Below, piece after piece: positions 1 through 64,000 of a stretch of 64,000 nucleotides of DNA (its first letter is position 1; the number at the start of each line of letters is the position of its first letter). Source of the DNA: Penicillus capitatus (Eukaryota; Plantae; Chlorophyta). The notes beneath the pieces are model-generated. The model was not told the origin of the DNA, made no database searches, and saw only the letters and a program-made list of their open reading frames with translations. Location of the stretch: the NCBI GenBank assembly GCA_965649825.1, contig OZ287706.1:124001-188000 (forward strand), given 5' to 3'. The position numbers and the translations under genes are program-made.

Positions 1-83
1 TCAGTCCCGTTCAGAACAACTGGAGAGCTGATGCAATAAGATGTATAGGAAATTGTCTATTTATGCTAAACAGGCAGAACTCA

Positions 84-1298
84 TCAGTATCCGAATCCAC
101 GGACTGTATGACCCCCGTCAACGTACAATCTCTGGCCTGTGACATATGAGGACGCGGAGGAGGCAAAAAAGCCAACGACACCTGATGAGGACAAGACCAC
201 AGATATAAATGCAAGGTACTGTACACGTAATGATACTTGCGATCTCTTCTGGCTGTGCAGGACGTTGCAGTGGTGTCTCTGCGGTATAAGCATTCAGTTC
301 CTTGGGATCGTTCATCATCTGAGAATCCAAGGGCCTCCACACGGTTTAGATGGACAGAATGCCTTACTCGCACAGACATGTCTGTATCCACCACTCCAGG
401 AGCCACACAGTTCACACGGATTTTGTCCGAGGCCCATTCGCAACACAATGTCCGCGTCAACATGTCTAATGCAGACTTGGACAAGTTATAGTGACACACT
501 ATTACGAAGAAGACGGTGAATGTCATTTCTATTGCTGCACGTTTTACTTCCTGCCATGGCTCGGGTTGATCCTGCAATGGATCCGATGTTGATTACAGAA
601 GAACCTCCACTCGCTTTCAGCAGAGGATATGCCGCCTGTTCACAGCGGAAGTGCTATCAGTCCAATAACAAAAGTGATGGCATCTTCACACTTGACAAAC
701 ATCGATCGCCGATTTGAGGTTTGTGTGCATGATATAATCAAAGTCGTCTCCTGTGTGGTCAACGAAAGGTTTGGAAACCAGGACACCAGCATTGTTGACT
801 ATCCAGTTGACCCATGGTTAGAAACTGAAACGTCCAAGGTAGAGGTTCACCTAGAACTTGTAACTGTCCATCAAATACATCCGCAACCTATCAGACCACG
901 CGTTTGCTTAAGCAGATCGTCGGCCTCCAAAACCGAAACACTCACTTGCTGCATGAGCTTCTTTAACAGTTCGGCATTAGTGACGTCACAGACACATCCC
1001 TAGATGAGACACAGATCGTCTTCCCTGCGGTTGCTTCCATGAAGAAGTTGACGTGAACATCATATCGTTTAGCCGCCATTCTCGAGAGAAGTTCGTCGAG
1101 AGCATCCTGCTTGCGTGCACAGACAAAGACCTAGAGCAACATTAAGAGCACTCCAATCACATCTTTAGAGATTCATCGATTTTAAAAAGGAAGGCGCTCA
1201 CTCACCCTTGCACCCTTGGCAGCGAAGAACTCCACACAGGCACGGCCGATTCCTTTAGATCCTCCCGTCACCAGACAAGTCAATCCTGCCAATTCCAT
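84..1298 (-). CDS. Tropinone reductase-like short-chain dehydrogenase (multi-exon)
   Basis: ATG at 1298 gives MELAGLTCLVTGGSKGIG (TGxxxGxG motif). Later exons give VNNAG, catalytic YNLSK, IRVNCVAPG and terminal SYVTGQRLYVDGG, ending at stop 84. Example GT-AG intron 1131-1205. Confidence 0.9.
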
Positions 1299-1591
1299 TG
1301 TATTGTACAGGGGATGTTCGTGTCCCCGCTTGTCTTTTCACTGGTGCAAGACCGACGTTTCACGATCAATCGCCTGAGTTCAATTCTGTTTATGTCCTGA
1401 ATGACAATGTAACGCGGCTGCGCTGTCATGTCGTCACGGATGAGAACACTCTGATAGCCGGCTGACTCTCCATGCATTTATCGTGATCGGAGATTTATTA
1501 ACGACGACATTTCAGTCTATACGGTTTGAGCGAACTCTTATTGTCTACAACTTCTGTGCTTATCAATTTTGTTTTGTTCTACGCGTCAACG

Positions 1592-3270
1592 ATGTCCAGT
1601 CGGTCGCTTGTTCGACCGGAAGGGAGTCCTGTTTACCACTACAGTCATGCCTCGCATGCGCTGAAAGGAGAGGTTCGTCGCAACATGTTTTGCAGAAAAG
1701 ACATTTCGTTTTAAAGGATGTCGCCTTTGTATGCGACGCACTACAACGTCTTAGCCCTGAGCCCCATTTCATGGGAAAGTGGGACCTCTTTTGTGTGTGT
1801 GACGGACATGGAGGCCCAGAAGCTGCACAATTCGCGAAAATAAACCTTCCGGCGTTGATTGCTGCCCGGCTTCCCAAAGGGACACCTCCAGAAACGGAAA
1901 CCGAAGGTACGTGCTAACATTTATGGGAGGCATGCGTCATGTCATCCTGCGTGCTCAGAAGGACAGGCATGGCTTCAGACTGTCAGAGATGCAGTTAACA
2001 TGGCATTTGTGCAGTTGGACTTGGATTTCAGAAAAGAGAGAATACTGCCAACTGTCGGTACGTATTGTGTGGACACGCACTTTCAAGTCATCACTATGTT
2101 TACGCATATGCAGGCTGCACTGCTACTGTTGTACTATCGTGTGGATGGATTTTGACTGTCGCCAACGTCGGCGATTCGGAAGCCTTTTTGGATTTCGGGT
2201 CTGGAAGTCCACTCGAGGTGACAATCTCACACAAAATCGACACGAACTTGGGTACCGACGATAATATCACCTCTTGCAGGATATCACCCTCTCGGTTGTT
2301 TAGATGAACAAATCCGACTTGCCAAATTGGGAAAAGAAGTTCGACCGTTGTCCGAAGAACTGTTTCGTCCTGCGAGGTCCTATGAAGAAGGAGTTGGTCC
2401 ACTCCGTGTGTGGCCTTGTGGGTTGGCTGTTTCTCGCGCCATCGGTGATTACGATTGTGGATCCGAAGTGCTTGCGTCGCCTCACATCACACAAGTGAGT
2501 GCACATCATCGTCATCTGTGCGCAAGTTTAAAAGAACCACCTGGGTGACAGATCAAGGTTCCTTTCGCCGGAGCTCGGTTGACGGTGGCCTCGGACGGAC
2601 TATGGGACCATTTAACGGCTAAACGTGTTGTCAAGCGCTCAAGGAAACATATTGTCAAAGACGTACCGCATGAACTAATTTCAAAGGCTAAAAGTGCGGA
2701 TCTCACTTTTTACCCAATCCGTTCGAATGCATGTGTGTGCAGAGGTTTCCGCCATTGGATTAACCGACGACACGACAGTTCTTGTATTAGACATTCTGCC
2801 GACGGCAAAAACGGATTTCAGAGAGGTATCAAGGAAACTCCGAGGGCCAAAGACTGTCTTCTCCAACTTGAGCAAACGAATCGGTGGAAGGGTAAGCAGT
2901 ACTCGTCATTGTGATCCGTTTTTATGACTTCGGTGTTTAGAGAAAGAAAGCATGTCACATGTTCGTGTTGGCTACTCAAGATATGGCACCCGATCATCCA
3001 GCACCATATCCGTCTTTGAAATCCTTTGCCTCTGCTGGATCATCTAAAGACCTTAGACCGTCTAGAGAGCATCATTTCCCTGTGCGCAGCAACACCTTCA
3101 CATCGACACTTAAGCAGAAGAGCGACTCCGAATCACAGGAAGACGACGAAGAGAAGGGTCCGGGTGCTGAAGGGCTCTCCATGGATCTCGATGGAGTTGG
3201 ACCAAGTAGAGGGACAGGAACTTCTCTGAGGAGATTCCGGAGCTCCATGATGAACTACAGGCAGGTTTAG
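1592..3270 (+). CDS. Protein phosphatase 2C (PPM family), multi-exon; 3' end uncertain
   Basis: Exons encode FCVCDGHGG, GCTATVV, VANVGDS, LAVSRAIGD, VASDGLWD and DDTTVLV, the canonical PP2C metal-binding motifs. A low-complexity C-terminal exon runs to 3270 and may splice onward to about 3468. Confidence 0.88.
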
Positions 3271-3772
3271 ACGCATCATCGTCCTACGTTTGCTGACGAG
3301 AAATTATGTCCGGGACTCGTATTCGTTATCGCGATACGGTCACAGATAAATTCTTTCATGCATGCAAATGTGAGAGCATACTGTACGGGACAGGCTTCAA
3401 ATAAGCAATCAGATGACGCATACAGGCTCTCTTCTGTCTACATACCTTTCATCCTTTGTTTCGCGTAGCATCCTTGTCGATCTTTGCATTTACGCTTTGT
3501 TGTGTCATACCTCATTGTGCACATCTGCAAATGTACGTGGCAATCAAGAGTGGTGTAATAAGGTGGACTGTCGTATTGGAAGGACAACCTTTGGTGGACA
3601 TTTGGAATTTCAAAATCCGAATCAAAATGCGATTAATGGCCTATCGATTTAGAGGGTGCTGTGTGCGTACACATACTTAAAACATGCACATGAACGCATA
3701 AAAGAAACACAACTGCACAACAGTGCTGAGTAAGTGTTTCTTTGCCTCTGTAATGGCGCTCACAAAAGCATG

Positions 3773-6072
<2,300 letters not shown>

Positions 6073-6124
6073 TGTCGCCGTTTGTCGACGCCAATGGAGT
6101 GGGTAAAGGGCTCAGGCTGGCAGA

Positions 6125-6137
6125 GAGACTTCTAGAA
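6125..6137. promoter_or_regulatory. Imperfect heat-shock element upstream of HSP60
   Basis: GAGacTTCtaGAA (nGAAn inverted units, one mismatch) lies 53-65 bp upstream of the HSP60 ATG. A motif this short could be chance. Confidence 0.3.
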
Positions 6138-8566
6138 GACGTGATGGGACAGCAGACGGAAAACCTGATGCGGACGGATCGCATTTCGCCAATTCATCGT
6201 GCCGCAGCTTGGACATGTCACCCGCGTGTCCAGTCCCGACTGACTCTCGTTCTCTGTGCCCATATAGGTCAAGTGTCGTTTGTTCGCTGGACACATCTGC
6301 ATCTTTCTCAAAGGAAGAGCACACTCATCATCGCACCCGGACGTGAAGTTCAGTGGTGGTAGAGTTGGGTGCAATTCCCTTAAGCGAAGGTCGTTATTGC
6401 TACCTTCGCGAAACGACGTCGCCGCTGTTGCATTGATGCGGCAGACGTTAAAACTCGTGTGCTTCATCATGTGCAAATGAATCACACGAGTGAAGCGGCG
6501 CAAAGCACATTCAGAGACAATGTGTTTCGCGTTAATGCCGACGGCTGCTGTTCACTCTGGCGAACCGTCGAGCGCGCTGTCATATGTTTCACATTAGAGT
6601 TTGGATAAACTGAGCATTTGACCGATTCATTGACAAATCTCAAAAGAGCCCCAGTGGTGGCAGTATTGTTTGGATGGAATTGGGTTCTTTGACACTTCTC
6701 ATTGAAGATACATCAAATGCTTTAACGCTGAGTGTAAAGGCCACCGGCCGTGCACATAAAGACCTAACAAAACCAATTTCACACAATAATGTGCTAGAGT
6801 CGTGGATCATGAATCCATTCCCAGTGGTGGAAGGATGTGTTTGGATTTTTAAGAGATGCGTTAAACTGGTATGGATGTTCTGGACGGAGACCAGAAAAAC
6901 GGTCCCGTTTGTTAAGTTTTCGTTTTTGTTATCCTTCTGTTCCATTTGAAATAGAAAAAGGCTGTGTTCTGAAAGATACCGCAGAACCTCACTGCTGACT
7001 TAATCTGAATATTCCATTTCTGTTCTTTCCGAAGCCCTTGTCGAATTTGCGACACTCAAAGTAAGGCAATTCCTAAGCATTGCTGATCTAGCTTCACTTC
7101 TGTGCAGACTGGAATAGGTGTAGTGAAAATCTCTTGATGCTCACCAACTGACCAAATCAGAAGTGCTTTCGAGAAACTGAAGAATGCAGTGCTGTTCCAA
7201 TGGTGTGCAACATACTTCGAGATTCAGGTATGCTTGCTTGCTTGCTGTCTGAACTCTCTCTATCGGGTGACATGTCCAACAAATACCTCTGACGTGACAG
7301 CACTGCAGTTTGTACAAATCGGTATCAAAAGCAGACAACCCACCTACGTGTTGGGACAGGAATACACTTGTGTTTGGAATTTTCGTAGGATCGGTAGCTT
7401 TGAATGACCATCGAATTGCTTTTGTGTTCTAGAATGATTTCGAAGGAGACAAACTTTGCGAAACTCGAGAAGCCTCCAGAGAAGGTGAGGGACCAAGATG
7501 CATCTGAAGGAGGGTGTGAAGAGTGGGGCGATACAGGTTCTTGTTCATCGATTTCAAGACACTTAGTCGGAGTATTTGAAGCCATCTCTCTCCAATGTCC
7601 AAGTGATGCAGAAGCGTTCGACAATGTCTAAAGTAACGTTGCTCTACACGCAGAGCCGAATTCGCAGAAACCATGAGAGAAAGAAAAACTTGTTTCTATC
7701 GATGACCTTTTCTGGTTTTCAATGAGTCACCACTGACCTTGCATTATCATGTCTCATTGGAATCTGTTTGACATTTTGGTCTGTTCTGCTTGTTGTGCCA
7801 CGCTAGTAAACCGAATCGTCTGTTCACAAGTGTCTCAAAACATTGGCTTTCTTGAATGGACCACTGTGAATATCTGAATGATGAAAACGAAATCAATACG
7901 CCGCGAGATGTGATTAGCTTACAGGTGCCGTGTTTGTGTCCACAGATATTTCTAAGCGGCTTTTCATCATGTACTGTGTTCATGGTCTCTAAGGAATATT
8001 GCTGTCGACCGAGGAATGGCTACATTTATAAAATACCTAACATAGTATTCCCTGGATTTATGCATACCATCGAAAACAGGGGTGTCAGGCAGAGTTCTGG
8101 CTTACCTGAGTTTTTTTGGCTTCTATTTGCTGCATTGGTCGAAGGACGAAGTGAATAAGATAAATCTGAGCTGTCATGCGACGTAAGAATGCAAGATCTT
8201 TTCCAAACGGCGACGTTATCATAGTCGTTTTGTAGTTTCAATTGACAGTGCACATGTATAAAATCTACTTGATATCTCAGCAGAAGGCTGGCTTTATACG
8301 ACTGGTAGAGTCTCAATCACTGCTTATTTGGCGTTGACTGTGGAATGCAAAATGACACAATCGGATCATTAAATGACAAACCTCTGCCTCGGGCAAGGCA
8401 TCTTCCTCGTTAGAATGCTGGCGTTATGATACAGTAGTGTACTCCGTGGTGAGTTTGGAGATTGTAACCACAAACTGCCATCTTTTTTCACGCAGGGCAT
8501 GTCAAATCAATCGCCGTCAATTGTATTTCACGCGGCTCATAACGTCTGAATCATCTTCTCCATTGT

Positions 8567-8608
8567 GAACTTTTCTGCGAACTTTCTGAACTTTTCTGCG
8601 AACTCTCT
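8567..8608. repeat. Tandem 21-bp direct repeat upstream of the NLR-like gene
   Basis: gaacttttctgcgaactttct / gaacttttctgcgaactctct, one mismatch, ending about 70 bp before ATG 8680. Confidence 0.85.
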
Positions 8609-8679
8609 GACGGCAAGCATTTCGACCCGTTCCGTTGAACCCGAAGCGCAAACGTTTGTTTTATACGTTACGTGTGAAC

Positions 8680-11600
8680 ATGCCAACTCGAGCTCCAGAC
8701 GAAGGACCCAGTACTGGAGGGCCTTTCGCGTCGAGTGTCGACGGACAAACTACTACCGTCACCAACGTAGCTGCTGAAGAACTCTATAACCCAAGGATCT
8801 TATGTGCTGTCGCAAAGAAATACAACATCGACAGCACAAAATCGCTCGTCGTTGCATACAACAAGGCGACGGCTAAAGACGAGCGAGCCGTCCTCCTTAA
8901 GTGGTTGCGCAATTATGAAAAACGAAAGAAAGAATGTCTGAGCCACGAGTCTGTTCTCGAATACGCAGAACTGGCTAGAATTAAGCCACGTTCCATACAA
9001 GACAAAGACGTTCTAAAGAGCTTGGTGTTTTCCCTCCGAACGTGTATTCGCGAGGGCGAATTCCTTGAAAAGAATGTGGCTGCTGCCCTTTACAAAGCAC
9101 TTGTACACGTCGATCCTGTGGTATACGGCGGGGTTGCAGAGCTGCTCGTGGTAGCAAAAAAGCTTTTGAGCAGCCTCTCTCCAGAACCGAGACTTACACA
9201 AGATAACTTTGCACAATACGAAGCGACATTCATTGCACTTCGTGAAACTCTTTTCTTACTTTTAAGAACCAATCAGAATGGCGTATACGCAAAAGAGAAG
9301 CATGAACTTCGTCGGGCCATTGCAGAGAAAGAAAAAACGATGGAACTGTCATGCAATTACTATCCAGTGAGCTTCCATTTGAAGACTCTTCGACAAGCAG
9401 TAGAACATCTCAGAACCTTAGACGCTTCTTCGTTTGTTACACATGCAATGCAGTTTATCGGTTGTGGATTATGTGGATTCCTGCATGTTTTTCATTTTGC
9501 AAGAAATCTGGCAAGATGTGACATCGATCCTGCGGCTGTTCAGGATACATACAAAAAAGCTCAAGTTGCCATTGCCAATATGGGAGTGTTAAAGAGACCG
9601 TGGTTTGACTCCTTTCGAAATCTGATGTTAACAAGACAAGAAGCCTTAGAGGACGAAAGGAAGTTTGGGAATTTTGAAAACAATTGTAATGTTGCAATGG
9701 AGCATCAAAGGAACATGAAGAATGGAGAAGATCTGAAGGCGCTGAGATATGGCATCGTTCGTGAGTTGGGTACACTCGCACTCGAAGGTCTATCAGAAGA
9801 CGCCCGAATCGCAGCCACGACGAAGCTGGTGGATCTAGCAACTCAGCAAGCCATCAGCGAAGGATGGAGCGGTGATATCGATATCTTAGTCACACTCATG
9901 GAAGTCATATGTGAACTACATGGAAAAGGCCAACTCAACGAAGACATTGAAAACGCGTTGCTAGTCCTACACCAATCCTGCGAGGGTCTAGCTCAGGGAG
10001 CATTAACAGAATGGTTGGGTGGAAGCAGCATAGAAGACAAGCTTGCACCTCAATGCCCGAAGAAGCCGGACGTGGAATATAAGGATTTGTGTAACAAGGT
10101 TGGGAAAGACGTAGGGTATATTCCACTTGCCATCATGCATTTGACTAGAGAAAAATTAAGGAAAAAATACCTACACGACGAATTCACGACAGTATTACCA
10201 CAAAAGCACATTCAAGTCGATGAAAGCGCCTTGTTTTGTAGGTGATTTCTTGGTTCGAAGAAGGATCTCCCAAACATGTCAAGGATATGAAGCACCATGT
10301 TGTCATTACAGAAGATATCATTGAAAAGCGAGAATTAACGTCAAGAGATGGAACTAAGGAAGTTATCCAAAGAGCGGAAGAAATTGAGGGAACGTCCTCA
10401 AACCGTACAAGGGATCAAACTAAGGAATATTACGAGAAGAAGACAAGAGTCACGAAACCTATTGCTTTAGACGACTTGTTCAAGCGAAGATCTCTCAAAC
10501 CTGAAAATCCAGAAAGCGAAGTTCGAAGGGTACTTCTCTACGGAAACCCCGGCTCCGGCAAGACGTGCATCACAAAAGTTATCGCGCTGTCAAAGGAAAG
10601 CTTCACGTTCTTACAGAGCTAAAGGTAAACATGCGTTTACGTCCATGTATTCATATGCTACAGGTGACATGACACGCGTAAGCGCCCCTTCGCAGATGGA
10701 ACCCTTGGATTCCAAGACAGTCACGATGTGACAGTCTTGTCATTCTGACACGCGCACAAATGGGCGTCGAGAAAAATGGCACAAGATGTCAGCGCCGTTT
10801 ACGTATTGCCGGTGAGAGTTCTCAACGGTGCCGAGTCCAGAGGACAGAAATTGGCAAGTTTCGAGGGTGCGATAGCGCAGATATGCTTCTCCGGAAGCAA
10901 GAGTGATGTCGACTATGAGAGCCTCGTAGCTCAAGTGGAACATGATCTCGACGACCCCTCAGTAATGGTCATGGTTGACGGATTAGACGAGGCAAACGAC
11001 CATACGAGAGAGCTCTTATCCACCATCTGGGAGCGCTCTTGCAAGCTGTTGCTTCTTTCTCGTCCATACAATATGAGAAACGTAGAAACGCATGTTGACG
11101 TTCAAGTGGAATGTCTCGGATTCAACGACCAGCAACTTCGAGAATACATAAGAAGCGAATTGTCAGAAGACGAGGCCCCAAGGCTAATACGTTCTCTTAA
11201 AAACTCCTCTGCCATGTGGGAGATGGCACACATTCCTGTGACGGCACACATTCTATGTTCTTTGTCGAAGGAGCACGGGACCGCGTTTGAAGAGCAAAAG
11301 ACGAGAGTTAGCATTTTTCAAGTATACAACGATATGGCGAACTACATCTGGAAGAGGTTTAAAACAAAGCCGATGGCGAAGAACATAAAAAAATCGGAGC
11401 TGTTTGATGACTTGGAGAGAATCGCATTCGAAACTATTCGAAAAGGTCTAATTCTCATCCCGCCAAGACTTGTCACGCAGTATGCAACCTCGACGGATGC
11501 GGCTGGAACTTTCAAAGAAAGTGGACTCCTTCTGCTCGTGCTAGAAGGCCAAGAATATCAATTCCCTCACCTTACATTCCAAGAGTACTTCGTCGGAAGA

Positions 11601-13133
11601 CATATCGCGAAAAGCTTACGAAATTCAGGATCCAATGATGAAATCAGAGTGCTCGAATTTATTCGCGAAGAAAAATACAATCAGAAACATGCTTTATCGC
11701 TATCATTCGCAATGCATGCATATGCAGAGGGCCAAGGCAAATCCGCATTGCAAAAGATGCTTTCGATTGTTAACGAAGACCCCGTCGAAGTCCTGGGGAT
11801 ACGACACTTTTTTCTGAAAATGCAAGTTTTCGAAGCAATTCTGGAAGAGACAGATAGAAAAGACCTTTCGAACGATGAACAAGCAATCAAGCTCCTAGAT
11901 GGTGCTTGCCATCTGTTGAAGAACACGATCGACGAGGTTCTAATTCGTAAATCTGTAGTTGAAGAGTTCAAACATTTCTCTTGCGTTCTGGAAAAATATC
12001 CTCAAGTACTCAATGACACCGTTGATGAAGTAAAAAATATGCTATCATCTCCGCATAACCTAACGTGGAAAGAAATGGCAAAACTCACGGATGTCTTAAA
12101 GCTAACAAAGCACGCTCCGAATCACAGCTATGGATTAACCGAATTCATCCTGCAACTGGAAAAAACACCCGAGAGTTGGTGCAATAAATTGGAACGTATC
12201 ATAAGATTAAGTGCCATTGCAAAAAATTCGCCCCAACACGCCGGTAAGGCTCTGCCGACGCTGGCGAAGGGGTGCATCGACAAGAACCGGAACGTGCGTC
12301 AGGCGGCAATGGATGCCATTGTCAGGGTCGCCGCGGCGGCTCCGCAACACGCTGGCGAGGCTCTGTCGGCGCTGGCGAAGGGGTGCATTGACGAGGTCTC
12401 GGACGTGCCTTGGGCGGCAATGGATGCCATTCGCTGGGTCGCCGCGGCGGCTCCGCAGCATGCCGGCGAGGCTCTGCCGGCGCTGGTGAAGGGGTGCATC
12501 GACGAGAACTGGAACGTGCGTCAGGCGGCAATGGATGCCATTGTCAGGGTCGCCGCGGCGGCTCCGCAGCATGCCGGCGAGGCTCTACCGACGCTGGCGA
12601 AGGGGTGCATCGACAAGAACCGGAACGTGCGTCAGGCGGCAATGGTTGCCATTGGTAGGGTCGCCGCGGCTGCTCCGCAGTGCGCCGGCGAAACTCTACC
12701 GACGCTGGCGAGGGGGTGCATCGACAAGAACCGGAACGTGCGTGAGACATCAATGCGTGCCATTGGCAGCATCGCCGCGGCGGCTCCGCAGCACGCCGGC
12801 GAGGCTCTGTCGGCGCTGGCGAAGGGGTGCATCGACGAGGACATTCGCGTGCGTGAGGCGGCAGGAAGGGAATTAATCTCCATAAAACCGGAAAAGATCG
12901 TCTTCTTGGCAATTTCAAATATCCCTACTTATAGAGCTGGTCTTCTATTCTTATTTTTGCAGCACCCATTCACGATTGATACTATTACAAAATTCAATAC
13001 AGTTTCCTTTATCTCACATTCAACTTTTTCTGGAGAAATTGGAAAGTGGAGCAATGATCATGTGAATTTATATGTCAATTATGTGAAACGAGAGTTTGAT
13101 GAGAAGTTTCCTGGATTGTTGGAACATGTTTAG
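8680..13133 (+). CDS. NLR-like STAND protein (helical N-terminal domain + NACHT + HEAT repeats), interrupted by an insertion at 10588-10750
   Basis: Exon 8680-10191 and a 50-nt GT-AG intron (10192-10241) join DEFTT|VISWF in frame. Walker A is GNPGSGKT, Walker B VMVDGLDE, then LLLLSRP, HIPVTAHIL, the winged-helix FPHLTFQEYF and six 37-aa HEAT repeats. Removing the insertion plus one TSD copy restores KVIA-HKWASRKMAQDV. Confidence 0.9.
10588..10750. mobile_element. 163-bp solo-LTR-like insertion (TGTCA...TGACA) with 5-bp TSD CGCGC
   Basis: CGCGC at 10583-10587 and 10751-10755. TG...CA termini with a 5-bp inverted repeat. Clear similarity to 17642-17870 at both ends (tgtcaaagga...; cagtcacgatgtgaca). 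Confidence 0.85.
12231..12870 (+). repeat. Six tandem 111-bp (37-aa) HEAT-like coding repeats
   Basis: PQHAG units start at 12231, 12342, 12453, 12564, 12675 and 12786 (exact 111-bp period). Consensus PQHAGEALPxLAKGCIDxxxxVRxAAMxAIxxVAAAA. Visibly more GC-rich than the flanks. Confidence 0.95.
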
Positions 13134-15106
13134 AAAGGTAGTTCAAAGTACATTTATGTTCGCTTTTTTGTGGAAACCAAGATTTCGTGCTCTAGACGAC
13201 GGGCTGTGAACGCAGTCAAAGAGTATTACTATTATTGTCGGTTTTCATCATACATGTACGGGTGGGTCGTCAATTGAGTACTCGACACGAGTGATGAATA
13301 TGGTTTTGCATTTTTGATCGGTCCATTTATATTTATATGAGCGGCGCAAGATGGGACAGATGAGATCGAGGGAACCAGAAGCATCAAGAACCTTTGAATA
13401 CGATTAAAATGAAGTTGATAGATTGAAACATGCCATTTGATCGTTGTTTAACCTCGAAGATTGCAAACGTTTGTAAGGGTATGTTCACGCGCTGCTAACA
13501 TATGTTAAAACGCGGTGACGCAAAGTGATGGGTTATGCTAACTGTTGGTTTTCTGCAGTACTATGCGACGATGAGGCAGGATTGGCACTGAAAAACAGGC
13601 CAAAATCGTCAGCATGGCAGCGGGATTACGCTTGTAGTCGTCAGCAGCTCAAAGCGACTCGATCGACAGAATATGCACGCAACACCGAAAGCTTTTAAAC
13701 CGAAACTTGCCCCTAAAGTTCTTATTTTATATGCCCATGTTCTCCGTTTCATTTGCGTTTTTCTTAGTTACACACACTGAATTCGCGTCTTACGTGCCTC
13801 TTGGCGACACCTTGATTTCATGTCTTCGCCTCACTGCGAGCTACATCTTCAGGCTTTTACCACAGGCTGCGTCTTCTTCTCAGCGTGTCGACTGTCCGTT
13901 TTATCGCGTCAACTGACTGCCATGCTTTCCTCGCCTTTTCTGTAATCCAGGCTGATCACTCAGGGTTAAAGCATCGTCCGTCGCCTCGGACTTTCGGCTC
14001 AGAATTCGACGTCGCCTGCACCTCGGCAATCATCGAATTCCGCCAGTTTCTGAGATTTCTGGCGAGTGTCTAAGAGCTCACAGACGACAGTGACGTTTTT
14101 CCGACCATTCTGAGAATACACGTCACCCAGACTAGTACTCTGGATACTTGCCAATTCACGACTTTCACGTTTTATTGCGGACTCGTCTTTCTACCCCACT
14201 TCGGTCATTTCGCGACCCTCTCGAGCGCTCTCTTAACCGTCGCTGAGTACTTCTTCACGTTCAAGCGACCAGTCCTGACGGCCTTTAAACCGTCGCCGAA
14301 GACTTCTTTGCTTGATCGCCCAGCGGACAAACACTAACAAATCTCTGCGAGGTAAACATCACAACACTTGTTTTCTCTAGTTTTTTTGTCGAAGAATTAT
14401 AAAACACTTGTTGTTGTCTCTTGTTGTTTAGTTTTAAGTCGGTATAAACTGTTAGGTCATCTCGTATCGTAAGTTTATTGTTCTAGAACAGACTGGCCAA
14501 TTCAAAGTAGTATTTATTTGTGTTGCAATTAAGGTATTCCCAAATTGCAAAGGAATTCAACGTCGAAAATGTTGCACTAGGTATCAAAGTAAGAGAACTT
14601 TCAGATTATATATGTCTGAGGTGTCATCTGTTTAAATTCGTTTTTTCATTAAATCATGAAGCTATGAGAAAAGAACAGCTTTTGTGAACAGTTTTTCAGC
14701 TCATTATTCACTTATTGCCTGTGGTAACATACTGTTGGTTGGTAGGAGTTACTTGTTAATGTTATGAATAAGAATAATATTATGCGCATTCCTATAACTA
14801 AGATATTGCACAGTCATCGGTGTAGCAAGTGTGAATCCCATAAAAATGCACCCGCGTTCTATCATCGGAGTCGTCTATGTATCCTATGTGCTAGTATAAT
14901 GAATTTCTTTAATGGTCTCTGATGTGATGCGAGTTTTGAGAGTTGCCGCGCTTCAGAAACGAAAGGTCTGTAATGCCGTAAAATAATACTCCGATTCCAA
15001 GCTCCTTCGTCAGTATGTATATAATTCCTTTTTTACGTGGCATTTGTTTTCACATGTGCCATGAGCAAACAAAAACATACAAAACAAAACCGGTCATTTT
15101 AAAGGT

Positions 15107-15652
15107 TCATAAAATGATAGGAGCACGATTGAACCATCGCTTATGATAGACGAGATTGCAGAGAAATCGCGAATTCTGCCATTTGAGCTCGTACTTTCTT
15201 GGACGACTATGTGGACGACCAATCAAGACTCGAAATTCCCAGTTTGCAGGCGGGATGTGCCGGCATGCTGAGCATTTCAGGAGATGGTCTCTAGTCTCTG
15301 GCACGCGCCCGCATAAGCACCAAAGAGTTGAGTCTCCGTCGGCGGAGTCGAGCAGATTGAATCTGTTGAAATAAACACGGGTTGCCATGTGGCCTAATAA
15401 TAGTCTGCAGAGGGCTGTGAACTGTTTTCCGCTGAGCGATTTCCACCACTTAGACCGAGTCATCTTATCCTTGTCGAAGCCAGTGGCTTTCAGTAAACTT
15501 GTACGATCTGTCAATTCCCAGGTGATCTTTCCCTTCGAGTCTACAAATAGTGAGGTTTCGGAACGTAGTAACTTGAAGCTAGCTTCATCGTCGACATCCA
15601 TGGATTCTAGGATGATCTTTTCCCATCTGTCCCAATTTTCTTGCGACGTTAC
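15107..15652 (-). mobile_element. 5'-truncated non-LTR retrotransposon (LINE) ORF2 C-terminal fragment
   Basis: LCRLLLGH followed by WCLCGRVPETRDHLLKC matches the RxxxGH...CxCG--ET--HLL-C zinc-knuckle tail of LINE ORF2 proteins. No RT core upstream (in-frame stop near 15655). Confidence 0.65.
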
Positions 15653-16731
15653 TTAGTATGCGAATGCAACGTTACATTCATTATGGGATCGATGTAAACG
15701 ACTTCAAGAAACACAGGGTCGAACAAGAACGCGACGACGGCGCAAACGAATGCTCAAACGATAGCACAGGAACTCGAGGATGTTTACAACGGGAATGTCG
15801 GTCTTAAATACCCACGGTGGTTATGAATTCCGAACCATAACGTTCAACAGTCGAGAACTTCAAGGCGCGTTCGGAAACCACCGCCCTACTGTTATGAGGA
15901 AGTTGGCTCGGAGGCCAACACCCGTCGCGTCTGACGGTCAGCGCGCCAGGGTGGTTACCCAGAACCAACCGCTTCCGACGGCTACGAACAACGCACTAGA
16001 CGCTACATCTCCAACATTCATTCTCGAGACCAGACGTTAAAGACCTTTTGCATTTCAACTCATCTACTTCGGCGAAAGCCGACGATCACTATGCCACGAC
16101 AGACGCGAGGAGTTTCGAGTGTGTCATGCTGACCGAATCGGCAAGCTGCAGATTTCCAAGATGTATCCGTTCCCAGAACTATAAAAACCTCCATGTTCTC
16201 AAATGAATGTTCGCGTATAATGTAACGCCGTCGACACTAACACTGCAAACCAAGACGTATGAGAAATAGTCGAAGATACATCCCAAGTTGAAAACGTATG
16301 CCTTTGAACATCATGTGAAAGCATTAACCATAGCGTCCTTATACCCGTGTGCGGACATTATTGTTGCTTTCTGGTTGATTCGGTGGACTTACGTGGCCGA
16401 CTGGGGAGTTTGGTCGGACTTCGTTGTCTAGAGATTGCTCCTGAGAGCCTGCCGAGGGAATGTCCGCTGGGTGAACGACTACTAGGTTAACGCTTCCGTC
16501 TTCGGAGCTTCGTCGAGTGTCGTAGACCCCAACGTTGTGAACCACGCGTTCAGCACCCCTCTGAATGAGCTCTGAGTGTTCGCCTCGACGAAAGCGATTC
16601 AGGGACTCCTGGAACGTTGGATAAAGTGGCGCTTACGGGACCGTCGCTCGTCGAACGTTATGTTAGTCGTTGGCCAGAGTGACGGACACAAGGCTAACAG
16701 CGTAGGCAACAAAAAGGTGTTACAAAGACAA

Positions 16732-16920
16732 TGTCAAAGAGACAGACAAATGGCGAATCCTAAGCCTTTTATTCGGTCCAAGTGATACGACCTTCTAAGC
16801 AGATGATTCAACCGATCACGAGAGCCAGAGAAAAAGACCCTTTCGCGGCACAAGGTCCCCTCTGACAAGACCCCAAGTGTCCCTTGACGAAGTGAGCCCG
16901 TCTCAAACGAGGCAGTCACC
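16732..16920. repeat. Diverged copy A of the LTR-like family
   Basis: Starts tgtcaaag. Shares ctaagcagatga...ccagagaaaaag.ccctt and the terminal aaacgaggcagtcac with copies B and C. Confidence 0.6.
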
Positions 16921-17105
16921 TCGCCACGATCAAAACAGTCATCCTCGCCATAATCGAGGGCGATCCTGGCGACAATTTTGATTGTTAGTTCACAGACGCA
17001 AAATAGATAGTCGGGACTGACCGGGTCGTGTCGGATAGCGGTCAATCTTACAATCGATAGTAATCCTTGTCGCCCGTCGGCCACGTACCGAAGACAAAAA
17101 ACAGC

Positions 17106-17312
17106 GGAAGTCTTTATACAAGTGTTCGGAGCAAGGTCGTACAAGGTCCAGAATGTTTATTAAATACTTGCGTGGTGACTTGACGTCTCTAGGCAGATGA
17201 GTTACCACGCTGCCAGAACCAGAGAAAAAGGCCCTTTGCAAGCCAATGCGCCCTTGTGACAAGACAACAAAGGCCCAAGAAAACATGAACCCCTTCCAAA
17301 AAAAGCAGTCCC
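17106..17312. repeat. Diverged copy B of the LTR-like family
   Basis: ctaggcagatgagttacc...ccagagaaaaaggccctt...gcagtccc lies 394 bp from the matching block in copy A. Both copies are followed by a ctggcgacaat/cttggcgacaat block. Confidence 0.6.
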
Positions 17313-17641
17313 ATCGCCAGGGAAATCTTGGCGACAATCCTGAAAATAAACCGTACCGAAACACTGTCGTCGTAGAAGAGCGGTGGCGAATCTCGGCAGC
17401 TCGAACTTCTCCAATATGCCGCCGCAATCAAAGCATCATTTAACCGCCACACTGTTAATGAGAAGATCTTCGTAAAAAAGCTCATAGGTCATCGGTTATT
17501 CAAACAAAGTCGCCGACCGTTAATGTCTGAACTCAGAGCCTAAGGCGAAGAATTCCATCGTCATTAATGAGCAAATCCAAAGTCGTCAACAAATTGAGAG
17601 GCATCGTGTCAAATAGATGCAGCTTAATCACCACCACATCC

Positions 17642-17870
17642 TGTCAAAGGAAGGCTTTCACGTTTACAGAGCAAAGGTATTTACAAGTTCATATTCCACC
17701 TATCTATACGGTGCATGTGACATGACTTGTCTAGGCAGGTGAGTCACCCACCTACCAGAGCCATGGAAAAGAAACACTAGGGGCGAGGTGAACCTCGCAT
17801 AAGTGCCCTTTCGGAGACAGAACCTTTGGAAACTAGGCAGTCACGATGTGACAGCCCAATCCTACTGATA
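17642..17870. mobile_element. LTR-like element copy C (longer relative of the NLR insertion)
   Basis: tgtcaaaggaaggctttcacgtttacagagcaaaggta ... gcagtcacgatgtgaca-12nt-tgata. Carries a central block of about 65 bp absent from the 10588 copy. No TSD, PBS or PPT seen. Confidence 0.7.
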
Positions 17871-19206
17871 GAGGGATAATGAGATTTGTCTGATCTTCAT
17901 TTTAAGATCTCGTTTTCTCTGCAAAACTTCCAGCGCGATAGAGACCTTGATAGAAGAGAGCGTATGTTCGCATCCGCTGATGTGAGAATTCGTTTTGGAA
18001 AAGTCAAAGCACCGCGCGTTCGCGTTTTGCAGTTCGTCTGTAAAAACGTGCAGATCGCAGTTACCAATCTGTGATCGTGCTCATCCGTTTTTGATGTACA
18101 TTCTCTAGATGATTATGATTTCCTTCACCAGAACAACAGTACAGACACATAAGAGGAGTTCACAACGACCACATAACTCCCATTCGAAACTGTGGAGCCG
18201 TTTATCGAGAGAACATGTCTAAATAATCAGAGCTATCGTTTATTATATCACTCGACCAAGAGACCCTTGCTTGCTGTGTGATGTCAACCATCGTCGGTTT
18301 TCTTTTTATGTATGAAACACAATCATCACTCTTTTTATTTCTGTGGACTGTGTTGTTTAAGTATGGAGTTGCGATGAAGATACTCGCGATTTGAAGAAAG
18401 ATGTCGCTAAAAGTTTGCTTCTTCTCCCGCTTTCATTTACAGGTACGAAATCGCCGAAGGTAGTCTCTCTGAGCGAGAAATGATTCCCTCGGACATTTTG
18501 AAGCTGGAACATTTGTTCTCAGGATAAACACATTTGTCATTGCAGCATTTCCAGAGACGGCGTGCATATCTGTCTCTAAATGAAAACTTGAAAACGTCGC
18601 TTAAATTCTCGCTTTGGTTTGGTGTACGATTCCTTGCGTACCGAAACCAGAAAAGTCCAAAACACCTGCAACCTGTGTACTCCCTCGGTTTAGCGATGCT
18701 ACGATGTAACAACAGTGTTGGCGCCGAAAACATTAATCCTTGACCTCGTGTTGACTCTCATGGGTGGAATTACTTTGCGAACGCGCAAGATACGATTATT
18801 CTAGCGATTTGACCGTCCACTTTACGACAAGAAGCGAGAAAACTCTTGGCGTCTTTGTTAAATGAGCGTGACAGGGCATTCGTCAATTCCAGACTACCCT
18901 GTCATTTCCACGGATACGAAATGCGAGGTTCCTGATTTGGTACTTCTGACGCGACACTGAGTTATCTTGGCTTTTGGTTTTTTATTGTTGTCCAAGAGCG
19001 GTTAGTTCTCTCCGTTAAACTTCACAGTGCGACGGTGGTCTTTTGCTTGTCGATTGCGATTTGTTGTGTGTTTTCTCCGCAGATCTGTTAGTCTTCAACG
19101 GACAGCGCGAACGGTTTGTATTTGTTTATAATTTTCTCGGCCTCCTAAGTTTGCCTACCAGACGACTGACAAACGTATCAACCCCGCGAAAGAGTCATTC
19201 TACGCA

Positions 19207-19573
19207 ATGCGCATTGGAGGTCGCATTCTCTAAACAACTATTCCAAAGACGATGGAGATTTAACTTTTCAGGGATCGCAATTTCCAGCGGGCATGTGGAT
19301 TTTCATTCCGTCGGAGTTTCCGGCGACTGTCACAACGATCACGAGAGATTCGCTAAACAAAAGAAAAGCATCACAGTCGATTTCGACATCATATTCCACC
19401 AACCTCCCTCCGTCAGTGCTTGGGTAACAAGACTGGACGTCGACCGCGAACGCAACGAGCGTTGGGATCTGAAAGTGTCCAACGTCACGACGACAGGCTG
19501 TGTCATTCATTTCAAAACGTGGGGCGACACGTACATCTATGCTGCCACCGTCAGCTTTCAAGCTCTCGGGTAA
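19207..19573 (+). CDS. H-type lectin domain protein; additional 5' exons possible
   Basis: SITVDFDIIFHQPPSVSAWVTRLDVDRERNERWDLKVSNVTTTGCVIHFKTWGDTYIYAATVSFQALG matches the H-lectin (discoidin/HPA) pattern. Intron 19220-19271 joins MRIG|GIAISSG in frame. Confidence 0.8.
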
Positions 19574-20415
19574 TTCATTGATCCTTCAAACAAGCAGTTG
19601 TGGGCCGACTAAAGGTCATGTGTTGTAGAGTGGCCGCGAATTGAACTAGTTTGTCGTCAGGTCTTCCTGCTAGTCGCAAACTTGCAAGAGACGTATGTTC
19701 GTTGTGTCTTTCTCTGCAGACTGCATAACAACACCCGGACGAGATTCAGATCGTAATTGTTCTATGATTTAGCAAAGCAATTTGAAACGACGCGTCCGTG
19801 ACGATTAACGAATCGGTCGATACGAATCTTTAGCCGAAAGAGAACATTCTCCAGAACAAAGCGGTAAACGATTCTGAGGACAACAATTTCCACTCTGCAC
19901 TTGATCAGTTCTATTTTGCGTACAAACGCGCCTTCGTCCTTTTCCTTAAAACCCAGCCTCCGTGGTTGAGTTTGCACATTCTGTTGTGTCCTAACAGCTA
20001 ATACTCTACCCTAGCAAATACTCGGAAGTGAAAGACACTAGTGATGCGTTTATGAGTGTGCATAAAACATGGACGATGTCCTCTCTGCGCGGTCAAGAAT
20101 GATCTTTTAAGAGTGGTAGAGGGTTGTCGTCACTTAGACTTCGACAGATAAAGGTGCTTGGCTGCAAACCCTGTTCCAAATATACTGGTTCCCTCTCACA
20201 AGGAAAAAATTAACAAGACAACTACACGTCGTATGACAAAAAACTAAGCGGTCCAAGCAGACAGATCCGCTAGATCCTCTCGATTCTGCTTGTTTTTCGA
20301 GATTGATGTAGGAACAATGAAGCGACTGGTTTGTCTGGCAGCGCTTGATCTAGTTTCTGCGTTTAAACGCTAACTGCCTTTGCTAGAACAGACATGTAGG
20401 TGTAATGCACTGGGA

Positions 20416-22597
20416 ATGATGGAAACCGACAACGTTCAAGTTTATTTATGAGATCATTTGTCTGTTCGACGATTTTCAATCTGTCCGGTTCCCAAAACAT
20501 CTACTTCTCTGTTCAAATCGGCTCGACTCGAAGAAAAAACAACGTCAACCACCAATCTCCCGCGGTTCAGCGCCAGCGCGACATCAGACTTCAATTCTTG
20601 TAGAGATCTCACAGTAGACGACCATATGTCTCTCCGGTGCAGACGTCGGTGATACTTTTAGACACTATTGAAGTCATGAATGGACATGCCGACGTCGACG
20701 GACACGGTATCCACTCTCACGCCGAAGACTCTTTTTTCACGTACTGTTCTGTTTCAGACGCTGAAGTCGATTATCTCGAAGTGTGCGTAGCCGACGTCAA
20801 CGGCATTCGTCACAGCAGGTGAGGCTTTCTTCAAACGCAACTCTCCCTGTCATATGCCTCTTCGTCGTAGGACCTATAGAAAGAAACACATAGCAAGTAT
20901 TGTGAAACATGGCTTCGGTCTATGCGAAGCTCTTCCTTTTCTGCCCTGCCATGCAGACGTCATTCCTCCGGGTAATATCCTCATCGTCTTCTCTCAGAAA
21001 ATGTCGATCTGCGAGGCAGAGAGTAAGTTTGGCGCGTCAAGAGAATTCTGTGTAATGCCGGACATGACAACGTTTCGAAGACTTCCATGGAGAAAGAGCG
21101 CTGGCGTCGTCATCGGGAATCTCCACACAGAATCGGGTGCATTTGTAGCACACATCACAGACTGGCTGACGTTAGCTGTTTCGATGCAGGTGACGTTTCA
21201 CCGGACTGTTCTCGTCAAGTCCTTCGAGAGACTCTGTGGAAATTAAAGGAAGAGTATGGGTATAATATCAAGGTACAGGCCGAGTGCTATAAACCGCTTT
21301 GAAGGTTAATGTCTTGGTAGATCGGATTCGAGACGGAGTTCTTTCTTTTCAAGAAAGGCGTCGAAGGGGATGCTTGTTTCACACCTCTATCGGAGCAATT
21401 CTACGAGTCACAGAACGACACAGTTGTTCATGCAAAAGGTTTGGGGTTTTCTGATTCTTCCCGGAAAGCAATAGATACGATGCGTAGTGCTGGAAGAGAT
21501 CGCACAAACGCTTGACAAGATGAACATAGATGTCATTGCCTTCCATCCAGAATCGTCTTGCGGTCAGTTCGAAATCGTCACAAGTCACACCGATCCATTG
21601 AAAGCCTGTGACAACCTCTTGCTGACGCGCCTGGCAATTGGTATTCTGCCTCGATCTGCTGCCTAATGGAAATCGTATTGCTGGTCTTGTTAGTGGCCGT
21701 TGCTCACAGGAATGGGCTAGATGCGTCTTTCTTGCCAAAGATATTCGCAGACAGTAACGGATCTGGCTGTCACATACACATGAGCATAGAGAAAGTCGTT
21801 ACCATCTGGCACACCCTTTCCACCAGTAAGAGAAGTTGCATGTAGGACAGAGTGGATGTTCTACAAGGACCGACACCCAAGGCGTTAACTGCAGAAGGTC
21901 AGCACTTCATCAACGGACTCCTCAAGCACCAGGCTGCATGGATGATCTTCGCGACTGGAACGTCAAATAGCTTTCGTCGCTATCAGCTAGGATGTGCGTC
22001 TAGCGTTTTTACCGTCTGGGGTGTCAACAACCGGTAAACCTTACACTCTGGGAGTATGACTTTGACAACGGTTTTTCGCAGTGAGGCCATGATCCGTGTG
22101 CTCTTTCCCATGAAAGGCGTCGAAAACAGTATCCACTTCGAACAGAAGTGTTTCGATGCAACAACCAATCCGCACGTCGGTGTGGCCGCACTCGTTGTCG
22201 CTGGAATTCTGGGTCAAGCATGCCCTGATCGATCACCATCGTTGATATAACGATGTGTCCGTCCAGGTCTGAGAGAGAAGAAATTGCTTCCTCCCAAAAC
22301 ACAGGTCGATCCTGCTTCGCTGTCAGATGCCGAGCTTGAGAAGAAAGAAGCCAAGCGCTACCCGACATCTGTCTCCGAAGCGATTTCTGGGTTCCACGCA
22401 GATGCAGCCTTTAAATCACTTTTTACAGCAGGTAAGGATCCAATGAACAAATGAGCTCTCTCCGAAGAGGAGGTTTCTGTGCAGTATCGTCTGAAGACTT
22501 TGTAACGGCAACCCTGGCATGCCGCAAAGCATCCGCCGAACATTTTGCCCCTTTGGGAGTTGAGGCAGAGATTGAGCATCTATATAAGCGCTACTAG
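20416..22597 (+). CDS. Glutamine synthetase type I-like protein (FluG/nodGS/gamma-glutamyl ligase type); start uncertain
   Basis: Exons give [31 protein letters not shown]...[27 protein letters not shown] and [14 protein letters not shown]. Ends EHLYKRY, stop at 22597. Confidence 0.85.
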
Positions 22598-22860
22598 ATG
22601 TATGCGTTAGCAGACCTCAACATTCTTTGCAATCGATGGTCTGCCATCTTTAAGCATCATCCATCTGAATTTTTTGTCAAAACCTTTTTGTAAAGTGCAT
22701 GAGTGACCTGACGACGGTAACTCCGACGATCGTAGCCATTCAAGAAGACTGTGTGCCTGTACCGCACGCATTTCATCATTGTCTGAACTCATGCACGTAT
22801 CGAACACGCTACCGCTAAGCTTTACAAAGTGTTTGAAGTGCCGTCACTCCTTTCATGGCA

Positions 22861-22865
22861 TTACA
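22861..22865 (-). terminator. TGTAA green-algal polyadenylation signal after VPS41
   Basis: TGTAA on the minus strand about 87 bp after the VPS41 stop. TGTAA is the established chlorophyte poly(A) signal. Confidence 0.4.
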
Positions 22866-22951
22866 AGCTTGTGATTGACATATTCGCTGCAAAAATGCAC
22901 TGGTGAATGGTTCAACATGGTATCTCGAAACATCATTGCAATAGGAGCACT

Positions 22952-25900
22952 TTATTTTATCAAACTCGGTAACAACTCCTCTGCATCATCCATATCCGGT
23001 CGCCTTCTCGGAATCTTGAATCGCATACTCTCCGTGTAATCGACACCGTGGGAATCTTCTTCCAGAACGAATCCAATTTTCATAGGCAGACGCTCGACGG
23101 GCACAACATCCAACCCCGATGATGCTTCGGGCTGTTGGGATGCTTCACTGTGCCCTGAACGTCCAACAAATTCGATTGTGGGTTCGGTGGAGGGGACAGA
23201 AGTGCCAGTCACGGTGTTGTACTGCACCCAGGCACCGTTATCACAACCGCTCTCTGTAACATACACGTCTCGAATACAGTGACGCACCTCCCTGAAGAGT
23301 CGAGCATTGAGTTGAACACAATCTGCTCTGAGAATGTTATTGCAGCCCTCTTGGAGGGCAGTCTGTGTTCGGTAATCGGCAATGATACGACAGAGACGAT
23401 TGCGGAGATTCCAGATCTCCATTCCCTTTGGAATGCGAGTGATCACTCTCAACGGATCAACATGGCCTCCCACGTGATCCAGCAAATCGCCTGCCAGACG
23501 ACAATACTTTGTACAAATCTCACTCCATTGGTGATGAGGTACCTGTGGTGGCAGCACTGCCGATGGCCCATGTGATCAGAGAATCCCAGAGCTCGTTATC
23601 GTTTTGATTCCTGGCGAATTCAATCGCCTGCACAGCACACAGCCAAAGGCGTTTTTCAGAGTCCCCCGTCTCGAGACAGGATGACTTGAGGAATGTCGGC
23701 CAGTTCTTTAATGATGAGCTGCAAGGCTTCATGTGTGTTGCCCATGCGACTCAGAATGTACACCATTTCTCTAATGAGTTCATGTTTCTTGCAGATTTCA
23801 TATGCCTGCTCTAGTGGGTATTGGTGGCTCATCTGAAGGAATCGCATCAACTTGGATGGCTTATAGTCTGCATACAATTCGACGAGCAGATAATGATAAT
23901 CGGGAGCCATCGCAATATTATCGCTGATCAGTTGATCCATATAGCGATAGAGCCACTTTCTCCAAATCTGATAACGACGATCAGCAGGATCCGACTCAGA
24001 AACACTACGCATGGCTGTCGTGACTTCTTCGATCACTTCCGTCGGCTACAGTCCATTCCACAAACCCCAATCCATCGCAGTCAATACCCTAAGGCGCGTT
24101 TACTTGAACTTCGTCTGCATGGTTGCACAGCAGATCTAGCGTACGTTCCTCATCGAGGGCGATCAGGCGGATGATCTTGTTGGTGAGACATCGCAGCAAC
24201 GCATGATGCAGGACGAAGTCAAAGACATTCGGTCGCTGCAGTTGGAGGTAAATGTCCATCGCCTGTTCGTGCATGTTCTGCAGAATGTAGAGCTTCGCCA
24301 AGACTTCCATAAGAATCGTACGATCGCCGCGGATCGCATGGAGTTTCTGATGAATGTCCTTCGCCAACGCACTCGGACTATAGATCGACGGCGGCCATTT
24401 CGTCACCAAATGTTGCAGCTGCTGATGAAACTGAGGAAACGGAATACATGATCTGTGGCCCACACAAACACATCACTCCACAGGAGGACAGACGGCGGGC
24501 GGCTGACCGAAGAATCATGTTGTAGGTGGATGGCTTGAGTGTCGGGTTCTCGATGGGAACGTAGGAAGAGAGGACACTGAGATTGTTCTTCGAGGCAAAG
24601 AGGAAGACATAACGCTCCCAGCGTACCGCATCCTCGCCCAGCAGTTCAGGAGTGACCTTCGCTGCCTCTTCGACTTTCTTCTCGTTTAATAGATTGTCGA
24701 TGAAGCGATCCACCACACGTTCCCAAGTTTCGGGATCGCGTTTGCGGACAACCGTAGCGACGGACAGCGCTTTGCCGTAACGTCCGTGTTCCAATAGCCA
24801 TTCCACGCGATCCATCTCATCTCTCGGCATCCCCACAAAGATATCCTGAAAAGACATGTTGGCAGAGAAGATGACTGGGTATTGGGGTCAACCTTGGGAG
24901 AGATGACGTAGTAAAGAGGCTGCTCTCCATCTTTCCACCACTGGACGAAGTGTTTCGTCTGGACGCTGTCCGATAATTCGTCGCTGGGGAAGGGATTGAT
25001 TTCTTGAGACGGCGCTCCCAAAGAGGCGTAGCCATTCGAATGCTTGCAACAAGATGTGGGATAGCACGGCACCAGTCGATAATCATCCGCCTCATACTGT
25101 TCATAGCCATTGATCGACAGCGCATCTGATGAGACTTCTGCATTCTTCTTCGTCAAAACCCGAATCTGTGACAGACAGTGGCAAACGGCATATGGTTGTG
25201 TCCTGTGCATAGAGCGCACTTCGGGTCTGAGTGATTTGCAGGTGTCTGTTTTGTTTGCATCATCTTTGCACTGAGATCTCATATAGGCCAGAACTGCCAG
25301 TTGGTGTCCGAATGGAGCCACGCCCTTCAATAGATCCACCTCGCCGACAGAATGGCAGCAGAGAGGCTTCCTACTGCAATTGTCCCTTCGGTGTCGAACT
25401 TTGTCAAGATCTTAACGCAATCCTGTCCAATGATATTTCCAGACTCATTCGGTGTAAACGAAACGATCTAGACAGAAGGCAATGCGACGAAGAGATGTCA
25501 TATGTCCTCTCATTCTCACCATAACCGTCGTGGACCAGCCGACATAAAGAGGTCCATCCGGATGCCAATAGAGAAAGCACTCACTCGTTGGCGCAGCGAT
25601 GACAGAATCCGGTTTCCCTACGGTTCCAGCGTGTTTGTGCAGAGCCATGTTGTAGATCTGAAGCCGTATGCGACAGTCATGTGCTCATTCAATCATAAGA
25701 GTGAGATCACACTTTGATGTTTCGGTCGTTTGCCCAGGCAACCAGATTCCCAGACCATTTCACGGTATGTACATGTCCCTCACCTGCATGAATCAGCAGT
25801 TCCTTTGTTCCCAGCCATCCCTATCCTCATAAAACGGCTCAAGCATCTGCTGCCCATTGAGCTACAGACCTGTGTATTCAGCAACAGTTTCCCAGCAGCC

Positions 25901-26486
25901 CCTCCCGATACCACCTCTCGCGTTTTCCTGCTGCTAAATCTCGGATCGATAGCTAGCGCCTGTCTCAACACATCCCGTCCATAACCGTCGCTCGCACTCG
26001 TGTGTTGCCGATCACTGTGAGTGGGCGCTGGTGATTGATTCGAAGACACTCATCCGATACCAGACTCCTCACCACAAGTGTCCCATCATCCGAACAGCTC
26101 CCCAATGCCTCGACCTCTTCATCGAAACAGATATCCTGTACCTTGCCCTTGTGTGATTGATAAGCTTGAACCTAGAGTGACATCAGCATCTCCATACATC
26201 TGCACGAAACGCTACGGCACACACACCTCATCTCCGGCACAACTCAGTAGATAAACCGTCCCACTGTGTGTCCCGAGCGCCAACATCTTCTCCGATACGC
26301 ACAGACTCGACGCTTCATCGCGTCGGAGAATGTCGACCACGTCTGCCCCTAACCTGCACGAACATACGCTCATCCCTCGTTCCGCCGCCCCGTCAGCCAC
26401 CTCTGGTATTTCAACTGCGGCTCCGCCTCTTCTTCGACCTCGACCTGAATATGCGCGCTGCCTTGTTTCGATTTAAAAGACGACAT
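22952..26486 (-). CDS. VPS41: Vacuolar protein sorting 41 (HOPS subunit)
   Basis: N-terminal EEEAEPQLKYQR, WD-like exons, YYVISPKDIFVGMPRDEMDRVEWLLEHGRY, clathrin-repeat region YPLEQAYEICKKHELIREMVYILSRMGN and LRNRLCRIIADYRTQTALQEGCNNIL. Confidence 0.92.
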
Positions 26487-26533
26487 CGCGATGACGTTCC
26501 ACCAAACGTACGACGCCTCTAAAGAATGTTTTT

Positions 26534-27387
26534 TTATGACAGGGTCGCGTATTGATGTATTCTACATTCGGGATCATATCCCTCCAAAAGCTGTGTCCAG
26601 ATGCGCTTTATATCAGATCGGTGATCGGAGGAGGGACTCTCATCAGCATCACAGTACGACCAGAGTTTTGAAACAGCGATCGGTAACTCACAGTACTGTG
26701 CAGAGAGGAGAAACATAGCAACAGCGAGTTTACGTGCTGAGAACTGCAGCCAGAGCGTTGTCCAGCAACTGTCGTTCACCATCTGCCAGAAACGACGCAC
26801 GAGGAGCTGCACCTGCTCATCACTCGTGCTGTAATCCATGATGGATATGAGTTCGAAGATGTGACAGTAAGGTTGATCGATATGAAAACCGTGACCTGAA
26901 CAAACATACACGCCATGGGTGCATGCAGTACGCATGGATGAAGGATCTGCTTACCGACCACTTCGAGCAACAGTTCCTCCCCATGCAGGACGCTCTCTTT
27001 GACTTGGCAACGGAATTCAGCATAGTTTGCAAAATCTCTTAGCTTTTCGGGGTTTTTGGCGTAGCGCACTTCGAACATGGTCTCGATGATGTAGTCCAGA
27101 CTGCGAGGTCGATTCTCGAATTTCCCAGCAAGACTGAGTGCCGCAGAAGAGATACAAAAGAAGTCATTATGAACGTAGCTGCGTTGCGAGTAGAATCGTG
27201 TGACGAGATAGTGCGCTGTGGCAGTCAAGTAAGAAGGGAATTCGTATTTGCGTGTGACCACAGCGTCGATAAGACGATGGCAGCAACGCAGGAGACGTTT
27301 CTCTTTCTCGACACTGATGCCTTCGGCACGATTGGGAGAGGCTGCTTGGATTTCTTCGTTTGTCCGACCGTAGAAACAATCGACCAT
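26534..27387 (-). CDS. Transcriptional cyclin (cyclin T/K-like)
   Basis: SPNRAEGIS, TATAHYLVTRFY, AALSLAGKFENRPRSL, KESVLHGEELLLEVVG|HGFHIDQPY and WTTLWLQFSARKLAVA fit the cyclin T box pattern. Confidence 0.85.
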
Positions 27388-27420
27388 GACGGGAACGGAG
27401 AGAGGTGACTGCGTTCGTCA

Positions 27421-27450
27421 ACGACGACGCGAACGACGACGACGACGACG
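27421..27450. repeat. (GAC)n microsatellite in the NAF1-cyclin spacer
   Basis: acgacgacgcgaacgacgacgacgacgacg. Confidence 0.8.
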
Positions 27451-27451
27451 T

Positions 27452-27456
27452 TTACA
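27452..27456 (-). terminator. TGTAA polyadenylation signal after NAF1
   Basis: TGTAA 12 nt after the NAF1 stop on the minus strand. Confidence 0.4.
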
Positions 27457-27468
27457 GACCACTTGGCG

Positions 27469-28872
27469 TCAAATCTGAGGAGGATAGTGATGTGACGTCT
27501 GCCAATAGTCAAGAGATTGCGGTTGAGATGCCGAACTCGCCGCCGGCAGTTGAGAAACAGCGACCGCTGACGTGGGAAAAGCGGCGAATGCATTGTAGGG
27601 ATGAAATCCGACGTACGGTGCTGTCGCGACTGCTGCGGGCGGCACGCCTCCAAAAGCAAAGGGAGCCGCGAACGTTGCAGGCACCGCCGCGGGCAAGATG
27701 TAAGAAACGGGTGGCGGCGGTCGCTGATCTGCGGTTCTCCATCGCGGACGAGATTTATGTGGACGAGTGGCCGTTGCCCGTGACGCCAATCGTTTGCGGC
27801 TACCTCCGTGACTCCTCCTCTCTCTTCGAGGCCCACGGCGCTGCATCTCCACAACCTCATCCTCGTCACTCTCACTCATGTCCTCGTCACTCTCAGACAT
27901 TTCCTTGCGCAATTCCTACACACAAAAACAATGAGACACGGCGACGACTGCCGAGCAAAGAAGTGACCTGGGTGGACAGATCAATGGCGACGGTAAAACG
28001 CTCTGCGCTATAGACACGTGTTCCGGTTGGGATATCGCTCGCCTGTTGGCTGAGATGAACCAGGTAGTGCGGATGCTCGACAGAGCCGAAGATATCTGCC
28101 ACTTTACCGACCATATGACCCTCCCATGCAAACAGCACCGACCTGAATGCATCCTTCCTTGATCCATCACCATGTTTAGAGATTCAGTGACGGACCCTGT
28201 GTCGAGTGGACGGACGAGGGGATCCGCTTCCACCACGATCTCTTGTCCAATACGATTCCGCACCGTCCCGACGATCGCCAAACTGTCCCCTTCCTCCAGA
28301 TGCACCTCCTCCGTCACTTCACCTGTCTCACACGCTTCTATGCATCCGATTTCGATTGGATAGATAGCCCAACCAGCAGAAGACATATCAATTGCCTCGT
28401 CAGTTGTGTCTTCTTGCATGACGACATCCACCTCCTCGTCCTTCTCTTTCTTCTCCTCAGCCGAGGGATAGAGATGAAGTGTTAGACGAACGGGATGCAT
28501 CGGCGTTATCTCTTTGCAGTCGATCGAGACCTTCACCTGGACATCCTCTGCTGCAGAGGGAATGTCTTCACCTATCATTTCGCTACCGCTCCAGGCACTG
28601 CCACATGCGTCCTCGTCCTCCGAACTCGCTTCCATTTGACATGCGCCGTCCGGTGCGTGGCGTTGCGGCATAGGTGGCAAGGGAGCGGTGAGCCACGTTG
28701 GGGCTGTTGCTGCCGAGGCGGCGACTTCCAAATCGTCCACCGTTTTGAACGTCGAGCTGTCGTTTTGGAGAGCATCTCGCGCGGCCTCGGCGTCTTGACG
28801 TCGCGCCTGAGAGATGGCTCTGACACCGTCGACGTCGTTCGCCGCCGTCGCAGCAAACAACAAATCAGACAT
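27469..28872 (-). CDS. NAF1: H/ACA RNP assembly factor NAF1 (Gar1/Naf1 domain)
   Basis: Acidic N-terminus, then LAIVGTVRNRIGQEIVVEA..PLDTGSV|LFAWEGHMVGKVADIFGSVEHPHYLV, acidic SESDED repeats and a Pro/Ala-rich tail. Confidence 0.8.
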
Positions 28873-28946
28873 CTATCTCACAAAGCACAACCGAATTCCG
28901 TCCGGTTCACAAACATACGGTTCAGACCGTATACACATACGCAAAG

Positions 28947-31893
28947 CTAGAGGCCGAATGCCGGCTTGTAATTCTCTTCCTTAATGTCGACGATCTGCTT
29001 TAGGTCGACGGTCTTCATTTCGAACTCGGCTTCGGCGTAGATCTCCTCTCCGTAGACTTGGCGCATGAACTGCTCCAATTGCCCGGCATAGATCTCGTTG
29101 GCTTCACTCCATGACTTCCATGCATTGACCTGACGATTGCGCGATTCCAGGATCTCTGAATCGGCAGCCATCAACAGAATCTCGTCCTCCGCGTCGTATT
29201 TCTTGGAGTAGGTCTTCAACTGACTCACGATTCTGTTCTTTGTCTCGTCGGAGAGAAGAGAAGGGCGACGGGGACGCCATAGAAACTGAAAGAAGCCATC
29301 CTGCATCTCCCTAACGACATACAGAATCGAACACTCTGCGATGAGATGGATATGGGCAAACAGACTTCATCAAATTGCGTCCCTGAAATGTCCAGATCTG
29401 AAATCCGTTGTCTGTGTCGTGTAACGTGCTGACCATGGTGCACACGTATCGTCCGGAAGGATCCCACCACAGATCCGTCATCAAATAATGATCACCTATC
29501 ACACATTCTCACTCTTTTGTGAGAAATGCCTCACCGACACCTGTGTTCATTGTTTCAAAGAGATCAACATTGAAGAACTCAAGCTGGCCGCCAGGTTCTG
29601 GCCCGACAAAGACAACGCTGCCGCCTTTGGGCGACCAATGCACCGTTTTAACGATCCTGCTATCCAGACTCCCTGCAAAGCCATATCATCTCGCAGATGC
29701 ACCCCGGTGATCACCGTAAGGCCTCACGGACAGTCGACACTTCAGGTTTGCCTTTGTCGTTGACCATAGAGTAGAACGAGATGCTGTATTTTGGACCCGT
29801 GCCATGAACGACAACAAATCTCTTTCCTTGCGGCTCCCAGGCAAAATCAATGATATCATCTGTCTTCTTTGGCAGTTCCAGTACTTCCATAGGAATGTCT
29901 TTCTCCCGAATCCGAAACAGCTCGAAGCCATAGTAGGTGGTCTTCTTCGTTTTGGTATGGCGATTGACGCGAATGGCCAAGAAATCTCCTTGGGGATGCC
30001 AATGAATAAAGATATCTGCACAGACATGAGCCAGCCTTCAGGATGTCTCTCACCGACAGCGCTTCCCTCTTGCCTTTCACATTAAAGAGATTCTTCTGAC
30101 GCAGTTCCTGACGTTCCGGAATTTTCATAAGACTGATCCTGGCAGGCAGATTGCCGCTCTCTCTTTGATAGATGCACATGATGGGATCCGAGGGACTCCA
30201 TTCAAATGCCTGAACGGCTTCCAGCTTCAAAGACTTCTTGTCCAGCAACACCTAGAGACGAGCGCGAGCGCCCAACTGAAGTCGCCGACGTGCAGAGAGG
30301 GAGATGGTGCGCTTGCCATGTCCGGTGTCTCGTAGACACTGATCATTGCCTGTTGGTTCTTGGACGTGCCCAATTTGGCAAAGTACTTGTCATTGCATCC
30401 TCCAGCCCATTTCAGCAGTGGCCACTTCATATCTGACGGCACTGTACAGAAAAACGAATATCCATATGCCGAGCAGATGGGCAATATCTTACCAGGATCG
30501 GCACCATCCTTGCCGACCATAAATTCATTGGGCGCTCCCTGAAAGGTTCTCAACAATGAACCGGTGCGAACATCGAAAACCTGTACAGCCATTGGAGATC
30601 GTCGGTGATGCGATGATTGGCTGATCTTTATGAAGAGTCACTTTGAGAAGGACAAAGGGCTGCCCTTCTCGATCTCTGGCCGTCATGTATGTCATGAGAT
30701 AGCGTTCTCGTGGACTGAAGTCCGTCGCGCGCACCCCTAACATTTCATGCCATCAACAACGACAGCATAGAGTCGCTGATACATACCTGCGTGGGCAAAT
30801 CTCTGAAATCTCTGGAAATCTGGACCACCCCACATGGCAATCCCTTGACGATGGGCTGTTGCCAGATATGTTCCGAACGGAGACCATTGCACAAAACTCT
30901 CTGTCATTTTGCTCTTCTTAAACACCTACACAGCAACATCCAACAGTCGATCTCGTGGCAAATGTACAGCATCTCAGTGAGCTGTCACATCATCGTCCCA
31001 CCTGCAAGGGCTGAGATCTTTTCCCATCCCACCAGTAGATCTCTGTCTCGTCTTTGTAACGGATCACAAACTGATCCAGCGATTTCTTGTCCAACATGTA
31101 GCTGTAGATATTCTCCTATTCGTCCGTCCGTCACATCACACATTCTCTCACACTTTATAAAAATGCAAAAAGTGTGATGGCAGACTTTGGGTTGGTAGGG
31201 AGTGATTTCGAGAGGTACATATTCTTCTGGGACTTTCTGATACCGATCAAAATCATCAAACATACACACAGCAAATGTGTGACTCTTGTCCAAGCGATAG
31301 TTGTGTCCACGTTCTTTCGCTGCAGCTGCCGTCTATCAGCACACATCTCACTCTTTTATCTCACACATCTCACCAAACGCACTTCGGGATCTTCAAACTC
31401 GATAAAGCAATAACCCTTCGTCTTTTGCGTCTTTTCGTCAAACGGCATACAGAACCCACCTGTCCACATCGAGGTATTCCATCTCACTCTTGTGTGAATC
31501 TCACTCACCCTCTCGGACAGACCCCACACTACTGAAGATCTTCTTAATGAGTGACGTCAGTTTCTCAATTTTATCTGGCGCCACAATCGGCAGATGGTCC
31601 ACAACTAAGATCCATACCAGCCCAAAGGCACCACCTCACGGACCATCCCTCCGTGACAGCGACAGCCTACCGATCACGCTTTCGAATCCCGTTTCTTCAG
31701 TGAGATCCGTAACTGCATCTTGACCCTCCTCTTCCACATCCTCATGCAGCTGCTTCTCAAGTTCCGGCGGTAGTTTGATGGTATTCGGGTCGAGGTGTTC
31801 ATCGAAGGGGAAACCCGGCGGCTGATCAGAGAACCGTTTCCGTGCCAAGAGCACAGCACGGTCTATCAAGTCCTCTGAGAGCTCCTCCGACAT
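28947..31893 (-). CDS. eIF3b: Eukaryotic translation initiation factor 3 subunit B
   Basis: RRM region VVDHLPIVAPDKIEKL, WSPFGTYLATAHRQGI, FAWEPQGKRF, WWDPSGRYV and FFQFLWRPRRPSLLS. Confidence 0.95.
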
Positions 31894-32061
31894 GGTCACC
31901 TGCAAAATGTTGTCGTACACAAAATGCGGTACATTCAAACCACGTCGAATTCGATGCGTTTACATGCAAGGTCTTTGCGCAATGGACCTTCTTCACACTC
32001 TCTACAGCCTTCTTATCCGAGTCGCCATCTTTTGTCTCGTTGTCAAGTGAGCAACGGCAAA

Positions 32062-35000
32062 ATGGGAGTGGCTGTGGTAGACGGTACGCTTCTGCAGGTG
32101 GTTTAAAGTTTTGAGACTGTTGGATCGCCTGCTGACGGGACTTGGGAATTATCTCCTTTGTCCTCGTCTGCTGTCGACTCCTTCACTGCATATGCAATGG
32201 AAGTGTCTACAAGGTGATGTGACGGGTGTGAATGGGATGATGATGTAGAGGGGCATGTCTGCAGGATGCCTCTGTATTCAGCATGTGAATGTGGCACCGA
32301 AGGCGCTCGATGCTTTCGATCTTCCCTTTCAATGCCAGTCAGGTTGATTTGACTCTCACTCATTTCAAAAGGTGTGAGAGATATTTCGACAGCATGGATT
32401 GAGAGAATGGATGTGGAAATTCCGTGGTTTTGGTGGCTGAGGGGACGGAAGATCGAGATCACTGTTCACGGATTCGAAGTGAAAGGAGGATATCGACAGT
32501 TTCCGACGGTCACACCTGTCACATCACCTGACGATCTCCAAACATCGATCTCTCTCTAGTTTGTCTCGCCTCAAGATCACGATGCAGCGCTACGTGTCGC
32601 AAAAACGGTGCTGAGAAAGAATCTCTTGCGTGCCGTGGAGCTTGTTCTGTGGGACGATCGCCTCGCCCGTCATGGTCACACCTCTCTCTATCTATCTTCC
32701 GACAAAAAGAGTGAGAATCTGTCTGCAGGCGGTCAGCTACTGAAACCTTTGCGTGATACTCTATTGCATCTCCTGTTCAAGAATTGGACCCTTCAGTTCC
32801 ACAACACCGCTTTTTCTATGAGCCTAGATCGAAACCGCCTGATCGATGCCCCTTCTCAAGCGTCTGTCCTTGAGCTGTCCATTCGCAGATACGAGTGGAA
32901 CTGCTCTGGAGTCGATGACCATGACCAGTTCACTTCAGAATGTCAACTCAATGTACCATCCACCCTATACAGTCAACCATATTCATCCTCTTGTCTTGGT
33001 CCCTGTCTTAGGGCATCTCGTGTACCATTCATACAAAGGACGATGGTGGATCGGATGTGCATTTTCGTATCCTGCACCAGTGGTGTCTACAGGGCTGCCT
33101 TATCTGGAATCGATCGGACGATCCTGAAATCCCTGAGCAGTTTTCTATCAAGATTCGTGCCAATGCACTACTGCTGTCCCTATCGGATGTCACCATCCAG
33201 GCCCTCCTGGAGATGGTCCTGCAATTCTCAGAGTACTACGCCTTTGTGCGTCATCGATGTCGTCGCCCACAAGATGATGTGATGCAAAACCCGGCCGCCT
33301 GGTGGCAACACGCCGGTTACTCCATTGTCCATGAGATCGGACGCGTCTGCAGCATGAAACGTCACATCAATCGATTGGGCGAGAGACGTCAGGTACGTCT
33401 ACAGTACGATCGACTGTACTCCAGATACCGAAGACTCAAACGATGGAACTGGCGATTGGGTGGTCTCTTCTTCGGCATGCAGGAATCGGCCTATCGATCT
33501 CTACAGCTATTAGAGCAGAGGCTCTCCACCGTCGAAGTGGCAGAGTTCCGATGGTGGTCATGGGCACAATACATGAAACATAAGACCAGCGAGATCCTTT
33601 TTGACGAAGTCAAGCTCAAACTCATGGAGATCTACAATCTCCTCGGTGCAGAGAAGGCCGTTTCGGTCTCTCCCCTCCAGTGGATGATCGAGACAGCCGT
33701 GGAGTGTCCCAAAGTATACGGATCCAGTTGATCCAGATGATGTGACTGACGCCTGCTGTGTTGTCGGGTTGGTTCGTTTCAGATAAGTGTGATGCTGGAT
33801 TTGGATGATGCATTTGGATTGCTCGTATCCGTAAGAGATATCGAATTTCGAATGCACAGTGAGGACCTCGACGAGACAAAGATCCAGACATCCGACGGAC
33901 CGTTCGAGATCCAACTCACCTGCGCATCCCTCGAGGTCAACATCCGAGTCATCTCCCAATGATGTGACCCGAGTCGATCTGTGCTGACCCACACGCATAG
34001 GTATTGCACGAGAAGCTCGGACAGAGACGGCCTCACAGTGTGGCATCGAGACCAACGGGTCAGCATGGGAGAGAGAACGAGGAGTGGCTGGTCCGCAGTC
34101 CGCCTCCGTCTCGGTACAGCGGTCCACATGCGTTTCTCAAGTTAACGTATATCGAACCATATATCTCATCCATTCGACCGAAGACACTGGACATCACGGT
34201 GGCGCCCATCGATCTCTCCTACATCGAAAGAGTGATTCTCAAACTAGCGCGTTTTGTTGGCAAGATGACGTTGTGCTGTCATCACGATGCCCATCTCGGC
34301 AGTCCAATGCTGGATCTGCAAATGCGTATTCAGGAGATCGTGGGCGAAGTCGATGCTAATCTGAAACAGGCGGCGCCGATGCATCAACTGGCACTGCAGG
34401 TCTCCATTGGCGATGTGCGCATTATGCTCCCCTGCCGGCGAGGCATCTCATTCGATCGACGCACGGCCAGTGGACACCGTGCTTTCAGACGACTGCGTCA
34501 CATTCGCCGTTCCGGCAGGAAATACCATCTCAATAGTCGCCAACCCTTCCTCGTCGTCGTTCTGAGCGGATTCAGCATGAGTACAGAGATGGATGAGTGG
34601 GAGGAGTCGATGCAGAATACCATCAGTCTAACCGATGCCCTTTCTGCTCGCGAGCAGATGATCGTCAAGGAGGAATCGTGTGAGATTTCGGACGTGGGAT
34701 CGCCGAGGGCAAGTTCCATTTCTGCCATGTCGGCTGAAGATATGGCCGAGGATCTCGCAATGAAAACCAATCGTATCAACTCGCGTCGTCTATCGATGCA
34801 GTTCTCCGTCCAGGCTTTTCTGGGCGATCCCTTCTCCCCTGGCGAAATGACCTTCCATCGGCAAGTGCAGTTGCTCAAGCAGATGACCATCCAAGCCATC
34901 TGCAATTCCTGCGTCCAGAGCAATCTCCTTGAAGAGACCAATCACACCATAAAGGTTACCAATGCCAGAATCTCACTCTTTTCTGTCAACCCGTGTGGTA

Positions 35001-38000
35001 CAGATCCAGTTGCATACGTCGGAATTGGAATGCTATTTCTCGGCCCTGTCGCTTTGTGAGCTCTCCCAAGTGGTGGATAGTTTTACTGAGGTGCAGAGCG
35101 TATTGTCTGAGCTCTATCATGCCTTGATCCATTCCAGAGAGGACGGACATGGGCACGATGCTGATCACAGAGTTGTGCACTCTCACTCTTTTGCGCTGTG
35201 TGTGAGAATCTCTGTTGTGATAGAAATCGAATGCCTCGGTTAGAGATGTCTCCTCGACCATGGAGCTCTCTCTCCGCATTCCGGTTCTCTCCGTGAGTTT
35301 CGCCCAAGTCTTTTCTTTCGACGCAGACGTCACATCACCTCATCTCCGACTGGGTCACATCACCATTCACATGCTCGAAGCAAGCATAACGTCCCAATGG
35401 GTGCCTCTATCTCACCTCCTCCTCTCGACATGTGTCCAGGTCATCACCGTGGCAGAGGATCACAGAACGGAAGTCGATTTCCTGATTCGGAGAATGGAGG
35501 TGGTGTTGGACAACATCCTTGGGCACACGGCATTGCGAGCTGGAGCACCGTCTCTTCCCCTGCCGTTCACGATTCTGAGACCGATGCCCGCCGCTCTGAT
35601 CCCCACACTGATGACGAAGCGTAAGACGAAGCTCAGAACCTTCCAGGCATGGCGAAAATGCGTCAAAGAAAAACAGAAGCGTCGCCTGTCGCGTCCTTGG
35701 GCAGATGAGGGTCTTTTCAATCAGCTTCAGCTGTCGGGTCATGTTCTGATCTCGGAGAATGCCATGTCTGTCTCAGTGATGACGACGTTTCTCGTCCTGT
35801 CTGTGGACAATCAGATGGTGGATGCTTGTGTGGCCTATTATGAGGAGGTCGTCAAATGCAGCGAGCAATTTCATCTGGACATGCAAGAGCTGAGAAAAGA
35901 CGCGATGGGTGTGGGACAGCGACCTGCACTGCCGTTTCAGGAAACGCGGACGTTGCAGCGAAGGGATACCGAAACGGAGCGGCAGAGATTTGTCCTACAT
36001 GGAGATTTTGGCCTTGGCTGCGTTCGTATGTGCTGCAGTGTCGATGGCAAACGGCTCTCGACGATCTCGGCCACCAATGCCAAAGGACGCGTCGAGTATC
36101 AGGGCGGCCAGATGAACTCGCAGCAAGCGACCCTCAGAATCGAAGACACCCTTGTATGGTCCCTCTCTCACTTCTCACACAAATGAGATGATGTGACTGC
36201 TTCGAACGGTGACAGGTGATCGATCATCTGGCTCAGTCGCCGCTCTACAAGATCATCCTGGATGGTAATATTGATGAGAAGAGTGACTGTCTGGACGAGA
36301 CCTGTCAAATCAACATCTCCTATGAATCCAGTGGTGTGACCTCTCTTCGGAGCAGATGATGTCATACGATGCATGGATGGGTGTCTCTAGTGCGTTATTC
36401 CGATGCTCGACCACTGCACATGTCCTCTGTCGATAACCCAGAAGCTTCTGTCATCGATCAAGCCTCCGTCTGTGGCGTACGTTGTCTTTCTGTCGTTTTC
36501 GTGTTTTCTCAGTGATGTGACTGGTAGATGGGGCTGCAGAGTCGAAGTACAATAAAGGCGACGTGTTCTCGAATGCGGATGGTTTTGATCGCACGTTTCA
36601 TCAAAGACCTGGATCACTTTTTCAATTTGGCCGTCTTGCAGTACTTTGCTGAACCGCCTAACCACAGAGGAACAGACAATGCGATGACGTTCACTGTCGA
36701 AGTGGACATCCATCACTACCGTCTCGTCATTCCCCGTTTCTCATGGTCACACGATCTCTACGCCCTCATTGGCACAAAAGTGACCACAGACGATCATGTG
36801 CGAGAAAACAGAGATGGCATTCCTGTAGGCACGTCTTCTGCTGCCAGCATCTCCCAACTTCATTGCACATGTGATGGACTCTTTGACGACGTTGATGCCC
36901 AAGACGACGGCATTGAGCTTTGATGGATTCTGGAAAGACATGCTGGAAATGTTCACCGGTGATCTCGAAACGCATTCGCCGCATCGCCGCCGCCGTCTTG
37001 CCTCTGAATTCGGTGCCGCGAATGATCCCCAGTTTTCATCCCTGCCCGAAGACGCCGGCAGAATTCTGATCCAATTTGAGAAGGCGTATCTGGAATGGTG
37101 TCATCGATTCTCCCCGGACGTCACTCTGAGAAGACGCGTTCTGGACGGCGGCGACATCGCTGTCGTCAAACACGGCATCGACATCGAGGTAACCTTCAAT
37201 AAAGACCCGATCCAAATCCAGAAGCGAGTCATCTGGCTGGCATAGGTCCTCTGTCCCTCCGCGCGTTGTGTCATGGGCGATGCACAGTTTTCATTGCTGA
37301 TGGACGCTATCTCACAGAACTACCAAGAACCAAGCTCGTTTACACAGGAAGAACCCGCTGCTGTTCGACCAGGCCATCCTCTGCCAATGGCATCGTCGCC
37401 GCCAGAGGCACTCGGTATTCTGGACACCGAAGTGCCGACACTCAACGTCCATGTGCACTTCGCCGAATGCGCCTTCCTCTTCGAATCACCCGTTCCGCAC
37501 TCTTCTGACCCCGAGATGCTGTGCAAGGGCAAAAGAGAGGCAGAAATGTTCTTGGACGATGCCACTGTGACCTACAAAACATACGATACAGGATCCAGTC
37601 GAGTACAGATCGTTTCCAAAGGCGTCCTGCTAAACGACGCCCGACGGATCTCTGACGATGGCACCTGTGTGACCGTCCTGACGATCGATCCTGTTCGTAG
37701 CGGAGATGGCAGTCACTTAAACAGAATCGCCTCAGAGACGCAGACCAGGTGGAGAAAAGTGTGGGAGACACTCAGACCTCGTGAAGCCGCTCAGCGTCCA
37801 TCATCTACAGACCACAGTCATGAAGATGCCTTCTCCAGGGCGTCCGGATTCGTGTTCGATTTCATTATCCAGCAGAGGGAAGCATCTGTCGTTTCGGGAC
37901 CAATGGTGATGGAGATGACGTTTCTCGAAGCAGCTGTCGTCTGGCCGTACTTTCGAGATCTCTCGCTCGTTGACAAGATAGCTGAGATCTTTCGACGGCA

Positions 38001-41000
38001 TTACACGCGACCGAGCTGTTTGGCACATCCGGAGAATGCGGACTGCGATGAATGGACCTATATCAATTGCATCTTTAAGCGATCCAAGCTCTTCGTCCCG
38101 CTGTACATAAACCATGTGCTCCGCAATCACAGCCCAAGACAATTCAATCGCTGCATAGCAGGTCAGCCGGCTTCTCACTCTTTCTGTGTGATGAGTGGCG
38201 GTCGCTGTCAGGATTTGAAGGATTTGAGTTTGGATGGGAGAATCTGCGATTTCTGTATTACTGGGGTGGAGATGGCGTGACCCGTACGAAGATCGATCTG
38301 CTCAGTTTTGCCGCCAAGTTGCATGTTGATGCGAAAGAGGAGCCCAAAGAATGTCTCGTGCCATTTGCCGGTAGCGTGGATATCCAGCAGAAGACACCAA
38401 AGATGCATGGAGCAAAAGAAATGACATCGATCACGTTTCGTTTCTCCGATATCTGTCTCGTTGCTCGACTGACCCAAGCCGAGATCATTCGAAACTGTGC
38501 CTGCAAACTGCAGTCCGTCATGGAGAAGGAATATCCGCAGACATCGTCTCCAAGCACAGTGACCTTCCGACCGAGCCAGTTCGACAGTGAGCTGCGGGGA
38601 CGGAGTGTTAAGATCCAATTGGAGGATGATCGCGAATCCTGGCACACAGATATTGTCTGCACAGCTGCGGTGACGGACTGCTCTGCGCATTATCGCATTG
38701 AGCAACGCGCACAGCGCAGTCCCCCTCAGGCCAATGCAAATTTCAGCGGTGCACTACAGGTATGCATCTCTTCTACTGCAAAAGAGTGAGATATCCGTCT
38801 ATGTGAGTGAGAATTGTTATTAGGTGGACTATATGAACAGCGCCTTGGACGCTTTGGATCCTTTTATTGAGAGCTGGCCATTCTCTTTCGAATGCGTGGA
38901 CAATGGTGTTCGCAAATCGCTGACGGTGGTTTCGCCCGATCGCATGAACATTCTGGCAACGCCTGCAGTGATCACGCCTCTGGCAGAGATGATCGCCTTT
39001 GTCAAGAAGTGCTCGACGGCTGGGCCCTTTGCACAGCTGTCAACGTCGAGCACAGCAGAGAGCTATATCGTGCAACAGCAGCTGCAGATGGAGCCATGTG
39101 GAAAATACAGATTGATGAATCTCTCTGGACTGCCGTTGAATTACTGGGTGGAACAGGAAGGAGTGAACCCCACTGAGCGCTTCTCTGTTATGGATGGCGA
39201 AACGATCTATCTAGCCGTGACGCCAGTCGCCAAAGCAGTTTTGCTCCCACATGCCAATACAAGAGTGAGACATAAAGAGTGAGATTTTGGCCTTCTCTAT
39301 GAAATGCATGCACTTCAGGTTCGCACAGAGACGATCTGTATGCTATTTGCTGGAAACTGGAATGCCTTGGAAGATATTGTGGTGGACAAGGTCGGCAAAT
39401 ACGCCTACAAACTGAAGTCGCCGATGGAGAACGCACATGCCCATGTCATTATTGATGTGACCGTCGACGGTTACACCAAAGTGCATCCGCGTCTAAAAGT
39501 GTGAGAGATGATACATCACCAGCCATGTCTTTCTAGGAGATCTCTGTTCACTCAATCTTCAGAGTGCATAACAAGACGGAGATGAAGCTCAAGCTCTTTG
39601 CTAACTTTATCTGGCGGGATGAAACGGAAGGCGATGCGGAAGGCGACGCCAAAGCCAAAGTACAGCGAGAGACAATACCTTCCCGCGGTTACCTCGGTTC
39701 CACAAAGCAATCCTATCTACCCATCAGTGCCAGCTCCCGTGTTATGCTCTACCTCAAAGTGGCTGGATACAGAAAAGCAGAGAAACATGTCATCCGTATT
39801 GAAGGCTCCGGAAAGAAGCTCATGACGCAACAGGGACTCTACACCTGTCCTGCCTACAAGAATAACACTCTGCCCTTCAATTGCTGTCTGGAAGTGCAAG
39901 AGACAGTGGTCAAGATGCAGGATCCGACATTGCATGGCATGCAGACAGAGGTCTGCGAGTACTCCTTGATTTTTTATCCCACGCTGACGATCCAGAACCT
40001 CCTTCCCATTTTCATCGAGGGCGATCTCACACTTTCTCCTTCCGATCCGAACACGCGTCCTATACACGTCGAAGAAGGAGAGGCCGTGCCCGTCCATGAC
40101 TTCGATCTGACGAAGACCGTCAAATGGAAGGCGCATTTTCATGGATTTGAGACCGCTATGCCTCTGGACCTGAAACCGAGTCCCAAAGCCAAGCATCAGA
40201 TGTCGACGGTCGATCGTCGCGTGCGATTTCATCCAACAAACCGTGGCTTCATGTTGGGGAACCATTTCCTGCATCTGAAGCATCTGGAGCTGACGCTCAG
40301 AGAGAGTTACATCGGCATGAGTGGCGCACGGAAGGTCACGCTTTTCTGTCCTTACTGGATTCTGAATAAGACAGAGAAGGAGATTCTGATCAAGGATCGA
40401 AAATCGAATTTTGTTCCGCACGTAACAGCACGACCGCTGACGTTTGAAGACGACTGGTCGCCCGTTTTGTTTAGCACCTCCCGATCGACCGCCTACATCG
40501 CCGTCTCTTACAAATCGTGGTCCAAGACGATCTACCTCAATTCTGTCGGCTTCAAAGATTCTGTTTTCGTTCTGGCGCCGTGTGAGGCAGAGGAGGAAGA
40601 GAACGCAGAGATCGTTTTTCCTCATGGAGTGGTCACGAGAGAACACGTTTTCAAATCCTTTACACAGCTTCTGTCGCCTGGATCCGCGACCGAGGAGAGA
40701 GAACTGCCCAGAACGACGAGCAAGGAGGAGACCATGTCCGAAGACGAAGACAAACTGCCGCCCGTTTTGAAAAGCAGAGGGCCCCGATTCTCGCGACTGG
40801 ATTTTTCGATCTCCGTTCATCTGGGCCCCGGCGACTTCGATCTGGTCAAGGTTTTGAGAATCTGTCCGCGCTATGTCCTCTACAATCATTCGACAGAAAG
40901 ACTGCAGATCGGGCAGAAAGGCACGAAGAGTGATATCTTGATCGATCCAGGAACGCACATCGATTACTACTGGCAGGATTCTGAAGCACCGCAGGAGATC

Positions 41001-44000
41001 TGTGTACGACCATCCAATGCGGCATGGTGCTACTCCGGAGGATTTCGTCTAGACGAGGTCAACGATTTTGGCCTCCGAATTCGAAACGCCAGATATCCAG
41101 GGATGTATCGAATCTTCCAAGTCGATGTGTCCTTCAGAGGAGATTCGATGATCTGTACCTTCTCCGAAGACGAAGAGAATCCGCCTTACCGAATCGACAA
41201 TAGGTCAGTGCTCCTGTCTCTCCATACGTCACCCACTGATTCGCCTCGCTGCTGTCAGATGCGCCACCATCAAGATTCAGTTCCGACAGAAGGGTGCCGG
41301 AGCATTGATGTGGGATTCTCTGCATCCAGGCTACGCACGGAACTACGCCTGGGATTATCCTCTTATCCACCACAAGCTCAAAGTGAAGCTGGCGAACGAC
41401 GATTCCAGTCCACAGGATGATACGATCAAGGAGTACAGCTTGGATACGATCAAGGTATGTCTCATAGCATCTATCGATTCCAACGGTGTGCTGCTGTGTA
41501 GACGTACCCAGCCGTGGTGATGAGAAGAAAGACAGTGGCACTGACAGGTCGTATGGCGCGTTTTGACACGACGGATCGAACGAGTCGGGATGTGACGCGA
41601 AGAGGAGAGGGTCGATTAGTCGGCAAGGTGTATGTTCGTGTGCTGGCAGAGGGCCCCACCAGGATCATTCGTTTCTCCGATACCGATGAGAGCGTCGATG
41701 ACAGCACGAACGAACAGGCCTTCGATTTGCTTAAAGCAAAAAAGAGACAGCTAGAAGAAGACATTACCGTTGTGCACAAGTACGTTGCCTGTATGGTCAC
41801 ACATCTGTCACATCAATCACGTCATGCAGTCAGTTGAAGAGGTTTGAAGATAAGTGTGGTCTGGATATGAGTATGATGCGTTCTGGCCTCGTGTCATCGA
41901 GCAATAAGGCATATGGCCGAAGCATTTCGGAAGATCAGACGCATCTCTTCTCCGTCCATTCCTTTGAGCCTGTCGATTCCCGTCCCATGGTTTCCACATC
42001 TTTTGACGAGGCAGTTGAGTCCAGAACAGGAGAGAGTGAGAAACAGGAAGAGACGAAGAGTGCATTCCATCGGTCCTTCTTCAGAAACTTCGTTCGCATC
42101 GCCTCCTTTGGCATCTGGTTCTGCGTATGGCCTCAGATGTGTGTGTCTATGGGGTTGATGCAAATGTGTGACCAGGCTAAAAAGAGTGATACATCGAAGA
42201 TGCCGAATCCGAAGACTGAGATAAGAACGTCCATGGGAACGAGGTCGGCACGGGCTTCTCGATTTGAGTCTGAAGGAATTGTCGTGGAGCACACGCAACC
42301 TGCAGTTCCGTCGCCATTTGAACAAGCGGCATCCACTCGAGTACGTCTGCTCTTTGTTTTCTCACTCTTTTTCAAAAGAGTGATGTCGTTAGGGAGGTGT
42401 GAGTGTGGAAGGGCCGAGTGGAGTGGGCACACCATCGATCGTCCAGAACACCATCAATACTTCATCTGTGCACAAAACGCACATCATGAATATGAAGCTG
42501 GACGAATGGGACGATCCCACTCTTTCAGAACTGTCACATCGCGTTCTCCATCGTCGCCCAACATTGAACGGCGTCTTCGAGGAAGAGAAGAGTGATCACG
42601 ACAGTGGTTACATCGAGAACGATGAGATGCTGGGCGGCGAGCTCATTATCAAAGTCCACGGAGCAAAGGTCTCTCCATTTCTGTCGATTTCTGCAGCTCA
42701 GGCAGTGCCATGCATCACAGAACCTGGGTATGGCTCGAAAGAAGAAGACAAAGCACAAGGCACAGGACTCCGCGACCACAGCCCCGACTCGCTTCTCATC
42801 CAAGAGACGGTTGAACCTCCTGCAGGCAGAGAACGAAGTCTACTGCATTCTCAAATGCGAAGGCAAGGAAGAGCGAACGACTCGTGTGCCAAACAGCTCC
42901 AGGCAAGCACAGCTTTCGATGAAGTATGATCTCACTCTTTTTTTAGAGTGAGATGGGAAGATATCGTGAGCTTTGCTGCCGTCTCTGTTCAGTCCTATCT
43001 CACAGTGACCGTCATGCAGAAGAGACTGCTGACCGATACAGTCTTGGGCGAAGTCTTCATTCCGCTGATCGATATCGATGAACGTGCTCAAATCGATACA
43101 GCAGATTCGCGTTACTACAGCCTGTCACGTCGCAAGGCCTCACAAAGCGTCAGTGGCGAAATCGAACTCTCCATCGGCTGGCGCAGTACACCTCTAGGAA
43201 GACTGACACTCCATGTCAAAGACCTGCAGCACGAGCTGGGCGATCTGGAGGAGCTCTTGGCTATGATTACGGCCAAAGAGAACGCTCGGCAGGAAGTGAC
43301 TCTGCTCTCACAGGTGCATCGGACGCTCAGTGATATGACACATTCGAGATCGTCGAGCACGGGGAAACTGGAGGTCAAGATCATTGAGGCACGGAATCTG
43401 CTGGTTCCGGTCGATCGACTTAAGAGTCTGACCAATGCCGGGGTCTACGCTCGGGTCACATGTGAGCGAGAATCGGGCAAGGGTGTTCCCTTTACGACAG
43501 GCACAGCCAAGAACAGATTGGCACCGTATTGGGAAGAGAGCTTTAAGTTTGAGAATGTGGAGCAGACGGCGAATTTGCTCATTCAGCTCTTCGATGTTCG
43601 GAGAATTCGCACAAACGAGTTCTTGGGACAGGTCAACATCGCCGTCTACAATCTCAGAGTGCGTCCAACACTTACACCTCACACATTTCTCTATGAGTAA
43701 TGTGATGTGACAGGATGGAAAGCCACATTACTGCTGGATACCCCTGAAAGAGAGCCATGAGTTTAAGGACAAGAAAGTCAGCGGAGAGCTGCATCTCCGC
43801 CTTCGATGGCTGCCCAATTCAGCAGGCCTCGTTGATTCAGCTTTCGATGCAGGGATCTCGGTGAACATGTCCTTGGCTGGATTTGGCATCTCCATTATCG
43901 AAGCTTCCGCGACAAAGCTGCCCAGAGAACTGATGCATGTCCTGTTGGATGAGATATCGGTGGAGTACGAACGGCGAGGGCCAGATGAATCGGCACGATT

Positions 44001-46565
44001 GAGACTAAAATCGATGCAGATCGACAATCAGCTCATGACCTCCCTCCATCCCGTTGTCTTTGCGCACAGCAGAATGACTGTCGATGTCAAGAATCAGCCG
44101 CCACCGTCTGAAGACACTCCACAGCTCCCACAAGTCAAACCCGTTCTCGAAGTCCGGCTCGAAAAACTCAACACCAATCCGCTGCTTCTGCACATACGTT
44201 ACTTCACCTTTCTGCTGCAAGAAATCGATCTGGTGCTGGAGGAAGATTTTTTGGACCTCTTGATGCAGTGGTTCGAAGATCTGCCTCTGGAGAAACTGAA
44301 ATTCACTTTTGATGAGAGAAGACGGAAGAAGACGATGACAAAGATCGAGCGCTTCTTGCATAGACTCATGGAGAATCGAGATCTCTCGACAGAGTTCACT
44401 GCATCGAGCCGCCGTGGCGAGAGGTGTTATTTTGAGGTGCTGCATATTCAGCCCATCAAAGTGAATATCACCCTGTTGGCCAGTCCTGCCATTGCTATGG
44501 AGAACCACAGCAAACGATATCGTACGGCCTCGGCTCTGGGTATCAACCTCATGGATCTGACAAACGTTCCGTTCAAAATCAATGCCATGATTATGAAGAA
44601 CGCATTCATGAGGCCGAGAGAAATGATGACGCAGGTGGTGCGGCATATCAAATGGCAGGTGCTGTGTCTAAACTTCCATCAAAGGCATTCTCACACATCT
44701 CACTCTTTTTTATGTTCTTTAGGCGCTCTACGATCTGCATAAGCTTCTGGGAACAGTCGAGTTTATTGGATCGCCTGTACAGCTTGGTAGCAGTCTTATT
44801 GCAGGTGTATTGGCCCATGCGTTTGGTAGAAAAGTGTGACGCTAGTGTGATGTTTAGGTGTGGCCAGTTTCTTCTATGAACCGGCTAAAGGAATTGTCCA
44901 TGGACCGGAGGAGTTTGCCAGAGGAGTGGCCACGGGCACCGTTCACTTGATAAAGAATTCGGTCTACGGTGTGTTCAATACTTTTGGTCATGTGACCGAA
45001 GGAATGGGCAAGACACTGGCGATGCTCTCTTTTGATGATAACTACTACCAGCGATTCCAAAACAAACCACGCACAACAAAAGTGTGATCTCACTCTTTTT
45101 GCCGTTTTGCCAGAGCTTCGACGACAGGATAAGATGATCGAAGGCGCGCGGATGCTGAGTTGGGGATTCGTTCAGGGCATCAGCGGAATCGTTACCGATC
45201 CTGCAGCAGGTGCTGTCGAAGATGGCATCCGAGGTCCGCCTCATCTCATACCTGTCACATCATGTCACACTTTCTTTAGGCTGCGTAAAAGGAATGATGA
45301 CTGGCGTCGTGGGTGTCATCACCAAACCTGCCTCAGGCATTCTGCGTTTCACTGCCAGCATGGCTAGTGGCATTGGCGAGAATATTATGGAAATGGGCGA
45401 TCGGGTCACTCTTTTTCGCTCTTATCTCACTCAAATTTATCCGCGTTCTTTATAGGTGGATCGTGAGCAACGTGTGCGTATTCGGCCTCCGCGAGACTTC
45501 GGCATCCGTGTTGGGGAAGATGTTGCCGAGGCGCAGCTGCAGCTCTGGAAGAAGACATTGACGGAATCTGACGGCGAGAAATTCAAAGACGACGTAGTAC
45601 GCGATTTCGTTCGACAAGACAAACAGGTGCACGTCACATCATCTCACTCTCCCTTCTCATTCCCTCTACAGGTCTTGGTGATCACCGATCAGCACTTAAT
45701 CTTCCTTAACTTCGTGAAACGACGCGTGATCTGGGCATTAGACGCACAGTCGCTTTCAAGCATCGAGTGTGCTGGACTTGACGTGACGATCTATTACACT
45801 CCGGAGCATCGTATGGAGTTCCTTGTTGGACAACTCACGCATTGGCACTTGAAGAAGCGCATTACTTGCCGGACCAGAGAAATGCAGCATCAGCTCCTCG
45901 TCAAAATCAACCATGCTATCCGATGGCATCAGAGAAAGATGAAAGAGGCAGAGACTCCTGCGCCGCCAGCCGATGGATCGACCCTCGACCAAAAGGTCAT
46001 CCATCACTTATTCTCTCCATGCTCCACGAAGAATGTGTGATGGCAGACGTTGAGAATTATGGACAATGTACCGCCATCGCCTATCATGGCCGAGAGAAAC
46101 GACATTCAGGAGGCCGGCTCTTCTGAACAGATATCCAGCGAGATCGTACCGTCCGTAGACCTGTCTCCTTCTTTTGCCATACCCGAAGCGCCGCTCCTCT
46201 CTGAAGAACTGTCCCTCCGAGGGCAGCACCAAGATGCATCCCTTTCTCCACAGCCCTTTGCAGAAGTTCACGATTCTGGAAGCGGCACTTCGTTGCAACA
46301 GACGCTCAAGACCATGACGGCGCTGCCTGACGCAACTGTTCGGCACTTTGATCGAGCCACCTTGCACAGGACTCTTTGTCAAATTCACGAAATTGTTGAG
46401 ACGCTAATGTACCATACGACAGAAGACGACAGATCACGAACGCCACTGACCCTTATGCGGGATCTGACCCAGATATCGATCCTGAACCAGATGGCCGAAG
46501 TTGAAGATTTGCTCGCTACTTACTCGACCCTTCAGTCTCTATCTCAAGTGTATTTAAGATTATGA
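32062..46565 (+). CDS. VPS13: VPS13-family lipid-transfer protein with tandem C2 domains (many short introns)
   Basis: Chorein_N-like VAPKALDAFDLPF...MDVEIPW; VAB/SHR-BD-like FCPYWILNKT and PPYRIDN; two C2 domains (about 42.6-43.8 kb); VPS13_C MQIDNQL and FYEPAKG...KTLAMLSFDDNY; ATG2_C-like GVITKPASG; PH-like tail. A 51-nt intron (45996-46046) joins the 46050-46565 ORF in frame as the last exon. Confidence 0.88.
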
Positions 46566-46651
46566 AGAAACGTCACATCAAACTTTGTACGGAACCATTT
46601 GTGTCCATCTCCAAACCGGGCCTTCGGATCTCACGCCTTTCGCTCTCCGCA

Positions 46652-47194
46652 ATGATCTCGAGACGCCTCGTCCATCGCACAACTGTCGAGGCTCTTCGAT
46701 CCCGACCGGTCTCCTCTTGCACACCATGCCACTACCGTCCATCCCTGTCCAGCGCCCGCTCGTCTAAGTCACGCCTCCAACGGTCGACGCCCGTCACCCG
46801 AGTCCTCTCACGGTCACGCGACGACGCCGCCACCGTCGACGACAAAACGGCACTGCCTGGATTTGTGAGAGATATGTGTGACATTGCTCGACTGTAGGGT
46901 TTTGAAGAGGCGTCTTTGCTGGGATGGCATGTCTGCGTCACATCACTCTTTCTCCAAGGGGTCTCACTCTATCCCGCCCTGGCCGATGAACCCTCTAAGC
47001 CGCTCCTTCCTGGTATCGGTCTCGTTCAAGGCACAATACTCATTGCCCCTGTATTGCTCTACACGCTGTTCAGTGTCTATCGAACCGCATTCAATCGAAA
47101 CGCCAAGATCAGCGATTTTCTATTCCTCATCGCCTCGATCGTCATTTTTGGCAACATTCTCTCTGCCCTTGTCCTCAAAGTCCGAATTTTCTGA
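46652..47194 (+). CDS. Small putative plastid/thylakoid membrane protein (transit peptide + 2 TM helices), family not identified
   Basis: Ser/Arg-rich N-terminus MISRRLVHRTTVEALRSRPVSS. Last exon has two hydrophobic segments (GTILIAPVLLYTLFSVYR; DFLFLIASIVIFGNILSALVLKVRIF). Confidence 0.6.
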
Positions 47195-47336
47195 GACGTT
47201 GGCTTTCGGCCGACGGGCGTTAGATTTCATGATGGAACAGATGGGTGCATTTAAAGGTCGCGAGATCTGAGTGTCTGTCGCTGTGTGCAGATCGCCCATT
47301 CGTCTTTTGCGTTTCGCCTCGTGCATTGCCTTCGGG

Positions 47337-48220
47337 ATGGCATCCATGACATCGATCCCTACCACCACCGCCGCCGCCGCCTCACGCATCGCCCCTATCG
47401 CACGCCCTCGCGTAAGTTCGTTCGCCCGCGCTCCTCTCCTGCACGAAGAGCGCATGAACTCGACGCTGTAGACGACGCCTCAAGTGCCACGTGCCGCTGT
47501 GGAGTGGTATGGACCGAATCGCGCCAAGTGGCTCGGGCCTTTCTCAGAGGGCGACACGCCGTCCTATCTCACCGGCGAATTTCCAGGCGACTATGGCTGG
47601 GATTCAATGGGTCTCTCAGCCGATCCTCAGACCTTCGCTCGTAATCGCGAACTGGAACTGATCCATGCGCGTTGGGCGATGCTGGGTACTCTTGGATGTC
47701 TGACACCAGAGGCTCTCGAAAAATACGCCGGCGTGCAGTTCGGCGAGGCCGTCTGGTTCAAAGCCGGATCTCAGATCTTTGCAGATGGTGGACTGGATTA
47801 CTTGGGCAATTCGAATCTCGTCCATGCTCAGTCCATCCTGGCCATTCTCGGATGCCAAGTCACTCATTCTACATATGATCTCACACTTTTGTTGAGACGT
47901 CACATCAATAGGTGATTTTGATGGGCGGCGCCGAGGCGTTTCGAGTGAACGGAGGGCCGTTGGGTGAAGGATTGGATTCGCTCTATCCGGGAGAAGCTTT
48001 CGATCCATTGGGACTGGCAGATGACCCCGATACTTTTGCAGAACTGAAGATCAAAGAGATCAAAAACGGCAGACTGGCAATGTTCTCGATGTTTGGCTAT
48101 TTTGTCCAAGCAATTGTGACGGGCAAGGGTCCTGTGGAAAACTGGGCAGAGCACGTGGCCGATCCCTTTAATGTGAATGGACTGACGGCGATCTACGCCA
48201 CCAAATTTGCACCGAACTAA
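47337..48220 (+). CDS. LHCBM: Major light-harvesting chlorophyll a/b protein of LHCII
   Basis: [38 protein letters not shown] and [33 protein letters not shown]. Two introns. Confidence 0.97.
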
Positions 48221-48276
48221 GACGCCTGTGGCACACGATCTTTATCATTTTGTGTGAGACGTATGGTTTTGAGATC

Positions 48277-48297
48277 TGTAAAAATGAGATTGTTACA
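48277..48297. terminator. Opposed TGTAA poly(A) signals of convergent LHCBM (+, 48277-48281) and PGRL1 (-, 48293-48297)
   Basis: Both motifs lie inside the 105-bp convergent spacer. Confidence 0.45.
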
Positions 48298-48325
48298 AAA
48301 AGTTGGCTGTATGTTTGGAAGGCGA

Positions 48326-49601
48326 TCATGCTGTCGCTGCCCCTTCTGGCGGCAGAGCAACGATCTACAGGAAGATACACCAGATGCGCTTCTGTCGATC
48401 GCTGTCGTGACAGACCTGTCGTCGATCGTTACGGAATTCGAGTGAAGTTTCGCAGTGGATGCATTTGACAGTGGCGGTGTCTGTGCTGCCTTCCACAGCG
48501 AAAATGCTTCCAAAATAACGATGATTTACGGTACCACAGTTGGGGCACTCTCCCTACACACCCACACGTGTAGGAATCCAACTGCAGATGATCATTTGCA
48601 ACACCACACTTTGAGAATGATGCCGTCTCGCAGGACGAGATTGGTGAGTTGCTGGGAGAGAATGAAACAGGTCGGAAGGACCAATCCCCACAGCACCAAG
48701 ATCCCCCAGGGCTCTGGCAACTCGATGAGCTTCGAGATCTCGAAGCCTGTCACATCATCGAAAAAGAAAAGCACGCTCAAGACGAGCGTCACAGCCGGGA
48801 GATTCAGCGCCGTCATTCGAAGGTAATCCACTTCCAGATCACTGTACATCATTTTTGTCCTCAGGCTGCAACGAGGACCCTAGAAGAGTGACATGGTGTG
48901 ACCATGGTTCGTGAAAAGGATGTTGTGACCGCTAAGGCAATGGCACTGCCCTGTTGTTTCAGTGTCTGCTTGAGCTTGTCGTATTCGGCATCGGACATGA
49001 CTGGACTGCCTTTGGAGTAACCGATCGATGCCTCCAGAAATTTTTGCTCCGCAGAACTGTTCAGCGACCCCCAGAAAGAAGATTTTGTCACAAGTGTGAT
49101 AAGAGTGAGACAATCTAGACGTCACCTCATCATGACAACTTTGCTTCCTTGCCACGTCAACTCGTCTTTCAGATTCTCAAACTCCTCATCTGTCATGATC
49201 GATTTGCCTTCAAAGTACCAAGCCTGATGTGACAGCATTCATGTGTGATTCTGACACAAAGTGTGACCATGACCTCCATGGCTTCCAGAAACTGTTGCTC
49301 CATTTCGCCTACCGTCCTCGACGTCACACGTGCCCCCTGTCGACCACAAAGATAGTCAAGAGCGGCAGGAGAAGGCCATCAGAAGGACATCGTCGTCGAT
49401 GCTGCAGTACTCTCCGATATTGTAGCTGCACTCGTCGACGGGCGCACCCTTGGCCGTCTCTGCAGGTGGCGGCTCGGCACAGACAGGTCGTGGAAGACGT
49501 CCCGTCCATAACCGATACGAGGGCCCTCCAACATGGCGCTGCACTGGCAGCGATCTCGAGAGGAGACGCGAAGATGGACCGCAAACGCTACGATACATCA
49601 T
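48326..49601 (-). CDS. PGRL1: PGR5-like 1 (cyclic electron flow)
   Basis: YCSIDDD, WYFEGKSIMTDEEFENLKDELTWQGS, EQKFLEAS, GPRCSLR, FDDVTGFEI, GECPNCG and VKCIHCE, with the conserved PGRL1 cysteines. Confidence 0.95.
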
Positions 49602-49638
49602 CGATCGGCAAAATGCAACGCATCCAGTGTCCTCGACA

Positions 49639-51977
49639 ATGTACCAGCGCGATTTCTTAATTTTGGTCCTGGCGGCGTTCTTGGTCTACTTCACGCTACA
49701 GAACGAAGGACCTTTCTCTTTTAGAAGAGCCTGGTAGGATGGCATCCCTGTTGACAACGACTGGACTGCCTGCGACTGTCTAGGTACTATCCATTAACCG
49801 CTGAAGACGGCAGCATCTTCTCCCACAACGAAATTCTGCCGAAGCCTGTCGTGGTGCGTGAACTGTTGGCTGAAAAACAAAGACAAAATGACGTGACAGG
49901 TGGATTTGAATGGAGATGGATCACTGGAGACTGTTCTGGTCACACACGATCATCGGCTGATCGTTCTGAGAGGACGAGGCGTCGGGCGCTATGGCGATGG
50001 CTTTGCACTGGCACAGACCATGGCCGACATCTCCCTGCGTCCCAGCGGATTTCACATCCTCTCTGGTCATTGCCCCGTAACCCGCTCTTCTCACACAAAT
50101 GCATAAAGAGTGAGAAACTGATGTGAAGGTGGGGTTGGCTGCGGGTTATATCGATCCTCCTGCCAATGATCTGGTGCATCGTCATCGAAAGGCCGTGATC
50201 GTGGTAGTGACTGAAAACTGGCATGTGACCTGTTATGACCACAACCTGGTGAAGCTCTGGGAACACGATGTGCACAAAGAGATGCACAGTCACGCCACCA
50301 TTCACGAACTGGCCATTCTCATCACACATCACTCCGTTTATCAACGCGATCGCGGACTTGTCGTCGTGGGCGGCTCGATGAACATCGCCTCGCTGTTGGA
50401 GGAAGAGATGGACGATGATGTCGATCCTTTTCAGACGGAACGTGAGGAGGAGGAAAAGGAACAGAACATCCGACATCGCATGGGTACCCCCTCACTCTTC
50501 TCGTCGTGTGACACGACGGGGTCTGTTGTCAGAGGAGAATGCAAAACAGGCAGATCTGGATGACGGTCAGACGTACGGAACAGACGCGTCACGGCTTTTT
50601 TCGTACTATGCGTTCGATGGCGGCTCAGGTGCTCGACGATGGACGCAGACAGGATCGGAGTTTAAACATGATTTGCAGAGCCTTAAGGATGATCTGATGC
50701 CGCAACGTTACTACAAGTGTGTGAGACGATGAGTGAAAAGAGTGAGAGGTGTTGTGTGTAGAGTGCGGGCTGAGCATCTCACATCGATGGACTACAGCGA
50801 AGTCTCCTGCCGAGACTACCGTGAATCGATTTTGCACAACCTGCCTCACCAATGGCTGCATCGAGTGGACACACAATTCATTCTGTCACACTTCGAGAAG
50901 CACAAGTACGGGAAAGGCGAGCGCAAGAAGCACCTAGCCAATTCCGGAAAGAAGACGCCGAGCACCAAATCTTCGTGTGTTGGAGAAAAGTGTGAGAAAG
51001 ATGCCGTGGCGAAGGTGCTTGGTAAGGTTTCGGAGAAAGCGACGAAAGATGGTCGGCGGCCAGCAAATGTTACCCGTCCGCCAAATGCCATCGTTGCGCA
51101 TCTGAAAGAAGGCATGGAAGCTATTCATCTCTACACGGGGCGCTCGATCTGTAAACTGCATCTTCCACAAGGCGGCCTCCATGTCGATCTCAACGGAGAC
51201 GGTGTGCTGGATCACATTCAGGTGGTGACTGGAGGAGAGGTCCCCTATTCGGAGGGCGGACATCATCGGATGGCTGAGTGTACCGTCTATGCGACATCTG
51301 GCGTGCCTCCGAAGGAACCGTTCTTCAATACCAGCGTCTGTGGGGCACGTGTGTGGAAGGAGCCGTTCTCACATGGCGGCGGCCATCTGTCTAGTACAAG
51401 ATCCGAACGGCATCGTGTGGATGTCGCGCCGCCTGCTTTTCTTCCGATTCCGACGCCGAAAGGGGAATGGACGTTTCGTTACGGCCAACGCGGGATGTCC
51501 CTCTTTCTCAACAGCCGTGGTGAAGTGACGGCGATCAATTCAAGAGGCCACATGAAATGGAGGGTCCATACCGAGTGTACGTGGAATACCGAAGGCGTCC
51601 GATTTCGTAAGCCCCATCCCACACTCAAGGCCTTTCCTCTGCGGACCCATGCCTTTCCTTCCGGCATTCTGGCAGCCGGAAGTCACGAGGCAGCTGTGCT
51701 GTCAGAGCATGGCAATCTGTTAACGAGCTTTTCGCTCTCGGACGTCCCTGTCCTTCCACTGGAGATTGTGGATCTCAATGGCGACGGACTGAATGATGTC
51801 CTGCTCATCTCCAATCGCATCGTCTACGGTTACATCCAAGTACAGAACCTTGGCGGACGGCCCTTTGCCATGCTGGTGCTCTGTTTAATCGTGGCCATGG
51901 GAACGATCTATGCCGCACAGTACACCGGCAGCGAAGCTTCGAAAAAGATCAAGCGGAGTACAGATCGAACAGACTGA
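49639..51977 (+). CDS. FG-GAP repeat membrane protein (NERD1/AT3G51050-like)
   Basis: N-terminus MYQRDFLILVLAAFLVYFTLQNEGPFSFRRAW resembles plant NERD1. DLNGDG motifs occur three times, with a C-terminal TM helix (FAMLVLCLIVAMGTIY). Confidence 0.82.
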
Positions 51978-52323
51978 CAGTTTCAGATACAAGAAGCATG
52001 CACAGAGATCGTTAAACAGCCGCCACCCTTCGCACGCGTTCAAAACTGAGACAGTATCGCCTTTAAAGCCCTCTCTCCCTATCTGTTCCCACAATCAACT
52101 CCGAAAAGATCACGCCACCCTCGGGCAGTGCAACATGCAGATTCATCGCACAGGGCAATCGTCGAATGGGTTTTATTGATGTTCAGCTGCTCTCGATCAA
52201 CAGCAGCCGTCCCAAATCAAATCTTTAGGCCGAAAGCATATCGAAGAATCATTATTGATGAAAAGAGTCGCAGTCGCAGCACAGATGTTTTGTCTTTATC
52301 CAGTGATTTCTCCATCAGCAATG

Positions 52324-53395
52324 CTACTCGCCGTTCTTTATTTCGAAATAGAAGTCGCCGTACGTCTCGGTGTTCGTTTTCTTGCAGCTCTCCGCATTCG
52401 ACTGCTGACATGCGTAGCCCGGTGGACAGCGCACCATCCCACAACGATCTCCATAGCCTGACAGAACACAGACAACAGCTGATGCAAGGAGGCATCACAC
52501 AGAAGTGAATTTCTTGCGTGGTCTCCAGGCGCATTCTGTATGGATGCATTTCTCTCCAAGTTTGCAACGCTGCTTTCCACAGACAGGTTCTAAAATGGCG
52601 GCGGCGGCGGCGGTTTGAGACTAGGAAGGGTGAATGGAGTGAGGTGTACTTCGTGGCTCGACGAAGGCATGGACGCAGACTTTCTCCCCTTCTCCTGCCT
52701 TTCTGCAGTCGATCTCCCGATTAAATCCTGCAAAGACTTTCCACGGCAAGAAAAACTTCGCCATGGCATCGCCACAGGTTTGATTCTTCTGCAACGTGTA
52801 ATATTCCGTACACCGTGCCGAGAAGAGATTCAGATCCAGATCCCAATAGGCTACAGCACAGGCAGTTCTTTACCCGGCAATCACTCTTGATCTCACGTTG
52901 CCATTCGCATGTGTAGGTAGATGTGCAATTCTTTGCCTCCTTATCGGATACCTCTTCTTCGTCTGTTTCTTTGGAACCTGGATGAACAGGATGAAGGCCG
53001 AAGGTAGAGACGATTGAGGCATACAGTTCTTCTGATGCGTGACACAGAGCTCGTCGAAGGCACACAGAAATGGATCGTCTGCAGGTCCACACGGAACCTC
53101 GACTAACGAAAATCTCACCATAGTAAAAAGAGTGAGGCGATGGCTCACTCTTGGTGCATGCCACTTTGTTTGTGCAAATCTTTTGGTGGTAAGGCTCCTT
53201 GACTGTTTTGATACAGACAGCTTTCTTATTCGCGTTGCAGGTCTCGGCGAGAGAACATCTCGATGCGAGACTGACCCATACGATGACCCACAGAACAGCG
53301 ATTCTGTCGCGACAGACGGCTAGCAGAGTACAGACATGAAGCTATCTCAGTTTGTGTGACCTTTGTCCCGTGGGCGCAACAAATGCTCTGCCCAT
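52324..53395 (-). CDS. Putative secreted cysteine-rich protein (multi-exon; start uncertain)
   Basis: Exons join in frame to give hydrophobic IAVLWVIVWVSLASRCSLA, then Cys-rich modules PCGPADDPFLC, PVCGKQRCKLGEKC and DRCGMVRCPPGYAC. The model needs one GC-AG intron (52458-52517). Confidence 0.5.
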
Positions 53396-54589
53396 CGACG
53401 GATACGCCAACAGTCGTGGGGTCACGTTGATTCTGAAGCGCAGGCGGTCGGTCCGTCCTCTTCAATGAAATGTCTTTGTGCTGTTAAGATGCTTTGCCGG
53501 ACCGCGGTTAGCGTGATTTCCTAAACGGTTATCCGCGAACATCTGTTGAATATGACTGCTCTGATAAGAAGGACAGGACAGGGGAGCGAAGCACTTAGTA
53601 GAATGTATGTGACGATTTCGCTGCCGGTTTCATTTTTTAATGTTATTACTTTACAGCTTGCCGTTCAGTTGATGACCCAAACCTCAAGCTTTTCTATGCA
53701 CAAAGCCCCTGCTGCGAGGCGGTAAGAATAACACATGACCTGATGTGCAAAATTCTTCTAGAACTCACAGATCTGCGTAGTTGTCAAGGTGAAGAGGTTT
53801 TTTAGAGATTCCAAAAAGAATGCGCTGCCGGCATACTCGTTTTCAAAGACGACGGAATCTCACAATGAAAAGCAATGAGAAATCTCGGTCGCGATTCCCA
53901 CCAACTGCGATGCACACCTCTGCCTCCCAAAACGGATTCATGGACTTTGAAACAAAACACAAGCGCTTCCAGTCCAGTGGTTGACGGACATTCCTCATCG
54001 CAGAGCATTTCATGCATCAAGACGGTACTGACCCCCGGGACATGCGTCCATCGCAGTGATCCACAATAGCGACGGCATAGATGGACTGAGAGACAATCAG
54101 ACGTAAGAGGAGACTCACAGGCACTAGAAAAATGGACTGAGTCACATAGACAGGCAGAATACCAAAAACAGATGTAACCTATGCGAAACCACCAGCCAGC
54201 ATACACATTCAGGTCACCTCATAAAGCTCGACCAGAATTCTATTCCACGAGCGCAGCGATTGAGAAACAATAAGTCAAATTCATGCAGCTACAGCTAAAC
54301 TAACTGAGCCGGCCTCGACCGTGATGCACAGCATAGATCATAAGCATGCAGATTCAGAGACGTGATGCACTGCCCTGTGTGAAAGGATATCACAAAACCA
54401 TTCGCCAAAAAGCACATTCCAGACGGCAGCGGCAACCAATAACGGTGCAGTACATCTCCGTCCTGGATTGCCACATGATAAACACGTCTCTTCATATGTG
54501 TTAAGAAATCCAATGGTGAATAGAAGGAAAGATATCATTGCGTTTGCTTTTGATAAGATATTTCGGGGATTCTTCGCTGAAAGTAATTC

Positions 54590-55723
54590 TCAAGCAACCG
54601 GGGCAAATTTTGTATCTTGTCCTCCGATTTTCAACGAAAGGATATTCGAAGCGTAATTTGTTCTGAAAGCAGCAAACCAAGGATGCTGAAGGACCTCCTT
54701 GGCAGAAAGACGCTTCGTTTTATCACGGACGAGCAGTTTATTGATGAGATCTTTCGCTTCATCAGAAATGTGTTGCCATGCCTCCCCATCGAAAGAGAAG
54801 CCAACGTGTGGACCCATATCACGCACGTTACCGCGCCTGTCGCACTGAACGAAAGGAATCTCTCCACTCAACATCTGGAACATCATCACGGCGGCGGACC
54901 ACACATCCGACTCGACGCCATAGTTACGCACATGCACTTCAGGTGCCATGTACAGGGGCGTGCCTGTTTTGACTCGAAATCGAAGTCCAGGGACTACTTT
55001 CTGACAGCATCCAAAATCAACAGCCTTTGCGATGCAGGGCGTTCCGCTCTCTACTGGACTTGTCAGCATAAAATTCGCTGGCTTAATGTCTCCATAGCAT
55101 ACACCACGAGCATGTGTATGCGTCAAGAAAGTGAAGACTTGATACATAAACTGAGCGGTTTGTGCTTCGGACAGTGCCCCTGCTCTCTCCAAATTCTCAG
55201 CCAAAGAGCCACCGGACAGGCAATCCATCACGACATATACGTTGTCCTGGTCTTCATAGGCACCAACGAGACGGACGGCGAATGGACATGTCTGAGATTC
55301 CGCAAGAAATGTTGCCTCCGCTTTCATGCGCTTAACGGCGGCGGCATTGTTTTTGCCTTGAGCTTTTTTGGACATGATCTTGACAGCAAATGTCTTGCCC
55401 GTTTTCTTGCACCGTGCCTGTTTAACGATGCCTTGCTGTCCTTCGCCCAGCGTCGCCCCGAGGTCATACTTCTCTGTCAAATCACTCCCCCATGCCAACG
55501 TCTTCTCAATAACTTCCGTCTTCTGCAATGTTTTCAACCCCGTGGCGACCGCACAGATGACAGGCGAGGACGTGGTGCGACGTGGTTTCTGAATGGATAG
55601 GGCATTACGTCCGAGTCCGCGAGGTACGCGCGTGTAACGGGAACACGCCAGCGACGGCTTCACTTCAGCACTTTTCGATGTGAGGCTATTGTTGCTTGAG
55701 AGCACCAACGCGGATAAATTCAT
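54590..55723 (-). CDS. Intronless CDPK/CAMK-like Ser/Thr kinase without EF-hands, with a possible plastid transit peptide
   Basis: LGEGQQG, AVKIMSK, catalytic loop YGDIKPANF, DFG, GTPLYMAPE and DVWS. First ATG is at 55723 (the ORF track starts at a GTG). Confidence 0.9.
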   Translation of the reverse strand: MNLSALVLSSNNSLTSKSAEVKPSLACSRYTRVPRGLGRNALSIQKPRRTTSSPVICAVATGLKTLQKTEVIEKTLAWGSDLTEKYDLGATLGEGQQGIVKQARCKKTGKTFAVKIMSKKAQGKNNAAAVKRMKAEATFLAESQTCPFAVRLVGAYEDQDNVYVVMDCLSGGSLAENLERAGALSEAQTAQFMYQVFTFLTHTHARGVCYGDIKPANFMLTSPVESGTPCIAKAVDFGCCQKVVPGLRFRVKTGTPLYMAPEVHVRNYGVESDVWSAAVMMFQMLSGEIPFVQCDRRGNVRDMGPHVGFSFDGEAWQHISDEAKDLINKLLVRDKTKRLSAKEVLQHPWFAAFRTNYASNILSLKIGGQDTKFAPVA

Positions 55724-55974
55724 ATCGCACCAAAATTTCACGCAAAGCCAGAAAACGTTGAATCAAAACGTTCTTTAGGTCAAGTGAACGAACGTCGACT
55801 GACTTTACACGCTCAAAACTGCGGATGAAAGAGAACAGAGTTGCTTTGGAAGATCCGTTTCTGAATTTGTTCGGTTATGAGGAGGTACCGCAGCGCAGCC
55901 GACCGAGGGTTACGTCTGACACGGACATGCGTCATCCTGTCGGCACAAACGAAAGGCCCACATAGATCGCCCCT

Positions 55975-57565
55975 ATGCCGCTTTTGGCCTCGAAAACCAT
56001 TTCGACCGTCCATTCAGCTCGACCCCATGTTGCGGCGTGCCGAGTAAAGGGTCCGAAAGAGAGAAGCCCGCGGTTCACGCATCGGAGAGGTGCTGCTGTG
56101 CGTCACGTCAAGGCGGCCGCGGTCGCGAGTGATGTGAATTGGGATGTTGTGGCGAAGGAGCTGGGAAATGCCTCGCCCTTGATCATCATGGATCATGTCT
56201 GTCACTGGCATCTCACTCTTTACATCACTCTTGTCGACAGGCATTGGAAACGTTTGGGAAAGATGTGGGTATTGCATTCAGTGGTGCTGAGGATGTGGCA
56301 TTGGTGGAGTATGCGCATCTGACGGGTCGTCCTTTTCGCGTTTTCTCGTTCGTTCATGGCTTTTCTCACTGGATCACTCAATCTCACTCTTTTCTAGATT
56401 GGACACAGGGAGACTCAATGCAGAAACGTATGCTCTTTTTGACAAGGTGGAGAAGCATTACGGTATTCACATTGAATACACCTTCCCGGAAACCAAAGAA
56501 GTCATCGATCTCGTGCGCGAGAAAGGTACCGCCGCCGATCGTCACCGTCCGGCATGATGTGACGTGACGTGCTAGGGATGTTTTCTTTCTATGAGGATGG
56601 CCATCAAGAATGCTGTCGTGTTCGCAAAGTCCGTCCCCTTCGTCGTCAGCTGTCGGGACTGAAGGCGTGGATCACGGGACAACGCAAAGATCAAAGTCCA
56701 GGGACTCGATCCGAAGTCCCAGTGGTTCAGACAGATCCTGTCTTCGAAGGTCTATCATCTCACACATGTGTACGTCCCAACAAAAAGAGTGAGATCAGGA
56801 GAGGGTGGTGGGCCTGGCAGTCTCATCAAGTACAATCCACTGTCCAATATCTCTTCGGAGGAGGTCTGGAATTTTTTGCGCGTGATGAACGTGCCTGTCA
56901 ATGCTTTGCACCAACAAGGTTACGTATCCATCGGATGCGAGCCATGCACCCGTCCCGTTCTTCCAAATCAGCACGAGCGAGAAGGAAGATGGTGGTGGGA
57001 AGACGCAGCCGGCAAAGAGTGTGGTCTGCATTCTGGAAACATCAAAGCAGTGGGCGAAGCGATCGCCGAAGGCTCAGAGGAGACGTTGCGTGATCTATGG
57101 CCAGAAGCAAACGTCAAAGTAAAGATACCAGCTCGTTCCTGCTAAAGAGACCTCTCGTGATGATGTGACATCTCTGCCAGGCGCTGACGAAGGAGGAGGT
57201 GTATGACGGTATCCAGGGCAACAGTGCCCAGAACATGATCGTCTGTCTCTACGCTCCATGGTGTCCTTACAGTCAAGTGCGGACTTCGGTCACACCAAGC
57301 TTTTGTGTGAGATATGATGACGTGGTAGGCTATGGAGGGTGCCTATGCTGAGCTCGCTGAGATGCTAGAGGGGACACCGACGGTCGTGGCGAAACATCAG
57401 GCAGATCTGGACAAAGACTATTCTCAGAAGAATCTGGGATTAACAACTTTTCCAACAATTGTTTTTATTCGAGCCAATACGAAGGGAATGATTAAGTATC
57501 CTTCCGAGAGAAGAGGTGCCGAAACACTGAAGATGTGGATCAAGACAGTTGGTGGTGGGTTGTGA
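55975..57565 (+). CDS. APR: Plastid adenosine 5'-phosphosulfate reductase with C-terminal thioredoxin-like domain
   Basis: [51 protein letters not shown]...KECGLH and YAPWCPYSQ. Confidence 0.95.
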
Positions 57566-57650
57566 GATTCGGCTGTGCATACAGCGAGGCATTTTTGATA
57601 AGATCGGCAAAGGCGATCTTTGCACGAAATCTTTCGCGTTTGCGTGTGTC

Positions 57651-58719
57651 TCAAACTGCCCGCCTCCAGTGCAGACTAAAAAAGTGTGAGACAGCGAGAA
57701 AAGAGTGAGAAAGGACGCACGTGAGGTTGCAACTCCGGCCGTCCGTTCGGTAGACATACATTCGAACAGTCAGCTCTTGCTCGTTATCCAAAAACTCAAA
57801 CGTCTCGACGAGCCCTCCAGCACACGGTTCCGGCCAATAAAGCCTAAGGTCACACAAAAGTGTGACCATGGCATACATATCGATAAACATACTTATTGAT
57901 ATATCCCACGGGCGTCAAGAAGGTCTTGGCAAAGAGGGACCCGTGTCGCATGTCCCGACGCTTGAGGATCACTTGTCTGCCTAAAGTGTGATACAAAGGA
58001 CAGCGCCAGAGAAAAAGAGTGAGATACGATTACCTGTAAGATCGAAGACTTCGTCCATCTCTGCCAGATCTGGGAGCTGTTCGTGCTGATGGAGCATCTG
58101 ATCCTCCACGTGAATCTACCGACAGAAGAGATCACTCTTTTGGGTGATGTGACACATGAGTGAGACAAACGTCTATGATAAGTGATTTATTGAGCTCCTC
58201 GAGGAGGCTCTTATCGAATTCAAGCAGCTCACACATCGTGGCAAAGGAATCGCTGCGAGAGGCATCGAGCGTCCACCGTCCGCTCATGCGCTTCAGTCTC
58301 TGGATATCTGTGCGAAATTGGAGGTCATCCTGTTCTTTGACTGGGCAGGACACGGGAGAGGTTGAGATCGGCAGAGGCGCCGGCGGAATAGCGATGTCGG
58401 CAGAAAGTCGACGCGGCACATAGACTTCGCGTGTCTCTGCCTCCGATCTGTCGAAACGCACAAGATCGATCGTGCCGTTGCGCAATCGACGAGGAGATGC
58501 CAACGACCTGTTCTGCGTTTCTGACTTGTCTTTCCAAACAACGCACGAGAACATACGTGCCAAGCCACGGATACCGATCCGACGTCTCTTCTTGACGGGC
58601 CGCCTGTCGCACCGTGATCGTCCTACCAGACGAGACGGCAAAGAGGACACACGTGGAGTGCATTTCTGGCCAATAGTTGTCGGCGAGATCCAAGGAAGAC
58701 GGCGTTCCGGTGTCCGCAT
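57651..58719 (-). CDS. Hypothetical protein, possibly lipocalin/FABP-like beta-barrel; start 58719 or 58554
   Basis: MSGRWTLDASRSDSFATMCELLEF resembles the FABP GxW-L--S-NF start. Exons splice in frame to ETFEFLDNEQELTVRMYVY...TLHWRRAV, stop at 57651. Confidence 0.5.
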
Positions 58720-59047
58720 GACAGTAAGTACTGCTGCCACACGTGCTGCACTGAGATGAAGGCGAGAGTGGCGCGTCGAGTGTCGCGCATCTCTGTCGGC
58801 GAATCTCGCTCGACAGAGCACAATGGCGACCAACATCCACACGCAACTCGTGCATTTGTGAGGTAGACTGCTTGTCTTATATACAGAGACACGTCCTGAG
58901 CGTAGCTTCGTTTTATGGACAAGAAAAGAAACTATAAACAAATCAGAGGCGTGCAAGAGTGCCGAAGTCCGAGGCATCTCCCTCGGATGCTGTTTAAATG
59001 ACACATCTCCAGTGTACGACCGTTCATTGACTGTCCTTGCTATCGAG

Positions 59048-60738
59048 ATGGGCGCCGAGCAGTCTCAGTCTACTGCCGTTCCCGAAGAGAAAAGCGTTTC
59101 CGATGTGACGGTCGGGTCTCCGAGTGCCTTAGTCCTCTGTGGTCCTTCTGGCGTTGGCAAGGGGACGCTTATCGAACTGCTGCTCGAAGATTGCGAAGGC
59201 TTCGCCTTCAGTGTCAGTCATACGACTCGCGAAGCAAGAAGCCACGAAGAAGTCAATAGGGCCGTTGATGGATACCGTGGCAGTCAAGGGGCTGTGTAGG
59301 ATGGCGTGCAATACCACTTTGTGAATCGAGAGACTTTTGAGAGGGGTATCGAAGAGGGTGCATTTCTGGAGTATGCCAAAGTACACGATCACTATTATGG
59401 CAGCTCCCGTGCTGCGGTGGAGGAAGTCTTGGCCTCCAAAATGTGTTGTATATTGGATATTGACGTCCAGGTAGAATGTGTGAGAAATGTGTGACTTTGT
59501 AATGGGATGTTTTGCTGTCAGGGAGCACGACAGATTCGCAAAAGTAATATCCGTGCGGTGTTCGTCTTCATCTCTCCGCCTTCGGAGGAGGAACTTGAGA
59601 AACGGCTGAGGGGACGCGGAACGGAGAGCGAGCAGCAGATCCATCTGCGCCTCAAAACCGCCCGACAAGAAATCGAAAGGTATCCAATCTACATCACTCT
59701 TTTATTCAAGATCTCACTCTTTCTGCAGTATGCGCGAGCCAGGACTCTTTGATTTCTGCATTGTCAATGGCGATCTATCGCAATCGTATGCCGAGTTGAG
59801 AATGATTGCATTGAAAGCCAAGAACGGGCAACTGCCCGAGGCAGCAGAGAACGGAATGCTCTCGCCGACAAAGAGCGAGAAAGCGATGGAGATGCATCCG
59901 TCTGGCATGCGATCGTGGCAGGACAAGATTGCTCTCGTGACGGAGACAAGCTCCACATTGGGTTTCAGTATCTGTGCTGTCCTCTCGAAGGCGGGTATGC
60001 GTCTGATCGCGGTCGGTCGGAGCCGGGAAGGTCTGGAGAAGCTGCAGGAGAATCTGACACAGACGGGGCACAATATCCTTGCACATAACTTCCTGCCCGT
60101 CGTGTGTGACATGGCGAAAGAAGGAGAGGTGCTCAGTCTGCGAAAGATTGCACAGAAGCGATGGCCTCAAGCATCTTCCGTGAACGTTCTGGTGAACATT
60201 GCCAGTCTCACACAATTTCTTCTGCGTCACATCCGTGATGTTTGACCATTTCTGCTGTTAGACTGCATCCGTGAGAATGCTGGATTGGTTGGAGGGACGA
60301 CGGCAGCTTGGGTTGACATGCTGAGCTCTAATGTTTTAGCCAGTCTTATGTGCAGCCGGGAGGTCATTAAGGTCGAGAGATCGTGTGTCGAAAGAGTGAT
60401 GGTGTGGAAATGATGTGACAGGATATGAAAGATCTCGACGATGTGAGCTACATCATGAACATCTGCATCCCCGATGCGCACAGCCCTGTCGAATCGCTTC
60501 CTTTGTTCAAAGCAGCCTCCCGTGCAGTACAGTCCATTTCAGCCGATCTCAGAAACGAGGTATGGCCTATTTGCTATTCCCTCTTGCCTTAGAGATATGA
60601 CGACAGGTCTATGAACACGGCTATGGAGTGCATGTCTTAACAGTTACAAGTGACAGGGCTGTGGAGAGTGAGAAAGTGGCAGAAGTGGTTATGTCTGTTC
60701 TGGCATCGCATACCGATGTCGAACACATCCAGCTGTGA
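59048..60738 (+). CDS. GUK: Guanylate kinase fused to a degenerate SDR (DHRS11-like) domain
   Basis: MGAEQS N-terminus, P-loop GPSGVGKGT, SVSHTTR, YHFV, FLEYAKVH..YYG and LDIDVQG. Exon 59729-60210 carries the GK end and the SDR start (KIALVTETSSTLG) in one uninterrupted frame. Ends HTDVEHIQL, stop at 60738. Confidence 0.88.
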
Positions 60739-61066
60739 TTTCTAGATAAGGGGTGCGTCTCATGATACCTGTGTCGAAACGCTGATTGCACAAAGTATGC
60801 GATGTGACAAGACTGAAGTCTATACAGAAAATGCAAGAACAAACGGGAATAACTGCCCTTCTCCCAGTACATATTCCGTGTGTCACCCGTCCAATGAGAT
60901 CGCTCTATCCCAAGGACTGCTGTCTTCACGATCGGACAACCCACTGCGTCCATAGACCGCCGGCAGTTCGCAGAGAATCACTGCGATGGTGGTGGCAGTT
61001 AAGTATGAGCGAACACGGCTTGTGTCGTGCATTCAGTATAGAGGGAGCTTTCTCGAAAAGCGGTAT

Positions 61067-62170
61067 TCACACAGCGTCCACTCTCGTCTTGAACGTCAGT
61101 TTCAGAATGGCGCGCCTTCCGTTGGAGATATCTTCGTTTCGCCAAACGATCTCTGCCACGAATCGATCGTCCAATCGGACCAAATCGATGAACGACTGCA
61201 GACTTCCCCCGACACCAAAGTAGTAGATTTTGCTTGCGATGAAAACGACCCCTTGCGGCCGGAGAACCTGAGAAAGCAGAAGAAGTGGTTGCTGTAGAGA
61301 GGGATGGCGCAAATGGACTTCAGCAATGCTGTCGAGGATGGAAGCATATGTCTCACAGCGGTAAAGAATCTCCGAGGCGATGATGCGATCGTAGAGCCGT
61401 CCTTGATGACCACAAAGCGCCGCCACACTTTTGAATTCTCCGCCGAAAAAACGGACCGCCTCGGCAGGAATATCGAAATCCTTCAGAGCCAGATTGACAT
61501 TGAACATCGTCAAATGTTTCAGGACTTCGATATTGAAATCCTGAAGACGCTAGATCGATGGCGGCAGATGCGAAGGGAATAAGCACCTGAAAATCGACAC
61601 ACAGGCCAAACTGCAGACAGACAATTCCAGGCAGACCATGTCCGCAGCCCATCTCCAGAACAGACATACCCTGTACAGATACTGAGCACACGCAGAAGGG
61701 AAGACACATCCTACCCGGGCGATGCCATGAGGCGACGGATGCTGCGCCTGGGCGACTAAGAAGTGGCACAGATCCATGGCCCCCTCCCAAAGCTTGAATC
61801 CACCCTCGTACTCTCCAGGAATCAAATCAGAAGATTTCAGATCGTTTCTTTGCATGGCTTTGGCAGTGATCGATGCTGACAACGTGCCCTGGACACCTTG
61901 TCTTTACACCATAGGGCAGCATTGTCCATACAGACCTTTTGTAAACGCAGAGACTCGGTCAGAGTCACGACATCCACTTCGCCATCAAAGACCTCTAGCG
62001 AAGGAGGTTGTCACGGTGGGTGTCGTAAGAGGGGGCCGACCTGGTGAGACGGCGACAAAAGGCAGCTCTGTGGCTTCGTGCTGATGAGATCCGACGGTCG
62101 GTTCGTCGAGTGCGTCTGAGGGGATGGTCGTTTCTTTCTTCGAGGCGAAGTCGAATCGAAATGTCGCCAT
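61067..62170 (-). CDS. METTL18: Histidine protein methyltransferase (METTL18/Hpm1-like)
   Basis: DLIPGEYEGGFKLWEGAMDL, SAM motif VLEMGCGHGLPG, FQDFN, YDRIIASEILY and KIYYFGVGGS. Confidence 0.88.
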
Positions 62171-62238
62171 GCTCGATCGCAGATGACGCATCCCGTCTTT
62201 TCATTGCAAATCGCGCACGTGTGATCGGCGTTTTGCTC

Positions 62239-64000
62239 ATGGACGCCGCACTCCATGCAACGTCTGCAGCGGGAAACGCGCCGTCGGACGTGTGGATCCC
62301 GAGTGTGGATCGGTTCAAGAGAGCACTGCAGAAATGCACGACAGTGCGCCATGCCTCACACGACAGGTCCCGTGTCGACATGTGCATCGAATGCAATGCA
62401 CGGCAACGGGCAGGACTTTGCACGAGATCGTCCTGGACGCACGAACCTACGACGTTCGCTCGCTTAAGTACGCCAGAGAGCTCGGTCTCTTAAACGCCGC
62501 GTCTTCAACGGTGAGCCTGGCTAAGGACGAAAGGAGAGCGGCATTTCGGTGTGTCTGTATGGTGTCAGGTTCGGCAGCGGGGAAAGACATCGACAATATC
62601 GGCGTCGGAGAGAGACGAGGAGAGACGAGATCCATTCGAGAGCGTCCAAACGGGCGATAACGTCGTGGAGTTCTACGCTCGTTACGGTCAGGACAGTCCA
62701 GTCAAGTTCTTCTACTGCAACCGGTATGCTCGCGCCCTTTACGCCCTGCTCACCCGACAGTACTGAATGGACGAAGGGCCGATACCTCTGTCTCTTATCT
62801 GCCGTATGATCTGGTTGTGGTGCCGAAGGAACGGCGTTCGAGATCTGAGTACTTTACTGTATCGGCCACCGGTGTTATGCGCATCCATAAAAGCAAGAAG
62901 TGATCGGGTAAAGCTGAGAGAAGCATGTATGGTCTGTAGATGTGCATGCGGAGTTCACTCCTTTGTCCGACTGGGTGCACGAGAAGATTATGTTTCGCCT
63001 GTTGAAGCATCTGAAGTTCTATCGATTTTTCTTCGAAATGGGGAGCTTTGTTCGATGGCGTAAGGTATGGGTTGCAGGACGCGAGTGTTCTGGGTATGGC
63101 GGCGCTGTGGCCAGACCGTCCGGCGCATCAAACTCGGCCGTCTGCGAAGTCTCGTCGAGCGTCAGTTGTTTCTGACGATGAAGACGTTTTCCAAGCCCCT
63201 GATGGAACTGCATGCGATGACGCAGCGAGTCGAGGCCTTAGAGTTCTGTCGTATGACGCCGCATCACACTTACGTCATCGATGAGTTCAAAGAGCTGCAA
63301 CGGACGACACGTGAGGAGAGCACCAAACCAAAAATCGGCGAAATCGCCGATACAGCCCAAGCGGTCAGGCACAAGACAGTTCTGCACGCCATGGCCAACG
63401 ACGCGTTATTAGGCATTGGAAGATCTCTGTGTGGCGGTCGAGACGCAGGCACAACGGCACCGCGATTCGATCCGTGACGAATCGGAGCTGCTCGATCAGA
63501 CAGGTAGGCGATCATGCACGCTGTCCGGTCTCGCGCTAGACGTCGGTACGGTGTTAAGGGGTGGAGCTCGTTCCGGGTCAGAGCGCGTCGAAACGAGAGA
63601 GCATGCGAGCGATTCGATTGAAGAAGCGACAGCGAGGGCGGGACTATCGCAGGGCAATGCGCGAAGAGAAGCTTCTCGGGAGATTCGTTCGTCTCGTCGA
63701 TATCATGCTCACCGAAAGTACGCATCGTCCTTTGAGTGTGTCCTTGCTGGTACTGTCTGCGGGTTCAGAGTTGCTGGAGAAGAGCGAGGCGTCGTTGTCT
63801 TTTCTCCTCGAGCAATTGACACCGTCGTCTGCCGTTTCTCCGACGGGAAAAGTGTCGAGAGGCGTCATACAGACGTCGATTCGTTTTGACCAAGGGAAGA
63901 CGCTGTTCTCTCCAGATCATGCTTCGGTCCAGACGGTCATCAACGAGCAGGTTTTCGAAGGAATGGCATCCGTTCTGCAGCAGGTCAGCACGAGATGTCA
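62239..64000 (+). CDS. Axonemal inner-arm dynein heavy chain, N-terminal part (truncated by the window end)
   Basis: Exons FFYCNR, RPYDLVVVP...EYFTVSATGVMRI and EFTPLSDWVHEKIMFRLLKHLKFYRFF..FVRWR resemble single-headed (DNAH6/DNAH1-type) dynein N-termini. The motor domain is not in the window. Confidence 0.68.

Follow-up and report, generated by a model that had tools for sequence, protein, structure and literature searches.

What becomes of a receptor-like gene when a short segment of foreign origin comes to lie within its nucleotide-binding domain, and to which class of mobile element does such a segment belong? Both questions arise from a 64,000-nucleotide stretch of Penicillus capitatus DNA (contig OZ287706.1, positions 124,001 to 188,000; hereafter the window), in which positions 10583–10755 read CGCGC, a 163-bp segment running from TGTCA to TGACA (hereafter el1), and CGCGC again. 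This tract lies inside a gene that encodes a NACHT domain followed by HEAT repeats.

A polymorphic insertion in a NACHT-HEAT gene

The interrupted gene lies on the plus strand and comprises two exons. Exon 1 (8680–10191) encodes a 504-residue, all-helical N-terminal domain common to the paralogues P0042, P0044, P0097 and P0098. It is joined to exon 2 across a 50-nt spliceosomal intron (10192–10241; GTATTA...TTGTAG) with a change of frame, of which P0042 has a read-through version. Upstream of el1, exon 2 (10242–10587) encodes the start of the NACHT domain, including the Walker A motif GNPGSGKT (10542–10565). Downstream of el1 (10756–13133), it encodes the remainder of the NACHT domain with the Walker B motif MVMVDGLDE (around 10965–10991), a helical linker, about six 111-nt HEAT units (12120–12863) and a C-terminal tail. 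This downstream part is open throughout, its first ATG being at 10776, and apart from el1 neither half of the gene contains stops or frameshifts.

Profile searches are consistent with this architecture. The natural allele that lacks el1 matches the NACHT profile PF05729 with 58.5 bits against a cut-off of 26.7, over profile positions 1–166 of 167 and across the insertion site, and the same profile is present in most paralogues. The interrupted gene matches the HEAT profile PF02985 with 69 bits, with additional HEAT_EZ and HEAT_2 matches. The N-terminal domain, which the initial annotation had cast as an effector, has no recognisable effector fold: Pfam and PDB sequence searches return no match, and the all-helical AlphaFold2 model (pLDDT 61) retrieves only generic solenoids with Foldseek. 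Judged by its Walker A and B motifs and its C-terminal, superstructure-forming HEAT repeats, the gene product appears to be an NLR-like protein of the NACHT clade of STAND NTPases. A survey of NACHT proteins in green plants describes WD40 partners, and HEAT is not mentioned in it (PMC4773052). A fungal origin was rejected on the grounds of a kinase whose best named matches are chlorophyte proteins and of light-harvesting (LHC) genes nearby; the host is a green alga.

The inserted segment occupies positions 10588–10750 and begins 22 nt, or seven codons, past the lysine-threonine of Walker A, so the gene is split just past its P-loop, as first proposed. Its ends are 5'-TG...CA-3' and form a 5-bp terminal inverted repeat (TGTCA at 10588–10592, TGACA at 10746–10750). 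On either side lies a perfect 5-bp duplication (CGCGC at 10583–10587 and 10751–10755), and this 5-mer is present only once in the empty-site allele. Removal of el1 and one CGCGC leaves ATC GCG CAC AAA TGG (I-A-H-K-W) and fuses the two halves in frame. The initial annotation had described this insertion, its duplication and the in-frame fusion, and is correct in every detail; the natural allele reads likewise.

Three lines of evidence set el1 beyond chance: (i) six paralogous loci lack el1 and run across the reconstructed empty site without a gap, five of them aligning with the joined 120 nt at 82–91% identity, with the CGCGC position single (in locus L031 it reads exactly AAAGTTATCGCGCACAAATGGGCG); (ii) the peptide KV(I/V)A-HKWA is uninterrupted in all paralogous proteins aligned; and (iii) a natural empty-site allele exists. 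This confirms that a transposable element inserted here and that the 5-bp target-site duplication is genuine.

The empty-site allele, for which the initial annotation had recommended a search, was found in ENA ERZ25074695 (ctg340479_41x_l; L034), which was reached by exact cluster look-up of a 93-aa ORF (3849–4130, minus strand), the one on record among 20 ORF variants. It lacks el1, carries one CGCGC (at record positions about 151038–151042) and maintains a continuous ORF across the site (...KVIAHKWASRRMAQDV..., including KVIAHKWA). Window positions 8–10587 correspond to 6160–16742 of the counterpart contig and positions 10751–12863 to 16738–18850, such that the two match blocks overlap by exactly 5 bp, CGCGC. 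Identity between the occupied and empty haplotypes is 98.67% over 10.6 kb of flanking sequence, and 85 differences in 19.4 kb indicate a different haplotype of the same species. The insertion is polymorphic, since the second haplotype of the locus has an unoccupied site.

We also polarised the allelic differences against five paralogues, which gave 16 derived changes in the window allele versus 11 in the other allele, with no clear signal of relaxed constraint after the insertion. Both gene halves are open and the occupied allele has no clear excess of derived substitutions, so the event is probably young, which agrees with the recent age suggested at the outset. Extrapolation from the allelic counts gives an expectation of roughly 2 stops only if all of the allelic divergence postdates the insertion. 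The empty allele carries a frame change in its own HEAT array, and the number of HEAT repeats differs three-fold or more between alleles.

Relatives and identity of the inserted element

Five copies of the el1 family were seen in about 130 kb. Searches with 20-mers allowing 3 mismatches recover el1 alone, while sensitive blastn and an nhmmer profile recover three relatives on the plus strand of the window and one decayed relative in L035 (el5). One of those in the window, el2 (17642–17870; 229 bp), is about 74% identical to el1 and shares its 5' end, TGTCAAAGGAA; its 3' end has mutated to TA and it has no target-site duplication (CATCC versus GAGGG). The relatives el3 (17095–17275; nhmmer E = 3.7e-07) and el4 (16732–16950; 5' end TGTCAAAGAGA, nhmmer E = 2.8e-06) are decayed. 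All four older copies, about 230 bp long, keep a 68-bp internal segment that the 163-bp el1 lacks, and no relatives occur in L001, L002, L003, L031–L033 or L036. None of these four decayed copies keeps intact ends or a duplication, and TG...CA ends occur together with a 5-bp duplication in el1 only.

Within el1, a hairpin at 10713–10739 (CAAGACAGTCAC-GAT-GTGACAGTCTTG) has a core, CAGTCACGATGTGACAG, that is identical in el2, and one of its stem pairs shows a compensating change (A-T versus G-C); the structure of el1 as a whole is not unusual (z = -1.7). A scan of JGI metagenomes with the conserved hairpin 20-mer returned 27 loci but no real relatives: one is a random match, and the other 26 are copies of an abundant, unrelated repeat with nothing but the 20-mer in common with el1. 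Rfam searches (at the gathering threshold and at E <= 1) and ARAGORN gave no sign of an RNA-gene origin. A SINE identity is disfavoured because el1 gives no Rfam or tRNA signal; an A-rich or LINE-derived tail is likewise lacking.

The best explanation of the locus is a polymorphic knock-out insertion in which el1 is probably a solo LTR. This identification is favoured by the TG...CA ends, the 5-bp inverted repeat, the 5-bp duplication, a size near that of proven LTRs and the existence of a family with four older copies. In this process, an LTR retrotransposon would have integrated by means of its integrase, with a staggered 5-bp cut and TG...CA ends, and recombination between its two LTRs would then have deleted the interior and left one LTR between the duplications. 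The proven LTRs belong to two full-length Gypsy-type elements, both within the coding sequence of NLR paralogues: (i) that of L035, which shares its assembly with the allelic contig, has a 156-bp LTR (TGTTG...GAACA) and the duplication CCGT; (ii) that of L033, in the different, related assembly ERZ26696514, has a 184-bp LTR (TGTTG...CAACA) and the duplication CTCA. The length of el1, and that of the older copies of about 230 bp, are compatible with these sizes. The two LTR families have 4-bp duplications and no sequence kinship to el1, which counts against a solo LTR, as does the restriction of intact ends with a 5-bp duplication to a single el copy. In el2 and el4, homology runs on past the 3' end of el1, as would be expected of an LTR with adjoining interior.

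The LTR label of the initial annotation is nevertheless only plausible: termini, duplication length and size fit, yet the search turned up neither a full-length parent nor a primer-binding site or polypurine tract. The parent search, for two el-type LTRs with gag-pol, a primer-binding site and a polypurine tract, covered about 130 kb of non-allelic sequence from the same species (the window, L002, L035 and L036) and about 90 kb from the related assembly (L001 and L031–L033); the parent that the initial annotation had proposed to look for did not turn up there. Nor did tblastn with the gag, pol and integrase proteins of L033 match anything in the window near the el copies. A shared motif, TGGCGACAAT, follows el3, el4 and el5 and is separated from the putative end of the LTR by about 14 nt or more. 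It was set aside as a primer-binding site, being not adjacent to a CA end and matching none of the tRNAs open to comparison. The sole conserved poly(A)-like signal of el1 and el2, TGTAA, is on the minus strand, so that any LTR would be antisense to the gene. TATA-like strings are weak, and the weakness of promoter and poly(A) signals also counts against an LTR.

A different origin, which we consider rather improbable, would make el1 a MITE-like element, a miniature non-autonomous DNA transposon whose 163 bp entered the gene in one piece, with the same knock-out effect. The mover would be a DDE transposase, either of the retroviral-integrase type (Ginger-like) or from some other family with 5-bp duplications. 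Such a one-step insertion of a non-autonomous element is the more parsimonious account of a small, young polymorphism, and el1 could be an internal-deletion derivative of the approximately 230-bp form, as is common in MITEs. The inverted ends TGTCA/TGACA extend by eye to about 10 of 13 matches, and an LTR-retrotransposon interior was never found beside an intact el copy. Against this, just 5 bp at the termini form a perfect inverted repeat, a repeat search gives no longer one, and el1 thus falls short of the inverted repeats of at least about 10 bp expected of MITEs. In Ginger elements the inverted repeats are long and the duplications mostly of 4 bp, and Transib elements combine a 5-bp duplication with CAC-type ends. 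Moreover, no homogeneous multi-copy family was seen in the roughly 130 kb covered, and genuine LTRs in paralogous loci, one of them in the same assembly, share TGT...ACA 5-bp inverted ends and a similar length.

Consequences for the gene product

We then considered what the occupied allele can encode. The upstream reading frame enters el1 and stops 11 codons inside it, at the premature TAA (10620–10622, plus strand; ...KVIA-LSKESFTFLQS*) that the initial annotation had pointed out. A normal transcript of this allele would yield a protein of only about 630 residues that ends just past the P-loop and lacks Walker B, the later part of the NACHT domain and the HEAT sensor. Because these parts are cut off, the occupied allele is predicted to be a knock-out; the empty allele, the duplication and the TAA together favour the transposable-element knock-out that had been put forward as one of two possibilities.

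Splicing does not appear to rescue the gene. We enumerated all sense-strand GT-AG, GC-AG and AT-AC pairs, and none restores the conserved AHKWA, in agreement with the smaller set of GT-AG pairs tried earlier. The sense strand carries the TAA at 10620 in the upstream frame and a TGA at 10746 in the downstream frame. In-frame GT-AG options that clear both stops need an AG at 10771 or beyond, use poor splice sites and remove the conserved HKWASR at a minimum. Read on the minus strand, el1 with its duplication gives GCGC/GTGTCAG...CTTTCCTTTGACAG/CGCG. This is a plausible GT-AG intron of 165 nt, whose removal would leave one extra codon; its 3' part consists of a polypyrimidine tract and ACAG/CGCG.

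Two departures from a simple knock-out might be entertained: the el family could be an LTR-type element capable of acting as an intron, with el1 as its antisense copy in the lethal orientation, caught at a stage when it is still polymorphic, or the occupied allele could persist because it serves as a split or decoy variant of the receptor. Taken together, we give these little credence. If the family were intron-capable, insertions in the opposite orientation would be tolerated as new introns.

The second departure, in its specific form, takes up the other possibility raised by the initial annotation, a split into two proteins, and adds that the insertion allele is still useful. Transcription would start in or near el1, and the allele would give an N-terminal domain with a P-loop stub plus a Walker-A-less NACHT-HEAT protein from ATG 10776, the two products being a split or regulatory receptor variant under selection. 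The absence of stops and frameshifts in both halves, and of a clear excess of derived changes in the occupied allele, would suit such a variant, but a young knock-out predicts intact ORFs equally well. The start codon at 10776 is merely an ordinary internal methionine conserved in most paralogues, and TGTAA on the minus strand makes that strand the more likely sense strand of an LTR, which speaks against the LTR-driven protein that had been envisaged. To our knowledge, a NACHT domain without Walker A does not bind nucleotide, as is established for STAND NTPases. The frame change in the HEAT array of the empty allele and the two transposon-broken paralogues also fit birth-and-death turnover rather than refinement. 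We regard this proposal as very improbable.

Slightly more doubtful still is the suggestion that el1 is excised from the mRNA as an introner-like intron, such that the gene stays functional. Transposon-derived introns, solo-LTR introns included, are documented (PMC12130899), and the 165-nt unit on the minus strand would resemble one. The gene, however, is on the plus strand, where both stops lie in the way and their clearance would cost HKWASR at poor splice sites, and the older el copies are in transposon-rich, non-genic DNA rather than in introns.

An assembly error, a chance repeat or templated filler at a repaired break can practically be discarded: intact ends and a duplication are admittedly seen in one copy only, but related el copies exist elsewhere, about 1e-6 is the chance expectation for TG...CA inverted ends together with an exact 5-bp duplication of a site that is single in the allele and in every paralogue examined, and the allelic contig is otherwise collinear with the flanks.

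Significance and comparison with known systems

In brief, the el1 event, though well documented, is an ordinary case of a transposon knocking out one allele in a receptor family with fast turnover, and its mechanism is of the textbook kind. It offers an allele-level case of a transposon knocking out an NLR-like gene of a green alga, with both the occupied and the empty allele known. The knock-out by el1, two paralogues broken by full-length LTR retrotransposons and differences in HEAT number of at least three-fold indicate that birth-and-death and transposon-driven processes, as known from plant R genes and fungal NLRs, also govern turnover in this little-studied NACHT-HEAT family of algae. 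The insertion may be one episode in such turnover of a large receptor family repeatedly targeted by LTR elements. Its value is mainly for annotation (a pseudogene allele and a new family of short LTR-like repeats), with a further use as a population marker for the alga.

We finally compared el1 with known systems. Like the solo LTRs of Ty3/Gypsy and Ty1/Copia elements, it has TG...CA ends, a short inverted repeat and a duplication within the range of 4–6 bp around a single repeat; it is likewise an insertion polymorphism, and its size is near that of the 156–184-bp LTRs of L035 and L033. It differs in that neither a full-length counterpart nor a primer-binding site, a polypurine tract or U3-R-U5 landmarks could be shown for it, and in that the proven families nearby have 4-bp duplications and unrelated sequences. 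TRIMs and other small non-autonomous LTR elements have terminal repeats of about 100–250 bp and 5-bp duplications, and el2–el4, on the same strand with short spacers, loosely resemble tandem LTR-interior-LTR arrays, but the el spacers contain no convincing primer-binding site or polypurine tract.

With MITEs and Ginger-type elements, el1 has in common its small size, its apparent origin by internal deletion, termini of the TGT...ACA type and a short duplication, while its perfect inverted repeat of only 5 bp and the lack of a homogeneous multi-copy family in the sequence covered set it apart. Introners are similar in being short elements within a coding exon whose duplication completes splice-like signals on one strand; in el1 these signals are antisense to the gene, and no member of the el family was seen acting as an intron.

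At the level of the host gene, the closest parallels are plant R genes and fungal NLRs. These share with the present locus a transposon knock-out, present as a polymorphism, within a large and rapidly evolving family of NLR-like genes, highly similar internal repeats whose number varies between alleles, and other paralogues broken by transposons. The difference is in the host, a green alga, and in the architecture, which combines a helical N-terminal domain with NACHT and HEAT.

The insertion and its empty-site allele

The interrupted gene lies on the plus strand and consists of exon 1 (8680–10191), encoding a 504-residue N-terminal domain, a 50-nt intron (10192–10241) and exon 2 (10242–13133), encoding a NACHT domain, a helical linker, HEAT units and a C-terminal tail. 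Seven codons downstream of the Walker A motif (GNPGSGKT, 10542–10565), its frame is broken by a 163-bp element (10588–10750; hereafter el1) that begins with TGTCA, ends with TGACA and is flanked by two CGCGC copies (10583–10587 and 10751–10755). Re-reading reproduced the letters and coordinates of the initial annotation exactly. Removal of el1 and one CGCGC gives ATC GCG CAC AAA TGG (I-A-H-K-W), the in-frame fusion that had been proposed.

Three independent grounds establish el1 as a real insertion: (i) a NACHT-region homology search with the joined query returned 66 relatives, of which the best (55–79% identity) all contain an unbroken GNPGSGKTCI(T/S)K(V/A)(I/V)A-HKWA; (ii) at the DNA level, 120 nt of joined flanks align without gaps to five paralogous loci at 82–91% identity, and the exact string AAAGTTATCGCGCACAAATGGGCG is present in one fetched locus (L031); and (iii) a natural empty-site allele exists. 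The window is a haplotype or strain 98.7–99.6% identical to contig ctg340479_41x_l of ENA ERZ25074695; 85 differences were counted over 19.4 kb at one end. The allelic stretch (L034) was reached through a 93-residue ORF (3849–4130, minus strand) that matched exactly. Window positions 8–10587 align to it at 98.67% identity, the block 10751–12863 continues directly, and the two blocks share exactly five contig bases, a lone CGCGC (record positions about 151038–151042). The 5-bp repeat is thus a true, perfect target-site duplication, and haplotypes or strains are polymorphic for the insertion. The frame of the empty allele is unbroken at the site (...GNPGSGKTCITKVIAHKWASRRMAQDV...), and its protein matches the NACHT profile PF05729 across it (58.5 bits, profile positions 1–166 of 167).

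The event had been considered recent, and this holds: both gene halves are intact and otherwise free of stops, and of the 45 differences between the alleles in the NACHT segment, polarised by five paralogues, 16 are derived in the occupied allele and 11 in the empty one, i.e. no clear decay of the former. By the simplest account, the insertion arose after most of the allelic divergence had accumulated. This divergence is 1–3% across most of the region, with a hot patch directly past the site (6.8% in the 10501–11000 bin, nearly all at 10774–10968) and 10–17% in the HEAT array, where the repeat register is uncertain. SNP density of the window against the fetched allelic stretches (L003 and L034) is very uneven, with zero in 49.5–56.8 kb, about 1.3% in 44.8–49.5 kb and 0.4–1.3% overall.

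Housekeeping neighbours lie at 1480–5600 and 33000–46000, including PP2C-like exons (about 1.5–3.3 kb, plus strand, recognised by eye), mitochondrial-type Cpn60 exons (3.8–5.6 kb, minus strand, by eye and from Pfam labels on the allelic locus) and a VPS13 gene (VAB domain match at 39564–41420). The window also contains an ORF encoding an H-type lectin domain (19043–19573, plus strand; PF09458, 64 bits) and a Ser/Thr kinase (54590–55741, minus strand) whose best named relatives are from Bryopsis, Apatococcus, Tetradesmus and Coccomyxa. On the allelic contig, light-harvesting chlorophyll a/b genes follow shortly past the window end. These genes and the relatives of the kinase identify the host as a chlorophyte green alga rather than a fungus.

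Consequences for the interrupted gene

The upstream frame enters el1 and ends at the previously noted TAA (10620–10622); a TGA at 10746 lies in the downstream frame on the gene's sense strand, and from 10755 onward this frame stays open, the first ATG occurring at 10776. The GT–AG pairs tried initially did not restore the frame, and enumeration of all GT/GC–AG and AT–AC pairs on the sense strand yields none that restores AHKWA. Every pair that leaves the frame open costs coding sequence; the smallest in-frame removals use the AG at 10771 (e.g. 10589–10771), have poor sites and lose the conserved HKWASR. With both stops in place and no splice pair to rescue AHKWA, the occupied allele would be expected to produce only the N-terminal domain and a P-loop stub.

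Of the two outcomes initially proposed, a transposon knock-out is the supported one. The other, a split receptor with a second protein translated from ATG 10776 and transcribed from the LTR, is unsupported. The downstream frame does offer that ATG, but most paralogues share its Met as an internal residue, and the product would be a NACHT domain lacking Walker A, which to our knowledge makes nucleotide binding impossible. Furthermore, the sole poly(A)-type signal common to el1 and its relative el2 is TGTAA, the chlorophyte poly(A) signal, on the minus strand, so that a putative LTR promoter would face away from the downstream ORF. Nor is the label 'effector' for the N-terminal part supported. 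This domain of ∼500 residues is conserved and common to the paralogues; it has no match in Pfam or PDB sequence searches, and its all-helical, low-confidence model (pLDDT 61) matches only generic solenoids (TM about 0.2).

Identity of the element

The element is one of a small family of repeats. Its 229-bp relative el2 (17642–17870, plus strand) is about 74% identical to el1 and shares its 5' end TGTCAAAGGAA and internal motifs, and the hairpin core CAGTCACGATGTGACAG is identical in both. Two decayed copies lie at about 17095–17275 (el3) and 16732–16950 (el4), both on the plus strand, and one further decayed relative is present in a locus (L035) of the same assembly as the allelic contig. A 68-bp segment is kept in all older copies and missing from el1 only, which makes el1 an internal-deletion variant. 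The three same-strand window copies (16.7–17.9 kb) sit in a transposon-rich, gene-poor stretch (13200–19000). An ORF there (15107–15601, minus strand) resembles by eye the zinc-knuckle region at the C-terminus of a LINE reverse transcriptase and has no Pfam match. The hairpin 20-mer (GCAGTCACGATGTGACAGTC) also occurs in an unrelated high-copy repeat of another organism (L004–L030; JGI metagenomes Ga0056115, Ga0056116 and Ga0209568); similarity is confined to the 20-mer, and the sharing is probably due to chance, magnified by the copy number.

The combination of TG...CA ends with a 5-bp terminal inverted repeat and a 5-bp duplication is the mark of integrase-mediated insertion, which argues for an LTR. 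L035 contains a full-length Gypsy-type element of about 4.55 kb with RVT_1 and integrase (12884–17437; ctg340486_42x_l, ERZ25074695). Its two 156-bp LTRs (TGTTG...GAACA) are 100% identical, the duplication is 4 bp long (CCGT), and the insertion interrupts a HEAT repeat of paralogue P0012, whose coding sequence reads on exactly across the site (GCVDEDSTV/RAAAMEAMGRV). Another, in a related assembly (L033 12349–17264; ERZ26696514 ctg303794_167x_l), has identical 184-bp LTRs and the duplication CTCA, and lies in the C-terminal coding region of P0021 (FLSRS/FTLNPP). The sequence TGGTTTCGGAGCGAGG adjoins the LTRs of both and is a likely primer-binding site. LTRs of 150–190 bp with TGT...ACA inverted ends thus exist in the same and a related assembly, and insertion of LTR elements into genes of this family is demonstrated. 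Given these sizes, ends and landing sites, el1 is best read as a solo LTR or TRIM-type LTR derivative, an identity that we consider probable. The initial label 'LTR' agrees with the ends, inverted repeat, duplication and size of el1. The search for relatives recovered four decayed copies, none with an intact duplication, and no full-length parent, primer-binding site or polypurine tract of el1 in the window and fetched loci; el1 also differs from the two Gypsy-type LTRs in duplication length (5 versus 4 bp) and is unrelated to them in sequence.

A MITE-like DNA element is a less likely identity, although a miniature non-autonomous element inserted in a single step would explain the young polymorphism more simply than a solo LTR. 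Solo-LTR introners are known (PMC12130899), and on the minus strand el1 plus its duplication (GCGC/GTGTCAG...CTTTCCTTTGACAG/CGCG) could form a plausible 165-nt intron adding one codon; however, the gene runs on the opposite strand and none of the family copies was observed to behave as an intron, so that an introner-like role is very improbable. A SINE or ribozyme element is unlikely because no Rfam or tRNA similarity was found.

Turnover of the NACHT–HEAT family

LTR-type insertions interrupt coding sequence in three of the eight family loci examined (this locus and two paralogues). The HEAT array of the window (12120–12863) has about six 111-nt units, 84–92% alike, versus at least 20 in the empty allele, a large variation between alleles, with a frame change inside the array; the homologous protein P0002 likewise enters a shifted HEAT frame. 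Broken paralogues, shifted frames and changed repeat number match the birth-and-death turnover familiar in NLR families. Two NACHT-domain proteins from Cytophagales MAGs (P0061, also with HEAT repeats, and P0063) share 33–36% identity with the algal family over 53–64% of the query, prompting the question whether the NACHT–HEAT module was transferred horizontally.

The main gain is the empty-site allele together with two further transposon-broken paralogues. The element itself is a new, small one of an already known kind, and its insertion is functionally a transposon knock-out allele of an NLR-like gene, a known type with many documented cases in plants and fungi. The variation in HEAT unit number between the alleles recalls fungal NLRs, whose repeats show high internal conservation. 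Green-algal NACHT proteins are known with WD40 partners in a survey that does not mention a HEAT-repeat partner (PMC4773052), whereas the gene described here combines NACHT with HEAT.
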